Notes under the pieces: generated by a model
The model's database searches: none
Seen by the model: the letters and a program-made list of their open reading frames with translations, nothing else
What the model was told of the DNA's origin: nothing
Program-made: the position numbers and the translations under genes
NCBI GenBank assembly: GCA_965178125.1
Contig: OZ237738.1
Location: 930,001 to 994,000 of the forward strand
Length of the DNA stretch: 64,000 nucleotides
Origin: Bilabrum cf. latius
Taxonomy: Eukaryota
Direction of reading: 5' to 3'
Part shown: piece by piece, positions 1 to 64,000 of the stretch
How the letters are laid out: each line of letters begins with the position of its first letter
Numbering within the stretch: position 1 is the stretch's first letter

Positions 1-867
1 GAGCGCAAGCACGAGTGCAGTGTGTGCGGCAAGTCATTCGGACAGGCTGGCAATTTCAGGAGGCACATGAGGACCGTGCATCTGGGCGAGCGCAAGCACG
101 AGTGCATGGTGTGCGGCAAGTCATTCGGGCTGGCAGGCCATCTCAGGACGCACATGAGGACCGTGCACATGGGCGAGCGCAAGCACGAGTGCATGGTGTG
201 CGGCAAGTCATTCGGGGAGGCAGGCAGTCTCAGGACGCACATGAGGACTGTGCATCTGGGCGAGCGCAATCACGAGTGCATGGTGTGCGGCAAGTCATTC
301 GGGCTGGCAGGCAATCTCAAGACGCACATGAGGACTGTGCACATGGGCGAGCGCAAGCACGAGTGCAGTGAGTGCGGCAAGTCATTCGGGGAGGCAGGCT
401 ATCTCAGGACGCACATGAGGACCGTGCATCTAGGCGAGCGCAAGCACGAGTGCATGGTGTGCGGCAAGTCATTCGGACAGGCAGGCAATCTCAGGACGCA
501 CATGAGGACTGTGCATCTAGGCGAGCGCAAGCACGAGTGCATGGTGTGCGGCAAGTCATTCGGGGAGGCAGGCAGTCTCAGGACGCACATGAGGACCGTG
601 CATCTAGGCGAGCGCAAGCACGAGTGCATGGTGTGCGGCAAGTCATTCGGACAGGCAGGCAATCTCAGGACGCACATGAGGACTGTGCATCTAGGCGAGC
701 GCAAGCACGAGTGCATGGTGTGCGGCAAGTCATTCGGGGAGGCAGGCAGTCTCAGGACGCACATGAGGACTGTGCATCTGGGCGAGCGCAAGCACGAGTG
801 CAGTGTGTGCGGCAAGTCATTCGGACAGGCAGGCGATCTCAAGAGGCACACGCGAGGTTGTCACTGA
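1..867 (+). CDS. C2H2 zinc-finger array protein, copy 1 (5' end outside window; 10 fingers visible)
   Basis: 29-aa repeats CxxCGKSFGxAGxLxxHMRTVHLGERKHE; ends in TGA at 865-867. Confidence 0.9.
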   Translation, partial: ERKHECSVCGKSFGQAGNFRRHMRTVHLGERKHECMVCGKSFGLAGHLRTHMRTVHMGERKHECMVCGKSFGEAGSLRTHMRTVHLGERNHECMVCGKSFGLAGNLKTHMRTVHMGERKHECSECGKSFGEAGYLRTHMRTVHLGERKHECMVCGKSFGQAGNLRTHMRTVHLGERKHECMVCGKSFGEAGSLRTHMRTVHLGERKHECMVCGKSFGQAGNLRTHMRTVHLGERKHECMVCGKSFGEAGSLRTHMRTVHLGERKHECSVCGKSFGQAGDLKRHTRGCH

Positions 868-964
868 TTCGCTAGCATTCTGTAGCGAGTGGCTCGGCGC
901 TTGACATTGGATTGTGCACGCTGCATTCAAAAAGGGTGAAGCTTGGGATGTCAGGACTTGAAAG

Positions 965-1478
965 AAAATTCCTGCCCCCGGTCCCGCGGACCCACTGGGC
1001 TTCACCCTGAACGACTGGTTTTTCACCGGTCCACCTGAATGCGGTATTCATCCGACACTACGAATGTACACGCCACTTTCCCCATGCACGCGCGACTGGC
1101 CTCGTCGCCACATGGCTACCTGTTCCTGTTCCCCGCCCTAGGGACCGTGTGCTTTGCTCCCTGCATTGCCGCCTTGGCCCAATCCTTTCAGCTTGCACGC
1201 ACCGGTCCTGGCCGACCTGCTGCGCCCCATCTGTCCACCCGCCTGTTGGCCCTCTGCGTGCTGCTGGCCATGCAGTCCGCTGCCACCCGCGTCTCCCTCG
1301 TGCCTTGCACCTGGAGCCCCCATTCCTCCCGTTGTGTTCTCCCTGTTGACACCGCACTGTCGTCGCCTGTGCCGGTGTCCCCCTGTTCTTCTCCACCTCC
1401 TGTCCTCCTGCGCCCACCCCGTCTTCCGGCTCACCTCTGCTCCCCGTCGCTTCAATCCTGATGTCCGAGTACATAAAA
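965..1478. mobile_element. ~510-bp non-coding insertion element, copy A
   Basis: Runs from aaaattcctgcccccggtcccgcggacc to cttcaatcctgatgtccgagtacata. It is absent from the homologous flank at ~12700 (empty site). Confidence 0.65.
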
Positions 1479-1809
1479 CAAGATGTCCTGCACGAATTGC
1501 TCTTGTTCTGAGCACTCCTCTTGTTCTATCATGCTCCCTTGGGTACGATAGTACGTACCCATGCCTGGCAGGGCCTTGACACTCGACTGCAGCACGTCGG
1601 AGGCCCGGCCCCGGATGCCGTTCGCCCGGCCGCGGGGCCGTGGGTGCTCCAGCTGCGGTTGGGAGTGCAGACTAGGATTGGCGAGGGAGTCGTGATCAGG
1701 CTGCTGTCCGTACAGTCTGCCTTGATTCCGATACGAGGTATCTCTACCGCCATCGCCCTCCTGCCTCTGGATTCGTGCACAGGCTGAGGGGAAGCGCGCG
1801 GCGTGTGCC

Positions 1810-2076
1810 TGACGGGAGGGGGTCCGTCGCAGCCGTGGCACAGGCCAAGCAAGAGAAGATCGGGATCCGGGGCTCGAGATCTGGCGCCGCGGCTGGGGCC
1901 GGTGCGGGTGCGGGTGGAGTGGTCGGTTCCGTGGGTGATGGTGGCTCTGGGCTGGGGCAGGGGTCCGCGGCATCCACGAAGGAGGACTTCTCCGTGGACG
2001 CGCTGGCGGCCCAGCTGAAGCGGTCTGACGAGGCCCGGATCAAGGGCCAGGCGTGGAGGGAGAAGCGGGCGGGGGC

Positions 2077-2109
<33 letters not shown>

Positions 2110-2182
2110 GGCGCGCAGGGAGGGGGTGGAGAAGGCGTCTGGCGAAGGAGGGGCAGCGAGCGAGAACGGCGCTTCTCCGTGA
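1810..2182 (+). pseudogene. Gly/Ala/Gln-rich ORF fragment with no clear start, duplicated at ~5140-5516 and ~10627-11003
   Basis: Coding-like frame (FSVDALAAQLKRSDEARIKGQAWREKR) is conserved in three copies and ends in TGA. No ATG start or recognisable domain. Confidence 0.35.
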
Positions 2183-2554
2183 GGAGGGATGTGGTGGGTT
2201 GCGCGTGGCCTGGTTGCTTCCTGTGAAGCTGATGTTCCAAGTAAGCGAGGCCGCCACGCAAGGCCCAGCGCCTTGAAGTTGTGAAGATGAAAACAGCCTG
2301 AACCGGACCAGAGTGGATCGATCTCACCGACTCATTGTCAGATTCATCGGTACTGTTTCGACTGTAGCATCCCCAACTAAAGCCATTCTAGATACAGGGT
2401 TGAATTGGAGCGAATCAGAACTGGCCGTCGAACAGGTACACAAGAAAAGGTCGTGCATAGTAAAGCTCGTATTCCCTGTCTATCTGTAGTCGGCGGCCAC
2501 CTGGCTGGTTGCGTATCAGCAGTCGATACTGGATACAAATACTGCCAGGAAGCC

Positions 2555-4204
2555 ATGGAGCAAGCAGCAGGTGCACGCTCAGGGGAGGTGATCGATCTCG
2601 TCAGCAGCGACTCAAGCGACAGCGACTCTGGTGAAAGCGATGTCGAGGTTCCCGACCGCCATATGAGCACGATTGCTGCATCGCTATCATTGACCAGCAG
2701 TCGGTAGTGGAGCAGGCGAGAGGCAGGTGGGAAAGGTAGGGCCCGAGATTCAGCGAGCGATCGAGCCGAAGCTGTTCCCACGTCCATCGTGGCGTCGGGA
2801 CTCTCCAGCAGCAGCGCAGTGTTGCCACAAGAAGTGCAATCTTCAATGCAGTCAAGCTCAGGGGTAGATGCAAGCGGCGGCACCGATGCCTCTTTGGGCC
2901 AGAAGCGAGGCAGGCAGGCAGAGGCGAGGTCAGCAGACAGCTAGAGCGGATCGAGTGGAAAGAGACGGCGTGGGCAGGCAGGCGCAATCGGGGCAGGACA
3001 TCGGTGCAGCGTGTGCGGGCAGGCGTTCGGGCGGGCAGGCAGTCTCAGGACGCACATGTCCACGGTGCATCTGGGCGAGCGCAAGCACGAGTGCATGGAG
3101 TGCGGCAAGTCATTTGGGGAGGCAGGCAATCTCAGTAGGCACATGTCCACTGTGCATCTGGGCGAGCGCAAGCACGAGTGCATGGAGTGCGGCAAGTCAT
3201 TTGGTGTGGCAGGCAGTCTCAGGAGGCACATGAGGACAGTGCATCTGGGCGAGCGCAAGCACGAGTGCAGTGTGTGCGGCAAGTCATTCGGTGTGGCAGG
3301 CAATCTCAGGACGCACATGAGGACCGTGCATCTGGGCGAGCGCAAGCACGAGTGCATGGAGTGCGGCAAGTCATTCGGACGGGCAGGCCATCTCAGGACG
3401 CACATGAGGACCGTGCATGTTGGGGAGCGCAAGCACGAGTGCATGGAGTGCGGCAAGTCATTCGGGGAGGCAGGCCATCTCAGGAGGCACATGAGGACTG
3501 TGCATCTGGGCGAGCGGAAGCACGAGTGCGTGGAGTGCGGCAAGTCATTCGGTCTAGCAGGCGATCTCAGGAGGCACATGAGGACCGTGCATCTGGGCGA
3601 GCGCAAGCACGAGTGCATGGTGTGCGGCAAGTCATTCGGACAGGCAGGCAATCTCAGGACGCACATGTCCACTGTGCATCTGGGCGAGCGCAAGCACGAG
3701 TGCATGGTGTGCGGCAAGTCATTCGGGCAGGCGGGCGATCACAGGACGCACATGTCCACTGTGCATCTGGGCGAGCGCAAGCACGGGTGCAGTGTGTGCG
3801 GCAAGTCATTCGGTGTGGCAGGCAATCTCAGGAGACACATGTCCACTGTGCATCTGGGCGAGCGCAAGCACGAGTGCATGGTGTGCGGCAAGTCATTCGG
3901 ACAGGCAGGCAATCTCAGGACGCACATGAGGACTGTGCATCTGGGCGAGCGCAAGCACGAGTGCAGTGTGTGCGGCAAGTCATTCGGACAGGCAGGCCAT
4001 CTCAAGACGCACATGAGGACTGTGCATCTGGGCGAGCGCAAGCACGAGTGCATGGAGTGCGGCAAGTCATTCGGGCTGGCAGGCCATCTCAGGACGCACA
4101 TGAGGACAGTGCACATGGGCGAGCGCAAGCACGAGTGCATGGTGTGCGGCAAGTCATTCGGACAGGCAGGCGATCTCAGGAGGCACACGCGAGGTTGCCA
4201 TTGA
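2555..4204 (+). CDS. C2H2 zinc-finger array protein, copy 2 (14 fingers, N-terminal SIM-like/acidic region)
   Basis: ATG 2555 (MEQAAGARSGEVIDLVSSDSSDSD) is in frame with the finger array through TAGs at 2705 and 2942; ends in TGA. Confidence 0.85.
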
Positions 4205-4300
4205 TTCGCTTGCATTTTGCAGCGAGTGGCTCGGCGCTTGACATTGGATTGTGCACGCTGCATGAATAAGGGTGAAGCTTAGGATGTCAGGACTTGAAAG

Positions 4301-4808
4301 AAAATTCCTGCCCCCGGGTCCCGCGGACCCACTGGGCTTCACCCCGAACGACTGGTTCTTCACCGGTCCACCTGAATGCGGTATTTATCTGACACTACGA
4401 ATGTACACACCACTTTTCCCCATGCACCCGACTGGCCTCGTCGCCACATGGCTTCCTGTTCCTGTTCCCCGCCCTAGGGACCGTGTGCTTTGCTCCCAGC
4501 ATCGCCACCTTGGCCCTTTCCTTTCAGCTTGCACGCGCCGGTCCTGGCCGACCTGCCGTGCGCCCCATCTGTCCACCCGCCTGTTGGCCCTCTGCGTGCT
4601 GCTGGCCATGCAGTCCGCTGCCACCCGCGTCTCCCTCGTGCCTTGCACCTGGAGCCCCCATTCCTCCCGTTGTGTTGCGTTCTCCCTGTTGACACCGCAC
4701 TGTCGTCGCCTGTGCCGGTGCCCCCCTCTGTTCTTCTCCACCTCCTGTCCTCCTGCGCCCACCTCTGCTCCCCGTCGCTTCAATCCTGATGTCCGAGTAC
4801 ATAAAACA
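4301..4808. mobile_element. ~510-bp insertion element, copy B
   Basis: Same termini and same insertion site as copy A, so probably duplicated with the unit. Confidence 0.65.
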
Positions 4809-5889
4809 AGATGTCCTGCACGAATTGCTCTTGTTCCGAGCACTCCTCTAGTTCCATCATGCTCCCTTGGGTACGATGGTACGTACCCATGCCTGGCAGG
4901 GCCTTGACACTCAACTGCAGCACGTCGGAGGCCCGGCCCCGGATGCCGTTCGCCCGCCCACCGGGCCGTGGGTGCTCGAGCTGCGGTTGGGAGTGCAGAC
5001 TAGGATTGTGAGGGAGTCGAGATCAGGCTGCTATTCGCACACTCTGCCTTGATTCCGATACGAGGCATCTCGACCGCCATCGCCCTCCTGCCTCTGGATT
5101 CGTGCACAGGCTGAGGGGAAGCGCGCGGCGTGTGCCTGAAGGGGAGGGGGGCCGTCGCAGCCGTGGCACAGGCCAAGCAAGAGACGATCGGGATCCGGGG
5201 CTCGAGATCTGGCGCCACGGCGGGGGCGGGTGCGGGTGCGGGTGCGGGTGGAGTGGTCGGTTCCGTGGGTGATGGTGGCTCTGGGCTGGGGCAGGGGTCC
5301 GCGGCATCCACCAAGGAGGCCTTCTCCGTGGACGCGCTGGCGACCCAGCTGAAGCGGTCCGATGAGGCCCGGATCAAGGGCCAGGCGTGGAGGGAGAAGC
5401 GGGCGGGGGCGGAGCAGCAGCAGAAGCAGCAGCAGCAGCTGCAGGTGCGCAGGGAGAGGGTGGAGAAGGCGTCTGGCGAAGGAGGGGCAGCGAGCGAAAA
5501 CGGTGCTTCTCCGTGAGGAGGGATGTGGTGGGTTGCGCGTGGCCTGGTTGCTTCCTGTGAAGCTGATGTTCCAAGTAAGCGAGGCCGCCACGCCCAGCCC
5601 AGCACCTTGAAGTTGTGAAGATGAAAACAGCCTGAACCGGACCAGAGTCGATCGATCTCACCGACTCATTGTCCGTTTCATCGATACTGTTTCGACTGTA
5701 GCATCCCTAACTAAAGCCTTTCTAGATACAGGGTTGAGTTGGAGCGAATCAGAACTGGCCGTCGAACAGGTACAGAAGAGAAGGGCGTGCATAGTAAAGC
5801 TCGTATTCCCTGTCATTCTGACGTCGGCAGCCACCTGGCTGGGTTGCGTATCAGCAGTCAATACTGAATACAAATACTGCCAGGAAGCC

Positions 5890-7278
5890 ATGGAGCAAGC
5901 AGCAGGTGCATGCTCAGGGGAGGTGATCGATCTCGTCAGCAGCGACTCAAGCGACAGCGACTCTGGTGAAAGCGATGTCGAGGTTCCCGACCGTCATATG
6001 AGCACGATTGCTGCATCGCTATCATTGACCAGCAGCCGCTAGTGGGGCAGGAGAGAGGCAGATGGGAAAGGTAGGACCCGATATTCAGCCGGCGATCGAG
6101 CCAAAGCTGCTCCCACGTCCATCGTGGCGTCGGGACACTCCAGCAGCAGCGCAATGTTGCCGCAAGAAGTGCAATCTTCAATGCAGTCAAGCTCAGGGGT
6201 AGGTGCAAGCGGCGGCACCGATGCCTCTGTGGGTCAGAAGCGAGGCAGGCAGGCAGAGGCGAGGTCAGCAGACAGCTTGAGCGGATCGAGGGCGAAGAGA
6301 CGGCGTGGACAGGCAGGCGCAATCGGGGCAGGACATCGGTGCAGCGTGTGTGGACAGGCATTCGGACAGGCAGGCCATCTCAGGAGGCACATGTCCACTG
6401 TGCATCTGGGCGAGCGCAAGCACGAGTGCATGGAGTGCGGCAAGTCATTCGGGCTGGCAGGCAGTCTCAGGAGGCACATGAGGACAGTGCATCTGGGCGA
6501 GCGCAAGCACGAGTGCATGGAGTGCGGCAAGTCATTCGGGCAGGCAAGCTATCTCAGGACGCACATGTCCACTGTGCATCTGGGCGAGCGCAAGCACGAG
6601 TGCATGGAGTGCGGCAAGTCATTCGGGCTGGCAGGCTCACTCAGGACGCACATGTCCACTGTGCATCTGGGCGAGCGCAAGCACGAGTGCATGGAGTGCG
6701 GCAAGTCATTCGGATAGGCAGGCCATCTCGGGACGCACATGAGGACAGTGCATCTGGGCGAGCGCAAGCACGAGTGCATGGTGTGCGGCAAGTCATTCGG
6801 TGCGGCAGGCAGTCTCAGGAGGCACATGTCCACTGTGCATCTGGGCGAGCGCAAGCACGAGTGCATGGAGTGCGGCAAATCATTCGGACGGGCAGGCTCA
6901 CTCAGGACGCACATGTCCACTGTGCATCTGGGCGAGCGCAAGCACGAGTGCATGGAGTGCGGCAAGTCATTCGGATAGGCAGGCCATCTCGGGACGCACA
7001 TGAGGACAGTGCATCTGGGCGAGCGCAAGCACGAGTGCATGGTGTGCGGCAAGTCATTCGGGCGGGCAGGCCATATCAGGACGCACATGTCCACTGTGCA
7101 TCTGGGCGAGCGCAAGCACGAGTGCATGGAGTGCGGCAAGTCATTCGGACAGGCAGGCGATCTCAGGACGCACATGAGGACTGTGCATCTGGGCGAGCGC
7201 AAGCACGAGTGCATGGAGTGCGGCAAGTCATTCGGACGGGCAGGCGATCTCAGGAGGCATACGCGGGGTTGCCATTGA
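5890..7278 (+). CDS. C2H2 zinc-finger array protein, copy 3 (11 fingers)
   Basis: ATG 5890; in-frame TAGs at 6040, 6715 and 6976. The last two sit where sister fingers have CAG (gga tag gca ggc cat vs gga cag gca ggc cat). Ends in TGA. Confidence 0.85.
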
Positions 7279-7408
7279 TTCGCTTGCATTCTGCAGCGAG
7301 TGGCTCGGCGCTTAATATTGGATTGTGCACGCTGGATGAAAGGGTGTATCTTTGACGGTCAGGACCCGATGTGCTGCACGCACCCCTGTTATTGAACCTA
7401 GACTACAG

Positions 7409-8978
7409 AAAAATTCCTGCCCCCGGTCCCGCGGACCCACTGGGCTTCACCCCGAACGACTGGTTCTTCACCGGTCCACCTGAATGCGGTATTCATCTGA
7501 CACTACGAATGTACACACCACTTTCCCCATGCACCCGACTGGCCTCGTCGCCACATGGCTTCCTGTTCCTGTTCCCCGCCCTAGGGACCGTGTGCTTTGC
7601 TCCCAGCATCGCCACCTTGGCCCTATCCTTTCAGCTTGCACGCGCCGGTCCTGGCCGACCTGCCGTGCGCCCCATCTGTCCACCCACCTGTTGGCCTTCT
7701 GCGTGCTGCTGGCCATGCAGTCCGCTGCCACCCGCGTCTCCCTCGTGCCTTGCACCTGGAGCCCCCATTCCTCCCGTTGGGTTCTCCCTGTTGACACCGC
7801 ACTGTCGTCGCCTGTGCCGGTGTCCCCCTCTTCTTCTCCACCTCCTGTCCTCCCGCCTCGTCTTCCGTCTCACCTCTGCTCCCCGTTGCTTCAATCCTGA
7901 TGTCCGAGTACATATAACATACATCATGCATAAAAATTCCTGCCCCCGGTCCCGCGGACCCACTGGGCTTCACACCGAACGACTGGTTCTTCACCGGTCC
8001 ACCTGAATGCGGTATTCATCTGACACTACGAATTTACACGCCACTTTCCCCATGCACCCGACTGGCCTCGTCGCCACATGGCTTCCTGTTCCTGTTCCCC
8101 GCCCTAGGGACCGTGTGCTTTGCTCCCAGCATTGCCACCTTGTCCCTATCCTTTCAGCTTGCAAGCGCCGGTCCTGGCCGACATGCCGTGCGCCTCATCT
8201 GTCCACCCACCTGTTGGCCCTCTGCGTGCTGCTGGCCATGCAGTCCGCTGCCACCCGCGTCTCCCTCGTGCCTAGCACCTGGAGCCCCCATTCCTCCCGT
8301 TGGGTTCTCCCTGTTGACACCGCACTGTCGTCGCCTGTGCCGGTGTCCCCCTCTTCTTCTCCACCTCCTGTCCTCCTGCGCCCACCTCGTCTTCCGTCTC
8401 ACCTCTGCTCCCCGTTGCTTCAATCCTTGCAATCCTGATATCCGAGTCCATATAACATGAACCAAAATTCCTGTCCCCGGTCCCGCGGACCCACTGGGCT
8501 TCACACCGAACGACTGGTTCTTCACCGGTCCACCTGAATGCGGTATTCATCTGACACTACGAATTTACACGCCACTTTCCCCATGCACCCGACTGGCCTC
8601 GTCGCCACATGGCTTCCTGTTCCTGTTCCCCGCCCTAGGGACCGTGTGCTTTGCTCCCAGCATTGCCACCTTGTCCCTATCCTTTCAGCTTGCAAGCGCC
8701 GGTCCTGGCCGACATGCCGTGCGCCTCATCTATCCACCCACCTGTTGGCCCTCTGCGTGCTGCTGGCCATGCAGTCCGCTGCCACCCGCGTCTCCCTCGT
8801 GCCTAGCACCTGGAGCCCCCATTCCTCCCGTTGGGTTCTCCCTGTTGACACCGCACTGTCGTCGCCTGTGCCGGTGTCCCCCTCTTCTTCTCCACCTCCT
8901 GTCCTCCTGCGCCCGCCCCGTCTTCCGTCTCACCTCTGCTCCCCGTTGCTTCAATACTGATGTCCGAGTCCATATAAC
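7409..8978. mobile_element. Head-to-tail trimer of the ~510-bp element (7409-7918, 7932-8457, 8465-8978)
   Basis: Three direct copies with short, variable AT-rich spacers. The insertion point is ~25-45 bp downstream of the site used by copies A and B. Confidence 0.7.
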
Positions 8979-9042
8979 AAGGTACGATGCTACGTACCCA
9001 TGCCTGGCAGGACCTTGATACTCGACTGCAGCACTTCGGAGG

Positions 9043-10380
9043 CTCTACGAGGCTGCATCCGCGGCTGCAACGGCTGCCGCGGGCAGCGGTGCGGGCGGTG
9101 CATACTAGGCTGGGCATGGCGCGCTGGCAGGCTTCCCCCCGGCGGGAGTGCGCCCCACGATCGACCAGTTTGAGCAGCGTGCCAAGGTGATGTCGAGCAA
9201 GGAGAAGCCCAAGCAGCTGACTGCCGTGGGCTCGGACGGTCGCAGGTACCACTTCCTGTGCAAGCAGGAGCTCTCGGGCGACTTGCGCAAGGACGCCCGC
9301 ATGATGGAGCACTCCACGGTGGTGAACCGGCTGCTGGCGTCGGACCACGAGGCCAGCAGGCGCGCGCTCCGGCTGCGCACCTACAGCGTGATCGTGACGA
9401 GCGAGAGCACGGGGCTCATGGAGTGGGTGGAAAACTGCACGCCGTTGCGCTTCGCCGTCAAGGAGGTCTACAATGACCTGGGAGTTGACAGTCCCATGCA
9501 CCTAACGCTCCGTGTCATGAAGCCGCTGCAGAAGAACCAGGACAACCAGAATCAGACCACAGCAGTCACGGCAAGGTTCTTCGCCTCTGAGGTGCAGCCA
9601 CAGTTCCCTGCGGTGCTGCACAGGTACCATCTGAAGCGCTTCGCTGACCCGGAGCGGTGGCTCCGGGCTCGGCAGCGGTTCACACGAAGCACGGCCTGCT
9701 GGGCCATGGTGGGCCATCTGCTTGGGCTGGGCGACCGCCACGGAGAGAACCTGCTGATGGATGACACGAGCGGGGATCAGGTGCACGTGGACTTCGACTG
9801 CCTGTTCGACAAGGGGCTGTCCCTGTCACGGCCCGAGGTGGTGCCCTTCCGCCTCACCGCCAACGTGCTGGATGCGATGGGCCTCTGGGGGTACGAGGGA
9901 GGCATGCGTCGGTCCAGCGAGGCGTGCATGGCGGTGCTACGTGCGAACGGGAGCACGCTGCTGGGCGTGCTGGAGTCCTTCGTGTACGATCCACTGGTGG
10001 AGTGGACTCGAAGCAAGAGCAAGGGAGGGAGGCACTCTTCTTCCTCGTCCTCCTCGTCCTCGTCGTCGTCGGCGGCCGCGGGTGGCGCGGTGCTGCCGAC
10101 CGACGAGGTGCCCAGCACGGCGGTGGGGGGCGAGGTGGAGAACATCGCCGGTGTGACGATTGTGAGGCACATCAAGGAGAGGCTGCGGGGAGGGTACAAC
10201 GTGCGGCCGCCGCACCGAGACAAGTACAACGTGAGGACGAGGAGGCACGCTGCGGACGATGGCAGGCTTGCGGGGGGTCGCACGATCGGGGTGCAGGCGC
10301 AGGTACACCGGCTGATCTCCGAGGCGTCATCGGTGGAGAACCTGGCCTAGATGTACGTTGGGTGGATGCCGTTCTTGTGA
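9043..10380 (+). pseudogene. ATR: 5'-truncated ATR/Mec1-like PIKK fragment (kinase + FATC domains)
   Basis: Motifs FLCKQELSGDLRKDARMME, LGLGDRHGENLL and HVDFDCLF. FATC end ENLA(TAG)MYVGWMPFL-TGA. The frame starts abruptly at a repeat-unit junction with no HEAT/FAT region. Confidence 0.8.
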
Positions 10381-11375
10381 AGTTGAGCGCCTCTGGTCTG
10401 GGGTCTGGGAGGGGGCGCTGCAGTGCACTGCACAATGCCTTCTCCCGCGGGGCTGTGGGTGCTCAAGCTGCGGTTGGGAGTGCAGACTAGGATTGTGAGG
10501 GAGTCGAGATCGGGTTGCTATTCGCACACTCTGCCTTGATTCCGATACGAGGCATCTCGACCGCCATCGCCCTCCTGCCTCTGGATTCGTGCACAGGCTG
10601 AGGGGAAGCGCGCGGCGTGTGCCTGAAGGGGAGGGGGGCCGTCACAGCCGTGGCACAGGCCAAGCAAGAGACGATCGGGATCCGGGGCTCGAGATCTGGC
10701 GCCACGGCGGGGGCGGGTGCGGGTGCGGGTGCGGGTGGAGTGGTCGGTTCCGTGGGTGATGGTGGCTCTGGGCTGGGGCAGGGGTCCGCGGCATCCACGA
10801 AGGAGGCCTTCTCCGTGGACGCGCTGGCGGCCCAGCTGAAGCGGTCCGATGAGGCCCGGATCAAGGGCCAGGCGTGGAGGGAGAAGCGGGCGGGGGCGGA
10901 GCAGCAGCAGAAGCAGCAGCAGCAGCTGCAGGTGCGCAGGGAGAGGGTGGAGAAGGCGTCTGGCGAAGGAGGGGCAGCGAGCGAGAACGGCGCTTCTCCG
11001 TGAGGAGGGATGTGGTGGGTTGCGCGTGGCCTGATTGCTTCCTGTGAAGCTGATATTCCAAGTAAGCGAGGCTGCCACGCCCAGCCAAGCACCTTCACGT
11101 TGTGAAGATGAAAACAGCCTGAACCGGACCAGAGTGGATCGATCTCACCGAAGCATTGTCAGTTTCATCGATACTGTTTCGACTGCAGCATCCCCAACTA
11201 TAGCCTTTCTAGATACAGGGTTGAGTTGGAGCGAATCAGAACTGGCCGTCGAACAGGTACACAAGAAAAGGGCGTGCATAGTAAAGCTCGTATTCCCTGT
11301 CATTCTGTAGTCGGCAGCCACCTGGCTGGCTGCGTATCAGCAGTCGATACTGGATACAAATACTGCCAGGAAGCC

Positions 11376-12620
11376 ATGGAGCAAGCAGCAGGTGCACGCT
11401 CAGGGGAGGTGATCGATCTCGTCAGCAGCGACTCAAGCGACAGCGACTCTGGTGGAAGCGATGTCGAGATTCCCGACCGTCACATTAGCACGATTGCTGC
11501 ATCGCTATCATTGACCAGCAGTCGGTAGTGGGGCAGGCGAGACGCAGATGGGAAAGGTAGGGCCCGAGATTCAGCGAGCGATCGAGCCAAAGCTGTTCCC
11601 ACGTCCATCGTGGCGTCGGGACTATCCAGCAGCAGCGCAATGTTGCCGCAAGAAGTGCAATCTTCAATGCAGTCAAGCTCAGGGGTAGATGCAAGCGGCG
11701 GCACAGGTGCCTCTGTGGGCCAGAAGCGAGGCAGGCAGGCAGAGGCGAGGTCAGCAGACAGCTAGAGCGGATCGAGGGGAAAGAGACGGCGTGGGCAGGG
11801 ATCGATGGGAAAGAGACGGCGTGGACAGGCAGGCGCAATCGGGGCAGGACATCGGTGCAGCGTGTGCGGGCAGGCATTCGGACAGGCAGGCCATCTCAGG
11901 ACGCACATGTCCACAGTGCATCTGGGCGAGCGCAAGCACGAGTGCATGGAGTGCGGCAAGTCATTCGGGCTGGCAAGCAATCTCAGGACGCACATGAGGA
12001 CTGTGCATCTGGGCGAGCGCAAGCACGAGTGCATGGTGTGCGGCAAGCGCTTCGGGCAGGCAGGCAGTCTCAAGACGCACATGATGACTGTGCATGTTGG
12101 GGAGCGCAAGCACGAGTGCATGGAGTGCGGCAAGCGCTTCGGGCAGGCAGGCAATCTCAAGACGCACATGATGACTGTGCATGTTGGGGAGCGCAAGCAC
12201 GAGTGCATGGAGTGCGGCAAGCGCTTCGGGGTGGCAGGCCATCTCAGGAGGCACACGAGGACCGTGCATCTGGGCGAGCGCAATCACGAGTGCATGGAGT
12301 GCGGCAAGTCATTCGGGCTGGCAAGCAATCTCAGGACGCACATGAGGACTGTGCATCTTGGGGAGCGCAGGCACGAGTGCATGGTGTGCGGCAAGTCATT
12401 CGGGGAAGCAGGCCATCTCAGGACGCACATGTCCACTGTGCATCTGGGCGAGCGCAAGCACGAGTGCATGGAGTGCGGCAAGCGCTTCGGGCGGGCAGGC
12501 GATCTCAGGACGCACATGAGGACTGTGCACATGGGCGAGCGCAATCACGAGTGCATGGTGTGCGGCAAGTCATTCGGTGTGGCAGGCCATCTCAGGAGGC
12601 ACACGCGAGGCTGCCATTGA
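11376..12620 (+). CDS. C2H2 zinc-finger array protein, copy 4 (9 fingers)
   Basis: ATG 11376; in-frame TAGs at 11526 and 11763; ends in TGA. Confidence 0.85.
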
Positions 12621-13038
12621 TTCGCTTGCATTCTGCAGCGAGTGGCTCGGCGCTTGACATTGGATTGTGCACGTTGCATGAAAGGGTGTATCTTTGACGG
12701 TCAGGACCAGATGTGCTGCACGCACCCCTCTTGTTCCATCATGCTCAATTAGGTACGATGCTACGTACTCATGCCTGGCAGGGCCTTGACACTCGACTGT
12801 AGCACGTCGGAGGCCCGGCCCCGGATGCCGTTCGTCCGCCCCTGGCAGCGGCTCCGGATCAGAACGGAGAACCGCAACATATTGTCGGCACAATCGCCTC
12901 ATTTCGAACGCCAGCACGATTCAAGCGATCACTTCTCGTATCAATAGACTTCTATCTGCAACTTGGAGTACATTTAGTCGGCAGTTGCGACGCACACCAC
13001 GTGCAGCAGGCCAGCAACCCATCGGTAGGAGTTTCATC

Positions 13039-14715
13039 ATGAGCAAAAAGACCGGCAGGCAGGGAGCCGGGCGCGTTCCAGAGGATTACGAGCCACCAGC
13101 ACCATCAGTTCGCCTGTCCAGCTTCCGGCACGGCAAGGAGCTGCCACAAGGCGATCCAGACGCGGCCCCGGCTCCGCAGGACGTGCCCGAGAGGATTCGG
13201 CGCGCCGAGACTGTGCTTCAATGCCGGACCGACCGAATCATGCTCGTTCTGGAACAGGCAACCGACGAGTAGAACGAGCAGGCGTGCATTCGCACCGCCG
13301 AATCGCTCGGAATCCACCGTGTGGGCCTCGTGAAGGCGCTCATGCGAGAAAACAAGCCCAGGCCGGGCGTCAAGCCGAAGATTTCAAAATCGGCCCAGTA
13401 TTGGCTTGATATCGACGAGTATGACACCCCGGCAGACTGTGCGGCGAGCCTCAAGGCCCAGGGCTACGAAGTATGGGTGACGGACCTGTCTCCGGAATCC
13501 GAGATGCTCGCCTCGCCGGCCGAGTACGCCCACTACATGGCCATGCGAGAGAGGGCCAGCGAGGCGTTCCCACCGGGGGAGGCAGATGATGAGGGAGACG
13601 AGGGAGCGGCCGCCACGGCGGCAGCCAGCCAGGGCCAGGGCTCCTCGGGAGCAGGAGCGTCCAGCGAGCAACCTGCAGCCTCTCCCTTGCTGCCGCCCCC
13701 CCCCTCCTCCTCCTCCTCCTCCTCCTCCACCACCGCTTAGTCGTCGTCGTCGTCGTCGTCGTCGTCTCCTCAGGCTGCGGCAGCTGGGGCCACGGGCCCT
13801 GCCTCCGCGGTGAGCACCGGCAGCGGCAGCATGAACGGCTCTCCGAGCGCCTCTGCTGCCCCAGTCTCGGGGTCGGCCTCGGGACCGGCTGCTGCGGGCG
13901 CTGGCTCGAGCGCACCAGCGGTGCAGCCGCTGCCGCCATCCGCGGGTACGGGTGCGGCCGCCTCGCGAGCCATGCGGCACGCTGCCAAGGCCGTGGGCGC
14001 CCTCCCCGCCCGCGTGGCCATCGTCATGGGCCGCGAGTCGGACGGGGTGAGCGAGGCGATGAAGCGGCTCGCCGACAAGAGGGTCTTCCTCCCCATGTGG
14101 GGCTTCACCGAGAGCCTGAACCTGTCGGTTGCAACCGCGCTGGTGCTGGACAGGCTCCTCAACATGCTGGGGCCGGAGCGCTTCGGGCTGCCTGCCGACA
14201 TGCACCGCGGCTCCCGGCGGTCGTGGCTGCCGTGCATCGCCAAGTCGCCGGCCATGCTGCCCGTGTATGCCTCCGTGATGGCAAAGGAGGAGCGCGAGCC
14301 GGGCTACATCCGGCCCATCGGCGAGCTGAGGCGGTTCGCCTCGAGCCGGCAGAAGCAGTATTTGACGAGGGGCAGGATCGAGAGGAGGGTGGCCGTCGAC
14401 GTGCTCATGGGGCGCGTCCCCGGCCTCACCGAGGAGCAAAGGAAGGAGGCGGTGGAGCCCGGCCTGAAGGAGATCAGGAGGGCGAGCTACTTTGCGGGCG
14501 CCAAGACCAAGGGGTACCGCGAGAGGGTGCTCAGGGCGGGGCACGGGGACCCCATGGTGGAGTTCACAGAGGCGGAGCTGGTGGAGGAGGCCATGGCGGG
14601 GTCGGAGGACGGCGAAGGGGAGGCGGGTCCGGGAGCGAGTGGGGCGGCGTCCTCCTCGGGGGGCTCGGCGGGCGGAGGGGACGAGCATCCACCGGCGAAA
14701 CGGCCCCGCACGTGA
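13039..14715 (+). CDS. SpoU/TrmH-family (SPOUT) RNA 2'-O-methyltransferase
   Basis: Motifs LVLEQATDE(TAG)NEQACIRTAESLG, AIVMGRESDGVS and LPMWGFTESLNLSVA lie in one frame joined through TAGs at 13270 and 13738; ends in TGA. Confidence 0.85.
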
Positions 14716-15240
14716 GGCTTGGTGTATTTGTGTAGAATGGTTTCGAAGGGCGAGCAATCGCACCGGCAACACTTTCGGCTAGAACTTTTCCCGCATGAAA
14801 CGCTAACGCAGCATCAGGAGTTGACTCTCCGATTGGTCCATTCAAAAAATTTTACCCCTGACGTGAGCGCGAAGCCCACGCCTCCTGCCGTTACAGACGT
14901 CCCGAGACAGTCCCGAAGGACGCTCGGATGCAATGACCTGCTCAGGCTGGGCGACCTAGCCTTCTTGATCGCTAGGAATCACAAGGTAAGGTAAGTAATG
15001 CTAGAGCGTGGGTGGAGGGAGTGGTATTCATACATTTCTATTTTGACATAGACAATGTTGTATACTGCACTGTATTGGTATCCACGTCAACTATCCTCTG
15101 CACGAAGATGAAGATGGTGTCCGCCGAGGCAGCGGTGCAGACTGCGTGTCAATCAAGAAGAGCATGCCCGCATTTGATTGAATCTGTACAATGTAATGTG
15201 ACAGAGGGATGAGAGCAGCGCGTGCCTTCCGCGCAAGACA

Positions 15241-18200
15241 ATGGACTACACTCACTTGCACATTGACAGCGCCGGCACACGCTTGATCCCAAGCGGCATT
15301 CCGGCCCCGCACGGTTCAGCTCGGAGCAGCAAGACGTCTAATGCAGCACTGCACGGATCTTGTGGTGGTGCGGTGCGTTGTGCCTGCCTGCAGCTTCACC
15401 TTGAACAGGCTGGCAGCGGTTGCAGCGCAGCGATGCTGCCTTGGATCCAGTCCGCCGGGGGGATCCGTGCGCCGCTGAGCGCGACACAAGCATTCCGCCA
15501 TCCTCAAGAGTGTGCTATAAACGATCCACGCCTATCATTGCCGATGCTGACTTCACCAGAGTCTCATGGAGATGCCGTGATACAGTCGACGATGCTCATC
15601 GGCAGGCTCGCCCCGACGAAGGTGGGTGCTTTCTGCAGCGATGCCATCCACCTGCGCAGGGGGCTAAAGGACGAGAGTACGAATAGAATGGCCTTTTTCT
15701 AGGAGCTCCACGTCGGGACCCCTGGTAGCGCACATGCCCTCGCGCGCCTTGAGCAGACCGGCAATCTGGCGGACGCCATGCCCCTGCTCAGGGACTTGCA
15801 CGCCAAGGCAGCCCAGCGCGTAGTGGCGCTAAATGCTTTGGCCGAACCCAGGCTCGTGATGCTGGGTGACGCGGTGAATGCGGCGTCTGAGGCGAAGCAG
15901 CAGTCTGGCGCCCGCGCGGGCCGAGGTGCGAGGCAAGTGCCCAGGCTCTGCGTCAAACAGGAGCACTTCGACAAGCTTGGAGCTCGTGAGTCAGGCACCT
16001 ACCTTCAAGGCACCATCCTACTGCCAGTAGACCATGAGCCAAGGCAGTGCTGCGCGCTACGAAGAACAAAGGTTCGAGGGCCTCCTCGGCTGCGGCTACT
16101 CGGCTGACAGGCGATGCCCTCGCGGCTGCGCTTGTTGCCGCAGGCCTCAATGCTGCGGTTGACGGTGGGATGCTTCGGCTGAGGAACCTGTTCTTTCGTC
16201 CCATGGAGCCCTGCACGGAGATTGGCTTCTCGAGCCAGGCCTCGCAGACAACCCGAGCCACTGTCAGCCTGACTCCCTCCCCGAGCCGGGCACCCCGGTC
16301 GCAGAGGCAGCAGCCGCAGAGATTGTGGTGAACATGCTGCCCGGGCACTCCTCTCTGATTGACGAAGCGCTGTGCCCCGAATGCCCCACCATGGGAGGTA
16401 TCCAGTGGGAGACCACGGAGGGGGAGCAGGCTCGCGCCCAAGACCTGCTCCAGATCGCGGAGAGGGCTGTCAGTCAGGCGAGTCTTGCCTACGATGGTGC
16501 CTCGACGGGTGCTGCACCATCTGTGGGATCCAGTGCTGCTATTGGTGCTGCGGCCGCCGCGGGCAGCCATCTCCAAGGAACCGGAACTGGCGAGGTCAAG
16601 GCTGCTTCTTCAACGGCTGGAGCAGACTCCCTCACTACTGGGCTGCAGCTGCGTCATGTGGTCCTCAACGACCCCGATGCCACTGTGTCTGGCATGCTGA
16701 ATCGAGTCAAGAAGCTCGGAAAATCCGAGACTCGGTGCTTCGTTCTTAGTCCCGTCCGCCGAGCGGCCATGGCGACGATCAGGGCCCTACAAAGAGCTGC
16801 CAAGCCACAGCAGAAGGCAGCAGGCACGGGCGAGACGTCCCCCGTTGCCGCATCCAGCAGCAGCAGCAGCAGCAGCAGCAGCGCCCAGCGGACAGGTGCA
16901 ACTGCCAGCGCAAGCACCAGCGGAACCGGTTCCGGCAGCGATGCGATCCAACGGTGCCCACAGGTGGTCATCTCCTCTAGCGAAGGCGGACCTTCCATGA
17001 TGAGCATCGCAAGTGAGGTCTGCACTGAGATGCGCCGCGACCACGAGCTCGAGGATTACCTGCATAGCTTCATGTCCGAAGTCTCCGCCAACGTGATCTG
17101 CAAGGACCGCGAGGTGAAGAACGAGGCCGACTCACCGGAGTCTGGATCAGCTCTAGAAGAGGAGGAGGACGCTAGATCTACGCATAAGAAAAGCATCGGG
17201 AAGACTCGGCCAGCGTACCACCTGGATTAGACTCCGAGTGCAGCGTCACAGTTGGAGCGCGAGCGGGAGGCCAATGAAACAGTGTCCATGCAGAGCAGCG
17301 CTTCGGCTACAGCCGTTCTCCCGGCCCTCGACCGCGCCTCAGCAGCACCATGTCCGCAGTCGCCATTGACGGTTTCTGTGATCGAGTCGGGCGACGATGC
17401 GTCGATGCTGTTCAAGAGGAGTCCCAAGTACCAGCTCGTCGTGGCCCTGGTCCTCCACCCCGATCGTGTCGCCCGTGCGAGTTGCAAGGGCAGCAGCAGC
17501 AGCAGCAGCAGCAGTCGCTGCCCTGACGATGTGGTAGAGCTGGTAGTCGCCACACAGCACCCACAGCTCCTGCGAGCCTGTGCTAGCACCGGCTACACAG
17601 GAAGGCACTCGTCTGCGCCTCACACGGTGTTGCGGGAGTCTGTGGACTTCGCGCTGCCCGAGGCCCGATGCCGGCTTGGCCAGGGAGAGGGAGGCTCTTG
17701 CACTGCACCCGTTGCATCTTCCGCAGAATCTGATACGGGCCCTCTCTGCGCAGAGCCCTCGCAGATCGAGGAAGGCGCTATTGGTGATCTGAACCTGCTG
17801 TCTGGTCGCCAAGTGCCACGTGTGCCGTCCAGTACCAGCCCCATCTAGCCCGCCATGGCCCTCATCATGGCCGCAGGAGCAGCTGTGCAGACGAGAGCAG
17901 GTGACCTGCCGGAGCGCCCCTGCACGCTGGCAGCCGTGCGTATCTCGTGGTCTGACCAATCCACTTCCATCCCCGGGTTTGAGCAGTGCATGCAGTCCAT
18001 ACAGCAGAGGGCCGTTGCAAGGTCCGCGCAGGGTCTTTATGCTGGGCCTGACCAAAGAGCTGCACAGGCGAGAGGACGCAGCAGCAGCAGCAGCAGCAGT
18101 GCAGCCGCGGCCCCCACTGCTCGCAACAACATTCGCGTCATGGACAAGTTCCGGAGTGATGCTGGCACGAGCACGCGACTGGTGGAGGTGGACACGAGTT

Positions 18201-20503
18201 CCCGCGCGGGGCAGCTGCTTCTCAACGCAGGATTCGGCTCGGACGCTCTGTGTGTGCTGCTCGCGCAGTCAGGGCTCGCACAGGCCTCTGTGGACCGCAC
18301 AGAGAATCCAGTGGATGCAGCGACGGTCTTGTACGTCAGTGGTCGGGAATTGACTGGGGCTAGGAAGGATATTTGGAAGCCAAGATCAGCCGTGCCTAGC
18401 GCCTGGATTTCAGGTGGGCGCTTGCTGGTTCTGTCAGGCGTGGACAGCACGAGACGTGGTATGTACCCCTTGAGCACGGGGCGGCTGGTCCTCGTCCACT
18501 GCAGGTACCATGAGGACAAGCTGCAACTTCTGTCCCACAGGCCAGCGCAGCAGCGCAAGTTGGGCCAGGAGCGGCTGGAGGTGCTGCAGGTGCGAGCGAC
18601 GAGAGTGGTCAAACGTCAAGGTGGCGTCAGCGACAAGCCCGCGTCGTCAGCTGGTACGAGCAGCGTCAAGCCGGCCGACGAGACAGTTGCTTCCAGGTTT
18701 GCCACCCTGATGATAATGATCAACCAGACCGTCGACGGAAAGGATGACCTCACAAACGGGGGCAAGCTTGCCAAGAGGGTGTTTGAGATTGTGGGCGAGC
18801 GTGATACGGTAGCAGTGTCGGGTGTCGCCAAGATCGTTCGGTGGCACGGCGGGCTCGAAGATCTCACCCCGACTGCAGCGGGAAAGCTGTGGCGCCCTCT
18901 TTTTCGTCAGGCGGGACTCGTAAGCAATAATCCTCGCTGGAGGGACCCCATGCGATCGTCCGAGCAAAGTGCTCAAAGGGTTCAGGGATGCGAGGAATTC
19001 GAGATGGTCAAGCAGGTCCGCTACATATGCGAATGTGGCCCCAACGTGGGGGACTGGGCCGGCGACGGGGTATCGGAATCGCCTACGAAACACGATGCCA
19101 AAGCGGTCCTGAGGGAACTCATGGCCAAGCAGGGTACCGTGGCAGCTGCCGAGCCAAAGGGGCACACTGCCACGCGCAACATCTCGTTCGACGCTCGGGT
19201 ATCGGTTACGGGCTGCCTATTCTCGGTACAAAGCATTGAGCGGATCGTTTCGGTAGGCGCTGGAGCCGGGATTCTGAAGAACATGCTCGTTCGGGACGTG
19301 GCGGCGCAGTCCGGTGCTCCCGTGGAGGCTGTGCATGCCGCCGACCCGGACAGCACCAAGGAGCACGTGCCCGAGACGCTCGACCAGTGCAATCCGAAGG
19401 TTCCCTTCGCTGCGCTTGACTGGGAGATCCTGGTGCAAGAAATCGATCTGCGCGGCCATGCAGCAGCCAGCGCGGCAGGTAGTGCCGAACCCGGCATCAA
19501 GGTCATCGGCGAGCTGACACATAAAAGTCTCCTGCTCACCCCCACGGAGGAAGGAGCAGCTGGCGCCGCGCGTGGACCGAGCGCCCCCGTCCAGCCTCGC
19601 ATCGACCCCCGAGTGCAAGGAGCAGTAAATGCCTTGGTGCTTCACGCGATGGTCTCTGCCAAGGGCTTCCCTGGAGGCACCTGCGTGATGCTGCGCGTGG
19701 ACAACGGCACCGCGCTGTTTTCCCTTCCTAGGGGTGCAGGTTTGCGCCGCCATGGCACTGCAAGGGGGATGCACCAGTCCGTGATGCTCAAGAAAGGCAG
19801 GAAGACTGGCTCGCAAGCGGGAGAGAAAACTGGCGCTGGCAAGTCGCAGAGGAGTAGGTCCACTGGCAAGAAGACGTCAAGGAAGTCGTCACCTTCAGCC
19901 AAGGACGGCGCAGGCTCCAAGGTGACTGCAGGCGGTCGCAAGCAGCCTCGCAGCACCTCCGTAACGTAGTCAAGGCTGAACCACTTCTTTTTGAAGCCGT
20001 CGCCCCCAAGCCTCGCCGGAGGCGACTAGATGGGCCCGCAGGCTGCGCTGGCCGGCACGGGCCTGGGCCCCCAAGCCGGGCAGCAGAGGCAGTTGCCCAT
20101 GCAGGGCGGCGGCGCTAACCCCCGGTCGAGTTTGGGCATGGGCCCCCAAGCCAGGCAGCAGAGGCAGTTGCCCATGCAGGGCGGCGGCGATGGTACCCGC
20201 ACAGGCCTGGTCATCGACCTCGGGGATGACGAAGACGACGACGACGGTGATGACAACGAAGAGGCATGGAACGACAGTGCCAACAACGCAGGTCAGCTGG
20301 CATCCCCCGCGAGGCTCCCCGACGAAGAAGATGGCCGCGGCGAGCGGCCAGCCAAACGACTGAGGACCGTCGCTGCAGGTTCGGGTGCAACTGTGCCGCA
20401 GCGAGGCAACGGCGTGCTGGATGGTGACGAGAGCCCCTGTGTTTCGAACGCGTCTCCCGCGCGAGGCGGCGCTTCCGCTTCAAGCTGGGCTGTCTATCGG
20501 TGA
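15241..20503 (+). CDS. Large protein of unknown function (~1750 aa; C-terminal VIDL-acidic motif and RPAKRLR NLS-like motif); start uncertain
   Basis: Track ORFs 16325, 17252, 17855 and 20030 share one frame separated only by TAG; ends in TGA. Two apparent 1-nt deletions near 16038 and 16168 are needed to join the 5' part. Confidence 0.6.
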
Positions 20504-20679
20504 GGCGTCCATGCGATTTGAAGGTTTGGTGTCGTGAGGATGTGGACGACGTTAGGTGGGTCCATTTACTTGGTATTCGCCCTGGCCAAGGAGAGCGTGG
20601 ACTCCAGTGCGTTTCAGCTTTTTGCAATGAATCGTGTTTACACACATTTTGTATGATATGCCCAAGCAAGGGATCACAA

Positions 20680-20705
20680 GCTGGTATAGCTCAGTTGATC
20701 GAGCG
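20680..20705 (+). pseudogene. 5' fragment of the tRNA at 22092-22164 (inverted relative to it)
   Basis: GCTGGTATAGCTCAGTTG is identical to the first 18 nt of the tRNA and the D-stem closes (GAGCG). The rest of the tRNA is missing. Confidence 0.6.
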
Positions 20706-20764
20706 TGTCTCTCTCGACGCGCTTCAATCCTGATGTCCGAGTATGTACGACATGAACTATAGCT

Positions 20765-21597
20765 ATCATCATGTCCCTCCTGCACGCCCCCGGGGGGATG
20801 CTAGGCTACTCCACCCTGCTTCCCATTCATGCTGGGCCCCCACCACATCATCATCATGTCCCTCCTGCACGCCCCCGGGGGGATGCTAGGCTACCCCACC
20901 CTGCTTCCCATTCATGCTGGGCCCCCACCACATCATCATCATGTCCCTCCTGCACGCCCCCGGGGGGATGCTAGGCTACTCCACCCTGCTTCCCATCCAT
21001 GCTGGGCCCCCACCACATCATCATCATGTCCCTCCTGCACGCCCCCGGGGGGATGCTAGGCTACCCCACCCTGCTTCCCATTCATGCTGGGCCCCCACCA
21101 CATCATCATCATGTCCCTCCTGCACGCCCCCGGGGGGATGCTAGGCTACTCCACCCTGCTTCCCATTCATGCTGGGCCCCCACCACATCATCATCATGTC
21201 CCTCCTGCACGCCCCCGGGGGGATGCTAGGCTACTCCACCCTGCTTCCCATCCATGCTGGGCCCCCACCACATCATCATCATGTCCCTCCTGCACGCCCC
21301 CGGGGGGATGCTAGGCTACTCCACCCTGCTTCCCATCCATGCTGGGCCCCCACCACATCATCATCATGTCCCTCCTGCACGCCCCCGGGGGGATGCTAGG
21401 CTACTCCACCCTGCTTCCCATTCATGCTGGGCCCCCACCACATCATCATCATGTCCCTCCTGCACGCCCCCGGGGGGATGCTAGGCTACCCCACCCTGCT
21501 TCCCATTCATGCTGGGCCCCCACCACATCATCATCATGTCCCTCCTGCACGCCCCCGGGGGGATGCTAGGCTACTCCACCCTGCTTCCCATCCATGC
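20765..21597. repeat. 85-bp tandem repeat (minisatellite), ~9.8 copies
   Basis: Unit catcatcatcatgtccctcctgcacgcccccggggggatgctaggctacYccaccctgcttcccatYcatgctgggcccccacca; only two variable sites seen. Confidence 0.95.
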
Positions 21598-22091
21598 TGC
21601 TGCTACTTGCTCAAGAGAATAGAGACGCAACACCAGTTCGTCGCTATTTCGTAGCCATTCCAATCATGATACTATAATCTGCGTGCAATGCCAAGCAATT
21701 GTGGCATGCAAGTCCCCCGTGAACTGCTTCCGCTTACCGCAGCGTGTCGTCTCCCGATGGATCGGCAGCGCGGTTTATCAGATACGCCTTCTTTACGAAG
21801 AGGCTTTCAAGAGGGGACGTCATTAACCGTGCTACGTCCGACTCAAGTCGTGTGCAACGGTTTGGCACGGGAGCCACTACACCGCAAAGATAGCTGTACA
21901 CTGTGGCGCGCGAGAAGATCACCGGACGGAACTACTCTCAGCTACTGTGAATGTAAACACATAAAATCTTCTTAAAATCCAGGCCTTGGGTCACGGCGAT
22001 GCTCAGTAAGCCGATTCATTTAGTTCCTTCGTCCTGTAATAGTCGCGGCAACCGAATTAAAAATAAAAATAGTAAAAATAAAAAAGTTAAT

Positions 22092-22164
22092 TACTGGAAC
22101 TGGGTCTCGATCCCAGGACTTGCCGCTTATCAGACGACCGCTCTACCAACTGAGCTATACCAGC
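22092..22164 (-). tRNA. tRNA-Ile, anticodon GAT
   Basis: 73-nt cloverleaf GCTGGTA TA GCTC AGTTGGTA GAGC G GTCGT CTGATAA GCGGC AAGTC CTGGG ATCGAGA CCCAG TTCCAGT A. AT-rich TATA-like sequence upstream and T5 runs just downstream (Pol III terminator-like). Confidence 0.8.
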
Positions 22165-22628
22165 GCTTGGACGTTGTATATAATTTAAATATAGAGAGCA
22201 TAAATTGTATATTGCTATCATTAGTTTCTTCCTTTTTCCTCTCCATCCAGCAAGCAGGCCAGAGCTGCGGTTTCCCGATACTCCAGCCGTGACAATCGAA
22301 TATACGCTGCACCTTATGCAATGCTTACTGTCTCAATCGGGATCAGGCCGGACGGTGCGGACAGAATAAATGGGTCCCAAGTTCGCTGGTAGCTGCGTTG
22401 CACACGCAAGGCCGCGTGACGCACGATCAGCGCATGCCCAAGTACTACTTGCCACGAACAAAAATCCTGCCGCGGAATTCTGAGCCTCATAGACATTGGT
22501 AGAGCTATGCGCGCGTGCGACCACGTCTGGCGGCACGCAGTCGCGGGCGGGTGGGGTCGCTCACACGAGCGTGGCGCGGCAGTGGCGATCGATCTGGTCA
22601 CACGTTTGCGCTTCGAGGCACTTCGAAC

Positions 22629-26096
<3,468 letters not shown>

Positions 26097-26349
26097 AGAT
26101 GACTACGAGACGAATCCACGAAGACCTGGGATCTACCAGACTTCACGCTTCATCTGCAATGGCCTAAACCACCTGAGCTCCACCCGGAGGACCCTATTTC
26201 GCCTGGAGAGCGATCTGAGCAAAATGTTGCGACCGAACCAAACTTGACGATGAAGATCCAGAGGCCTCGGGGGAGATGCAGAGCAGAATTGCAGCGAACA
26301 GAGGCCGTAAAGGCCCTGACCAGCTTGCGGATCATGAAATTGCATTGAA

Positions 26350-29300
26350 ATGCTTGCTATTGCGCCCCCGTGGACCTTCACGGCTGCTGCCGTTGCAGTG
26401 CTCGGGGTTCATTGGTGTTCGGGCGCAACCGTTGCTAACGGGCCGGGGCCCCTCCCGGTCATCGGGGCAGGCGCTAGCCTGCCAAAGAGGGTTTACGATG
26501 ACGTACATGCACTGTATCGTCTACAGGAGCCGTCCGTAGTGAGGTTCAATGCAAAGATGCGCAGTCATTTGCTGCCGACGGAACCTTCGACCTGAACCTG
26601 CGTGCTGCTGCCGATTAAAGTCCTTGATCCCTTCCATGCAGGCAGTACAGTACGAATCGATCGGATCTAGCTCCGGGATTCGCAGGATCATGGCGAATGC
26701 GGTTGACTTTGCGGGGAGCGACCGGATTATGCAAGACGATGAATACGCAACCGTGACGGATGCACAGCTTGCGCCGGCACTTGCAGCGGCTGTGGTCCCA
26801 GTGTATAACGTAAATCTGAAGCATTCGTCTTCGCTTAATACCTCGTTTGCACCGGGAACGGTACCGAACGTAGCGCCCGGAGTAGACACCGTTGGGAGGG
26901 TCGTCATGACGGGCGAGTTAATCGCCGACGTGTTCGAGGGCCGGCTCGCGACCTGGGACGATCCGAGGATCAGAGCCTTAAACCCGCACATTGCAGAGTT
27001 GCTGCCAAGCACTCGCATCGTGCGGGTGGTGCGGGCCCGCAGCAGCGGCACAACGGAAATCTTCGCGAGCTTTCTGGCGGACGCTTCGAGCTCCTTCCGT
27101 GCGTCTGCTGTCGCCGAGAGCGCCGGTGGGAGGCTGTCGCTGCCGAGCTGGCCGGAAGGAAACGTGTCGTTTAGTGAGCCCGGCGCGGCTCTGGCAAACT
27201 CGAGCGGCGATGAAGCGGCGAGGCATCCGCCCGGCTGGCACCAGACCACGCAGCTGGTCAGGGTTTGGAGCACCACTGGCGAGGCCGACGTGGTGGTATC
27301 TACGCCCGGGGCCATCGGGTACGTGGTGGCAGACGTAGCCGTGGAGCGGGGCATGACCAGCGCGCTGCTGCTGAATCGAGGAGGGCGCGTGGTCGACAGC
27401 ACCGCGGAGGGCGTGACCTTCACGCTCATGGAGCGGGGCGCCCGCTTCGACGAGCGGCTGACGGCCTCTTTGCTGGGAGCCGAGTCTGTGTTTGCGTGGC
27501 CATTGGCAGGGTACACGTACATCGTATGGGCCATGGAGAGGAGCCGCAGCCTGAGGCAGGAGGCCGTGAGGCTGGGGCACGAGGACTCGCTGGCTGGTGA
27601 GCTTGCTTTGTCGAGGGAGCTGCAGGGGCAGGGGAGGGAGGGTGCGGCGCGGCTGCGGGAGCTGTGCAGGCCCAAGCTGGAGGCGGCCAAGTTCTGGCTG
27701 TGGGTGTACGAGTCTCCTGCGGCAGGTCGGGTCATTCGCAGCCGCGGATTCGTCTCGGTCACGCCGTTCGTTAGAGACATCATTGTGGACCGTCTGCGCA
27801 GCGGGCTGGAGTGCGGCGGCGTGCCCATGTTTGGGCCCGTTGGAACCGATGGGATCGTGGGAGGAGGCTCAATGGACATGCTCAAGTACGTCAACAAGCT
27901 TCGGTTCGGGCAGACGGTCGTATCTCCAGACAAGACCCCCATGAGCCTGCTGCTCGAGGTCGGGATTGACAGCAGCAGCCCAACGGAGCTGCCCTCCCAA
28001 CCGACAAACCGGCGCCTCTTTCTAGCGAACCGACCTTGGCCGTCCCCGCCCAGCTCAACATCGCTACCGGGTGACATTGCGTCCGAAAGGCTCGGCCCTC
28101 TGTCTCTTGCAGCGGCCCGGTTATTCCAGTCGGCTGGCAGCGGCCGTGCAAGCTTGAGTCAACTGTCGCGGCCTGCTTCTAATATACAACCTGGATCTCG
28201 ATCGCTGCAGGGAACAGAGTCTAGCGCGGCATTGTCATCGGGCACGGTCGACCCTAGTGCTGCCATGCAGCTCTGGGCAGGGTGCGCCGACATTGCCGCA
28301 TAGATGGTTGTTTCCGGGCTCGAGAGCGGGCTGCTGGACCGGAGCATGGTTGCTGCCTCCCTGAGAATCGCCCCCACTATCGCACTAGCTGATGTACCGA
28401 CGATGGCTTTGATCGGAGTTGATGCTCTGCCTCGTCTTGATGCCAGGTATGGGCTCGTTAGCACCTGCGGCGGGCCCGGCCCCGGTCTGGTGAGGCATGC
28501 AGCCCTCGGCCGGATAGCCCTTGCCAGCTCAGCGCTCAGCGCTGGCCTGAATGACGCCCTGCTGAGGCAGCTCATGGGCCCCTTCGGCACTGAAGAGCTT
28601 TCGAACGCACTTGTGCACGAAGCGCTCGAGAGCTCACAAGACCAGCAGCTAGGGGTCGCAGTGCAGTCCAGCACGTACCTTGATGGAACTGTCGAGCTTC
28701 CCGACATGCCCTGGCACCAGGACCCGGTGTTCTTGCAGCAGGAGCGGTACTTCGAGATGCTTTCTGTCCCCGTTGCGGGAGTGGGGCAAGGGGTCCTGTA
28801 CAAGCTGGACGGACTGGACACCGCCACCGACTGGTCAGTGCTTGGGGCGCCCGGAACGGCGCAGGAGACTGCCCCGCCGCTCGCGTTCAGCTTCCGCACT
28901 CTGGCTGCGATACTCGCCGGCAATGTATCATACTGGGACGACGCGCTCATTCGTCACGATAACCCATGGGCGGTCGCGTACCTGCCGCACACGCCCATGA
29001 AAGTCGTCTTGCCGGAGTTCCCCTCGATCTCGATGCAGGCAGTCGGCGCAAGGGTTCTGCGCGAGGTGCCTGACTTTGCGAGCTGGCTTCAGGCACGAAG
29101 GTAGAACGAGTAGCCGCAGATGGAGACACTAACACTCAGCCAAACATCCGCGCCAGAACGGCTCATGCAGTTCGACGTGTACCCCGGCAGCTTCATGCGC
29201 CCCGGTAGCAACGATTTGGCTCGAAGCGTTGTTTCTGGCGTGGAAGGGGCCTTGCTCATCGATTCTATCGTTCATCCTGTCCCCGCGCGAGTGGGATCCT

Positions 29301-32300
29301 TCTTGCTCCCCATCAATGATACGGAGCTGGCCGGCATGGGTGGCAGCAATGCAACGGCGTCCTCTGACGTCTGCGAAGCCAGCAAACCAAGCGTCAGCGT
29401 ACCGCCCGGCACGGTTCGCACGGTTTGGTGCAGTGCTTCGGTCGAGGCGTGTTTTTCGGCCTCCAATAACACATTCAACGAAAGCAGCCTGCAGCTGAAT
29501 CTTGGAGAGGCCTCTTCGGCACAGTAGCACAAGTACGGTTGCTGGCCAGTGACCGCGTCGTACACTGTTCTGATGCCACGCAGGTACGCAGACCCGTAGC
29601 TAGCAGCCGAAGACCAAGACTACAGAACGTACCCTGCCAGCTACTCTGCCCAATTCGGTCGGAACCCGTGGCTGCCATTGCTTCCCCCTTGCGCGCGGGG
29701 GAAGGAGCTAGGCGATCTTGTGCGGTTTGGCATATCCGAGCAGGCATCGGAGCTAATCGTTCGAAGGCTCGGTCTGGGCGCGCTACCCCCACGATTGCGC
29801 GCTGCAGTGGATCGAGCAGTCAGTCTAGATCTACTTTGTGGTAACAATCCAATATCAAGGCCAGTGGTTGACTGCCTGCCAGGCGAGGAGCGCATCAATC
29901 CGAGCCTGTGCCGCCGCTGCGCCGCCGGTACCTTCATCCTGCCAGGCGACCAGACCTGCTAGGAGTGCCCCGTGGGAGGCGAGTGTTCAGGTGGAGATGT
30001 TGTCGTTGCAAGACCGGGGTACTGGCAGAGCAACGAGGACCCGCTCGACTTGAATTCGTGCCCGCTAGGCGCGTGCTGCATGATGCCTGACGAGGTTGGA
30101 TAGTTCTAGGGGTGCTCGGTGAACAGCACGAACCGATGCGCAGCGGATCGCGATCCAGAATCTGTCCTTTGCGCTCGTTGTCGCACGGGGTTCCAAGCCC
30201 TGGGAGGGAGGTGCTACCCGGAGTGCGGTAGCGACGTGCTGATTCAGCGGCAGTGGGGGGTGGCATGCATGGTAGTATTTCTTTGCATCGCGGCCAATGT
30301 TATGATGATGTATATCGGCCCGGCAGGGCACTCTGGTCTATTCAAGGTGGTGGTTGACCACCTCCAGGTGGCCTTTTTGTTCCTGCAGGGAGTCAGTGCT
30401 TCCATCGCGAGCCTGACTACCGTGCTAGGCCTTTCAGACGATGTTCCAGCTACGCTTCACGCCACTGCATGCCTATTAGGCGACAGAGGCAGCTACTTGG
30501 CCCCTGTGTCACAGGGGCTCGTTGAACTGCTTGCCTTGGGGCTGCTTCCAGTGATGTTTAGCATCGAGGTAGGCTTCCGCAAACTGGTTCGAGTTGGTGT
30601 GCTGTTGTGGTGCCCAACGGCCCGCATGCAGCTGGCCGTGCAAGACCTCCACAAGCATGAGGTATAGCACTAGACTATTTGCTAGAGAGCATTGTGTGGA
30701 ACGGGTAGTTGTTGCCGTCGTAGTTTGCACAGCGATCAAGGCTCCACGGAAGAATCGTCGAATGTGACTCAGTCGGGCAGTGATCAGGTCGGTGTTGCAG
30801 AGATGGAAGCCGCCCCGCGTACGGATGCAGAGGCTGGAACTGCGGCGAAAGCGCCGTTCCAGCCAGAGCTGCAACGCCAGGCGTCAAGACTCCGAGAATC
30901 TGGGGTGCTGGTTATTGCGTCCCCGCGTTTGTCGGCACCAAGCTCCGGGCGAGGAGTGAGGTGGGCATTGCTAGGGACAGACGTAGACATGTCGATACGA
31001 AAAAGATATTTTTGGGCGACGTGGCGCATGCTTCTTGTGGGGTACATGACTGTCATGCTGTCGGGCCTGTCTGTGCTCGACTGCAAAGCCGTTGCTGGCC
31101 AGCGGATTATGCGAAGTGCGCCTGGGATACGTTGCGATACGACCACGCATCGTGCCGTATAGACGGTAGCAGTTGTTCTGGTGGTGATTGTTGGACTACT
31201 ACTCCCAATGGGAATCGTCATTTGGATGTACGAGGAGCTTGGTGGTGAGACAGGCATCGCGGTGGGACGCTTCTAGGGTGCGAGCTTCTGGCTGGCCAGG
31301 ACAATCATGAAGACAAAGGTGGCGCTGTCGCTTCTCCCATGTCTTGGATCGTGCTTGTTCGGTAGCATGGTCAAGACGAGATGGTACCGCAGATACAAAC
31401 ACCGGGGTGGCAGCTATCCAGGCGACAATCTAGTGTTTACGAACGGCGACCCATTCAAGCTGATGGCTTTGCGGGTGAAAGGCAAGATACGAAAGGCCGG
31501 TGCTGAAGACACGAATCATCTTCGAACTAAGAAACGAAGCTCTGTAGCGCCTCTTGACGTAGGCCATGCGCCGACAGTTTGTGATTCAACCCAGGTTCCA
31601 TTACAGGCTGCAGTTGACGGCGGCAGAGGAGTCCAAGTCGCCACCGTGGTGAGACTGTCGTCCGGTAGCGGGTCGCAGCTGTTTCAGAGTCGAGCCATGA
31701 GCGCGTAGCCTTCTGAAATAGGCACACCGCAGTACATTGGTAGGACAGGTACTGGCGGTGCAAGAAACGCGCTTATGGATTCAGCTACTCTGAGTTACCA
31801 ATCAATCCAGAGCGGTTGTCCGGAGCATCAAGCTACGCGACGTCCCACCGGAAATGGGGATCAAAGTCAACAGAGTCTTGAAAACGGTAGTTTCTTGATA
31901 AGTGACACGCCAAGTGTCAGACCAAGCAGCAATGTGGGCCCGGGCTCGGAAACGCAAAGCTCTACGCTTGCACTGCAGCTGCCTACGCCCTAGGCAGCGA
32001 GTCATGGTATGGCGATCCACACGGTGCCGTCCACCAGCAGTACCGGTCATCCTCCGCCGGCTGTCTCGCAAGACTAGTCACGGTCTTCTACTGCCAGCAG
32101 AACAGTTCAAATTGCGGTTGGCACACCATAGTGTGGCCCATCAGCTTCGTCGATGGGCGGCGAAAACGAGATTGGATTGGATAGAGGGACCTCGAGCAGC
32201 AGCGACTCCTCAAAGGTGCTGGCAATTCGAAGCAAGGAAGCGTGTCAAAACGACCCGTCTACTGGCGCACAAACCGCGAGTGCCTCAAGCACTCTGCGTT

Positions 32301-33388
32301 CAACTGCTGGTCAAGGAGGACTGCAGCCCTGCACTTCGATCATGAAATAGCCGCGCCCGCAGCCCACCCGGCCGCGAAATTAGAGGCGCGTAAAGGTGGT
32401 GACCCTGGCAGACATGCAAACTGTTGGTCTGGAGCTTGGAGGCTGGGTCAAGGAGCCCTATCGCCTGTGGTTCGAGGGCCTATACCTCCTGATCAAGGCG
32501 CTCGTTGCTGTGCTCGCGACGGCGCTGCCCTCCAGGATGGCGAGTATCATGGCTGCCGCGCTGCTGCTGCTCTCTTCCAGGCTGATCATTATCATGTGGC
32601 GACCATTCTATTAGCTTCGATCACTCGTAGCGTTTGCTATTAGTTCCATCGGTCTCGTGGCGCTGACCATGGCCATCCTCGGAGTAGAGGCTGTCAAGGA
32701 CGTCCTGCAGCTCGAGGAGCTGGACAGCGGCAGCACGGCAGAGTTTGAGGCGCTGTTGGTGGCCGGCGCCCACAATTTGCGGATTGCAGCGTACGTGTTC
32801 GCTGCCGCGCCGGCACCAGTGCTCTTGTACCTTTCTGTGAAGCAACTCCTTGAGGCTTTCGGGTGCATCGAGGTGGACGAGGAGGCAGAAGCCATGGAAC
32901 GTAGGCAAGACATGGAACTCCAGCGCAAGGCTGAAGAGCTCAGGAGAAGGGCGCAGAGGAAGGTGAGGATGATAAAGGCTGTGAATACATCCACCGCACG
33001 ATCTGATCCGCGTTTTGGGTCGCATGCAGTGTCGGCGGGATGGCAAGGTCACGTGGGTAGCAGCAGCACCAGCAGCTCAAACAGTCCTCCTGCAGGACAA
33101 AGGCGCGGACGATCGTCCACCATAGGAATCGGTCTGCTGATGCCACCCTCAGTCAGCACTCGGTCGCGAAGGGGCAGCGGTGCGTCAACCATGGATGGGT
33201 CGGCGACGTCAGCGACTCAGCAGTTTGATTTTGGGCACGACTAGAGCTATAGTTCCGATTCGCCCTTGCGAAGCAAGACAAAGGAGAGCTCTTGTGACTA
33301 CGGAGGTGATTCATAGGCTGGCACAAACCATCCGCGGCGACACAAGCCGAGTGCAGACTCCCGTCGTATCCGGATGCCACCTGAGTGA
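26350..33388 (+). CDS. Receptor-like membrane protein: signal peptide, PstS-type binding domains, Cys-rich region, multiple TM helices; intron 26539-26641
   Basis: PstS motifs GAGASLP / YESIGSSSG / VDFAGSD / TWDDPRIRALNP / SSGTTEIF, then CxxCP..GxC repeats and hydrophobic helices. Exon 2 is one frame for 6.7 kb with ~22 TAGs (hand count) and no TAA/TGA until 33386. Confidence 0.8.
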
Positions 33389-33588
33389 TCTAGCTGCACC
33401 CGATGGTGTATGGTGGCTGGCAAGAATTAGCAGTCGATTGCAAAATAACGTGGCTCGATACAAACGCACAGCACCGCCCAGATGCTCGGAAACGACCCCT
33501 TTGCGACAGCTTCTGCTCGGTCCACTCGAAAGTTCCCAACCCAACCACGGGAAAGCAACAGCGGCACGACCGTAGTACATCACACGCT

Positions 33589-34974
33589 TCACCTGTACCG
33601 CCCGCCGTCCGTGTCGTCCCACAGGTCGCAGTTCTTGCCGACCTTGGCCTTGAGTCCCTCCGTCGCCTCCGTGAGGGCCTTCATCGTGTCCTCGTCCAGC
33701 GGCGTCAGCGCGGCCTTCACGTTGCTGCCAACGTGGGAGGCCTTGGAGGCCCCGAAGAGCACGCTCACCACGCCGGGCCTCTGCAGCGCCCATGCAAGAG
33801 CCACCTCCGGCATGGGCCTGCCTGCCTTCTCACAGATCGCCCTGATGTCCGCGACGGCCTTCCAGAGCTCCTCCTCGCAGCCGGGCTCAGAGTGCCTGCA
33901 CTTGGGGCTCACGTCCTTCCCGAACAGCCGGGAGCGGCTGAGGCCCGGGTTGCACTCGGAGGTCTTCGTGTACTTGCCGCTGAGGAGGCCCTGCTGCAAG
34001 GGAGAGTAGGCCATGATGCCCACTGCTCCGCCCTCTGCCTTATCGCAGGCAGGCTTCACCTCATGCTCGATGGCCCTCCACAGCAGGGAGTAGGGCAGCT
34101 GGTTGGTCACGATGGGCACCCCGCTCTTGACGGCCGCCTCCAGGTCCTTGGGACCGTAGTTGGACACGCCCACCGCCTTGATCTTGCCCTCGTCCTTGAG
34201 CTCCTTGAGGGCGCGGAAGGTCTCCTCGGCGGGCACGTCGTGGTTGGGCCAGTGCACCTGGTACAGGTCGATGCAGCCCTCGGCAAAGTCGCCCAGGTTC
34301 TTCAGCGACCCCTCGCAGGCGGCCTTGACCTCGTCGTACTTGAGGTGGTTGTTGAGCACCTTGGATGCGATCACGACGTCCGATCGCTTCACACCAGACG
34401 CCTTCAGGGCAGCGCCCAGCACCCGCTCGGACTCGCCGCCGCCGTACGCCTCGGCCGTGTCAAAAAAGCTGCAGCAAGGGTCCGAAAACATCAACGAAAC
34501 GTTCCAACATACTACCCGGAAAGCTATGAACGAGCACCATAGTGTGTTACGATCTCTCGAGAGATTGCGAAGATGGCTGGCAACGAGGGGTTTGGCGCGT
34601 CACAATCAAGATCGGACGAATACTGGGTGACCTTTGACGAGCAAGCGGATGAACTGGGCACCAACCCTCATAATACGATCCACACATATATTTCTATTAC
34701 ATGCGTAGCCCAGACTAGCATAGAATCAGCGCAAGGGCTAGCTAAACACGGCAAACGTACCTCAACTCTCTGTGCCTCACTTGATACCGGCATCGAGAAC
34801 CGCCTATACAATCTCGTTGTACGCTTCTTGGCTTTGCTTTGCGTACGTTTCTGTGGGATCCGCCAGCTGCCAGCTTCCGAAGCCCAACACAGTGATCTCC
34901 TTGTCGATACCGGCCAACTTGATCTTGGGAATCGTGGGCTTGCTTTCGCCTGAACCTCCTGCTGCTGCTGCCAT
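33589..34974 (-). CDS. Aldo/keto reductase; intron 34469-34780
   Basis: GT-AG splicing rebuilds AGINFFDTAEAYG. Other motifs: LGFGSWQL, IDLYQVHWP, AYSPLQQGLL. In-frame TAG at 34804-34806 in exon 1; ends in TGA. Confidence 0.9.
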
Positions 34975-36199
34975 GATACTCCTAAACGGTAGTGTTGATG
35001 CAACACGAGAGGAAACAAAGGCGGCGCGACGGTGCACGACTGCTGTAGTGGGCTAGGCTCTGGGAGGCGAGATGTCAACTTCCGGGGTTCCGGTTCACCC
35101 CATTCGCGGCGAACGCATCAGAACCATCCGTCACCAGGTGGGCACCCGTCCCGGATGGTAGTTGCCTACTAGCAGACATGATCCGCCCCGGATCCTCGTC
35201 CGCTCCCATCCGCGGCGGATGATCTCGGCGGGGACGATCTCGGCGCTGTCCGCCGCGGTTGGGAGCGGACCGCTGGTCACCGGTCCGCTGGTCACCGGTC
35301 CGCTGGGGATGGCAGCGGACGACGATCTGACAGCGGATGGTTATAGAGGCTACCATGCTCAAGTCCAGCCAGAAGGCGATCGATGGGACTCGACAGAATC
35401 ATACACTCCGAACGATCGTGTTTTCAAAACAGGCAGAACACTTGATCCAATGGTTCTAGAGTTGCTCGGCGGTGTGCGCGCACGATCCAGCATGTGCGTG
35501 TCCGTAGCATCCATCCTGGTACAAGGCCCACGATGCCCCGCACTGGGGACACAAGACATGACACGCCCTAACGGCACAAAAAATGAGTGTGAGTGGCGGA
35601 AGCTCAGATACGGCAGCACGTCTCGTGTGCTGTGGTGTAGCCTGCCTTTGCAGAACGCAAGCAGTTCTGTCGACTCTTCCTCTACTTCTGGTCCCTAACG
35701 TCACCACCTATCCAGCAGCAACGGTAGACCCATGACACTGCGCATCAAAAAAGCTCAGGGTGAAATCCAGTCTCTCACCAATCAGGACGATAGAGCAGAA
35801 CTTGTTCGATGGCGCGGTCGCGGTTCCGCAGTATCCGATCGGATTCCGGCGCCGCGACGAGCACTTGCTTTTCGCATTGCGCCACTCCAGAGCTCGCCCC
35901 AAGCTATATTTGAACTATCTCTAGCATTCATCTGTGGAATATAGGCCCATTAAAGCCAGTGAAGTCTCGAGAGGCATACTTTATCGAGACTATGGACAGT
36001 ACTAGGACGCAAGAGAGGAGTGAGCAGAACGAGCGAGCGTAGGGCTCTGTAGATCCAATGCACAGCAATGTTTCGTTCGTTCGAGTCTTGTACCGCACAT
36101 AGTATACCACACAAGATTGATGCATATCCTTCTGCGGGTCAAAACGCACCTAATCTTGCAGTTTGGGCGGCCGTAGGGTTTTAGGGGCTGATTGAAGCA

Positions 36200-36748
36200 T
36201 TGAAGAGCATCCGTGAGGACGACAAAAAACTGTTTGAAGGGGCCATGCACAAAGCAAAGCTGGGTTTAAAGGCAATGAAAGAGAATCTAGCGTCGAGCAT
36301 GACAGCAAGCGGTGACTTCGCGCAACTTGAAGTCAAGTCTCTCTTCGCAAATAAGGAGGCCGAGAATGCCTTCTTTGAGGATATAAGGCAAGTATCTGCG
36401 GGTCCAGATGCGGCTGGAACATCTGAACAGCTGCAAAATCCGGTGTGCAAAGGCGCCGAAGACGCTCCGCTCGCCCAGAGTGCGGTAGGGTCGCGAGCCA
36501 TGCTGATCGACGCTACCATGAAGGACTCTGTCACAACGGTTGAGTCCCAGGCGAGAGGCGGGGGCGCGGCGTTGGGCCAGGCGTTGGGCCAGGCACCCAG
36601 GCGGGCAGGTGCGGCGCAGCGTGCCATGGATGACGGGGGCGAGGACGACGATGGGGATGAAGACGACGATGCGCAGGAGGAGGGGGAGGAGGAGGAGGAG
36701 GAGGAGAGGGAGGGGGAGGAGGAGGCCCGCGGGAAAATGCCGCTCTGA
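36200..36748 (+). other. Acidic-tailed ORF remnant inside a hairpin-flanked intergenic island
   Basis: Coding-like composition and a TGA end, but upstream frames are broken by TGA/TAA. No recognisable domain. Confidence 0.3.
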
Positions 36749-37400
36749 GGCCATCGGTGGAACCCACTGGAGGTGATAGGATGACGCAGTGGCGCGAGAA
36801 GGATGGCAGGCAGGTGCTCGGACGTCGCGGAGGAGGCAGCCGCAGCAGGCTTGCAAGGATTGCAATGACTGAATTGTCTCAAGGTTGGATTTAACTTATG
36901 CCCCCCTGCGCCGTACGGCGTCCCTGGTGACCTGGAGCAACGCAGCTGTCGACCTCAGGCCCTCGGGCTAGGGGGCCACCCGTTCGAGTCATTCGTGCCT
37001 GACCCGCCCCCAGATAGATCTATACACATCAGCCTCATAACGGCGGACATTCTCGAGAAAGCGATCAGAAAAGCAAAACAGTGGGGCTCCGTCTCGGGCG
37101 AACGGACGGCCTCGGGGCGGGTCCGCCGCCGTCCGCCGCAGACGGAGTCCCGAGCCGTCCGCCGTGAATGGGCGCCACGGCGGACGGCTCGGGGCTCCAT
37201 CTGCGGCGTACGATGGCGGACGCCCGTTCCGGCGGATGGCGTCTGATGGGTCCGCCGTGGACGGGAGCCGACAGCGGCCCTCATCGGTCCGCCGTAACCG
37301 GGACTCGCCAGTGGTTGCCAGTGGCGCACCGCGCCACAGTGGCATGCACCGGAACGTGCCCAAAAAGCGTACTGATTTCAAGCCAAACAAAGGGTTTCCA

Positions 37401-38190
37401 ATGGCAGAGACCATAGGAGAGAACTTCAATAAAGATCTGACGTACGAGGATGTTCGAGCTCGTATGGAAGAGTTCGTAAAAGGTGGGGTAATCAGTCTGT
37501 TGCAGTTGACGTGTTCAAATTCACCATCGCTATTGTTGTTAACATCTCAAGAGCGCGATTATTGCTATCACAGAACGGGATTGGGAGCAGTTTCATACCC
37601 CGCGCAATTTGCTTTTGGCTTTTCTCGGTGAAGCTGGCGAGCTTGCTGAAATCTTCCAGTGGGCAGGCGAAGTCGCGCCTGGTTTGCCAGCATTCGACGA
37701 GTCCAAGAAAGTCCACGTGGGAGAAGAGTTGGCTGATTGTAGCATTTATCTGGTGCGGATCGCTCAGCAGTGCCAGATCAACTTGCCGGCGGCAATTTTG
37801 CGAAAGATGGAGAGGAACGCAATGAAGTATCCCGCAGACAAAGTGCGAGGTTCTTCCCAAAAGTACACGGCTTACAAGACAGCAGCAGCCGCAGCTGACG
37901 CCGAAAAGGCTGCAGCGAGGGCAGCATCTAACCTGTCGCCGAGGAAGTCTGCCGCACCAGCCGAGAGCGAGGCGAGTAGCACCCCTCGGCGCCTCGACTT
38001 CGGCAGTCGCAGCTCTAGCGGCGTTGCAACGTCCCAGACAGCAGCACCACCCTCTCTGCAACCAGCAAGCTAGTTGCACTGGCCATCTGTCGCGTTAGGT
38101 TTCGGCGCTGCGCTGCTGAGTGTTGGACTGGGAGTGCTTGCGACCAAGGCCTTGAGCGGCCGTTCGGGCAGCGTCGCGACAAGATCCTGA
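37401..38190 (+). CDS. DCTPP1: dCTP pyrophosphatase (MazG-like, DCTPP1 family); intron 37483-37573
   Basis: Splicing gives FVKERDWEQFHTPRNLLLAFLGEAGELAEIFQW...EELADC...KMERNAMKYP. TAG at 38071 is followed by a hydrophobic tail and TGA at 38188. Confidence 0.85.
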
Positions 38191-38276
38191 TTCTAGAGAC
38201 AAACATCACCACGTTTTATCATGCACACCACTCGAGTATCCACAACCTTTCTCACGGCCTAACCATTACCAATCGA

Positions 38277-39962
38277 TCACGCGCTACCGTCCATGAGGAT
38301 CTGCGCCACCTTGGCCCTCGTCTCCATCACTGCCATGGGGTCCTTCTCGAAGTTCGTCGGGCCCTTCACCACCTCCTGTGCCAGCTGCGCCACCATGACA
38401 GGGTTCTTCTTGGCAGCCAGCTTCAGCAGCTCCACGTCCTCAAGCCCGTCCCTAATGGTCTCGTACCGGATGGAAGAGATCGGGCCGTCCACACCGGGCA
38501 TGATGAACGATCCGTCGCCGTTCGCGAATACGTCCTGCCTGGGGTACACGATAAAATTGGCGGGATCCCACTGCAGCAGCCTGGGGTCGTTCTTGACGTT
38601 GCCGTCGGCCGGTGTGAGCGGGCGGGCGAACCCGTGTGGCAGCGGGTACGTCACGCCTACATCGTTCACGTAGCCGCTTACGAAAGACGGATATGGGCCC
38701 CAGTTGTGCCACAAATCCACGGCATAGTACAGCATGCCAGTAGCATGATTCTGCCACGACAGCCAGAAGAGCTGCCTGGCCTGCGCCAGCGGTCGCTCAA
38801 TGAACGTGTTCAGGTACCCCTCCTGATGCGGCTCGATGCACCAGTAGTTCCAGTACTCGTGGCCTGCATCCACCCACTCCTGCCGGAGCGTCTCGTTATG
38901 GAACTGATAGGAAATGACCCAGATGTCCACCGGGAGGTCAAGAGGGATGCGGGGCCAGTTGAGCACGGCCATCGTGCGCACCTCCGGATAGGCCTTCTTC
39001 ATCGCTCCGAACAGCTGCCTAATTTGCGGGATGCACGAGATCGGATTCTCGTCGAAGCCGTACGCGATCAGCTTGTCCGACAGCCCCTTCGCCCGCATCG
39101 CCTCCACAGTGGGCTTCACCAGGGCCAGCATCGCGTCCACGTACGCCTGCGAGTAGTTCGCGCACGACCCCTGCACACCGCCCGTGTGCACGCGGCGAGG
39201 GGCCGGCTCTCCAGTGAGGGCCTGGGGCACGCTCTGCACGTCGATGAGGTTGAGGTGCCGGGCGCCAAGGGAAGCAAGCAGCTCTAGCGTGTTTGCATGT
39301 CTAGGATGGGCCCGATAAATCATATCTCCCGGCATGCGATGGTCCTGTGTGAAGCGAGCCCACTGCTCCTGGACCGGCATGGGGGTTACGCTGGAGCCGT
39401 TGCCGTACAGCTTGTTGATATCGCCGCCCTCCAAAGCAAGTTCAAACGAGTTGCCGTATGCAGCAGGGTCCGAAGTTCGGGGGAGGAGAGCCGACAATAC
39501 ATGAACTTCGATCGAGATCGGTGAAACTCCAGCAGCTGTCACGTTCAACCGGTACGACCCTGGCTTTGTCGAGGGCTTGACATAAAAAGAAAGCCACAGA
39601 GCCTACGCAGCATTCTCCATTGCGGTATACTCATAGCTTCCATGGGATTCAGCTATCACCGCAGGATCCAACAAGGGCTCTGCATGCCACCCCGAGTTGC
39701 TGCCACTGTACCTGGTAGAGTACTACGTATAGACAAATCCAACCCTTGACACTGTGATCTCTAGCGGATCCAACTACCACGCAAAGTCTACAGTGGTCGG
39801 CCCCGACGTCTGCGCGTCAAGCATTATCTGCAAGGGCTCGGTTTCATTTAGCAGAACAAACGTTGTGATCGTTGACCCGATACCAATGTCAGCGCATGTT
39901 GAGTTCAGATTATACTTCAGCAAAGTAGGAATGACACAAGCCGCTAGGACTGTAGATGCCAT
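38277..39962 (-). CDS. Secreted DUF4091/GH123-like glycoside hydrolase, paralog 1
   Basis: Signal-like MASTVLAACVIP; motifs YGFDE, YWNYWC, GMLYY, NGDG and SSIRYETIRDGLEDVELL. One frame through TAGs at 39774, 39723 and 39603; ends in TGA. Confidence 0.75.
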
Positions 39963-40142
39963 TGTTGAAGGCTAAGTGTGAGGGAATGTAGTGTACCGGT
40001 AGCCGCAGATCGCCGGCGCCCCCGGGGCCCCGCCGCGACACTTTGCACAAGCAGAAAAAGCAAATATCATTTTCAACTGCACCGCCAGGACAAGCACGAT
40101 CACATCAGTGGCAGATGGTCTAACCAGAGACAGAGCTAGACC

Positions 40143-41819
40143 TCAGCCATCTATGAGGATCTGCGCCACCTTGGCCCTCGTCTCCATCACTGCAACGGGG
40201 TCCTTCTCGAAGTTCGTCGGGCCCTTCACCACCTCTTGCGCCAGCTGCGCCACCATGGCAGGGTTCTTCTTGGCAGCCAGCTTCAGCAGCTCCACGTCCT
40301 CAAGCCCGTCCCTAATGGTCTCGTACCGGATGGAGGAGATCGGGCCGTCCACGCCGGGCATGATGAACGATCCGTCGCCGTTCGCGAAGATGTCCTGACG
40401 CGGATACCAGATGAAGTTCGTCGGGTCCCACTGCAGCAGCCTGGGGTCGTTCTTGACGTTGCCGTCGGCCGGTGTGAGCGGGCGGGCGAACCCGTGCGGC
40501 AGCGGGTACGTCACGCCTACATCGTTCACGTAGCCGCTCACGAATGACGGATACGGGCCCCAGTTCCTCCATAGGTCAACGGCATAGTACAGCATGCCAG
40601 TGGCGTGGGTCTGCCACGACAGCCAGAAGAGCTGCCTGGCCTGCGCCAGCGGTCGCTCGATGAACGTGTTCAGATAGTCTCCATCTGATGGCTCGATGCA
40701 CCAGTACTGCCAGTACTCGTGACCCGCTGCCACCCACCGCTGCCGCATGGTTTCGTTGTGCAGCTAGTACTGCAGGACCCAGATGTCCACCGGGAGATCG
40801 TCAGGCATATCGGGCCAGTTGAGCACGGCCATCGTGCGCACCTCCGGATAGGCCTTCTTCATCGCTCCGAACAGCTGCCTCACCTAGGGCTCGCACGAGA
40901 TCGGATTCTCGTCGAAGCCGTACGCGATCAGCTTGTCCGACAGCCCCTTCGCCCGCATCGCCTCCACAGTGGGCTTCACCAGGGCCAGCATCGCGTCCAC
41001 GTACGCCTGCGAGTAGTTCGCGCACGACCCCTGCACGCCTCCCGTGTGCACGCGGCGGGGGGCCGGCTCTCCAGTGAGGGCCTGGGGCACGCTCTGCACG
41101 TCGATGAGGTTGAGGTGCCGGGCGCCAAGGGAAGCCAGTAGTTCCAGAGTGGCGGGGTCCCTGGGGTGAGACTGGTAGATCAAGTCTCCCGGCATGCGAT
41201 GGTCCTGGGTGAAGCGAGCCCACTGCTCCTGGACCGGCATGGGGGTTACGCTGGAGCCGTTGCCGTACAGCCTGTTGATGTCTCCGCCCTCTATACTTAT
41301 CTCGAATGAGTTACCGTACGCAGCAGGGTCCGAAGTTTGGGGAAGGAGGGCTGGAAGAACGACAACGTTGATTTGTATAGCTCCGACTCCATCTGCAAAC
41401 AGTTGCACAGGGTATTTCCCAGGCTATGCATTCGCCCATGGCTTAAATGATATCCAGAGAGCCTGGGGAGCACCAGACATAACTAGAAACGAGTAGTTGC
41501 CGCCGTTCGGTAGCGTGGATTCGGGCTCCAGCAAAGGCTCAGCATGCCATCCGGAGTTGCTACCGCCGTACCGCGATGTGTACTGCGTGTACACGAAGCC
41601 AACTCTAGCAACCTACATATCAAAGGCCTCGTTTGGCGCAGTGAAGTTCACAGTGGCAGTCCCAGTGGCAGATGGCTCAAACAGCAGCTAAACTGGCTCG
41701 GTTTCGTTCTAAAGGGCGTAAACGGTCGTTTCTGCTCCGATTCCGATGCCTGCACACGTATCATTGAGATGATATTTTAACAAAGTAGGAAGAACGCAAG
41801 CAGCCGCTAGAGCCACCAT
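40143..41819 (-). CDS. Secreted DUF4091/GH123-like glycoside hydrolase, paralog 2
   Basis: Colinear with paralog 1. In-frame TAGs at 40764, 40884 and 41688 align with Gln codons of paralog 1; ends in TGA. Confidence 0.75.
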
Positions 41820-41976
41820 GTTGGCAAGTGTGTTTACGAAAACAAGGCATGTAGATCCAATGCGGAACCATGGCTGCTCTGTTCGCGCGGCGCCTCTCGT
41901 GATGCAGCAGGGCAATCTGGCTGCACTGCTCTTGCCGCCCGAGAGAGACGAACACGTCTCTCTGCAGGTGCGGCAC

Positions 41977-44900
41977 ATGCAGATCTCTTCAGATACTCTT
42001 ACCAAGAGCGTGCGCGATGCTTTGGACGCAAGACTGAAGGTGGGAGAGTCGATGACGCGCGAACTTCAACTGCCGTTCCCTCTTCGATTTCACATGTTCT
42101 CGAACGATTCTGCCCGCCCTACTGTGTCTGCTGTCTTTTGCGCAGGGAGAATAGGCACCTTTTGAATACTTAGTCCTTAAGCTGCGACAGGCTTCTGTTG
42201 ACGGGACTCCTGCGCGCCTCCTGAAGGCCTTGACTGTATGTGCTCCCACGCTCGCTCAAGAGCCGGAGGTGTTCAAGCCAATCATCGATGAAGTTTTGAA
42301 TTCTCCAATGGCGCATTTGGTTGAAGGGGTCAGACACGCTAACACAGCGCAGTCGTTCGAGTAGGCGGCCCAAAAGGCCCGAGAAGCAATGCGTCCATTG
42401 CTGAACTTCCTTGCCGGCTTGGTATCTGTCAACTCCGCGCTGCTTCCCTCGGTATTCCACAGCATAGCGCAAAAACTGTTACCGCGAGAAGGAGATGGAT
42501 CAGAAGACAGCGATGATGAAGACAGTGAGGACGACGAGGATGAAAGCAATGCCAGCAACTCTGGTGCTGCCAACCCCGGCTCTGCTGCTCCTCATCTCAC
42601 CGTGCGGCGATTACGGCGGAGAGCACGGCCATGGGAGCGAGAGGAACCTCGAATTGAAGGACTATACGGCTGCACGCACAGCTTGCTGATGCTGGTCCCG
42701 ACTGGACTACCCGCCCTGTTCGAGGCCCTGCGCGCCTCCTTTCCTCATCGGCGGCACGGCGTGCACACTCACCGCGCGTACACCCGGCGCCTCTTGCGGC
42801 TTGCTCAAGCTCTTCCAGCACTTGAAGATAGACTGCTATCGATTGTGATAGACCGCATGGTAGACATAGACGTTGAAATTTCGATTCGGGACGTGGACGA
42901 GCAGGAGGAGGCCGCACGGGCTCGAGCTGGGTCTCACGACGGAACCGACGGCGGCGTCGCCGTCGCGCACATCGAGACGCTTGCAGACAAGCTCGACGTC
43001 ATGATCGAACTTGTGTTTCAGTACCTAGACGAGAAATGCGGGGCCGATGCAGGCGTGGCTGGAGTTGGATGCGCTGAGCAACACCTTCCCAACTCTGCCG
43101 TGGATCTGCCGGGTGCCTCGCAGCCCGGTGGTGCCGTGGTACCCGCCGGGGGAAGGCATTCGTCCCATTCTGGTAGCAGCACCAAGGGGGCGCAGGGCAA
43201 CCAGAAAGAGCTGCTGACTCGCCGCAGGAAGCATGCGCTTGCCCTCATCCTGGCAGTGTTTGAGCGGTCAGTCCTTCCGACGTACAAGAGCCGGTTTACG
43301 CAGTTTATCGTCTTTTATCTCTGCCGACTCTCCGCTTCCATGGCAGACACGTTTACTGGCAGGATGATCAACAATTTGAGGAACAGGACGCTTCCCATGG
43401 TGATCAGGGTAGCCTGCGCCAGCTACGTGGGTTCTTTCCTCGCTCGGGCCAAGTTCGTGGATGACTCCACGGTACGGTCTGCCCTGTTCTATCTGCTGGG
43501 TTACGCGCATAGGTTCTTGGACGAATCGGAATAGAGGCAGCTGGCGGAGTCTGCGCGCGCTGCCAATGCAACGGGCGGCGTGGGAGGCAGAATGAGAATC
43601 GGGCCTGACGGGGAATCCATTCGGGTGTCGCCGGGCGCGCGCGGAGGCAGTGGCCAGCGGCTCTACAGCCCGACCGTCTTCCTCGCGGTATGCCAAGCTT
43701 GCTTTTATATCGTTGCGTTCAGGGCGCGATCGCTGGCGCAGAGTCCAGAAGCTCTTGATTTTCTTCGTCAGCTGCGGTTCGGTCGTGTGGTGTCGAGCAG
43801 AGAGGACCCCCTGCGGAGGTGCCTCGATTCTGTGAGCCGAGAGTTCGTCCGTGTTGCCATCAATCTCCAGCTAGTCACCGACCGCGAAGTTAGGCAGAGC
43901 GTGGCAGGGCCGTCCTTGCTGGTTCTTCCCGAGGACTCTCTTGTGTCCGAAGACGATGATGACGATGACGATGAGGACAGCGACGGTGGAAGCTCAGGCT
44001 CTGGCGAAGGGAGTGACAGCGAGGATTCGGGGTCTGAAAACGATTCCTCTGATGACGAAGGTGAGGACGAAGGAAATAACAAGGCACATGGTTAGATCCA
44101 CCCTAGCAGGATCCAGCCCTAGAATGCCCAGCAAAGATCGGGTGTGCATGCTATGGGTCCGTAGCGGCAGGCCAGCATCACATCATCGCCTATCGTCCCG
44201 CTCGACATGGATGGTACCAGCACGGGATCGGGCGTGTCCAGACGGAGTGGCAGCTCAGGATCGGCTGGACAGGACGTCGCAGGCGGCGCGCTCATGCTTG
44301 GCCACGACGACCACCGGAGCGTGTCGGCTGCCCCGGCCCCTGGCAAAGATTCGGATATCGCCGTAAGGCTCATCTAGTTCAGGAGCGATAGTGGTAGCAG
44401 CATGGCCGCATCATCACGGGCTGAACTGCGCACTGAGCGATCCACCACGCCGACGGGCCGCGAGGCGGTGCGCAGCCATGGGGGCAACGGCGCCAGGTTG
44501 GGTATTGGGGGTAAGGGAGGCGCACCCGCACCGTCCTCGTCCTCGTCCATGGCATCGCAGACCTAGTCGCTTGAGCAGCTGAAAGAGTACTTCCCATTCG
44601 ATCCCTTCCGGCTGCGTCGATCCAGGCATTTCCTTAAGGGTCTCTACAGGAAGTGGGAAGACGTGGAGCTCAGGGACGAGGACCTGCCAGAGGACCTGAG
44701 GGAGGCGCTGTATGCCGGCATGGAGGATGCTGCCTCCCATGCGTACGCTTCGGATGAGGGCGGGATGGATGACGAGGACGAGGACGGGGAAGAGGACGAA
44801 ACGCCTCACCGGGGCGCGATGCATCGAAGAGGGTCGATCGGCAGCGCATCTAGCGCGGGAAGCGCTCGATCGAAGGGCCAGCACAGCCGGCGCATCCGGT

Positions 44901-46336
44901 CAGAAAGCATGGCAGGTGGCGTGGGGTTCTCGTTGCAGGAGGACGAGGAAGACCTGTCGGAATCCAGCGGAGGCACCCCTGTGGCTGCACGAGCTGCAGC
45001 AAAGGCGCTTGCAGAGGCACGCGGCAAGGGAACAGGACATGCCAGCGCCAGTGGCAGCGCTCGAGCAGACCGCCGCGCCGGCTCCCACGCGTCTCACAGC
45101 GGCGCCGAGAGCCTGTCAGCAGCGGAGCTGTCCGCCGACATGGCCAAGGAGGCGGAGGGCCTCGGCAGGGTGGGTCGCACCCTCGACCAGCTGGGTCACT
45201 CCCAGGCCACGTACACTGAAGCCATGCGGTCGAGGATTGCCGAGATGGGCGGGCTCGAGCACGTGGATCCTCTTAGCGACCTGGACTCCGGCGTCGCATC
45301 GGGGTCGGCCGCCGAAGACATGAACGGGGGCTCTCAAGGGCGTGCCGCGGCGAGCAGTGGGGGCGGCGAGGTCATGTACGAGCTAGGTGGGGCGGGTGTG
45401 ACTGTGGACGAGCTGGGGCTGGGGTCTCACTCCGCAGACAAGGCGGCCATGCTGAGTGCTCACTTAGAGGGCGTGACTGGGGGTGTCTTGCGGGCCGATG
45501 CGCGGGCTGGATAGGCTAGTGGCCGCTCCGCAGGCGGTGGGGCCACGAACAGGCAGCGCGTGGAGGAGCGGATGGCGAGGGCGGCGCGCAGGCAGCAGGT
45601 GGTGCGGCAGGCTCTCGCCGAGGAGGACTCGGATGGACGGAGCCTTGAGCCATCGCCGCTGCTAGGCCCCGCTGGTTCACCGCTGTCCATCCCGGCGGGG
45701 TCTCCGGGCCTGAAGGCCGGCTCAGCGGCGGCTTCGAGACACGGTGGCGGCGGGGGAGCTCTGCCCCCATTGAGGATCGAGGCGGCAGCAGCCGGCATGG
45801 CGAGGACAGAGGAGGGCGAAAGCGGATACCGCCGGGCGAGTATGACGGGCGCGTGGCCCTCTGGTGCGGCTGGGAGTAGCTCAGGAGCGATGGCATCGAG
45901 CAAGAACGGCGCGGTAAGCTCTGGTGCTGCTGCGGGCACCGCGTCATCGTCGGCTCATGTTGCAGCTGGAATGGGTTTGCATGTACCCGGCCGCATGGAG
46001 GCGGATGACGAGCTTGCGGTAGGGCTGAACCAAGGACACGCCTACCATGCCAGCAGCAAGGCTTCGGTCAAGTCGCACATCTCCGAGCCGCCGCCCATGC
46101 ATGAAATGGCGTGGCTGCTCTCAGCTTCCACCGTGGGAGCGAGCACAGGTGCGACGAGCAGGCACACGTCCGGTGCTGGAATTGATGGATAGGCTGTAAG
46201 GGTGCCGTCAAAGGCTGGTACAAAGAGGCCGAGGCCGGTGCCTGAAGCGAAAGCTAAGGAGAACGATGGAGTTTCGGACGCAGCAGGCAGATCGCCCGAG
46301 ATCAGGCAGAAGCAGAAGAGAGCTAGGAAGGATTGA
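41977..46336 (+). CDS. RRN3: RNA polymerase I transcription initiation factor RRN3; intron ~42040-42144; start uncertain
   Basis: Motifs DRMVDIDVEI, ADKLDVMI, LPTYKSRFTQFIVFY, ASYVGSFLARAKFV, CQACFYIVAFR and YFPFDPFRLRRSRHFLKGLYRKW lie in one frame across ~10 TAGs; ends in TGA. Confidence 0.85.
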
Positions 46337-46823
46337 TGCGTGACAATGGGCCGCTGATTGGATGACCTGATACACCCGTAGTCTTGCATCTTTGCATTGT
46401 CTTGGCTCAAAGAATCACCACATACAGCTCTGTTCATGTGTGACTCGGAGGCATCCCCAGGTCCGATCGGAGCAAAACACCTCGTGCAGCCGTTGCACGG
46501 CACACCTTGTCGAGTCTAAGGCAAAGTTGAGGCGCTTGAGGTGAGTCAAGGCCGGAACATAGCAGTGTTTTCGTTTGAGATCCATGCCCAGGACAATGAG
46601 TACAGCTGAACCCCTGCATGCGTCCGGTTCTTACACTGTCACAATGACGCGCCTTTTATGCCGAATTTCGACTTGAAGTAGCTATTATTGCACCCAAAAA
46701 AGCCTTACATAAAATTTATATGGTTATACATAGCTTGTCTGGCGGAATGGATCCTCGATGCACTTCTATCGTGATCTTTTTGGAATGGCACTGTGGATCC
46801 TTCTTCGCATACACCCTCACAGG

Positions 46824-49157
46824 ATGCAACTCACCACATCAGCAGCTCAAGTTTTGGCGGCTGGAGCCTTTATGGGCAGCATAGCTTTTGCTACGACGTG
46901 CGATATGGCAGGAGACTGGCTATTCGTTCCTGGGCCCGGGGTGGACAGCTCGAAGTTCTACTCAGCGGTTGACATCCCCGGGCCAGGGCATACCGGCAGC
47001 TTCAACTTCACCTTCGGGATTAGGCACGGCCCGCAAACGGTGCCAGGGTACATCGATGCAGACAACGCTGTCACCATTAAAGTTACCGACACGGACACGA
47101 TCAACGGGCAATTTGCTTCCAACTGCAGCTACATCAACTGGCAGCCGAGCAGCGGGAAGCAGCAGTACAATTTCGGCGCCGCGTGGTGCAGGGCATGGAC
47201 TCCTGGCTGCAACTACGTCAAGCCACCATACATGAAGGGCTTCGCTTTTTGGGGCACCTTTGGCGACTACATGGTGCTGCAGCAGGCCCCCCAGCAGGCC
47301 GCCGTGTACGGCATGGTCTTCGGATCGGACAAGCCTCAGGTGCAGGTCGAGGTGCAGGGGGACGATGGCACCAACTACATGGTAGACGCGGAGATCAACA
47401 CTGTGAACCAGCCGTTCGGACCTGGGTTCGAGTACCCATGGCCCTACCCAGGCCCTTTCACAACGTGGAAGGCCCTGCTGAAACCTCACGCGGCCGGTGG
47501 CAACTTCCGGATCACCTCCCGCTGCCTCAACTGCGTGGACAGAGACCCCATGTTCAACGCAGCTAACATCTCCAACGTGACCTTCGGAGACGTGTGGTAC
47601 TGCAGCGGGCAGTCCAACATGTGGCTCCCTGTGGGCCACAGCTTCGAGCGCAACAACACGGTAGATGCCATTCACGAGGGCCAGTACAACAACATCCGGA
47701 TCATGGCCGGCAACTCCGGAGACCAGTCCGATGGCATCTTTAACCCGTGGATGACCGCTGCACAGTCTGTTGTGGACCCCAAGGGCGGGGTGAACTATCC
47801 CCTCTTCCAATTCGGGGCAGCGTGCTGGTACTTTGCGCAGAAACTCGCCGACGAGCTGCAGAAGGCGGGCAAGTCCGTCCCCATCGGCCTGGCCGACACG
47901 GCTGTTGGCGGGCAGAGGATCGAGGAGTACATGGACAACACCACCATCAGCCAGTGCACGGACCGACTCGGGGAGAACATCCCCCAGTGGGACGGGCCCC
48001 TGTACGGCAAGCTGGTTGTGCCCTTCCTGGACATGACCGTCAAGGGGTTCCTCTGGTATCAGGGAGAGAACAACATGGGTGGCACCAAGGGCAACTCCAT
48101 CGCCAACGTGGGGTACGGCTGCGAGATGGTGCATCTCGTGTCTGCCTGGCGCAAGAACTGGAGCAAGGTGCCGGGCACCACGGACCCGGACGCTCCCTTT
48201 GGCATCGTCACCCTAGCATCGAGCGGCTCCGAGGGCGGGCCAAACATGGGTGCCATGCGCTGGGCGCAGACGGGGAATTACGGGGTGTTGCCCAACCCGC
48301 TCATCCCCAACAGCTTTGTGGCGCAGGCCTACGACCTGGACGACCCCTGGGGCCCCAATGCCGGACCGTGCTTCGAGTGGCAGTGCTGCGAGGCCTGGCA
48401 CGCCAAGCAGAACATGACCGCGTGCAACATTGGCACCAACAACAACCCCAAGATGTGCGACCTCGCATGCGCCGGCGCCGCTGACACTACCCCAGTTATG
48501 GGCGGGATCCACCCGCGGGACAAGAAGCCTGTGGGTGACCGCCTTGGGCTCGCTGCGTACAACACCGTGTACGGTGGACAGGGGCCAACCACTGGACCCA
48601 CGCTGTCGGGCTGCGCTGTGCAGGATGGCTCGCTGGTGGTGCAGTTCAACCAGACGATGCTAAAGGGAGACACCGTGATCATCCAGCCGTACAGCCAGAC
48701 CCTCAACATGTCCTACCTCGAGGTCATGACGGACCCCACCATCTTCTGCGTGGAGGTGCGCAAGAGGAACGAGTCATGCCGCTCCGACTGCGAGCTGTAC
48801 TGCCCAACCTGGGCGGGCGGGTCCTCCATCACCAACAACTCGGCGCTCAACGGACACGACTCCCAGGGCTGGCAGCCCCTCAACATCTCCATGGCCGGAA
48901 GCTCGGCCATCAAGGCAGACCTGTCGCCTCTGGGAGAGCAGCCACCTGTCGCCGTGAGGTACGCGTGGGGCCTGTCCGAGTGCTGCAATAAGACTGACCC
49001 CGACCTCTACGTCAAGTACCCCTGCGGACCCGCCCCTTGCCCGCTCATGCTGGGCTCCAAGTCATTCCCGGCCAACCCCTTCATCGCCAAGATCAAGGAC
49101 GGCAAGTGCGAGTGCATCGCGCCTCAGACCTGTGATGGGTCCGTGGGACATGCTTGA
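46824..49157 (+). CDS. Sialate O-acetylesterase-like (SASA/SGNH) secreted protein
   Basis: Motifs FGDVWYCSGQSNM, KGFLWYQGENN, IHPRDKKPVGDRL and PVAVRYAW; signal peptide; uninterrupted ORF ending in TGA. Confidence 0.88.
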   Translation: MQLTTSAAQVLAAGAFMGSIAFATTCDMAGDWLFVPGPGVDSSKFYSAVDIPGPGHTGSFNFTFGIRHGPQTVPGYIDADNAVTIKVTDTDTINGQFASNCSYINWQPSSGKQQYNFGAAWCRAWTPGCNYVKPPYMKGFAFWGTFGDYMVLQQAPQQAAVYGMVFGSDKPQVQVEVQGDDGTNYMVDAEINTVNQPFGPGFEYPWPYPGPFTTWKALLKPHAAGGNFRITSRCLNCVDRDPMFNAANISNVTFGDVWYCSGQSNMWLPVGHSFERNNTVDAIHEGQYNNIRIMAGNSGDQSDGIFNPWMTAAQSVVDPKGGVNYPLFQFGAACWYFAQKLADELQKAGKSVPIGLADTAVGGQRIEEYMDNTTISQCTDRLGENIPQWDGPLYGKLVVPFLDMTVKGFLWYQGENNMGGTKGNSIANVGYGCEMVHLVSAWRKNWSKVPGTTDPDAPFGIVTLASSGSEGGPNMGAMRWAQTGNYGVLPNPLIPNSFVAQAYDLDDPWGPNAGPCFEWQCCEAWHAKQNMTACNIGTNNNPKMCDLACAGAADTTPVMGGIHPRDKKPVGDRLGLAAYNTVYGGQGPTTGPTLSGCAVQDGSLVVQFNQTMLKGDTVIIQPYSQTLNMSYLEVMTDPTIFCVEVRKRNESCRSDCELYCPTWAGGSSITNNSALNGHDSQGWQPLNISMAGSSAIKADLSPLGEQPPVAVRYAWGLSECCNKTDPDLYVKYPCGPAPCPLMLGSKSFPANPFIAKIKDGKCECIAPQTCDGSVGHA

Positions 49158-49328
49158 GAAGGGTGCCGCTGTGCTGCGTGCTTTCGTGCATCTGGATCCC
49201 CGGAAAGCAGCATCCGGACTAGTGTGCTGCCTGGTCCGACTACATCGTGGATGCACTGCGTACTTTTGTTTGCAACTGACATGATGCTTCGCTTTTCAGT
49301 CGTCAATAGGTGCTCTCCAAGTCTGCTT

Positions 49329-52300
49329 TTACTATGCTGGTGCGAGTGCCACGGGAAAATGATCCAAGGCATGCCTTCTGGCTGCTTCCTGCATGGCATG
49401 GGCGAGTGCTCGGCCTTGCAGAGCCCATCCGGATCCTTCGTCAGTGTGTCGGGTGTTGCTCGTGGCGTCGTTCTAGGAAGGTCGCGCGAGGGCTTGCACC
49501 AGGCTATCGACAGCCTCCCGGCGGATTGACACCGTACCAGACTTCGCATTCTATTCCTTGCAATCTCCTGGCTGCCACCGTGACCAAGCGGAAGCTGTCG
49601 ATGTGTTCTCTAAGCCGACCGATAGTTGCCCTGGTCTGCACATTCCTTGCCGAGATAGCCACCTGCTCGAAGGATTGTCGGCAACGACAACACGGCCACC
49701 AGCGGTGCAGGTCTCAGCCACTAGCAGGCCATACCCCTCGTGCATCGCCATGGTTGCCACCGATGACGAGAAGCGCATGAGGGAGGGCAAAATGTAGTCG
49801 CCAGCAAGCATGGACTCGCCATCAATAAGGATTGAGCTTCCACAGCACTCCGTAGATTGCTTCTAGAGCATGCCTCCCACACCAGTTACATCACGCCCGA
49901 TGTATACAAGAGCATGATGCTACTGTGAACCCATCCGTGCATCACTACAGCTGCAGTGAGCCGCAGTGATTGCCTCACCAAGCTTGTAGCCCCTCTGGGG
50001 GCCAACTGCGAGCAAAAAACTGTCTCCAGCAGCCAATAGTTGCATCAGCTACTGCTCGGACTTGCGCGGGTTGCCGAACAAAGCTGCCGCAAAAGCTCCA
50101 ACTATTCGGCTAGCCGCGACGATCGGATCTGTAGAAAAGTGCCAGCGATTGGCAGAGTTCGAACCAACTATAACGACCGGTAGGGCATCGCTAGTGCGGG
50201 TAACATCGATCGGGAACTGAAATGCGTGCAGATCTGACGCCGTCGACGGTGAAGCGGTCAGCACGACAGAAGCGCTAGACAGAATGCTTCGCTTCGCTGT
50301 CACCTCGCAAGTGTCGTGACTCCAACAGAGTCGCTCGGGCGTATAGTCGTGGATAATCTGCACAGACGGCACTGGCTAAGACGGTGACTGAGGCTGCTGC
50401 TTGTGCCTGAGCGTAGTTAAGACAGCTGGCCAGGGGCCACCGCCATGGGACGCAGCTGCATAGTCAATTCCGTCTGACCCAGGACCCCATCTGACGCCGA
50501 AATGATTTCCACTGGATGCTGCCAGGTACAATGGGTCCAACCAATGCGGGTGCTGAGCAAATGGGAAGCCATCTAGGAATGATTTGTCTTTATTCTGAGG
50601 CAGCTTATCGAGCAGCAGATGCAAGCTCGATCCAGCTGGCAGCGTAGCAATGGCCAAGGGAATCGCGCTGCACCACACCCTTGATATTCCGCTAGAACAA
50701 CTGGAAGGGGAGGCCCCATGCTTGCTGAGGTATGGTCCGTTGCACGGCTGTGCAGAGCTATTGCTAGCACCTCCGAAAGGTACGCCCGAGTCATCAACGA
50801 CCCAACGCAAAGACCCGACGTCCTGCGCAACAGATGGACCTGACGATCGCTGAGCAGCCCGATCTCGTTGCAGCCCGAACAAAATACCCGGCTCTGTGTC
50901 TGAAGGCAGCGGGAGAATCGTGCCGAAATTGACGAGGGCTGCCATAGAAGCCGGGACAGCGACGGCAGCCGAATCGCACTGCAGCTTCTGTGGCGACGTC
51001 CATGGGAGCATCTCGTGTAGCACACCAAATGACTCATTCAGATGCGACTAGACCGATGCGGCAATCGCACATGTGTCTTGCAGCCCTATCGAACCAAACA
51101 GCGTCTCCAGTCCGTGAGCACTGGCACACAGACTCTTGCGGATGTCACTTAGGGGGCCACCAGTCTCATGGCCGTACCGTGTTGCCTTTTGTCTTATTTC
51201 ATTTAATGAAGCGTACACATGGTGCGTAAACTCGACGCCGTATCGGTGGAGCGACTCTTCTTGCGGCATGCATCTGGCTTGACTGGGCGATATGCCACGC
51301 GCTTCGTCCACTGCGTCCTGCAGGCTCACAGGCCCAGAGACAGTCCACCCTCGAGTTCGTCTCTAGCCACCTTCACAACGCTTCCATTGTTCGACTGCAA
51401 GGGCGGGAGGTGCGTGGTGCAGCCACACGGCATTCGCGTAGAGAGGCACGGCAAAGACCCTGGCCCACTCCTAGTGCCGACGGGTGCCCCAGCTCGTCTG
51501 CTCGTGCCAGCCACATGCCGCAGCGCTATCAGTGGTGCCATACCACTGCTGCAGCACAGAGCTGTTGCATTGATTCTACCTGGAAGTGGACGATATATGG
51601 TGGGAGAATCGCGCCAGCTAAAGCACTCTGGACCGCGGCACCGCCACTACTGCGTCCTGCTTGCCAGGGGTGCACTCGGGAACAATCACCTAGTGCGCAT
51701 GCACCATCGCACACCCCAAATGCCGTTTGTGTAGAGTCATTCCAAGCCTAGCAGCCGCAAACATCTTTGATGGGGACCATAGCTCGTCGGCATCGAGCTG
51801 CAGCAATGTGCATTGGCCGGTGGCGACCCCCCGAGCTCGCAAGGCATCTAGCGCGATCCACGTGCCGACGTTTGCCATCGTGCGCTTATCTGCCCACGCA
51901 CCAGACAATGAGCCGACTAAAGCACCCATCATTTGTAGCGCATCCACGGCAAGCTGCAAAAGTGCTGCTCGCAGTGCGCTGAACGCTGCTGCGTCACGGT
52001 GCTGCTTGTTGGCGGTCGCAGCCACAAGCCGGTCGAACTCCTCGATTGCAACAACAGGAGCGCAGAGACTCGGGGCCAGCCACCGCAGAGATGTCGGCAC
52101 AGATGTAGATACACCGCGGAGCCCGCGATCCCCGATGTGGCTACGTTGATCCCTGCCTTCACTGCCATGGCTAGTATCGGTGCTGCCACCGTGCTGCGAA
52201 TGCACTAGCACAAAACTGTAGCAGAATCGCTACAATACACGAGTGGCTTCGCTCGCAGACGGTCCACGTCCACTACCATAAAGAACGGCAGCGAGCCAGC

Positions 52301-53270
52301 CGCTCCTTTGGACCTCGTGCAAGGGTGGGCGCGCGACATGGATGCGTCTGCGCGGCCTGTCCCTGCGGACATGAGATCTCGGCGTGCCGGGTGGTCCGCG
52401 CCGCGGCAATGCGGCGGATGCATCCAGCCACTCAGATGTACCGTCGGAAGAGAGCCCTAGGACTGGCCATCCTCTCAATCTGTCCATGCTCGCAGCCAAA
52501 GAGGGGTCCACCCTCCCGAGCTCCTCCTCCGGGGCGCGACCCCCGGCGTAATTCGACTCGCCCCCTGCAGCCGAGGAGCTATCTCGCAGCCACTCGCCCC
52601 GCTAGGCCCGTCCAGCGGCATACCCTTCTACAATTACCCACGTCCAATCGATTCCAGGGGACGGCAGCGAGTGCAGCGTTCTCCAATGGTGCGGCAGGAA
52701 CTGCCTTGCGTTCAATGCCAAAGTGACCGCTGCAAGGCAAGCGTGGGTGCTACTCCGGTTGTGTGGGGGAGACCGGGGTATAACGGCCTCCTACAATCCC
52801 AAAAGAAGCTATCTAGACAATGGTGAGCGGAGCTACTCGGCCCGAAGGACATCCCGGCCGAGCTACCGGGCGTTGGGATGTGGCAGGCCATTCAATGCAC
52901 GACTGAGCCCTGCCGCTGTTGCAACTAGCTGCTCTCGAGTTGATGCATTGCTACACCAATGCGGAAACGACAAAGAAGCCACTCGTTTGGCCGATTCATC
53001 GGAACTGCTACGCACACAATCTAGCAATGTCTGGATCGCGAGCATTCTAGCGCGATTCGCTTGGACAAGGGTTTCAACCTGTACTGTTAGTTTCGATCTC
53101 AATAAAAAATGCTTCGAATGATCCGTCTCGGTTCGAAGCACTGCCAAAGAGGAATTCTGCAGCGTTGCAGTCGATCTTGGGACGGAATTCGAGCTTGGCA
53201 AAGGTATCAGTCGGCCTCCAGAAAGTAACGCAGTCATCACGACAATAGCTAGACGTATACCGAGGTACAT
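49329..53270 (-). CDS. Large signal-anchored protein with a GT-A glycosyltransferase-like domain (~1310 aa)
   Basis: Seven track ORFs share one frame and the gaps contain only TAG. Motifs MYLGIRLAIVVMTALL, AVTLALNARQFL, WVIVEG, SSDGTSEWL and LLQLDADELW (DxD). Ends TAG-TAA at 49334-49329. Confidence 0.6.
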
Positions 53271-53886
53271 ACTATCACATGTTGCTTTAGCACCGGGCAC
53301 GCGGAAAGTGAGTTGCCAAGAATGTGCGACCTCAGACCATAGCACGCTGCAGTTGCACTTCACGCGACGCGCTCGCCACCCGATTAGTCCATCATCGACG
53401 CCCAATGCAAATGCAGAGTAATCATTGCCATGTGTGTGCGACTTGTGGCATTTGAATCAACGTGCCTGCGCGATGGCACACCTTGACACTGGTCGCTCCT
53501 GCTCGAGCAATCACGAACTGGCTCGCGGCCACAACGCCATCTCTCCCGGCATGTGCTTCAAAGCCGTGTTAGTATCATATGCATACACGTTGCACGCTAG
53601 CGTATCACATCACCATACGAACTGAAGCTATCGGTGCCTCCCCGCGAAAGCCGTGCTTACATAAGGCCTCAAGGCGCGCTCCAGACTGGCCAAGCACCTA
53701 TCGAGGCTGCCTGGCACACGGGGCAAGGGGCCCCTTGCATTGCTGCGATTCCGGCTTCCTGCGATTCCATGTTGCGTGTCATTGCACGCCAATGCAGATT
53801 GCCACATTCCCCAGTCGCTCCTTGGACGCCTCATTCCTGAAGTCGCTACCGCACCCACGGCCGCCTACTGCAAGCCAACGACAAGC

Positions 53887-55280
53887 ATGAAGACCGCCAT
53901 CATCGCAACCATCGCAGCTTACACTGCCATGGCTGCAATCACCGAGGACCGCATGGCCCAGTTCGCGCAATGGGCCGCCCAGCACGGCAAGACCTACGAG
54001 GGCGAGGAGGCCCACCGCCGCCTGGAGATTTTCTCGGCCAACGCCGAGGCCATCGAGGAGCACAACGCCAAGGGCCTGTCGTGGACCATGGGCCTGAACG
54101 AGTTCTCTGATCTGACGAACGAGGAGTTTGCCGCCATCTACACAGGAGGCTTCAAAGGCGCCTCCCACAACGTGAGCGACCTGGCCAGAGTCGCTCGTCG
54201 GACCCAGGGGCAGGGCAGCCTGCCGCCATCGGTCGATTGGACCGCAGCAGGTAAGAAGTAAATGGTATTATGATTGCTTGCGCTTGCTAGCATTTGAATC
54301 CTGGTCCTGGAACACTCAGTTCTTGGACCGGCCAGTCTGGTGTCCGAAGTTGACAGAAGTCGAATTGCCACCTGAGCATTTCGTCCCCCCTAGAGGGTAT
54401 CATGGGACGATGTGTGCTGTTGATCCTAGTAATCATGTCATATCATATTGATTGTGTGTGCTGTAGTGCAAGTGTCCATCCGCTAGCGAGATGATGGTGA
54501 TGTGGCCTAGATTGGAATGCTTGGCGAGATGGTCAACCCGGCCGAACACGTGCTCAGCAAACTAGCCGCCGCGCCATGCACCCATGATTATATTTATCGC
54601 GATTATCGGATTGATTTTCTGTTTCCGCAGGTGCCGTCACACCGGTGAAGACCCAGCAGAGGATGATGTGCGGGTCCGACTACGCATTCTCTGCGGCAGG
54701 TGCCATAGAGGGCATCGACTTCATCAAGAACGGTGGGCCGGTCACCAGCCTGTCCGTGCAGCAGATCGTGGACTGCTCTGGGCCGTACACGAACAACGGT
54801 TGCGGGGGAGGCACCATGATCATGAGCTTCCACTACGCCCAGCAGGTCTTCGGCCTCACCCACGACGTGGACTACCCCTACACCGCCCAGGATGGCACCT
54901 GCCAATGCAATGGCATGGTGCCTCCATGCCTGGTGCGAGTGCCAATCACGACGTTCTCCACCGTGCCGAGCGGGTCCGAGCAGGACCTCATGGCAGCCGT
55001 GGCCAGGCAGCCCATCTCCGTGGCGGTCTCTGCCCAATCGCTCCACTTCCAGAACTACCAGAGCGGCGTCATGACGGCCGCATGCGGCACCCACCTCGAC
55101 ACCGGCATGCTGCTCGTCGGCTATGGCACCCTCAACGGGCAGGACTACTGGAAGGTCAAGAACCAGTGGGGCACCACGTGGGGCGATCAGGGGTACATTT
55201 TGCTGGGCCGGGGGCCTCAGTTCGGGGCTGCTGGGCAGTGCGGGATCCAGATGGATGCGTCATACCCGGAGATCCTGTGA
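53887..55280 (+). CDS. Papain-family (C1A, cathepsin L-like) protein with catalytic residues substituted; intron 54251-54630
   Basis: Signal peptide and I29 propeptide (GLNEFSDLT). Motifs LPPSVDWTAAG|AVTPVK, LSVQQIVDC, GCGGG and YWKVKNQWG. CGSDYAF and LDTGMLLVGYG occupy the active-site positions. Confidence 0.9.
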
Positions 55281-55779
55281 GCGCTGCTCGCGTGCCGAGC
55301 GGGCGGCGAATGCCACCACTGGCAGCCACGAGCCCTTGTTGCTCAAAGGTCGGGCTGCCTGTACCATGTTGATGAAATGTTTGCTTTGCTTGCTAGTGAT
55401 AGATATTGTTGATGCAATTCACCGCCAGACTTGCTATGCCCTGCAGCTTTGAATGCACGTAATACCAAGGAGTACTCCGGCGAAGCCCCTGGCCTTGCAG
55501 GCACGGGCAAATGCTATTCCACCACACTCACAAGACTTCCCGGCCACACGCTCAACTAAATGCATGGACCATGTATCGATATTTGCCTGCCTGCAGAACA
55601 CTTTGCGAACAAAAGTACAACAACAAGCAATCGAACAATACGCACATCGCGCGTCGCACGCCCCTGGCACATACAAACTGAGAATGAGCGTGATCTGAAC
55701 TGAAACTAACTTAAAACAATAACAACAGTCGTATTTGCTCAAATCTGTCGACTAGAACCCGAGACTCTCGCGTGCTGCA

Positions 55780-58700
55780 TCACATCTCCTGCCGGCTCCC
55801 AGACTGCGACGATGTGTAACCATCATCGATGTTCCACGCATCGGACAAGGAACTGTCCGTGTGACCCTTCCCTGAAGAATGGTCAAATCCTAAATGGGCC
55901 ACCGAAGCAGCACGGGAGGAATCATGGTCGCCCACCTTGCTCCTTTCAGCCTCTTGATGCTCCACCCGCTACAGGACCTCCCACCCGCGAGCCGGCATCG
56001 AGGACTGCCTCCTCAGTTCGCGGCGCGCCTAGGTCTCGTGCGAAGCCCCCGCGCCAATGCCTGCCGAGGCATTATTCCCGTGGCTCACCCCCCTTCGACT
56101 GGCAGACCGCGCCCTCTCGCCTCCGTGGGGAGCACCCGCCGACACTCGGCCTCGGGGGCCCATCGCCACCCCGCCCGGGGCAGCATTCGCTCCAGCACCG
56201 CTGCCAATCCCTGCCCCGCCGCGCGGCGATGACCTGCGAGCCGCCTTGTCTAACTCCCGCACATCTCGCTGCCTGGTCCTGTCGCGCACAGCCGCAGACC
56301 TCCTGGCAGAGATGGACACCGTGCTGGCCCGCCGCACCAGCCCCCCTTCGTTCGTGGTGATCCCCGCAACCGCACGCCCGCTGGCCTTGCTGCTGCTCTC
56401 GCTCCTACCGTGGGTTCGGCTGGAGGCACGCGGAACATTCGGCCGAGAGGCACTGTTTTGGCGACTCCCGGGGCGAGACAGGGGCGCGATGGATGCCCTG
56501 CCGCGGCGAGAAGGGCCAGGGGACCGAGACCCATCCGCCGGCAGCACTGCTGGACGTAGACCCAGCGGCGCGCTCAGCATGACCACGTCGGCTCCGTGCG
56601 GGTCAGGGCTGCTGCCACGGCTCTGCGGTGACAATGAGCTGTTGGCTTTGGCAGCCACCATGCTCACGCCGTTGCTGTCGGTAGCAGAGTCAGTCAGGCC
56701 ACGCGCCGTCGGTCTCTTGGTGATCCTGGGACCCAGCTTTCCTGGCGGCGGCGTCCTGCGCTTGCTGCCTCGAGTGCCCCCGGTGGACACCGGCCCCACC
56801 ACTCGATTGCTCGCCCTAGATCGACTGCTAGACCGAGAGGACACCATCTGAGGCGCATGGCCACCGCGGGATCTTCGGCTTCGCTGCTGGCCGAGGCTAG
56901 TCGCCTGCTCCTGCTGTTGCTTGCGCTCCTCACTCTCCGCTTCGCGCCTCTGGCGCACCGCCGACTTGAGCCTAGCGATCACCCGCAGACCCAGGCGCCT
57001 CATGTGCCAGTCCTCGGCCGCATCCAAGGCAGTGCGCTCCACCGCCACCACCTGCACGTACCTGACCCACCGTGCAAATGCCTTGCTTTGCAGCCTCTCT
57101 CGCTGCATGTTCAACACCCACATGTCAAGCTGCCTAGCCCGTTTAGCCTCTTTGGTGGCGTCCAGCAAGCGGAAGAACTCTACCCGAGTACGTCGTAGAG
57201 CCACCTTCCGCGCGAACATCTCCCAGCGGAAGGTTCTAGAGTGCCAGCCACGCAGGCACTTGCGCACAGATGTGAGCTCTCTGCGAACCAAAATCCTCTC
57301 CGCTGCGTCTCTTGCACGCTTCTTGAGCGCCACGTGGTGCGCGAGTCCCACCCACGCGCCTCCCAGGGACACCCGCCTGCGGAACACGTCGGCTACTGCG
57401 GTGGCAGAGCGACCCCATCTCCTGTTCCTGCTCCAGCGCCTCCAGAACTGCAGCATCTCATGAGTGCGCACCCGCCGGAGAGCAACCTCGAACTTGAGCT
57501 GCAAAGCACGCACACCTGCAGCTCGCTTCGCTTCTGCCTTCCAAGCAGACATGGCTCGGCTGCATATTGCCCGCGCGTGGTGTCCCACAGCAGCCCGCTC
57601 GAGGCGGGCCTCGTGCGCCGTCGCCTTGAAGCCCAGCCACCCGCTTCGATAAAGCCTGAACCGGGCAAACAACCTCGCCCGCTCTGCTTTGTCCCTCGCG
57701 TCCTGTCTTTCGGTAGCAAATTCCAGCAGCGAGTCCACGCCCCTGCGGAGGGACCTCTCCCGCTTCCAGGCATGGAGCCGGTGCTCGCACTCCTGCAGCC
57801 TCAGCGCCTCTTTCCACAGGGACCAAGCCGCCGACACTAGCCTGCCAGCGCGACCAGCCGACGCGACCACTCCGCGGGCTCGCAGGCTCACCGTGACCGC
57901 TGCTCGTCTCCTCCACAGCCGCAGGGCCCGCCGCTCTGACCTGAGCTCGAATGCCCGTGCGGCTGCCTTGTCGCGGATCCTGTCCATGGCAGAGTCGCGC
58001 CACGCGCAAAACACGCGAAGCGTTAAGCGGAGGCCATGGTAGATACCGGCGTCCACCATCTGCAGCCGCTCCCTCGCAGTTTCGGCTGCGGCCCCCCTCC
58101 AAGCGTTGAAAAACCGCCTGGCCGACCCGCGCTGCACCTTCTGCATAACCCGTCTTATAAGCTTTGTCTTGTGCGTGCGCCTTCTCCACCGGCCCACGAG
58201 CTGCTTTGCGTGCCTGTGCACGTAGTAGTCTTCTGCAAGCTTGTGGAGCTGCTTCTCAGCGCGCTATGCGGCCGTGTACTGCACCCAGCGCCTCACGTAA
58301 TCCCGCCCTCTATGGACAAACAAGAACACGTTCGCATTCCTGACCCGCCTGCGCTCCTCGCGCTCAGTGGACACATTCAGAGCCAGCTGCTGGATGGCCA
58401 GAGCTGCCTTGCGCCGGAAAAAGTGGCCGTGAGCAAGGCGCATCGCCGCTCGCTGTTGCTGGCATTCCTTCGTCGCGACATTCCAAACGTTGAACTGCTT
58501 GCGCACGAGTCGCTCTCTGCGCCAGATGGTCACCGCTCGCAGTGCGCGCCAGTTCGCGAAGATCTTCGTAAGAAGGCGGCGGTTGCGGTGCTGAGTTGCC
58601 CTGGTCAAGGAGCACCATCGGCGCAGGCTGCTGGAGGCAAGGATCCTCATCTTGGGGCGAACGAAAGCCACGAGTGCGCGCCTCAGCTTGAACTGCTGCG

Positions 58701-61479
58701 TGGCCCGGTCCTTCCACGCCCTGAACGCCACGGCTACCGAGCTGGCGTGCTTCATCAGGATCTTGTCTTCGTACAGGGACATGAAGAGCCGCCAAGCAGG
58801 CGGGCATCGGTCCAGCGCAAACTGAAGCCGCTGATTGCCCTCCCCCTCTACTAGGCCATCCCGCACGTCCCGCACCCGTAGCGAGGCCTCTTCCGCTCTC
58901 TTGATTGCAAGTTGTCTCCAAGCATCGAAGGCGCGCACCGATCCCGAGCCACACAGCCTCTCAGCGGCTTGCTCGAACGGCATCAGGCCCCGCTGCACCC
59001 GTTTTGCCGCGGTTGCCGTGCCGTCAGCTGACCCGCCCTCCTGCTGGAGGAACTTGGATACCTCCGCGAATGCCTCTGCAGGAATCTCACCCTGCTCGTC
59101 CTTGACCCCTCGCACCTGCCCTGCCACAGCCGATGCCGGGCTGCTCCATTCTTTCGCGCCTCGGCTGATCAGCGGTGATGCGCTGCTTCCATGGTTCTCC
59201 TGGTCCTCGCTGTCCGACTCGATCGCAGCGTCAGCTCTAGCCAGCAGTCGCGCAGTCCCAGCGTCAATGGCCGCGGGAGCTGCAGTGCCGCCTCTGTCAC
59301 CGTGCTCGCGCTCCACCCTCTCCTGCATCGCTCGCCTCCTCGCCATGCGGGGCGATAGAGCACCGGCTTGCATCCGTAGGCTGCGCTGCTCGCGCGCCAG
59401 AGCAGTGCGGAGCGACGAAGCAGCTTGCCTGTCTGCCTCGCTCCAGTGGCCCTCCACCGGTGCATTCCCAGCCAGGGATGATACCGCGCGCAGCATGCGG
59501 GCATTCCTCCTCTCGGCAGCCCGGGCAGCGCGCTGCTTGGCTTGGGCGGCTGCACTGGTTGGAGTCAGTGGCTGAGCCGCGCCTGTCGCAGCAGGATCGG
59601 CATGGTCGGTCTGAAGGTCTAAGCCGAACCCTGCCTTTGGCTTCCGCAGCAGGTGGGCCGGTGGCTTCTCCATGGGCACCCGAGTGATCCCGCCTCCCTT
59701 GTTCCCTGAGCCCCTGGCGAGCATGGAAGGAGGCAGCCTGCCGCCCTCGAAAAGATACCTTGCCGCACCAGCGGTTGGCTTCACGCGGGGAGAGCCAGGC
59801 AGCACGTGGCCTTCGTCGTCTTCTGCCACAGCAAGCTGCGTCAGCAGTCGCATCCTTCGGACAGCCACGAGCGCGTTGTGCTGGGACCCCTTGGTGAGGT
59901 CGTGGCGGCGGCGCGTTCGCCTCGGAGACATGGGCAGTCCCACGCGGTCCTGCTCCGGCGGATCCACTCCGAACCGACCCGCCCGGTGCCTCTGAGGGGA
60001 CTAGGGCGGGGACAAGTGCTGCTGTTGCTTTGCAAGAGAGTTGGATGGAGGCGGTTCTTCTCCGCGCGCGCCCTCCTCAGCACCGCCTGCACCTGGGGAC
60101 CGCACTGAGCGCCTGGCAGAGGGGCTGGGTGCTGCATCGAGCAGTCCGTTCGAGCCGCGTTGTCGCCCAACAGACTTGCCAGAATGGGGGTGCTTCTGAG
60201 ACTACCTATGTGCCTATGCTTTCTTCCGTCCAGCGGAACCATCGCCCGCCCCGAAATTGACTTGTTCCCTAGCCCAGCCGTGCCGCTTGAGGACCTTCTG
60301 CGCCTCCGCGTCGACCCGCCGACCCTGCCGCTGCTGCCTGTGTCTAGAGGGATGCGCCCCCGAGGCCCTTTGACTCTCATGTTGCTACTTGAGTCTACGG
60401 GGGTGGACGGGCTGGGTTGGCCTCTAGCCACCCTAGGCGCGCGACCTTTGTCTCGATGGACGCTTGCTCCCGAGCACATCCCCGCGGCCGCCGAGCTGCC
60501 CGTCCCGATGGTAGCCCCTCTAAGAAATATCTCTAGATTGTGCCGTATCTGTCTGCCGAGGAGCTGGCCGTTGTCGCTGCTGGTGCCGTCGAGATTCGAC
60601 ATACGCGCGGGTGTCGTTGCTCTGCAGCTGCTGTGCCTTTTCCTGCTCGTTACCGTCCTCTTCCTCTTCCTCCTCGTCCCCATTGACAGGAGTTGACCTG
60701 GCGCTTGTCGCACTAGCAGGAGATGATATCGGTAGCGTCAGCTTGCCGCCCCTGTGCGACTGCACTGCGTCCATCGCTGCGTCTGCCTCTACTTCCACCC
60801 GTCGGAGCCACACCTTGTCCTGCGGCGGGACAGCGAGGCCATCGTCGGTCGCGTCCCCTGCCGGTCCCTCTGGCTCGTGTGAGGGATCCCTTGGACCGGC
60901 TGTCCCTGGGCGCACGCGCCGCCCTGGGAGACCCGCCTGCCCATCATTGTCGCTATCTCCTGTTGAGCCGTCAGTGCCGCGCCGTATTGCCTCCAGCCTG
61001 GCCTACAGGCTCGCGGCATCGCCGGGCGCAATCCCGGAAGGAATCATCTCTGAAAACGAAGGGGTCCGATACCGTTCGTTTGATTCTGCGCGCGCGACCC
61101 TTCCCACAGTAATTTCTCGCATGGCTCGGGCGACGTGCAGGGCAGTCCAACTGCCATCGCCGGAAGAACGAGAGGCTGACTACTTCTAACCGGACCTGCC
61201 GATATTGGCAACAGATGCATCTCGCGGATCGCGCTCTCGGGTTCCTGTTTCGCTACGCTGCGCCGAATGCGACGATTCCAACGGGCGGGTGTGCCTATCA
61301 ACTTGAACTGCAGGCTTCCCTGTCGATCTGGTCGCCTTTGTGGACTTGTGTACAGACCTACTTGCTCTTAATTCAAATGGATTGCGGGGCGGTTCCCGGT
61401 AAGCTCTTGTGTCTTGAAGGCGAGTGAAAGGAGGAGAGTCACCCGCTCGCGCGCCGTGTGTCTGCCTCGAGCTCGACAT
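55780..61479 (-). CDS. Sfi1-like (centrin-binding repeat) protein; start uncertain
   Basis: Periodic Trp motifs (RAFDAWR, KIFANWR, RRFFNAWR, RVFCAWR, KAFARWV) in an Arg/Ala-rich helical region. One frame across many TAGs; ends in TGA. Confidence 0.65.
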
Positions 61480-62105
61480 TGTGCGGGTCTTTCGGCTTTC
61501 CACGATGCAGGTATCGGCTTCGTCAAGTAAACCAGCCGAAACGTAACCTAATTCACCGGGTGATTATGGTATTGGTTACCAACATCAGATTATTGAACAT
61601 GTGCTCGGATTTGCTGTATAATTCAGATCCATCAATGAATACACACGCTACTTTCATAATATATGCACCCTACTAATTGTTGCTGAAATATCTGGTTTTG
61701 CGAGAAACAACGGATCTTGGTGCTCATGGTGGAGTTGATTGTCGCAGATTGATCGGGTCTGGCAGCTTCCCTCGCAGTGATGCAAGCCTGTGCGCCGATA
61801 TCGCTTCAGAGGGTACCCGACGCGAACTAACCAGCCCAGCATGACTGATGTCAAAGGCTTGTTTGGCTTTGTCCTGTGCCGCCGTCGTCGTGCATACAAG
61901 CACAGCCCATGCGGTATCCAATTCATTTTGTTGAGCCCACCAGGCAAGCCCGAGCAAGCTGGGATACCTTCTAACGAGCGCCAGACTGTGTATAGATTGA
62001 GCGTTCGACTTCGCCGCGTGTCGCCGTTCATCCTTTCCCACCATGTTACACACCACTACCTTACTCCCTTCCCCCGCCCCATGCACGCCCCGCTAGGAAT
62101 TGCAA

Positions 62106-62933
62106 TCATAGAACGCGCAGAACAGCGATGCCATCATGACCTTTTTTTCCAACCAGCTGAATGCCGACGCTTTCTAGGCCCGGGTGAGACGCTGCGTGCT
62201 CGTTGAACCTAGCAGCCCCAATCGCGTTCTGGTCCCCTGGTGAGGGGTCCATGACAGCACCCCCTCGAACGATGTTATCCGCAATTATGAGGCCCCCTTG
62301 TCGCATCAGTGGCAGCAACAGATCCAGGTACTCGCAGTAGGATGCCTTGTCGGCATCCAAGAACGCGACGTCGAACGGAGCAGGTGCTTCCTTGGCCCCG
62401 CGTCCGCAAGCTGCATTCATCTGGGCGAGCGACTCCGCCGCTTTTCCAACGCGAATTTCGCAAATATTTCCAAGGCATGCCCGATGCAAGTTTTGGCGTG
62501 CAATATTGGCATAATTAGCATCAAGCTCCAGAGAAACGAGAGCTCGATCAGCCCGCGGGATCTGCTCTTCTGCTTCGAACGCGGCAGCAAGTTTGCTGTC
62601 TTTCACGAGGCTTCGTCCAAGCCACATTGTGCTATATCCTCCAAGTGTACCAATTTCTAGGATTCTTTCGGCTTTCACCAGCCTGCAGAACATCATCAGT
62701 AGCTTTCCTTGCGTGGGAGAAACGTCGTACTCCGGCAACCCAGCTTCTCTCGCAGATTTTAGGGTGCATTGCGCAGCATCGCTCCAATAATTGGTCAGTT
62801 TATCAGCGGAATCGGATCTATACACGAACGTGGAGTCCAGGTACTCGTCGACCTTGGCAATAATCGGATCCTTCAACACTCTAAACCTTGGCTCAGCGCA
62901 AAATCGCGCAATTGTTCCTCGTGACGAGGACAT
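62106..62933 (-). CDS. Class I SAM-dependent O-methyltransferase (caffeoyl-CoA/catechol OMT family)
   Basis: Motifs VSPTQGKLL, RILEIGTLGGYST, FDVAFLDADK and GGLIIADNI; ends in TGA. Alternative start 62978. Confidence 0.88.
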   Translation of the reverse strand: MSSSRGTIARFCAEPRFRVLKDPIIAKVDEYLDSTFVYRSDSADKLTNYWSDAAQCTLKSAREAGLPEYDVSPTQGKLLMMFCRLVKAERILEIGTLGGYSTMWLGRSLVKDSKLAAAFEAEEQIPRADRALVSLELDANYANIARQNLHRACLGNICEIRVGKAAESLAQMNAACGRGAKEAPAPFDVAFLDADKASYCEYLDLLLPLMRQGGLIIADNIVRGGAVMDPSPGDQNAIGAARFNEHAASHPGLESVGIQLVGKKGHDGIAVLRVL

Positions 62934-63125
62934 GCAATAGCCTATGTGATTATAGTATTTTATTGACTGCCGCATCATCGTGTTCGGCTTTGAGAGTGAA
63001 GGCAGGGCGTTTGAAATGAAGGAGCTGCAGTAAGTGCTCTTGTTCCGGATTCATGCAGGGCACCCGAGCGTATTCAGACAGTCGCTGCAGAGATCACATA
63101 CAGGGTGCTGTCGCTGTTCGGGGTG

Positions 63126-64000
63126 ATGAGAACTATATTTATAGTATCAAGACAACGATGTGGAAGTATCATGGGCAGACGTTACCTCAGTTGCTCTGGG
63201 GCAGCCCTGTTTCGAACTATGTCGACATCGGCTGGCTCAATGTCTCATACGGCGGTCATGCCAGCTGAGGTGGCAGCTGCTGTGCGTATAGGATGCAATC
63301 ATGCCATACAAAGGGCCGGACTTGGGCCGCAGTCGCGTGTAGTGGTCCTGGACGCTACAGTTGGGGGAGGTTCCCACGCGAAGGCAATCCTTGAATCGAA
63401 CCCTAATGCTGTTGTTCTAGGTGTGGACCGTGACCATGAAGTACTGGAGCAGGCATCCAACGCACTGAAAGAATTTCGAGGCCGTGTGCTCCTTGCCCAT
63501 GCCTCGTTCGCAACGATGCCCGAGGTGCTCGCAGCAGCCAAGCCAGCGTTGCAACAGATGGGTGCCTCTGAGATTGCCAGCTGCGAGGGCCTCGCGAGAC
63601 ACGTAGCAGCGAATGGTCCATTCGCCAGCAGCACCGCAACAACACCAGACCAGCCGCAGCAGCTGGCCGATGACCGCCTATCCGTACCGCTGGTCGGTGC
63701 CGTCCTCATGGATCTCGGCATCAACTCCGTGCACGTGGATGACGCATCCAGGGGGTTTTCGTACAGGAGAGACGGGCCGCTGGACATGAGATTTGACAGG
63801 TAGGCCGGCAAGCAGTCCTATTTCGATGCAGACCGCAACGCAGAGGGGGAGCCGCCGCCGAACGCCTTTCCGTACATTTTGGAGACGTTCCAGCACCAGT
63901 CGCGGGGCCAGGGGCCCTCCCAGCCAGAATCCAAAGGGTACCAGCAGCAGAGCATTCGCTTGTTTCAGCCGGGCGAGCCCATACCCGCACCGTTGGAGGG
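63126..64000 (+). CDS. RsmH/MraW (METTL15-like) rRNA m4C methyltransferase, 3' end outside window
   Basis: Motifs [36 protein letters not shown] and GPLDMRFD. The frame stays open after TAG 63801 to the window end. Confidence 0.85.

Follow-up and report, generated by a model that had tools for sequence, protein, structure and literature searches.

Large, fast-evolving repertoires of poly-zinc-finger proteins have been called a hallmark of animal genomes (10.1101/2022.11.29.518450). The KRAB-ZFPs of tetrapods and the FiNZ-ZNFs of cyprinid fish are composed of a short conserved N-terminal module and a long C2H2 array, and they lie in clusters formed by segmental duplication, with birth and death of genes and variable base-contacting residues (10.1101/2022.11.29.518450). 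Young elements are reported to be enriched in young ZNF clusters (PMC12575710). The family that we describe here, in Bilabrum cf. latius, has this architecture too, and its genes likewise lie in clusters, duplicate rapidly and vary in the residues that contact bases. However, its N-terminal module is a five-residue SIM-like motif, Pfam recognizes no domain but the fingers, each gene is a single open frame, the 29-residue fingers are about 91% homogenised per gene, and the host is unicellular and not an animal. KRAB-ZFPs recruit KAP1/TRIM28 through an N-terminal KRAB domain, and they bind and repress transposable elements (TEs). The present family is co-located with young elements, and a crude motif scan was negative. 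PRDM9, which places meiotic recombination hotspots, is likewise a coding minisatellite under concerted evolution with diversified DNA-binding sites, but its repeat unit is 84 bp; the present family has an 87-bp unit, at least 56 genes, and no KRAB, SSXRD or PR/SET domain. The share of diversity that falls on -1/+2/+3/+6 has a median of 0.49 here, which lies within the range of 0.33-1.0 that part of Table 1 of PMC5519329 gives for full-length PRDM9. The C2H2 expansion of Bathycoccus prasinos (48 genes) is likewise lineage-specific and belongs to a unicellular eukaryote, and its proteins too have a short N-terminal part and, ahead of the fingers, an acidic stretch. They have 2-6 fingers compared with 5-19 in the intact genes here, and the account of this expansion in PMC3491373, as far as it goes, suggests a role in scale formation and mentions neither a minisatellite nor contact-site diversification nor a SIM. 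No description of a protist zinc-finger family like the present one was found in the literature, subscription journals being mostly outside the search.

The window, the whole stretch of DNA that was analysed, is 64,000 nucleotides long (OZ237738.1:930001-994000). Four C2H2 genes lie in tandem in it, with 14 fingers (10 of them in the window), 14, 11 and 9, and copy 1 starts 783 bp ahead of it. The genes, and the N-terminal motifs as they stand in copy 2, are as follows.

1..867, + strand: zinc-finger gene copy 1, last 10 of 14 fingers (G000:C4:929218-930867, 549 aa, TGA end)
2555..4204, + strand: zinc-finger gene copy 2, 549 aa, 14 fingers; sense TAG at 2705-2707 and 2942-2944
2588..2602, + strand: VIDLV and acidic Ser tract (SIM-like), copy 2
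2903..2971, + strand: bipartite basic motif KRGR...KRRR, copy 2
5890..7278, + strand: zinc-finger gene copy 3, 462 aa, 11 fingers; TAG at 6040-6042
11376..12620, + strand: zinc-finger gene copy 4, 414 aa, 9 fingers; TAG at 11526-11528 and 11763-11765

The finger listing (10, 14, 11 and 9 fingers at 16-867, 3005-4204, 6340-7278 and 11856-12620) and TRF (period 87, 86-91% matches in the arrays) bear out the original prediction of four paralogs with at least 10, 14, 11 and 9 fingers on 87-bp units, and comparison of all four copies confirmed that finger order is different in each. Classical C2H2 proteins have C-X2-C-X3-F-X5-L-X2-H-X3/4-H repeats joined by TGEKP-like linkers and read DNA sequence through helix positions -1, +2, +3 and +6; in the present arrays such reading is suggested by where the variation falls. 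Pfam places the arrays among classical tandem C2H2 (Kruppel-type) fingers (PF00096, E 8.7e-83; PF13465, E 2e-100), and their best PDB matches are ZFP568, Aart, PRDM9 and CTCF. The finger form is 29-aa spacing, HX4H, Gly at +2 and an LGERK/H linker. A single-sequence model of four fingers reached pLDDT 64 only and gave no fold match at E <= 0.001. In 49 ORFs the spacing is exactly 29 aa in 506 of 507 cases; all 459 register-walked fingers keep C1, C2 and H2 and 458 keep H1, while the codons of these ligands vary synonymously. Similar but variant sequence is present in contigs of all four public runs examined. The fixed spacing and ligands with synonymous variation, the four runs and the differing arrays show that the pattern arises neither by chance nor through misassembly.

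Read with the standard code, copy 3 would have two in-frame TAG codons at helix position -1, in fingers 5 (6715-6717) and 8 (6976-6978), and every copy would have an N-terminal TAG. The genes of the window are intact only because the organism reads TAG as sense. The near-identical units that had been described are real, but that description was silent on the in-frame TAG. TAG is certainly a sense codon genome-wide, so neither copy 3 nor the N-termini are to be read as pseudogenic. Its meaning is most likely Gln. At conserved positions of homologues, Gln stands opposite TAG in three of the six scored (once in ATR, twice in farnesyltransferase beta), the others being Arg in SUMO2 and Pro and His in PRP8 homologues. 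In paralogues the residue facing TAG is most often Gln (15% of 135), while Leu codons face Leu in 34-50%; this comparison disfavours Leu. A CUA tRNA was found (L075 1489-1561, Rfam tRNA 69.8 bits, anticodon CTA), which does not by itself fix the amino acid, and two tRNA pattern searches matched no host tRNA-Gln to set beside it. One PRP8 region is 84-89% identical to those of animals, plants, algae and a ciliate alike. Genes end in TAA and TGA. The same arrangement, UAG as sense with UAA and UGA as stops, is found in the UAG-to-Gln codes of Iotanema spirale and the ciliates H. sinica, T. petrani and Protocruzia tuzeti; unlike those hosts, the present one is GC-rich. As far as the survey in PMC11687900 goes, this code is not known outside a fornicate and ciliates, and no nuclear UAG reassignment in a stramenopile was found described in the literature, again with subscription journals mostly outside the search. 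Because standard gene callers would break the family genes at TAG, the reassignment may explain why the family has no close database relative.

What had been described as a family of four genes is indeed four in the window, but extends over the genome with at least 56 genes on 14 contigs; the true number is probably 70-80. Intact genes are single open frames, and all 49 arrays compared differ. When an array was searched against databases, animal ZNFs matched with 36-53% identity among the best 120 of 1227 matches, and in a second search identity was at most 55% among the 150 representatives listed; long arrays make up most of both sets, so small close relatives could escape. Spacing of predominantly 29 aa occurred in one of the 271 matches listed, and the N-terminal motif in none of them. 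Pfam found no KRAB, SSXRD, SET, SCAN or ZAD in the array ORFs or at window 6043-6714 (residues 52 onward). Since KRAB, SSXRD and SET are lacking, these genes are members of neither the PRDM9 nor the KRAB-ZFP family.

The region ahead of the array is about 150 aa of low complexity, and a search with the N-terminal 180 aa gave two weak animal ZNF matches, covering 17-18% of the query. VIDLV followed by an acidic Ser tract is present in 47 of the 49 ORFs, compared with two occurrences in 110,528 background residues; the two ORFs that lack it are fragments, and the N-termini are otherwise unalignable. SUMO-interacting motifs have the consensus (V/I)-(V/I/x)-(x/V/I)-(V/I/L) flanked by an acidic or phosphorylatable Ser tract, and we take the VIDLV tract, which matches it, to be SIM-like. 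A SUMO gene is present in the genome, in the region of C17:13945-14157. The basic motif matches in 46 of the 47 VIDLV-bearing ORFs and is presumably nuclear-localisation-like, judging by consensus.

Positions -1, 3 and 6 of the helix are the base-contacting positions of C2H2 fingers, and variation had been claimed to concentrate there. In 40 internal fingers of the four window genes, amino-acid heterozygosity was highest at -1 (0.79; Q/E/L/R/V/A) and +3 (0.74; N/H/S/D/Y), in agreement with the claim, but +6 (0.40; T/R) came only fifth, below the non-contact positions -8 (V/E, 0.50) and +9 (R/S/M, 0.48). In all 39 ORFs +6 reached 0.57, roughly third and level with -9, -4 and +9. The neighbouring position +1 is nearly invariant, and variability peaks at -1, +3 or +6 in 44 of 45 genes. 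pN/pS in the window was 3.6 at -1 and 2.8 at +3, the two most variable positions; for the three contact positions together it was 2.60 (bootstrap 2.15-3.21), and 0.43 for the non-contact positions. Seven of eight gene sets gave contact values above 2.2, set C2b only 1.24. The predicted non-synonymous excess is thus seen in this ratio, but a conservative allele-count test was not significant in the window (p = 0.19) and gave p < 0.05 in three of the eight sets. Pairwise pN/pS between converting repeats has no clean null (PMC5519329). The excess supports the proposal of a non-animal, protist family of rapidly re-programmable C2H2 arrays.

Between-gene Fst was 0.11 at both -1 and +3 and 0.17 at both +6 and +2, and 0.44-0.83 at nine of the ten other variable positions; the median outside the contact positions is about 0.56. 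Subfamilies differ in the codon for Ser at +3, AGT or TCA (codon Fst 0.86), so that one residue is kept by unrelated codons. In the C4 cluster -1/+3, +3/+6 and -1/+6 are unlinked (p 0.27, 0.62 and 0.24), and the synonymous base next to -1 is linked to it (p 0.001); in the pooled set +3/+6 are slightly linked (p 0.003). Fingers of one gene are on average 0.906 identical in DNA, and 403 distinct fingers give 110 contact triplets. Six C4 paralogues that are 6-25 of 390 N-terminal bases apart (94-98% identical) have not one identical finger in common. Each family gene is a coding minisatellite whose finger number and order are altered by duplication and loss of units. Conversion homogenises the finger backbone inside genes, and the -1, +3 and +6 codons are reassorted independently through very short exchanges. 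Selection fixes the zinc ligands and retains the base-reading palette (Q/E/R/V/L; S/H/N/D/T; T/R/K) in nearly every gene.

The family gains genes through segmental duplication, in which passenger fragments are carried along, and loses them through insertion. The element copies and passengers in the window are the following.

965..1480, + strand: element copy, 98 bp 3' of the copy-1 stop
1979..2182, + strand: passenger, 3' end of an EF-hand/COPI_assoc gene, moved inside the duplicated unit
4301..4808, + strand: element copy, 97 bp 3' of the copy-2 stop; ancestral insertion shared with 965-1480
7410-7920, 7933-8458 and 8464-8979, + strand: three head-to-tail element copies, 132 bp past the copy-3 stop
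9051..10380, + strand: passenger, a second copy of the 3' end of the ATR kinase gene (98.7% identity with C4:919118-920386); human ATR has Gln at the position of its TAG codon, 10348-10350

The EF-hand/COPI_assoc fragment recurs near 5310-5516 and 10800-11003, and the gene itself, on C1, has a family gene as its neighbour. Spread of the C4 and C3 clusters by retroposition was rejected, as the units bear upstream DNA and the ATR and EF-hand 3' fragments. The dispersed element of about 510 bp has 164 candidates, with copies 95-100% identical. We saw no Rfam family, strong terminal hairpin, terminal inverted repeats or target duplication in it. Of 34 copies examined, 13 are no more than 2 kb away from a family gene and four interrupt one; without the tandem partners of the query, 11 of 32 are near a family gene (p 2e-7 at a 5% null). 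Junctions are common to several C4, C3 and C5 copies, and copies occur also in other tandem-repeat and subtelomeric sites. Insertion at tolerant or break-prone sites could produce this clustering, as could co-duplication, and neither would imply a role in defence. At least five family genes are interrupted. A virus-like island of 11 kb and 31% GC starts at the last finger of one gene, truncating it, and a second copy, 94-98% identical, lies 2.5 kb from another family gene; this proximity is no unbiased count because the regions were chosen for holding family genes.

We scanned for targets with a crude recognition code. Matching predicted motifs to repeats, the check proposed with the original prediction, found no excess: at p <= 0.05 it gave 0 of 46 genes for the 510-bp element, 2 of 45 for each of two AT-rich islands and 1 of 46 for the arrays of the genes themselves. 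None of these did better than host controls, which gave 3 of 46 and 3 of 45. The suggested conflict with mobile elements or viruses has circumstantial support from the young elements and virus-like islands clustering at the genes, but the crude code predicts no binding to them.

We give about even chances to an adaptable repertoire that resembles the KRAB-ZFPs by convergence and brings SUMO-linked repression to mobile DNA by tethering. The family would be a lineage-specific repertoire of nuclear, sequence-specific DNA binders whose specificity is quickly rewritten. The basic motif may bring the protein into the nucleus, and the SIM-like motif may tether a SUMO-modified co-repressor at the bound site, so that SUMO tethering would do, without KRAB, the work of tetrapod KRAB-KAP1. 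As the weakest step, the moving targets might be young mobile elements of the host genome and virus-like elements endogenous to it. More tentatively, and with rather less confidence, an independent adaptive defence similar to KRAB-ZFPs can be proposed, in which 70-80 SIM-tagged poly-zinc-finger proteins with codons recombined like a library silence endogenous viruses and transposons via SUMO. Two unrelated mobile elements would then prefer the 3' ends of these genes, either to strike back or because the family proteins make their own loci accessible or mark them.

An ordinary regulatory expansion, in which the proteins are transcription factors of host genes, chromatin organisers or binders of incoming giant-virus DNA with no role against endogenous elements, is rather unlikely. 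It shares all its sequence evidence with the KRAB-ZFP-like repertoire; moreover, the crude code predicts near-even bases (A.23, C.24, G.29, T.24) and gives GC-rich host DNA higher scores than the AT-rich islands, and the characterised ZAD-ZNFs are mostly heterochromatin organisers, not TE repressors (Wells et al.). Stable host targets, however, would favour conserved arrays, while here close paralogues have no finger in common and at least five genes are interrupted. It is unlikely that the arrays act like PRDM9, marking sites of meiotic or repair recombination and driven to change by erosion of their own targets. The within-gene identity of 0.906 is tighter than in typical KRAB-ZFPs and speaks for such concerted evolution, the contact-site share of diversity overlaps PRDM9 values and PRDM9 is among the best PDB matches; the SIM-like motif would then dock the arrays on the SUMO-rich chromosome axes. 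The missing SET, KRAB and SSXRD and the number of genes, at least 56 against one to four, weigh against it, as does the report that in vertebrates rapid finger evolution accompanies only the complete set of four domains (PMC5519329).

A near-neutral coding minisatellite, with an unconstrained helix surface shuffled by conversion and spread by duplication in insertion-tolerant regions, is very unlikely. It would account for the allele-count result in the window, the N-terminal pN/pS ratio of 0.79 between recent paralogues (near-neutral), the greater variation at -8 and +9 than at +6, and the element copies at other tandem-repeat and subtelomeric sites. It would also predict that all positions are partitioned among genes in a similar way, but contact Fst is 0.11-0.17 against a median near 0.56 at other positions, pN exceeds pS, +1 is nearly invariant and the residue palette recurs via different codons. 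The residues at the variable positions are typical of base recognition, which argues against binding of RNA or proteins. That reading, in which the fingers could be variable receptors for viral products, is the most doubtful of all, since the variation sits on canonical DNA-reading positions and a basic nuclear-type motif is conserved, even though C2H2 fingers can bind protein (PMC3491373) and the 29-aa HX4H form with Gly +2 and the LGERK linker deviates from the common 28-aa form.

The host has a small, gene-dense, single-celled genome. An independent case in such a genome would show that an arms race between TEs and ZNFs, or a PRDM9-like red queen, can run without multicellularity and without KRAB. 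As there are about 70 genes, a single young element family and a few virus-like islands, what drives diversification at the contact sites becomes testable gene by gene. For the recognition code, the unlinked palette at -1/+3/+6, set in a fixed backbone, is a library provided by nature.

The four zinc-finger (ZF) genes of the window belong to a cluster of six tandem genes on contig C4 (OZ237738.1) of an assembly of 111 contigs and 48.6 Mb; the start of the window falls within the cluster. The four paralogues with long arrays of 87-bp units in the original prediction were confirmed, with 14 (10 inside the window), 14, 11 and 9 fingers, and the lineage family thought to lie behind them proved to be genome-wide. 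A 17-base finger-junction word gave 409 matches in the genome, versus 0 for the reversed control. Fetched sequence of 654 kb contained 49 ORFs with 555 fingers, and 9 further ORFs with 92 fingers were present in loci picked for another reason. After two split genes were merged, the family numbers 56 genes or more, spread over 14 contigs; they cover 295 of the 409 junction words, and extrapolation gives a total of 70-80 genes.

The same architecture is found across the family. Within about 17 residues of the initial Met comes (V/I/Y)(I/V)DLV with an acidic Ser tract. It is followed by a low-complexity spacer that varies by subfamily, a bipartite basic motif, in many cases a degenerate first finger, and the array, whose finger consensus is H-E-C-x-x-C-G-K-x-F-G-[-1]-A-G-[+3]-L-x-[+6]-H-M-x-T-V-H-L-G-E-R-K. 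The VIDLV-like motif with its acidic tract occurs in 47 of the 49 ORFs, the remaining two being fragments, and the background is 2 in 110,528 residues. By consensus, this motif is a putative SUMO-interacting motif (SIM) and the basic motif a putative nuclear-localisation signal. The host genome has a SUMO gene. In the parts scanned, Pfam identified finger families only.

Under the standard code, TAG breaks all ZF copies of the window. TAG is a sense codon in this host: it occurs in frame within SUMO and six other ubiquitin-like matches, a tRNA with a CUA anticodon was found (fetched locus L075, 1489-1561, minus strand), and the family genes stop at TGA or TAA. This use of TAG is genome-wide, with window sites at 10348-10350 and 13270-13272, and TAA and TGA remain stops. 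TAG lies opposite Gln of human ATR and is aligned with Gln twice in farnesyltransferase beta. In paralogue alignments, Gln is the commonest residue opposite TAG (15% of 135), and the residue profile is diffuse, resembles that of CAA/CAG and differs from that of Leu codons. However, the SUMO site is Arg in homologues, and two PRP8 sites are Pro and His, contrary to a clean Gln assignment; Gln is the best reading but an unproven one. UAG-only reassignment to Gln is described in one fornicate and three ciliates in the accessible part of PMC11687900. The host genome is gene-dense and its PRP8 is equally distant from those of animals and plants; the reassignment may be a nuclear code change not yet reported in this lineage.

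Zinc ligands are invariant although their codons vary, which shows that the finger protein is under purifying selection. No position statistic includes the first or last finger of an array, and per-gene statistics cover only genes that have five or more internal fingers. Among 40 internal fingers of the window, heterozygosity was 0.79 at -1, 0.74 at +3 and 0.40 at +6. The predicted concentration of variation at these positions is clear at -1 and +3 and weaker at +6, which is outranked in the window by the non-contact positions -8 and +9. Pairwise pN/pS in the window was 2.60 at the three contact positions (bootstrap 2.15-3.21; 3.57 at -1, 2.80 at +3, 1.36 at +6) versus 0.43 at the remaining positions, and the contact ratio was 2.2-4.5 in seven of eight gene sets, with the window set nested inside the C4 set, and 1.24 in the other. 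A recombination-proof allele count was significant in only three of the eight sets (window p 0.19), so in the window the expected excess of non-synonymous change appears in the pairwise ratio but not in the allele count. Statistics of the pN/pS type have no clean null under gene conversion, according to the portion consulted of PMC5519329.

The partition of diversity among genes is stronger evidence than either. Among 45 genes, Fst was 0.11 at -1 and +3, 0.17 at +2 and +6, and 0.20 at a single position of the linker, versus 0.44-0.83 at the nine variable positions that remain; for synonymous sites it ranged from 0.03 to 0.95 (median near 0.56). Subfamilies differ in the Ser codon at +3, which is either AGT or TCA. 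Therefore, backbones diverge per gene, whereas the contact palette is kept or reinvented. Contact codons lie nine bases apart and assort independently in the C4 cluster, giving 33 contact triplets in 58 fingers there and 110 in 403 overall. The base immediately 5' of the -1 codon is linked to -1 in the C4 cluster, and +3 and +6 show weak linkage in the pooled set. This reassortment is most simply explained by very short tracts of conversion; recurrent mutation may be responsible instead.

Finger order differs per copy, as predicted, all 49 arrays being distinct. Six C4 paralogues differ at 6-25 of 390 N-terminal bases, yet have no identical finger in common, and in the four C3 paralogues the finger orders are still related, with units duplicated internally. 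In 44 of 45 genes, variability is highest at a contact position. The share of diversity that falls at -1/+2/+3/+6 has a median of 0.49, which is inside the PRDM9 range of 0.33-1.0 in the available part of PMC5519329, where the positions counted may differ. The family is a constrained C2H2 repertoire with fast diversification and reshuffling of the residues that read bases, and we are largely confident that selection rather than drift maintains this.

The ZF units are DNA duplications that carry passenger fragments:
EF-hand/COPI_assoc gene of contig C1, 3' end
window 9051-10380, 3' end of ATR from C4, found again adjoining each of four C3 copies

A young unclassified element of ~510 bp (full form to ~610 bp; 164 candidate copies genome-wide, 40 scored copies 95-100% identical) accompanies the ZF genes. 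Window 7410-8979 holds tandem copies; the 3' end is fixed, 5' truncation is variable, and nested copies occur. Neither terminal inverted repeats nor a target duplication was seen. One copy adjoins telomere-like repeats at the C3 end. In the 654 kb, regions selected for ZF genes, all 28 matches have a family gene no more than 1.7 kb away, and most lie 10-200 bp 3' of its stop or within its array. When loci were selected by the element (34 of 41 other full-length matches inspected, two of them to 1.5 kb only), 13 of 34 copies had a family gene within 2 kb, 4 copies interrupted one, and 3 additional copies lay on C17 at another C2H2 family. When the tandem partners of the query are left out, 11 of 32 are near family genes (p 1e-14, 2e-7 and 2e-4 at 1, 5 and 10% nulls); with co-duplicated copies roughly collapsed, 8 of 29 (p 6e-5 at the 5% null). 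The C17 family (L114 4942-9999; C17:616-621 kb) is tandem and unrelated, and the same element interrupts or flanks every copy.

AT-rich islands, some of them virus-like, also occur near family genes. An 11-kb island of 31% GC (L081 7260 to L082 8380; C4:1225260-1236380) begins precisely where the ZF gene C4:1223853-1225250 has the codon for its last His. It encodes DUF285, chromodomain and packaging-ATPase-like proteins and, judging by motifs, presumably a cysteine protease, and because of this content it looks like a candidate virophage or Polinton-like virus, although a capsid gene was not recognised in it. A second copy, 94-98% identical (L136 1-8014), is 2.5 kb away from a family gene on C5; ORFs in these two islands contain in-frame TAG and thus follow the host code. 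A different type (L096 1-6800; C3:1135001-1141800), ~17 kb from the C3 cluster, has ORFs resembling C5 DNA methylase and primase-helicase (DUF5906, weak) and one that, judging by motifs, is presumably tyrosine-recombinase-like. In the part consulted of PMC12575710, young mouse KZFP clusters are enriched in ERVs, in part through co-duplication, which resembles the proximity of element and islands to ZF genes here.

Several other features were observed. The window contains an 85-bp minisatellite (20765-21599; 9.8 copies, 98% identical) ~500 bp from a tRNA-Ile gene (22092-22164), a 61-copy in-frame hexamer repeat encoding an Ala-Gly run (23680-24046) within a 1220-aa ORF, with similar runs in other loci, and a tandem paralogous ORF pair of ~600 aa each (38277-40070 and 40143-41978, minus strand) with near-identical C-terminal halves. 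L030 4698-7358 (C4:904.7-907.4 kb) holds an 887-aa ORF with no Pfam match at 1e-4 and motifs that are presumably those of hAT transposases. L033, L036 and L043 carry very large membrane-protein ORFs that read as cadherin-like; two are near-identical and lie on either side of the C3 ZF cluster in opposite orientation.

The prediction of rapidly re-programmable DNA binders stands for the fast diversification and reshuffling of base-reading residues; binding to nuclear DNA is itself proposed from sequence. The SIM-like motif, the sole motif common to every subfamily, would recruit SUMO-modified partners, and, as the weakest step, the family may repress mobile and viral DNA. When predicted motifs were matched to repeats with a crude recognition code, a test weak in both directions, neither the element nor the islands nor the ZF genes themselves came out as predicted targets. 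Rival readings are a recombination role like that of PRDM9, which the family resembles in array dynamics; regulation, ordinary or antiviral, that acts on other targets; turnover of the arrays that is close to neutral; and binding of RNA or protein.

The suggested likeness to PRDM9 and KRAB-ZFP clusters extends to dynamics but not to membership. In gene dynamics the family is like KRAB-ZFP and FiNZ-ZNF, as far as the accessible text of 10.1101/2022.11.29.518450 describes them, but it belongs neither to these nor to PRDM9, because KRAB, SSXRD and SET are absent. N-terminal queries and array queries gave no close relatives, the latter among the matches listed, which were dominated by long arrays. 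Poly-ZF repertoires were modest at the dawn of animals, according to the part seen of PMC7535936, and the nearest unicellular precedent found is the 48-gene C2H2 family of Bathycoccus with 2-6 fingers, in the available portion of PMC3491373. Literature searches, which covered sources in part, returned nothing that describes a comparable family in a protist, and the main text, as far as available, of a preprint about the endogenous virophages of another protist (10.64898/2026.07.28.741278) mentions neither zinc fingers nor the genetic code. We conclude that this family is real, convergent and apparently undescribed, with a putative function.

What the first reader, a model, noticed from the sequence alone, without database searches (positions are those of the whole stretch)
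38277..41819. Paralog pair gives five reciprocal TAG/Gln codon alignments
Seen on the minus strand, paralog 1 vs paralog 2: CAA 39024 / TAG 40884 (SCIPQ/SCEP*); CAG 38904 / TAG 40764 (YQFHN/Y*LHN); TAG 39603 / CAG 41463 (*ALW/QALW); TAG 39723 / CAG 41583 (VYT*Y/VYTQY); CAG 39828 / TAG 41688 (EPLQ/EPV*). The TAGs occur in both copies and act like synonymous changes, which assigns Gln rather than Leu, Glu or Tyr. One counter-example elsewhere: TAG at 2942 and 11763 aligns with TTG at 6277 in a low-complexity region.
Basis: seen in the sequence. Interest (0 to 1): 0.85.

Follow-up and report, generated by a model that had tools for sequence, protein, structure and literature searches.

The report
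TAG read as glutamine in eukaryote
Two neighbouring copies of a sugar-cleaving enzyme gene, and most other genes around them, carry the usual stop signal TAG inside intact reading frames at places where relatives have glutamine, so this GC-rich eukaryote most likely reads TAG as glutamine, a rare but already known kind of genetic-code change.

Summary
All five TAG/CAR codon pairs sit at the stated coordinates, at a constant offset of 1860 bases between two tandem GH123-type genes. So 5 of 9 TAG columns pair with Gln, against at most 5% for any other amino acid (P<=3e-5).

The copies are not decaying. dN/dS is 0.23, and neither frame holds a TAA or an internal TGA. Assemblies that carry GT..AG-spliced forms of two neighbouring genes also carry both copies with TAG unchanged.

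In 37 distant homologues, three TAG columns are conserved Gln. Log-odds are Q +15.1 bits, next best R -4.5, L -15.4.

Across 17 ORFs (14,707 codons) the frame holds 88 TAG, 0 TAA and 0 TGA, while TAA occurs 39-40 times in each off-frame. Sixteen of 17 genes end in TGA.

The window is nuclear DNA of a eukaryote (RRN3, C2H2 arrays, introns).

This is a known kind of code. The lineage, the tRNA and the release factor could not be examined.

The parts
38277..39962 (-). GH123-type glycoside hydrolase, paralogue 1. ATG at 39960-39962, TGA stop at 38277-38279, 561 codons, 3 in-frame TAG.
   Evidence: ORF under TAG=Q. Pfam GH123_cat E 2.9e-18. Homologues cover 95-99% of it. RNA-type contig X5 record 10 covers 39382-39962 with no differences.
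40143..41819 (-). GH123-type glycoside hydrolase, paralogue 2. ATG at 41817-41819, TGA stop at 40143-40145, 558 codons, 6 in-frame TAG.
   Evidence: ORF under TAG=Q. Pfam GH123_cat E 6.8e-18. 79% identical to paralogue 1 (447 of 563). Contigs of X5, X6 and X7 cover 40046-41687.
39603..39605 (-). TAG in paralogue 1 (AQALW), facing CAG at 41463.
   Evidence: Q in 25 of 37 homologues and in PDB 8k2j.
39723..39725 (-). TAG in paralogue 1 (VYTQY), facing CAG at 41583.
   Evidence: The column is variable in homologues (K 9, N 6, Q 2 of 37).
39774..39776 (-). TAG in paralogue 1 (FAWQL), facing CCA (Pro) at 41634.
40764..40766 (-). TAG in paralogue 2 (YQLHN), facing CAG at 38904.
   Evidence: Homologues have E 17, Q 8 of 37. 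Unchanged in X5, X6 and X7 contigs.
40884..40886 (-). TAG in paralogue 2 (SCEPQ), facing CAA at 39024.
   Evidence: Q in 16 of 37 homologues. Unchanged in X5 and X6 contigs.
41424..41426 (-). TAG in paralogue 2 (ANAQP), facing AAG (Lys) at 39564.
   Evidence: Unchanged in X5 record 15.
41613..41615 (-). TAG in paralogue 2 (DMQVA), facing ACA (Thr) at 39753.
41688..41690 (-). TAG in paralogue 2 (EPVQ), facing CAG at 39828.
   Evidence: Q in 26 of 37 homologues, which is 26 of the 28 without a gap.
41709..41711 (-). TAG in paralogue 2 (ALQNE), facing CTA (Leu) at 39849.
2705..2707 (+). TAG conserved in all three zinc-finger paralogues (also at 6040 and 11526).
2942..2944 (+).
42040..42145 (+). 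GT..AG intron (106 bases) upstream of the RRN3 ORF. It is spliced out in contigs of X5, X6 and X7 and present in the X1 contig.
   Evidence: tables 5 and 8; splice sites read.
37483..37573 (+). GT..AG intron (91 bases) of the gene downstream of paralogue 1. It is spliced out in X5 and X6.
   Evidence: table 5.
42230..46336 (+). RRN3 gene with 9 in-frame TAG.
   Evidence: Pfam RRN3 E 4.8e-82. In the 70%-identical orthologue P0073, TAG435 faces Q and TAG45 faces L.

Best explanation
The window is nuclear DNA of a GC-rich (about 60%) eukaryote whose cytoplasmic translation reads UAG as glutamine. UGA is the working terminator, and UAA is kept out of reading frames, so it is either a stop or unassigned.

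The two tandem GH123-type genes are functional and under purifying selection. CAG>TAG and TAG>CAG changes between them are therefore silent C/T transitions. That is why TAG in one copy faces CAR in the other, in both directions.

Shown here: TAG is frequent in intact, constrained frames that are apparently transcribed; it sits at conserved Gln positions; TAA and TGA are excluded from frames.

Inferred from what is known of other UAG-only codes (passages of PMC11687900): a tRNA-Gln with anticodon CUA, which would not read UAA, and a release factor eRF1 that no longer ends translation at UAG. Neither gene lies in the window.
For: The five TAG/CAR columns are confirmed.

The TAG partner is Gln in 5 of 9 cells, against at most 0.05 for any other residue.

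dN/dS is 0.23 over 556 codons and 0.18 over the C-terminal 396 codons (sd 76.8 of S 281.7 against nd 53.2 of N 900.3). Frame 0 holds 0 TAA and 0 internal TGA in either copy, while the off-frames hold 7-15 TGA.

Outgroup test: Q stands at the TAG columns in 25, 26 and 16 of 37 homologues. Log-odds are Q +15.1 bits and next best R -4.5. The same score recovers the true residue for Q, L, E, Y, S, K and W control columns. PDB 8k2j has Q at the AQALW column.

Window-wide, 17 ORFs (14,707 codons) hold in frame TAG 88, TAA 0 and TGA 0. The off-frames hold TAG 99/108, TAA 40/39 and TGA 264/186. From the A/G ratios of other codon pairs (0.14-0.69), 9-30 in-frame TAA would be expected if TAA were Gln; none is seen. 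Table 6 lengthens no long ORF except one, by 11 codons.

Stops: 16 TGA and 1 TAA in 17 genes.

Assemblies X5, X6 and X7 (two studies) join 42037>42144, and X5 and X6 also join 37480>37572, with GT..AG ends. The X1 contig runs through unspliced. The same assemblies hold paralogue 1 (39382-39962) and paralogue 2 (40046-41687) with no change at the TAGs.

In the RRN3 orthologue P0073 (70% identity), Q faces TAG435. P0073 ends exactly before a Gln (CAA in the window) that is Q in 54 of 55 family members. P0087 (96% identity) ends at the window's TAG622.
Against: Four of the 9 TAG columns in the pair face non-Gln codons: CTA, CCA, ACA and AAG.

Three TAG pairings are with Leu: CTA in the pair, TTG in the zinc-finger trio and L in the RRN3 orthologue at TAG45.

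TAG96 of the TrmH-like gene faces His in two solved homologues. At the YQ column, homologues prefer E (17) over Q (8).

The RNA nature of X5-X7 is the tool's guess, and X5 is labelled 'probably DNA'. The spliced joints are the only sign of cDNA.

Alignment of TAG with ancestral Gln is also what CAG>TAG nonsense mutations would give, so the amino-acid assignment depends on the frames really being translated.

No tRNA(CUA), no eRF1 and no peptide was seen. The only tRNA in the window is Ile-GAU. TAA as a terminator rests on one orphan ORF whose last sense codon is itself TAG.
Confidence: 0.85

Rival explanations
1. The code is the common TAR=Gln code (NCBI table 6, as in ulvophycean green algae, hexamitids, many ciliates and Amoeboaphelidium). 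UGA is the only stop, and TAA is a legal Gln codon that merely happens to be unused in this GC-rich stretch.
For: 16 of 17 genes end in TGA. The single TAA 'stop' is followed by a TGA 11 codons later. Ulvophytes use CAG>CAA>TAG>TAA with TGA as the only stop (passages of PMC2984419). Weak leads towards green plants: the nearest Atlas cluster of the aldo-keto reductase is mostly Chlorophyta, and the best solved relatives of the cathepsin are plant papain-like proteases.
Against: There are 0 in-frame TAA in 14,707 codons against 88 TAG, while TAA occurs 39-40 times in each off-frame. With the CAA/CAG ratio of 0.33, about 30 would be expected; even at a ratio of 0.1, P(0)=1.5e-4.
Confidence: 0.08
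2. Both GH123 copies are pseudogenes. The TAGs are nonsense mutations made by C>T transitions in CAG codons, which is why they face Gln.
For: TAG and CAG differ by one transition. Alignment with ancestral Gln is expected under this reading too.
Against: dN/dS is 0.23, with no frameshift over 555 aligned codons and no TAA or TGA in frame in either copy. Four TAGs face codons that differ at two or three positions, so TAG has persisted through long divergence. The same TAG excess is found in RRN3, the zinc-finger genes and all long ORFs, with 88 TAG against 0 TAA/TGA. Both copies are present in assemblies that hold spliced forms of the neighbouring genes.
Confidence: 0.02
3. TAG is a sense codon but stands for another residue: Leu as in the rhizarian exLh and some phyllopharyngean ciliates, Ser as in Scotinosphaera, or Glu, Tyr or Lys as in some ciliates.
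For: Three TAG pairings with Leu. E outnumbers Q at one column. These codes exist.
Against: Log-odds over the 9 TAG columns against 37 homologues are Q +15.1, S -5.9, E -7.7, K -8.6, L -15.4 and Y -23.2 bits. In the pair, no L, E, K or Y codon faces Gln (0 of 102, 55, 31 and 51 cells) and only 3 of 60 S cells do, whereas TAG does in 5 of 9.
Confidence: 0.03
4. UAG is ambiguous. It is read through as Gln inside genes by a suppressor or near-cognate tRNA-Gln, but still ends translation in some contexts, as in context-dependent codes.
For: TAG is absent from five enzyme-type genes (0 of 79 Gln-type codons, against 89 of 588 elsewhere; P=1e-5; the grouping was chosen after seeing the data). The orphan ORF 49329-53405 ends ...TAG TAA.
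Against: None of 17 genes needs TAG as its stop. In-frame TAG is about as frequent as off-frame TAG (88 against 99 and 108), so there is no general selection against it.
Confidence: 0.05

Closest known systems
UAG-only to Gln nuclear codes: Iotanema spirale (Fornicata); Hartmannula sinica, Trochilia petrani and Protocruzia tuzeti (ciliates). These match NCBI table 15 in form.
   Same: UAG is sense and aligned with Gln, and UAA is not sense (PMC5304391 abstract; PMC11687900 abstract and Discussion). The window shows 88 in-frame TAG and 0 TAA.
   Different: Those organisms end most genes with UAA (86.9-98.3% of genes in the phyllopharyngeans; 'primary termination codon' in Iotanema). Here 16 of 17 genes end in TGA and at most one in TAA. 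The DNA is about 60% G+C, and the genes have GT..AG introns and long low-complexity tracts, unlike ciliate macronuclear DNA.
TAR to Gln code of ulvophycean green algae (Dasycladales, Trentepohliales, Cladophorales, Blastophysa).
   Same: [quoted passage not shown] Two weak leads point to the green lineage.
   Different: TAA is used as Gln there. Here there is none in 14,707 codons. The lineage of the window is not established: the best named GH123 relative is from a choanoflagellate.
UAG to Leu (rhizarian exLh, three phyllopharyngean MAGs) and UAG to Ser (Scotinosphaera).
   Same: UAG alone is reassigned and UAA is retained.
   Different: The residue differs. Leu and Ser score -15.4 and -5.9 bits here, against +15.1 for Gln.
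Code 15 in crAss-like and other gut phages.
   Same: TAG is read as Gln (PMC9523058; search listing and start of abstract only).
   Different: Those are phage genomes. This window carries RRN3, C2H2 zinc-finger arrays, a RING protein and spliced introns.

Membership tests
UAG-only to Gln nuclear code (table 15 in form) | Many in-frame TAG in genes whose frames are otherwise intact and have homologues | tested here: met
   88 TAG in 14,707 codons of 17 ORFs. The ORFs include GH123 x2, RRN3, TrmH-like and C2H2 genes with Pfam hits.
UAG-only to Gln nuclear code (table 15 in form) | TAG falls at positions where relatives have conserved Gln | tested here: met
   Q in 25, 26 and 16 of 37 homologues at three columns; log-odds Q +15.1 bits. 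8k2j has Q. RRN3 orthologue: Q at TAG435 but L at TAG45.
UAG-only to Gln nuclear code (table 15 in form) | TAA is not used as a sense codon | tested here: met
   0 in frame against 40 and 39 in the off-frames. Table 6 does not lengthen the ORFs. This covers the window only.
UAG-only to Gln nuclear code (table 15 in form) | TAA serves as a terminator | tested here: inconclusive
   1 of 17 genes, an orphan ORF without homologues. A TGA follows 11 codons later.
UAG-only to Gln nuclear code (table 15 in form) | A tRNA-Gln with anticodon CUA, and an eRF1 altered in stop-codon recognition | not testable with these tools
   No genome is held. The only tRNA in the window is Ile-GAU.
UAG-only to Gln nuclear code (table 15 in form) | Gln found in peptides at UAG positions | not testable with these tools
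   No proteome data. PMC11687900 notes the same limit for published cases.
TAR to Gln code (NCBI table 6) | Both TAA and TAG occur in frame at Gln positions | tested here: not met
   TAG 88, TAA 0. P(0)<=1.5e-4 even at a TAA/TAG ratio of 0.1.
TAR to Gln code (NCBI table 6) | TGA is the only terminator | tested here: inconclusive
   16 of 17 are TGA. The 17th is TAA, preceded by TAG and followed by TGA after 11 codons.
Glycoside hydrolase family 123 | Catalytic domain matches the family profile above its curated cut-off | tested here: met
   PF13320 scores 66.7 and 65.5 bits against a cut-off of 23.1. Only profile positions 126-323 of 324 are matched.
Glycoside hydrolase family 123 | Adjacent Asp-Glu pair of the substrate-assisted mechanism (that this pair is catalytic is recalled, not from a call) | tested here: met
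   'YGFDENP' in both copies aligns with 'HLADEPV' of the solved beta-N-acetylgalactosaminidase 8k2j.
Glycoside hydrolase family 123 | beta-N-acetylgalactosaminidase activity | not testable with these tools
   No assay was possible.

The most novel reading that the evidence does not exclude
The window comes from a eukaryotic lineage in which the change has not been described. It would be a GC-rich, intron-bearing, non-ciliate organism that reassigned UAG alone to Gln while using UGA, not UAA, as almost its only terminator. UAA would be nearly or wholly unused, perhaps unassigned. This stop-codon set-up differs from every published UAG-only to Gln case that I read. TAG also appears to be avoided in some genes (0 of 79 Gln-type codons in five enzyme genes), as if decoding were still costly.
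Probability: 0.3. Interest if true: 0.65.

Novelty: new member of a known kind. Interest (0 to 1): 0.5.

Why it matters
Nuclear codes in which UAG and UAA have different meanings are rare. They are used to argue about how the two codons are coupled, through wobble of a UUA-anticodon tRNA and through eRF1 (PMC11687900 Introduction and Discussion).

A GC-rich organism that reads UAG as Gln, ends genes with UGA and keeps UAA out of frames would be a further, differently configured case. It would be a natural test of codon-capture against ambiguous-intermediate routes.

There is also a practical consequence. Gene callers using the standard code cut these genes at every TAG. Two public predicted proteins of close relatives end exactly at such positions, so annotation of this genome and its relatives needs the right table.

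Tried and rejected
Whole genome: none is held for the window. A search for tRNA(CUA) and eRF1 and a genome-wide paralogue survey were therefore impossible.

Earlier notes of the scan: nothing by place, words or sequence.

Homologue searches for the two ORFs richest in TAG returned nothing: 49329-53405 with 19 TAG, and 26549-33388 with 22 TAG searched among shorter proteins. These 41 TAGs remain untested against relatives.

The RRN3 representative search gave only two usable TAG columns, because the other seven TAGs lie outside the conserved part.

Sequencing runs: no RNA holder is listed on record. The RNA nature of X5-X7 is inferred from spliced joints only. Parts of paralogue 1 (38606-39307) have no cover in X5-X7. 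This is reported here only; the two copies are near-identical there, so contigs may be placed on paralogue 2.

Scan of metagenome contigs for the DNA of orthologue P0073: only a 39%-identical relative came back (L001), which was not used.

Lineage. The Atlas gave a Chlorophyta-rich cluster for the aldo-keto reductase (score 0.96) and nothing clear for the SASA esterase (scores <=0.87). PDB ranking of the cathepsin favours plant enzymes. The best named GH123 relative is from Salpingoeca urceolata. These leads conflict, so the lineage is left open.

RNA editing of UAG to CAG is rejected for the covered sites. Contigs of the splice-bearing assemblies carry TAG unchanged at 39603, 39723, 39774, 40764, 40884, 41424 and 41613.

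Phage or giant-virus origin is rejected: the window has RRN3, C2H2 arrays and spliced introns.

Literature: five searches turned up no paper describing a GC-rich eukaryote with UAG-only=Gln and UGA as the main stop. Supplementary tables of the papers read were not available and may hold codon-usage data that bear on this.
Full report
WHAT IS THERE

The stretch 38277-41819 holds two head-to-tail genes on the minus strand. Under table 11 they break into pieces. With TAG read as a residue they become single ORFs.

From their probable ATGs (39962 and 41819) they encode 561 and 558 residues, and both end in TGA. Both match the catalytic domain of glycoside hydrolase family 123 (E 2.9e-18 and 6.8e-18). 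They are 79% identical (447 of 563). The best solved relative is a beta-N-acetylgalactosaminidase (8k2j, E 5.9e-21), and the adjacent Asp-Glu of 'GFDENP' aligns with its 'ADE'.

CHECK OF THE OBSERVATION

The counter-example in the zinc-finger genes (TAG 2942 and 11763 against TTG 6277) is also real.

All lie in the N-terminal 160 codons, where the copies are only 51% identical. So 5 of 9 TAG columns face Gln.

That is what a Gln codon should do. Seven columns at about 0.5 identity and two at about 0.9 give an expectation near 5.3. It is far above any other residue class in the same alignment, where the partner is Gln in 0 to 5% of cells (binomial P<=3.3e-5).

ARE THE COPIES ALIVE?

A TAG facing CAG is also what a C>T nonsense mutation in a dying gene would give. 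The five columns alone therefore do not decide the matter. Three things do.

- Constraint. dN/dS is 0.23 over 556 codons and 0.18 over the C-terminal 396.
- Frame integrity. There is no indel in 555 aligned codons. Frame 0 holds no TAA and no internal TGA in either copy, while the other two frames hold 7-15 TGA and 2-4 TAA.
- Transcripts. Contigs of three runs from two studies (X5, X6, X7) join 42037 to 42144, and X5 and X6 also join 37480 to 37572. Both skipped parts are GT..AG introns of 106 and 91 bases. The contig of run X1 passes through unspliced. These assemblies therefore hold processed transcripts.

The same three assemblies hold paralogue 2 (40046-41687), and X5 and X6 hold the unique N-terminal part of paralogue 1 (39382-39962). 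There is no base difference at TAGs 39603, 39723, 39774, 40764, 40884, 41424 and 41613.

The tool itself calls the RNA nature of these runs a guess, and labels X5 'probably DNA'. This point is good but not final.

WHICH RESIDUE?

Thirty-seven homologues at about 30-37% identity were aligned with both copies. Counts below are out of 37.

| TAG column | Homologue residues |
|---|---|
| AQALW | Q 25 |
| EPxQ | Q 26 (of the 28 without a gap) |
| PQ | Q 16 |
| YQ | E 17, Q 8 |
| other five | variable |

Summed log-odds over the nine columns are Q +15.1, R -4.5, S -5.9, H -6.7, E -7.7, K -8.6, L -15.4 and Y -23.2 bits. The same score recovers the right residue for control sets of Q, L, E, Y, S, K and W columns. 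The solved homologue 8k2j has Q at the AQALW column.

Results from other genes are mixed.

- In the RRN3 gene, a 70%-identical orthologue (P0073) has Q at TAG435 but L at TAG45.
- In the TrmH-like gene, TAG96 faces His in two solved relatives.
- In the MraW-like exon, TAG263 lies at the edge of the alignable part.
- In the zinc-finger genes, one TAG is conserved in all three copies. Two identical repeat units carry TAG where the three nearest other units carry CAG.

The three pairings with Leu are the main data against Gln. They are outweighed by the conserved-column evidence.

THE WIDER PICTURE

The window is eukaryotic nuclear DNA of about 60% G+C. Genes found:

- RRN3;
- four C2H2 zinc-finger genes;
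- a RING protein;
- a TrmH-like methylase;
- an aldo-keto reductase;
- a cathepsin L with its I29 propeptide;
- a SASA esterase;
- an O-methyltransferase;
- an MraW-like gene.

Stop-triplet counts in 17 ORFs, 14,707 codons:

| Frame | TAG | TAA | TGA |
|---|---|---|---|
| in frame | 88 | 0 | 0 |
| +1 | 99 | 40 | 264 |
| +2 | 108 | 39 | 186 |

TAG is thus as common in frame as out of frame, whereas TAA behaves like TGA. Given the A/G ratios of other codon pairs (CAA/CAG 0.33; range 0.14-0.69), 9-30 in-frame TAA would be expected if TAA were Gln. Reading TAA as Gln (table 6) lengthens no long ORF except one, by 11 codons.

Sixteen of 17 genes end in TGA. The one TAA belongs to an ORF with no homologues, whose last sense codon is itself TAG.

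The code therefore has the form TAG=Gln, TGA=stop, TAA=not sense.

MECHANISM

Shown: the codon-level pattern above.

Inferred from published UAG-only cases: a tRNA-Gln with anticodon CUA, which reads UAG but not UAA, and a release factor that no longer acts at UAG (PMC11687900 Introduction and Discussion). Neither can be looked for, since no genome is held and the window has only a tRNA-Ile(GAU).

COMPARISON WITH WHAT IS KNOWN

UAG-only to Gln is published for Iotanema spirale (PMC5304391 abstract) and for Hartmannula sinica, Trochilia petrani and Protocruzia tuzeti (PMC11687900 abstract and Discussion). In those organisms UAA is the main stop. Here it is UGA.

The TAR to Gln code of ulvophycean algae shares the TGA-only termination and the codon order CAG>CAA>TAG, but it does use TAA (PMC2984419 and PMC8271138 passages). 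Amoeboaphelidium is reported to read both TAG and TAA as Gln (PMC6299283 passage; PMC5304391 passage).

The lineage of the window is unresolved, because the leads conflict. I therefore cannot say whether this organism's code is already in print. Five literature searches found no matching description.

VERDICT

The finding is a new member of a known kind of code change, with an unusual stop-codon set-up that would raise its interest if the lineage proves new.

Noticed in passing
window 38277-41819: The two GH123 copies are a mosaic. In the N-terminal 160 codons synonymous sites are saturated (pS 0.75). In the rest dS is 0.22-0.57, with 90-base windows of 97-100% identity. This suggests gene conversion of the catalytic part, or a much older N-terminal divergence.
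   Followed up: partly
window 38279-38472: A contig in X1, and also in X5, matches this stretch with 18 differences and then runs on into unlike sequence beyond the stop codon. At least one more GH123 paralogue probably exists elsewhere in the genome (tables 3, 7, 8).
   Followed up: no
window 33592-34494, 46758-49154, 53665-55277, 62109-62978: Five enzyme-type gene segments hold no TAG: aldo-keto reductase, SASA esterase, the two cathepsin exons and the O-methyltransferase. That is 0 of 79 Gln-type codons, against 89 of 588 in the other genes (Fisher P=1e-5; the grouping was chosen after seeing the data). Per-gene TAG share ranges from 0 to 28%.
   Followed up: partly
window 22092-22164 (-): The only tRNA gene is tRNA-Ile with anticodon GAU (58 bits in Rfam). 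From recall, eukaryotic nuclei usually use AAU (read as IAU) for Ile, so a G34 Ile tRNA is unusual, or may be of organellar origin.
   Followed up: no
window 1-12700: Tandem array of at least four C2H2 zinc-finger genes (1-867, 2405-4204, 5734-7278, 11226-12620). Their 29-residue repeat units are near-identical, 40 units in all, and the spacers are repeated, as shown by similar ORFs at 1532-2323 and 9777-11078.
   Followed up: partly
window 49329-53405 (-): This 1358-codon ORF has 19 TAG, no Pfam match and no homologue. It ends ...TAG TAA, and a TGA follows 11 codons later. It is the only ORF not ending in TGA.
   Followed up: partly
window 42230-46336; proteins P0073, P0087: Public predicted proteins of close relatives stop at TAG-type positions. 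P0087 (96% identity) ends at the window's TAG622. P0073 (70% identity) ends just before a Gln that is invariant in 54 of 55 RRN3 relatives. Standard-code gene calling appears to truncate genes of this group.
   Followed up: partly
window 24001-26000: G+C rises to 70% here. The ORF 22398-26096 encodes a long (Ala-Gly)n run and other low-complexity tracts ahead of a RING-H2-like end.
   Followed up: no
window 26549-33388 (+): A 2279-codon single-exon ORF with 22 TAG. It has an N-terminal phosphate-binding-protein-like domain (PF12849, E 2.4e-17), followed by what appear on reading the translation to be Cys-rich and hydrophobic stretches. No homologue was found for residues 500-2279 among shorter proteins.
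   Followed up: partly

Follow-up and report, generated by a model that had tools for sequence, protein, structure and literature searches.

The window analysed here is a stretch of 64,000 nucleotides with a G+C content of 61%. Its gene of main interest, which we call big49k, lies on the minus strand (49329..53405; 1,358 codons counted from the first listed start codon, a TTG taken as the putative start) and carries 19 in-frame TAG codons. On that strand the gene ends ...GCA CCA GCA TAG TAA AAG CAG ACT TGG AGA GCA CCT ATT GAC GAC TGA. The TAG (49332-49334) is the last sense codon, reading as glutamine, and the TAA directly after it (49329-49331) is the proposed stop; no other reading frame of the window has a TAA at its end. 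The next in-frame TGA, the 11th codon past the TAA (49296-49298), would serve as the stop in the event of readthrough at TAA. Sequence, translation and codon listing all agree with the preliminary description of this end. Two contigs that cover the TAA, one of DNA (X2 record 4) and one from another study (X5 record 11), show 0 differences from the window; an X5 contig is colinear with 49073-53295, with no joint, and cover of big49k in X6 and X7 is 0-3. No transcript end of big49k was obtained from the contigs of X2, X5, X6 and X7, whose own ends are uninformative on the translation stop. The convergent neighbor encodes a sialate O-acetylesterase-like protein (SASA; PF03629) on the plus strand; its last exon (46821..49157) holds 0 TAG and stops at TGA (49155-49157), and its intron joint, 46538>46821, is found in X7. 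In X6 as in X7, RNA-type contigs end at position 49298. The two genes end within 138-171 nt of each other, which is too little space for another big49k exon.

The C-terminal part of big49k resembles GT1/GT4 glycosyltransferases, and Pfam assigned the protein to no family. A full HMMER search of 1.84 billion representatives for relatives of big49k gave 8 matches, including P0007 (960 aa) and P0008 (347 aa), in whose sequences we read an E-G-x-G-L...E-A motif that we take to be glycosyltransferase-like. A 160-aa query made from the tail matched only P0002, an ORF fragment and the only relative to reach the tail; it stops 13 residues short of the big49k end, at a standard stop codon. A word search for homologues of the tail of near-full length found none. 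The last 13 residues (the tail past residue 1345) are hence covered by no homologue among the HMMER, tail-query and word-search matches, so that the TAA end is not fixed by homology.

The other loci of this intron-poor window include an ATR-like kinase with its FATC end (9019..10380, plus strand), two GH123-like paralogues (38277..42065, minus strand) with 3 and 6 coding TAG codons, RRN3 (42144..46336, plus strand; PF05327, E 1e-81) and a cathepsin L-like gene (53884..55280, plus strand; PF08246 and PF00112) of two exons separated by an intron at 54247-54626. All of these end in TGA. The RRN3 intron joint (42037>42144, GT..AG) and that of the cathepsin L-like gene (54246>54627) are both present in X5, X6 and X7. 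Several long ORFs in the window have no Pfam family. Another 150 ORFs, taken from unannotated stretches and scanned with Pfam, added no gene end and turned up one new gene, for a MraW-like methyltransferase, which runs off the window. The sole tRNA in the window is Ile(GAU), and no eRF1 gene lies within it. A looser ARAGORN run that allowed introns returned 37 'genes' whose introns measured up to 2.7 kb, and we took these as noise; none of these 37 calls had a CUA, UUA or UCA anticodon.

The 21 coding stretches, 15,436 codons in all, contain 90 in-frame TAG, 0 TAA and 0 TGA codons. TAG occurs in frame at background level (the other two sense frames hold 102 and 108), and 15 of 20 coding stretches contain at least one. 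Reading through TAG yields ORFs of 1,267 to 2,281 codons, with RRN3, PBP-like, GH123 and ATR domains among them. Could these TAG-interrupted ORFs be pseudogenes, assembly errors or genes whose transcripts are edited from UAG to CAG? We give this almost no credence. Nothing specific speaks for it apart from the several long ORFs that lack a Pfam family, whereas frames stay open for up to 2,281 codons under TGA and TAA as stops, far past chance, and Pfam domains extend across the TAG sites. Spliced RNA-type contigs from three runs also keep the TAG codons with 0 differences (RRN3 records 9 and 23; records 14 and 19-22 for the gene at 55.7-61.6 kb). Here, the RNA nature of a contig was deduced from GT..AG joints absent in the DNA run X2; none of the 11 sequencing runs listed is recorded as RNA. 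In addition, ORF fragments from a relative break where big49k has TAG: P0001 runs to residue 1118 and P0004 corresponds to residues 1121-1161, with TAG at residues 1119 and 1162. UAG is a sense codon in this DNA.

The meaning of UAG is most likely glutamine, as judged from the residues aligned with it. In the comparison of the GH123-like paralogues, 5 of the 10 TAG sites face Q and 2 face L. The glutamine of the human ATR FATC domain aligns with an in-frame TAG, where yeast Mec1 has K. Within big49k, both well-conserved blocks have Q opposite TAG (residues 572 and 645); over all 22 aligned residues opposite its TAG codons the picture is mixed at poorly conserved sites (Q 4, R 4, A 3, W 2, others 1 each). 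If UAG is glutamine, it accounts for 90 of 662 glutamine-type codons (13.6%).

In contrast to TAG, the codon TAA is kept out of the reading frames altogether. The preliminary description had reported no TAA inside the gene bodies that it covered, and our counts bear this out: there are 0 among 15,012 codons (19 stretches) and still 0 among 15,436 when 21 stretches are counted. This absence is beyond chance because the other two sense frames of the same coding DNA hold 42 and 40 TAA codons; the three antisense frames together hold 106. TGA behaves alike, with 0 in frame compared with 285 and 203 in the other sense frames. The zero is also not a product of how the frames were drawn, since gene-bearing ORFs bounded by TGA only contain TAA just at their extreme ends: at codon 29 of 637 in zinc-finger gene b and at codons 2 and 6 of 1,934 in the gene at 55780-61503, in either gene ahead of the start; at codon 11 of 826 in the SASA gene, within an RNA-supported intron (46539-46820); and at codon 1375 of 1,386 in big49k, the terminal TAG-TAA case. 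UAA is thus not a sense codon here.

These numbers bear directly on a code of the ciliate type (NCBI table 6), in which UAA and UAG would both be glutamine and UAA would be masked by the high G+C content. Such a code is the commonest stop codon reassignment in eukaryotes, and TAA is indeed scarce throughout the window (337 TAA against 896 TAG and 1,622 TGA on both strands). The preliminary description had itself cautioned that high G+C could hide rare sense use of TAA. The number of in-frame TAA codons expected if TAA were used like TAG was calculated gene by gene for 19 stretches from the genome's own A/G third-base ratios: 17.0 by TTA/TTG, 29.8 by the glutamine, glutamate and lysine pairs, and 35.8 by CAA/CAG. 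Against these 17 to 36 stand 0 observed TAA and 88-90 TAG; even at the lowest ratio (TTA/TTG, 0.127), simple arithmetic puts the chance that all 88 TAR codons would be TAG at ~6e-6. Moreover, the other frames of the same DNA carry about 40 TAA codons each, and CAA is used 133 times in the 19 coding stretches. A table 6 code with UAA masked by high G+C is extremely improbable. The refuting observation named beforehand, an internal TAA at glutamine positions, was looked for and is absent from the 15,436 codons. UAA is decoupled from UAG, as the preliminary description had proposed: one is found in frame at background level, and the other is excluded as fully as TGA. The 0 TGA and 0 TAA codons likewise rule against codes, either context-dependent or with all stops reassigned, in which UGA and/or UAA are also used in frame as sense codons (Condylostoma, Blastocrithidia and Amoebophrya).

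TGA ends 19 of the 20 genes in the window, or 15 of 16 ends when the four zinc-finger genes and the two GH123 genes, which are paralogues and make gene ends and codons partly nonindependent in this sample of one 64-kb window, are counted once each. This matches the earlier statement that every other definable gene end is TGA. Two C-termini can be checked against conserved sequence, as had been suggested, and both run straight into TGA: the ATR-like protein ends in ...GWMPFL, which fits human ATR (...GWTPYM) up to the final residue, and the cathepsin L-like protein ends 5 residues past ASYP. UGA is a true stop. The adjacency of TAG and TAA at the big49k end could also be read in terms of a context-dependent code, in which UAG is glutamine inside genes and a stop near transcript ends, comparable to all three stops in Condylostoma; big49k would then end at TAG, with TAA as a tandem backup. 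Stop codons with dual meaning do occur in other protists, according to the portions of PMC5304391 consulted, but TAG is needed as a stop at 0 of the 19 other ends, and the C-termini fixed by homology (ATR and cathepsin L) go directly into TGA. TAG at background frequency in frame also gives no sign of competition with termination, apart from a weak dip in high-GC3 genes (10 of 133 glutamine-type codons compared with 80 of 529; Fisher p 0.023). We regard a context-dependent UAG as very unlikely.

What, then, does UAA do? We consider it most likely a rarely used stop, a view that leans on one gene. In the preliminary description UAA was a rare stop on the evidence of one ambiguous case; its absence from frames and its decoupling from UAG have now held up, and its proposed function as a stop is still represented by the single big49k end. 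If a lone sense TAA existed in about 15,000 codons, it would lie within 11 codons of the end of one of the 20 genes with a chance of ~1.5% by arithmetic. That TGA stands at nearly all ends calls for no particular cause, because TAA is scarce in the noncoding DNA of the window (22% of TAA plus TGA; 149 versus 535) and 1 TAA end in 16 independent ends has p ~0.1 from base composition.

Alternatively, UAA could be neither sense nor a working stop, that is, avoided and effectively unassigned, with UGA as the sole terminator. On that view, the big49k TAA would be either a nonsense or tolerated change of recent date, sited in a tail under little constraint, or a codon that ribosomes pass slowly on the way to the TGA. 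TAA is missing from frames and nearly missing from ends (1 of 20), a second TGA lies within 7 codons at 5 of 20 ends and a backup TAA that near at none, and the big49k tail past residue 1345 is without homologue support, all of which would fit. However, the single TAA end is compatible with composition alone, and ribosomes would stall if a transcribed gene carried a codon without assignment 11 codons ahead of its stop. The big49k TAA is also unchanged in contigs from two studies, and the portions of PMC5304391 and PMC11687900 consulted contain no UAG-only eukaryote in which UAA has been lost as a stop. An unassigned UAA is, in our judgment, unlikely.

We consider it likely that the DNA of the window is nuclear and comes from a protist with high G+C and few introns, probably a stramenopile, whose code has gained UAG as a third codon for glutamine and retained UAA and UGA as stops. 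The mechanism would involve a tRNA-Gln(CUA) that reads UAG alone, being limited to it because a CUA anticodon presumably cannot wobble to UAA, and an eRF1 that has lost recognition of UAG and retained that of UAA and UGA. Bacterial RF2 reads UAA and UGA, and eukaryotes have a single eRF1 that is unrelated to RF2. The eRF1 envisaged here would resemble RF2 in accepting the same codon set (UAA and UGA, not UAG), an analogy of specificity alone. Pressure towards G+C, together with a shortage of TA dinucleotides, would keep TAA rare genome-wide and so make UGA the end of nearly all genes; big49k would be the one gene of the window that ends in UAA, with its stop directly after a UAG that codes for glutamine.

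UAG and UAA nearly always change meaning jointly, and a split between them is rare and known from few other eukaryotes. The consulted portions of PMC5304391 and PMC11687900 describe a handful of nuclear lineages with such a split; UAA is the main stop in all of them, and it is still a stop in every UAG-only code that they cover. At the level of sequence patterns, the window matches the known codes in which only UAG has become glutamine (NCBI table 15; Iotanema, Hartmannula and Trochilia), with in-frame UAG at glutamine sites, no in-frame UAA or UGA, and UGA ends. In the fornicate Iotanema spirale, as far as the portions of PMC5304391 consulted report, the nuclear code has UAG as glutamine and UAA and UGA as stops; as in the window, UAG alone is reassigned and UAA and UGA never occur in frame. 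A T32G change in the GTS motif of its eRF1 is put forward there as a hypothesis for the dropping of UAG. Iotanema belongs to a different supergroup, its predominant stop is UAA, whereas UGA stands at 19 of 20 ends here, and its evidence comes from a whole transcriptome with 730 alignments, compared with one 64-kb window (PMC5304391).

The phyllopharyngean ciliates Hartmannula sinica and Trochilia petrani have likewise reassigned UAG alone to glutamine (PMC11687900, in part). UAG makes up 18.5% and 31.8% of their glutamine codons and 13.6% in the window, a minor-to-middling share throughout, and internal UAG occurs in 78-84% of their genes and in 15 of 20 coding stretches here. Their genomes are AT-rich, unlike the 61% G+C of the window, and stop usage is reversed, with 91.9% UAA and 8.1% UGA in H. 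sinica and 13.1% UGA in T. petrani. Suppressor tRNAs were found for relatives of these ciliates with UAG as leucine (same source, in part). Rhizaria sp. exLh (Sainouroidea) also splits UAG from UAA and keeps UAA and UGA as stops (of 71 genes, 56 end in UAA and 15 in UGA), according to the portions of PMC5304391 consulted, but its UAG is leucine; the paralogue sites of the window have L at 2 of 10 and Q at 5 of 10, with Q at the conserved sites.

The source organism is probably a stramenopile. In a single-gene ATR tree from a quick search, the sequence is unresolved beside Cafeteria and unnamed sequences; hence, this placement is a lead only. Two protein-atlas queries that are readable with the standard code yielded no informative taxonomy. 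A metagenome scan with the multicopy zinc-finger protein gave 19 pattern matches, one marginal locus (L001, 56% over 25 residues) and no further contigs of the organism. A literature search covering few subscription journals yielded no published case of a stramenopile or a heterotrophic flagellate whose genes contain UAG in frame. We tentatively hypothesize, while judging it somewhat less probable than not, that the window records an independent and undescribed origin of UAG as glutamine in a GC-rich heterotrophic stramenopile-like protist, the first beyond ciliates, fornicates and rhizarians, in which G+C pressure pushed UAA near extinction and led to UGA-only termination in practice. A GC-rich lineage that splits UAG from UAA and works with UGA as its stop would make the split independent of heavy UAA use, and it would offer a second base composition under which to study how an eRF1 can refuse UAG yet keep UAA. 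The code also matters for annotation. Under standard stops the window has 26 ORFs of at least 300 codons, the longest of 807 codons, compared with 49 such ORFs and a longest of 2,281 codons with TAG read through, and standard gene callers would break up this genome.

The window (G+C, 61%) has open frames of at most about 800 codons when all three standard stops apply; reading through TAG gives frames of 1267, 1375, 1426, 1446, 1927 and 2281 codons, in which Pfam recognizes eukaryotic nuclear genes. They encode RRN3 (42144-46336, plus strand; E value, 1e-81), an ATR-like PI3/PI4-kinase with a FATC end (9019-10380, plus strand), four C2H2 zinc-finger paralogues (within 1-12700), a RING-type protein, a 2279-residue membrane protein with a PBP-like domain, two GH123-like paralogues (within 38277-42065, minus strand), a sialate O-acetylesterase-like protein (SASA; last exon 46821-49157, plus strand), a two-exon cathepsin L (53884-55280, plus strand), an aldo-keto reductase (AKR), SpoU-, O-methyltransferase- and MraW-like methyltransferases, and a MazG-like protein. 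Three GT..AG introns (42038-42143, 46539-46820 and 54247-54626) are skipped by contigs of the public runs X5, X6 and X7 (the second in X7 only) and retained in the DNA run X2; hence, we take X5, X6 and X7 as RNA and the genes as transcribed and spliced. Among named organisms, stramenopiles give the best matches to the ATR domain (Cafeteria, 48%; Phytophthora, 45 to 46%; Discosporangium, 45%), and a quick single-gene ATR tree places the window beside Cafeteria and unnamed sequences, with unresolved branching. As a lead, the organism is probably a stramenopile. A metagenome scan found no further contigs of it.

The separation of UAA from UAG, put forward in the preliminary description, is well supported. 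The reading frame of 21 coding stretches (46,308 nt; 15,436 codons) contains 90 TAG, no TAA and no TGA, whereas the two other sense frames of the same DNA contain 102 and 108 TAG, 42 and 40 TAA, and 285 and 203 TGA, and the three antisense frames together contain 299, 106 and 598, respectively. In-frame TAG is thus at background level, and the exclusion of TAA is no less complete than that of TGA. The way the genes were drawn does not explain the zero count: in gene-bearing ORFs delimited by TGA alone, TAA occurs nowhere except upstream of starts (codon 29 of 637; codons 2 and 6 of 1934), within the SASA intron (codon 11 of 826) and at the end of big49k (codon 1375 of 1386), the gene discussed below. 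It had also been considered that high G+C might hide a rare sense use of TAA. This can be discarded, because the TAA expected as a synonym of TAG, from each gene's own ratio of A- to G-ending codons, amounts to 17.0 (TTA/TTG), 29.8 (Gln, Glu and Lys pairs) or 35.8 (CAA/CAG), against none observed; the same codons include 133 CAA and 21 TTA.

Is UAA then a stop codon? The candidate is the end of big49k, a glycosyltransferase-like gene (49329-53405, minus strand) whose frame stays open for 1375 codons, with 19 TAG. Its 3' end reads ...GCA CCA GCA TAG TAA AAG CAG ACT TGG AGA GCA CCT ATT GAC GAC TGA, with TAG at 49332-49334, TAA directly after it at 49329-49331, and the next in-frame TGA 11 codons beyond, at 49296-49298 (all minus strand), as originally noted. 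big49k is a real gene. Pfam assigns it to no family, and in a full HMMER search its C-terminal 700 residues matched 8 proteins, two of which (P0007 and P0008) appear to carry the E-G-x-G-L...E-A motif of GT1/GT4 glycosyltransferases. Fragments from a related organism are 73 to 86% identical to it and break at its TAG sites: the last residue of P0001 is 1118 and P0004 covers 1121 to 1161, with TAG in big49k at 1119 and 1162. A gene caller applying the standard code would leave such breaks in a relative that shares this code.

A further big49k exon is unlikely, since the stop of the convergent SASA gene (49157) lies 138 to 171 nt from the big49k end and an X5 contig is colinear across 49073-53295 without a joint. 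A lone rare-sense TAA among about 15,000 codons would have a chance of about 1.5% of landing within 11 codons of a gene's end; if TAA is the stop, a TGA would follow by chance within the next 11 codons with a probability of about 15%. The comparison favors TAA as the end. The last 13 residues have no counterpart in any homologue found, and P0002, a relative's fragment, ends 13 residues before the big49k end, at a standard stop codon. That UAA is a rare stop is the best reading, one that rests on a single gene end; the earlier finding of no in-frame TAA within gene bodies stands. SASA contigs of RNA type from two studies (X6 record 18 and X7 record 25) both end at 49298, a weak hint at a SASA 3' UTR of about 141 nt (49158-49298) overlapping the end of big49k.

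All other gene ends are TGA, as first described (19 of 20, with TAA at big49k the sole exception; 15 of 16 when paralogues are collapsed to one each). Two of them are fixed by homology: the C terminus of the ATR-like protein coincides to the residue with that of human ATR, that of cathepsin L lies just past the conserved ASYP, and each is followed by TGA. TAA makes up 149 of 684 TAA plus TGA in the noncoding DNA of the window (17.7 kb), and at this ratio a single TAA in 16 ends has a P value of about 0.1; the dominance of TGA thus needs nothing beyond base composition. A second in-frame TGA follows 2 to 7 codons past the stop at 5 of 20 ends, with about 2 expected from the noncoding TGA rate: ATR (10378-10386), the RING-type gene (26094-26102), AKR (33580-33591, minus strand), the gene at 16-20 kb (20501-20521) and RRN3 (46334-46357). 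No end has a backup TAA within that distance. The extra TGAs may reflect selection for tandem stops, which has reportedly been seen in ciliates with reassigned codons (PMC6879139).

The alignments lend moderate rather than complete support to TAG as a glutamine codon. At 10 TAG sites of the GH123 paralogues the partner is Q in 5, L in 2 (of which one precedes the start Met), and P, T or K in one each. When TAG is masked as X, the one that precedes the ATR-like C terminus by nine codons lies opposite a Q of human ATR (LLCQMYLGWTPYM), where yeast Mec1 has K. In big49k, homologue fragments have Q opposite TAG in two well-conserved blocks (...HAHqVI... and ...RRHqEWAR...); all 22 residues aligned to its TAGs include Q 4, R 4, A 3 and W 2 times. 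A tRNA-Gln with anticodon CUA would read UAG and be unable to reach UAA, and eRF1 would have lost UAG while keeping UAA and UGA; the sole tRNA gene in the window is Ile(GAU). TAG makes up 10 of 133 Gln-type codons in genes with a GC3 of at least 0.75 and 80 of 529 in the other genes (Fisher P, 0.023), and it is missing from SASA, cathepsin exon 2, AKR, zinc-finger gene a and the O-methyltransferase. It could be a nonpreferred codon.

[quoted passage not shown] In all of these UAA is the main stop, at 56 of 71 ends in exLh and "predominant" in Iotanema (PMC5304391), and 91.9% of stops in H. sinica (PMC11687900), whereas the proportions are reversed here. The GC-rich genome and the probable stramenopile affiliation also set our case apart. 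Full-text literature searches, incomplete in coverage, turned up no published account of an organism of this kind.

Several other features of the window were recorded. The zinc-finger paralogues consist of 87-bp (29-residue) repeats, 8.5 to 13.6 units each, and all four end in ...RHTRGCH TGA. The ATR-like ORF among them (453 codons) has the kinase and FATC parts only, and no N-terminal ATR part was found upstream; a truncated copy, or exons lying farther away, could account for this. A tandem repeat at 20765-21599 (85 bp, 9.8 copies, 98% matches) is open in all three plus-strand frames, has TAG in each unit and no Pfam match, and resembles satellite DNA more than a gene. In the RING-type gene, (GAGCAG) x61 at 23680-24046 encodes in frame a Gly-Ala run of about 120 residues. 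A short ORF at 34780-35094 (minus strand), below the Pfam threshold, resembles in translation the missing N-terminal AKR exon (...VLGFGSWQLADP...), with an intron before the main exon. The tRNA-Ile gene lies at 22092-22164 (minus strand; ARAGORN; Rfam, 58 bits); Ile(AAU) is usual in eukaryotic nuclear genomes, and the GAU anticodon may itself be noteworthy. A second contig set in X2, X5 and X6, with 8 to 18 base differences per stretch at 47402-47801 (SASA) and 53771-54349 (cathepsin), suggests either an allele or a second, closely similar copy.
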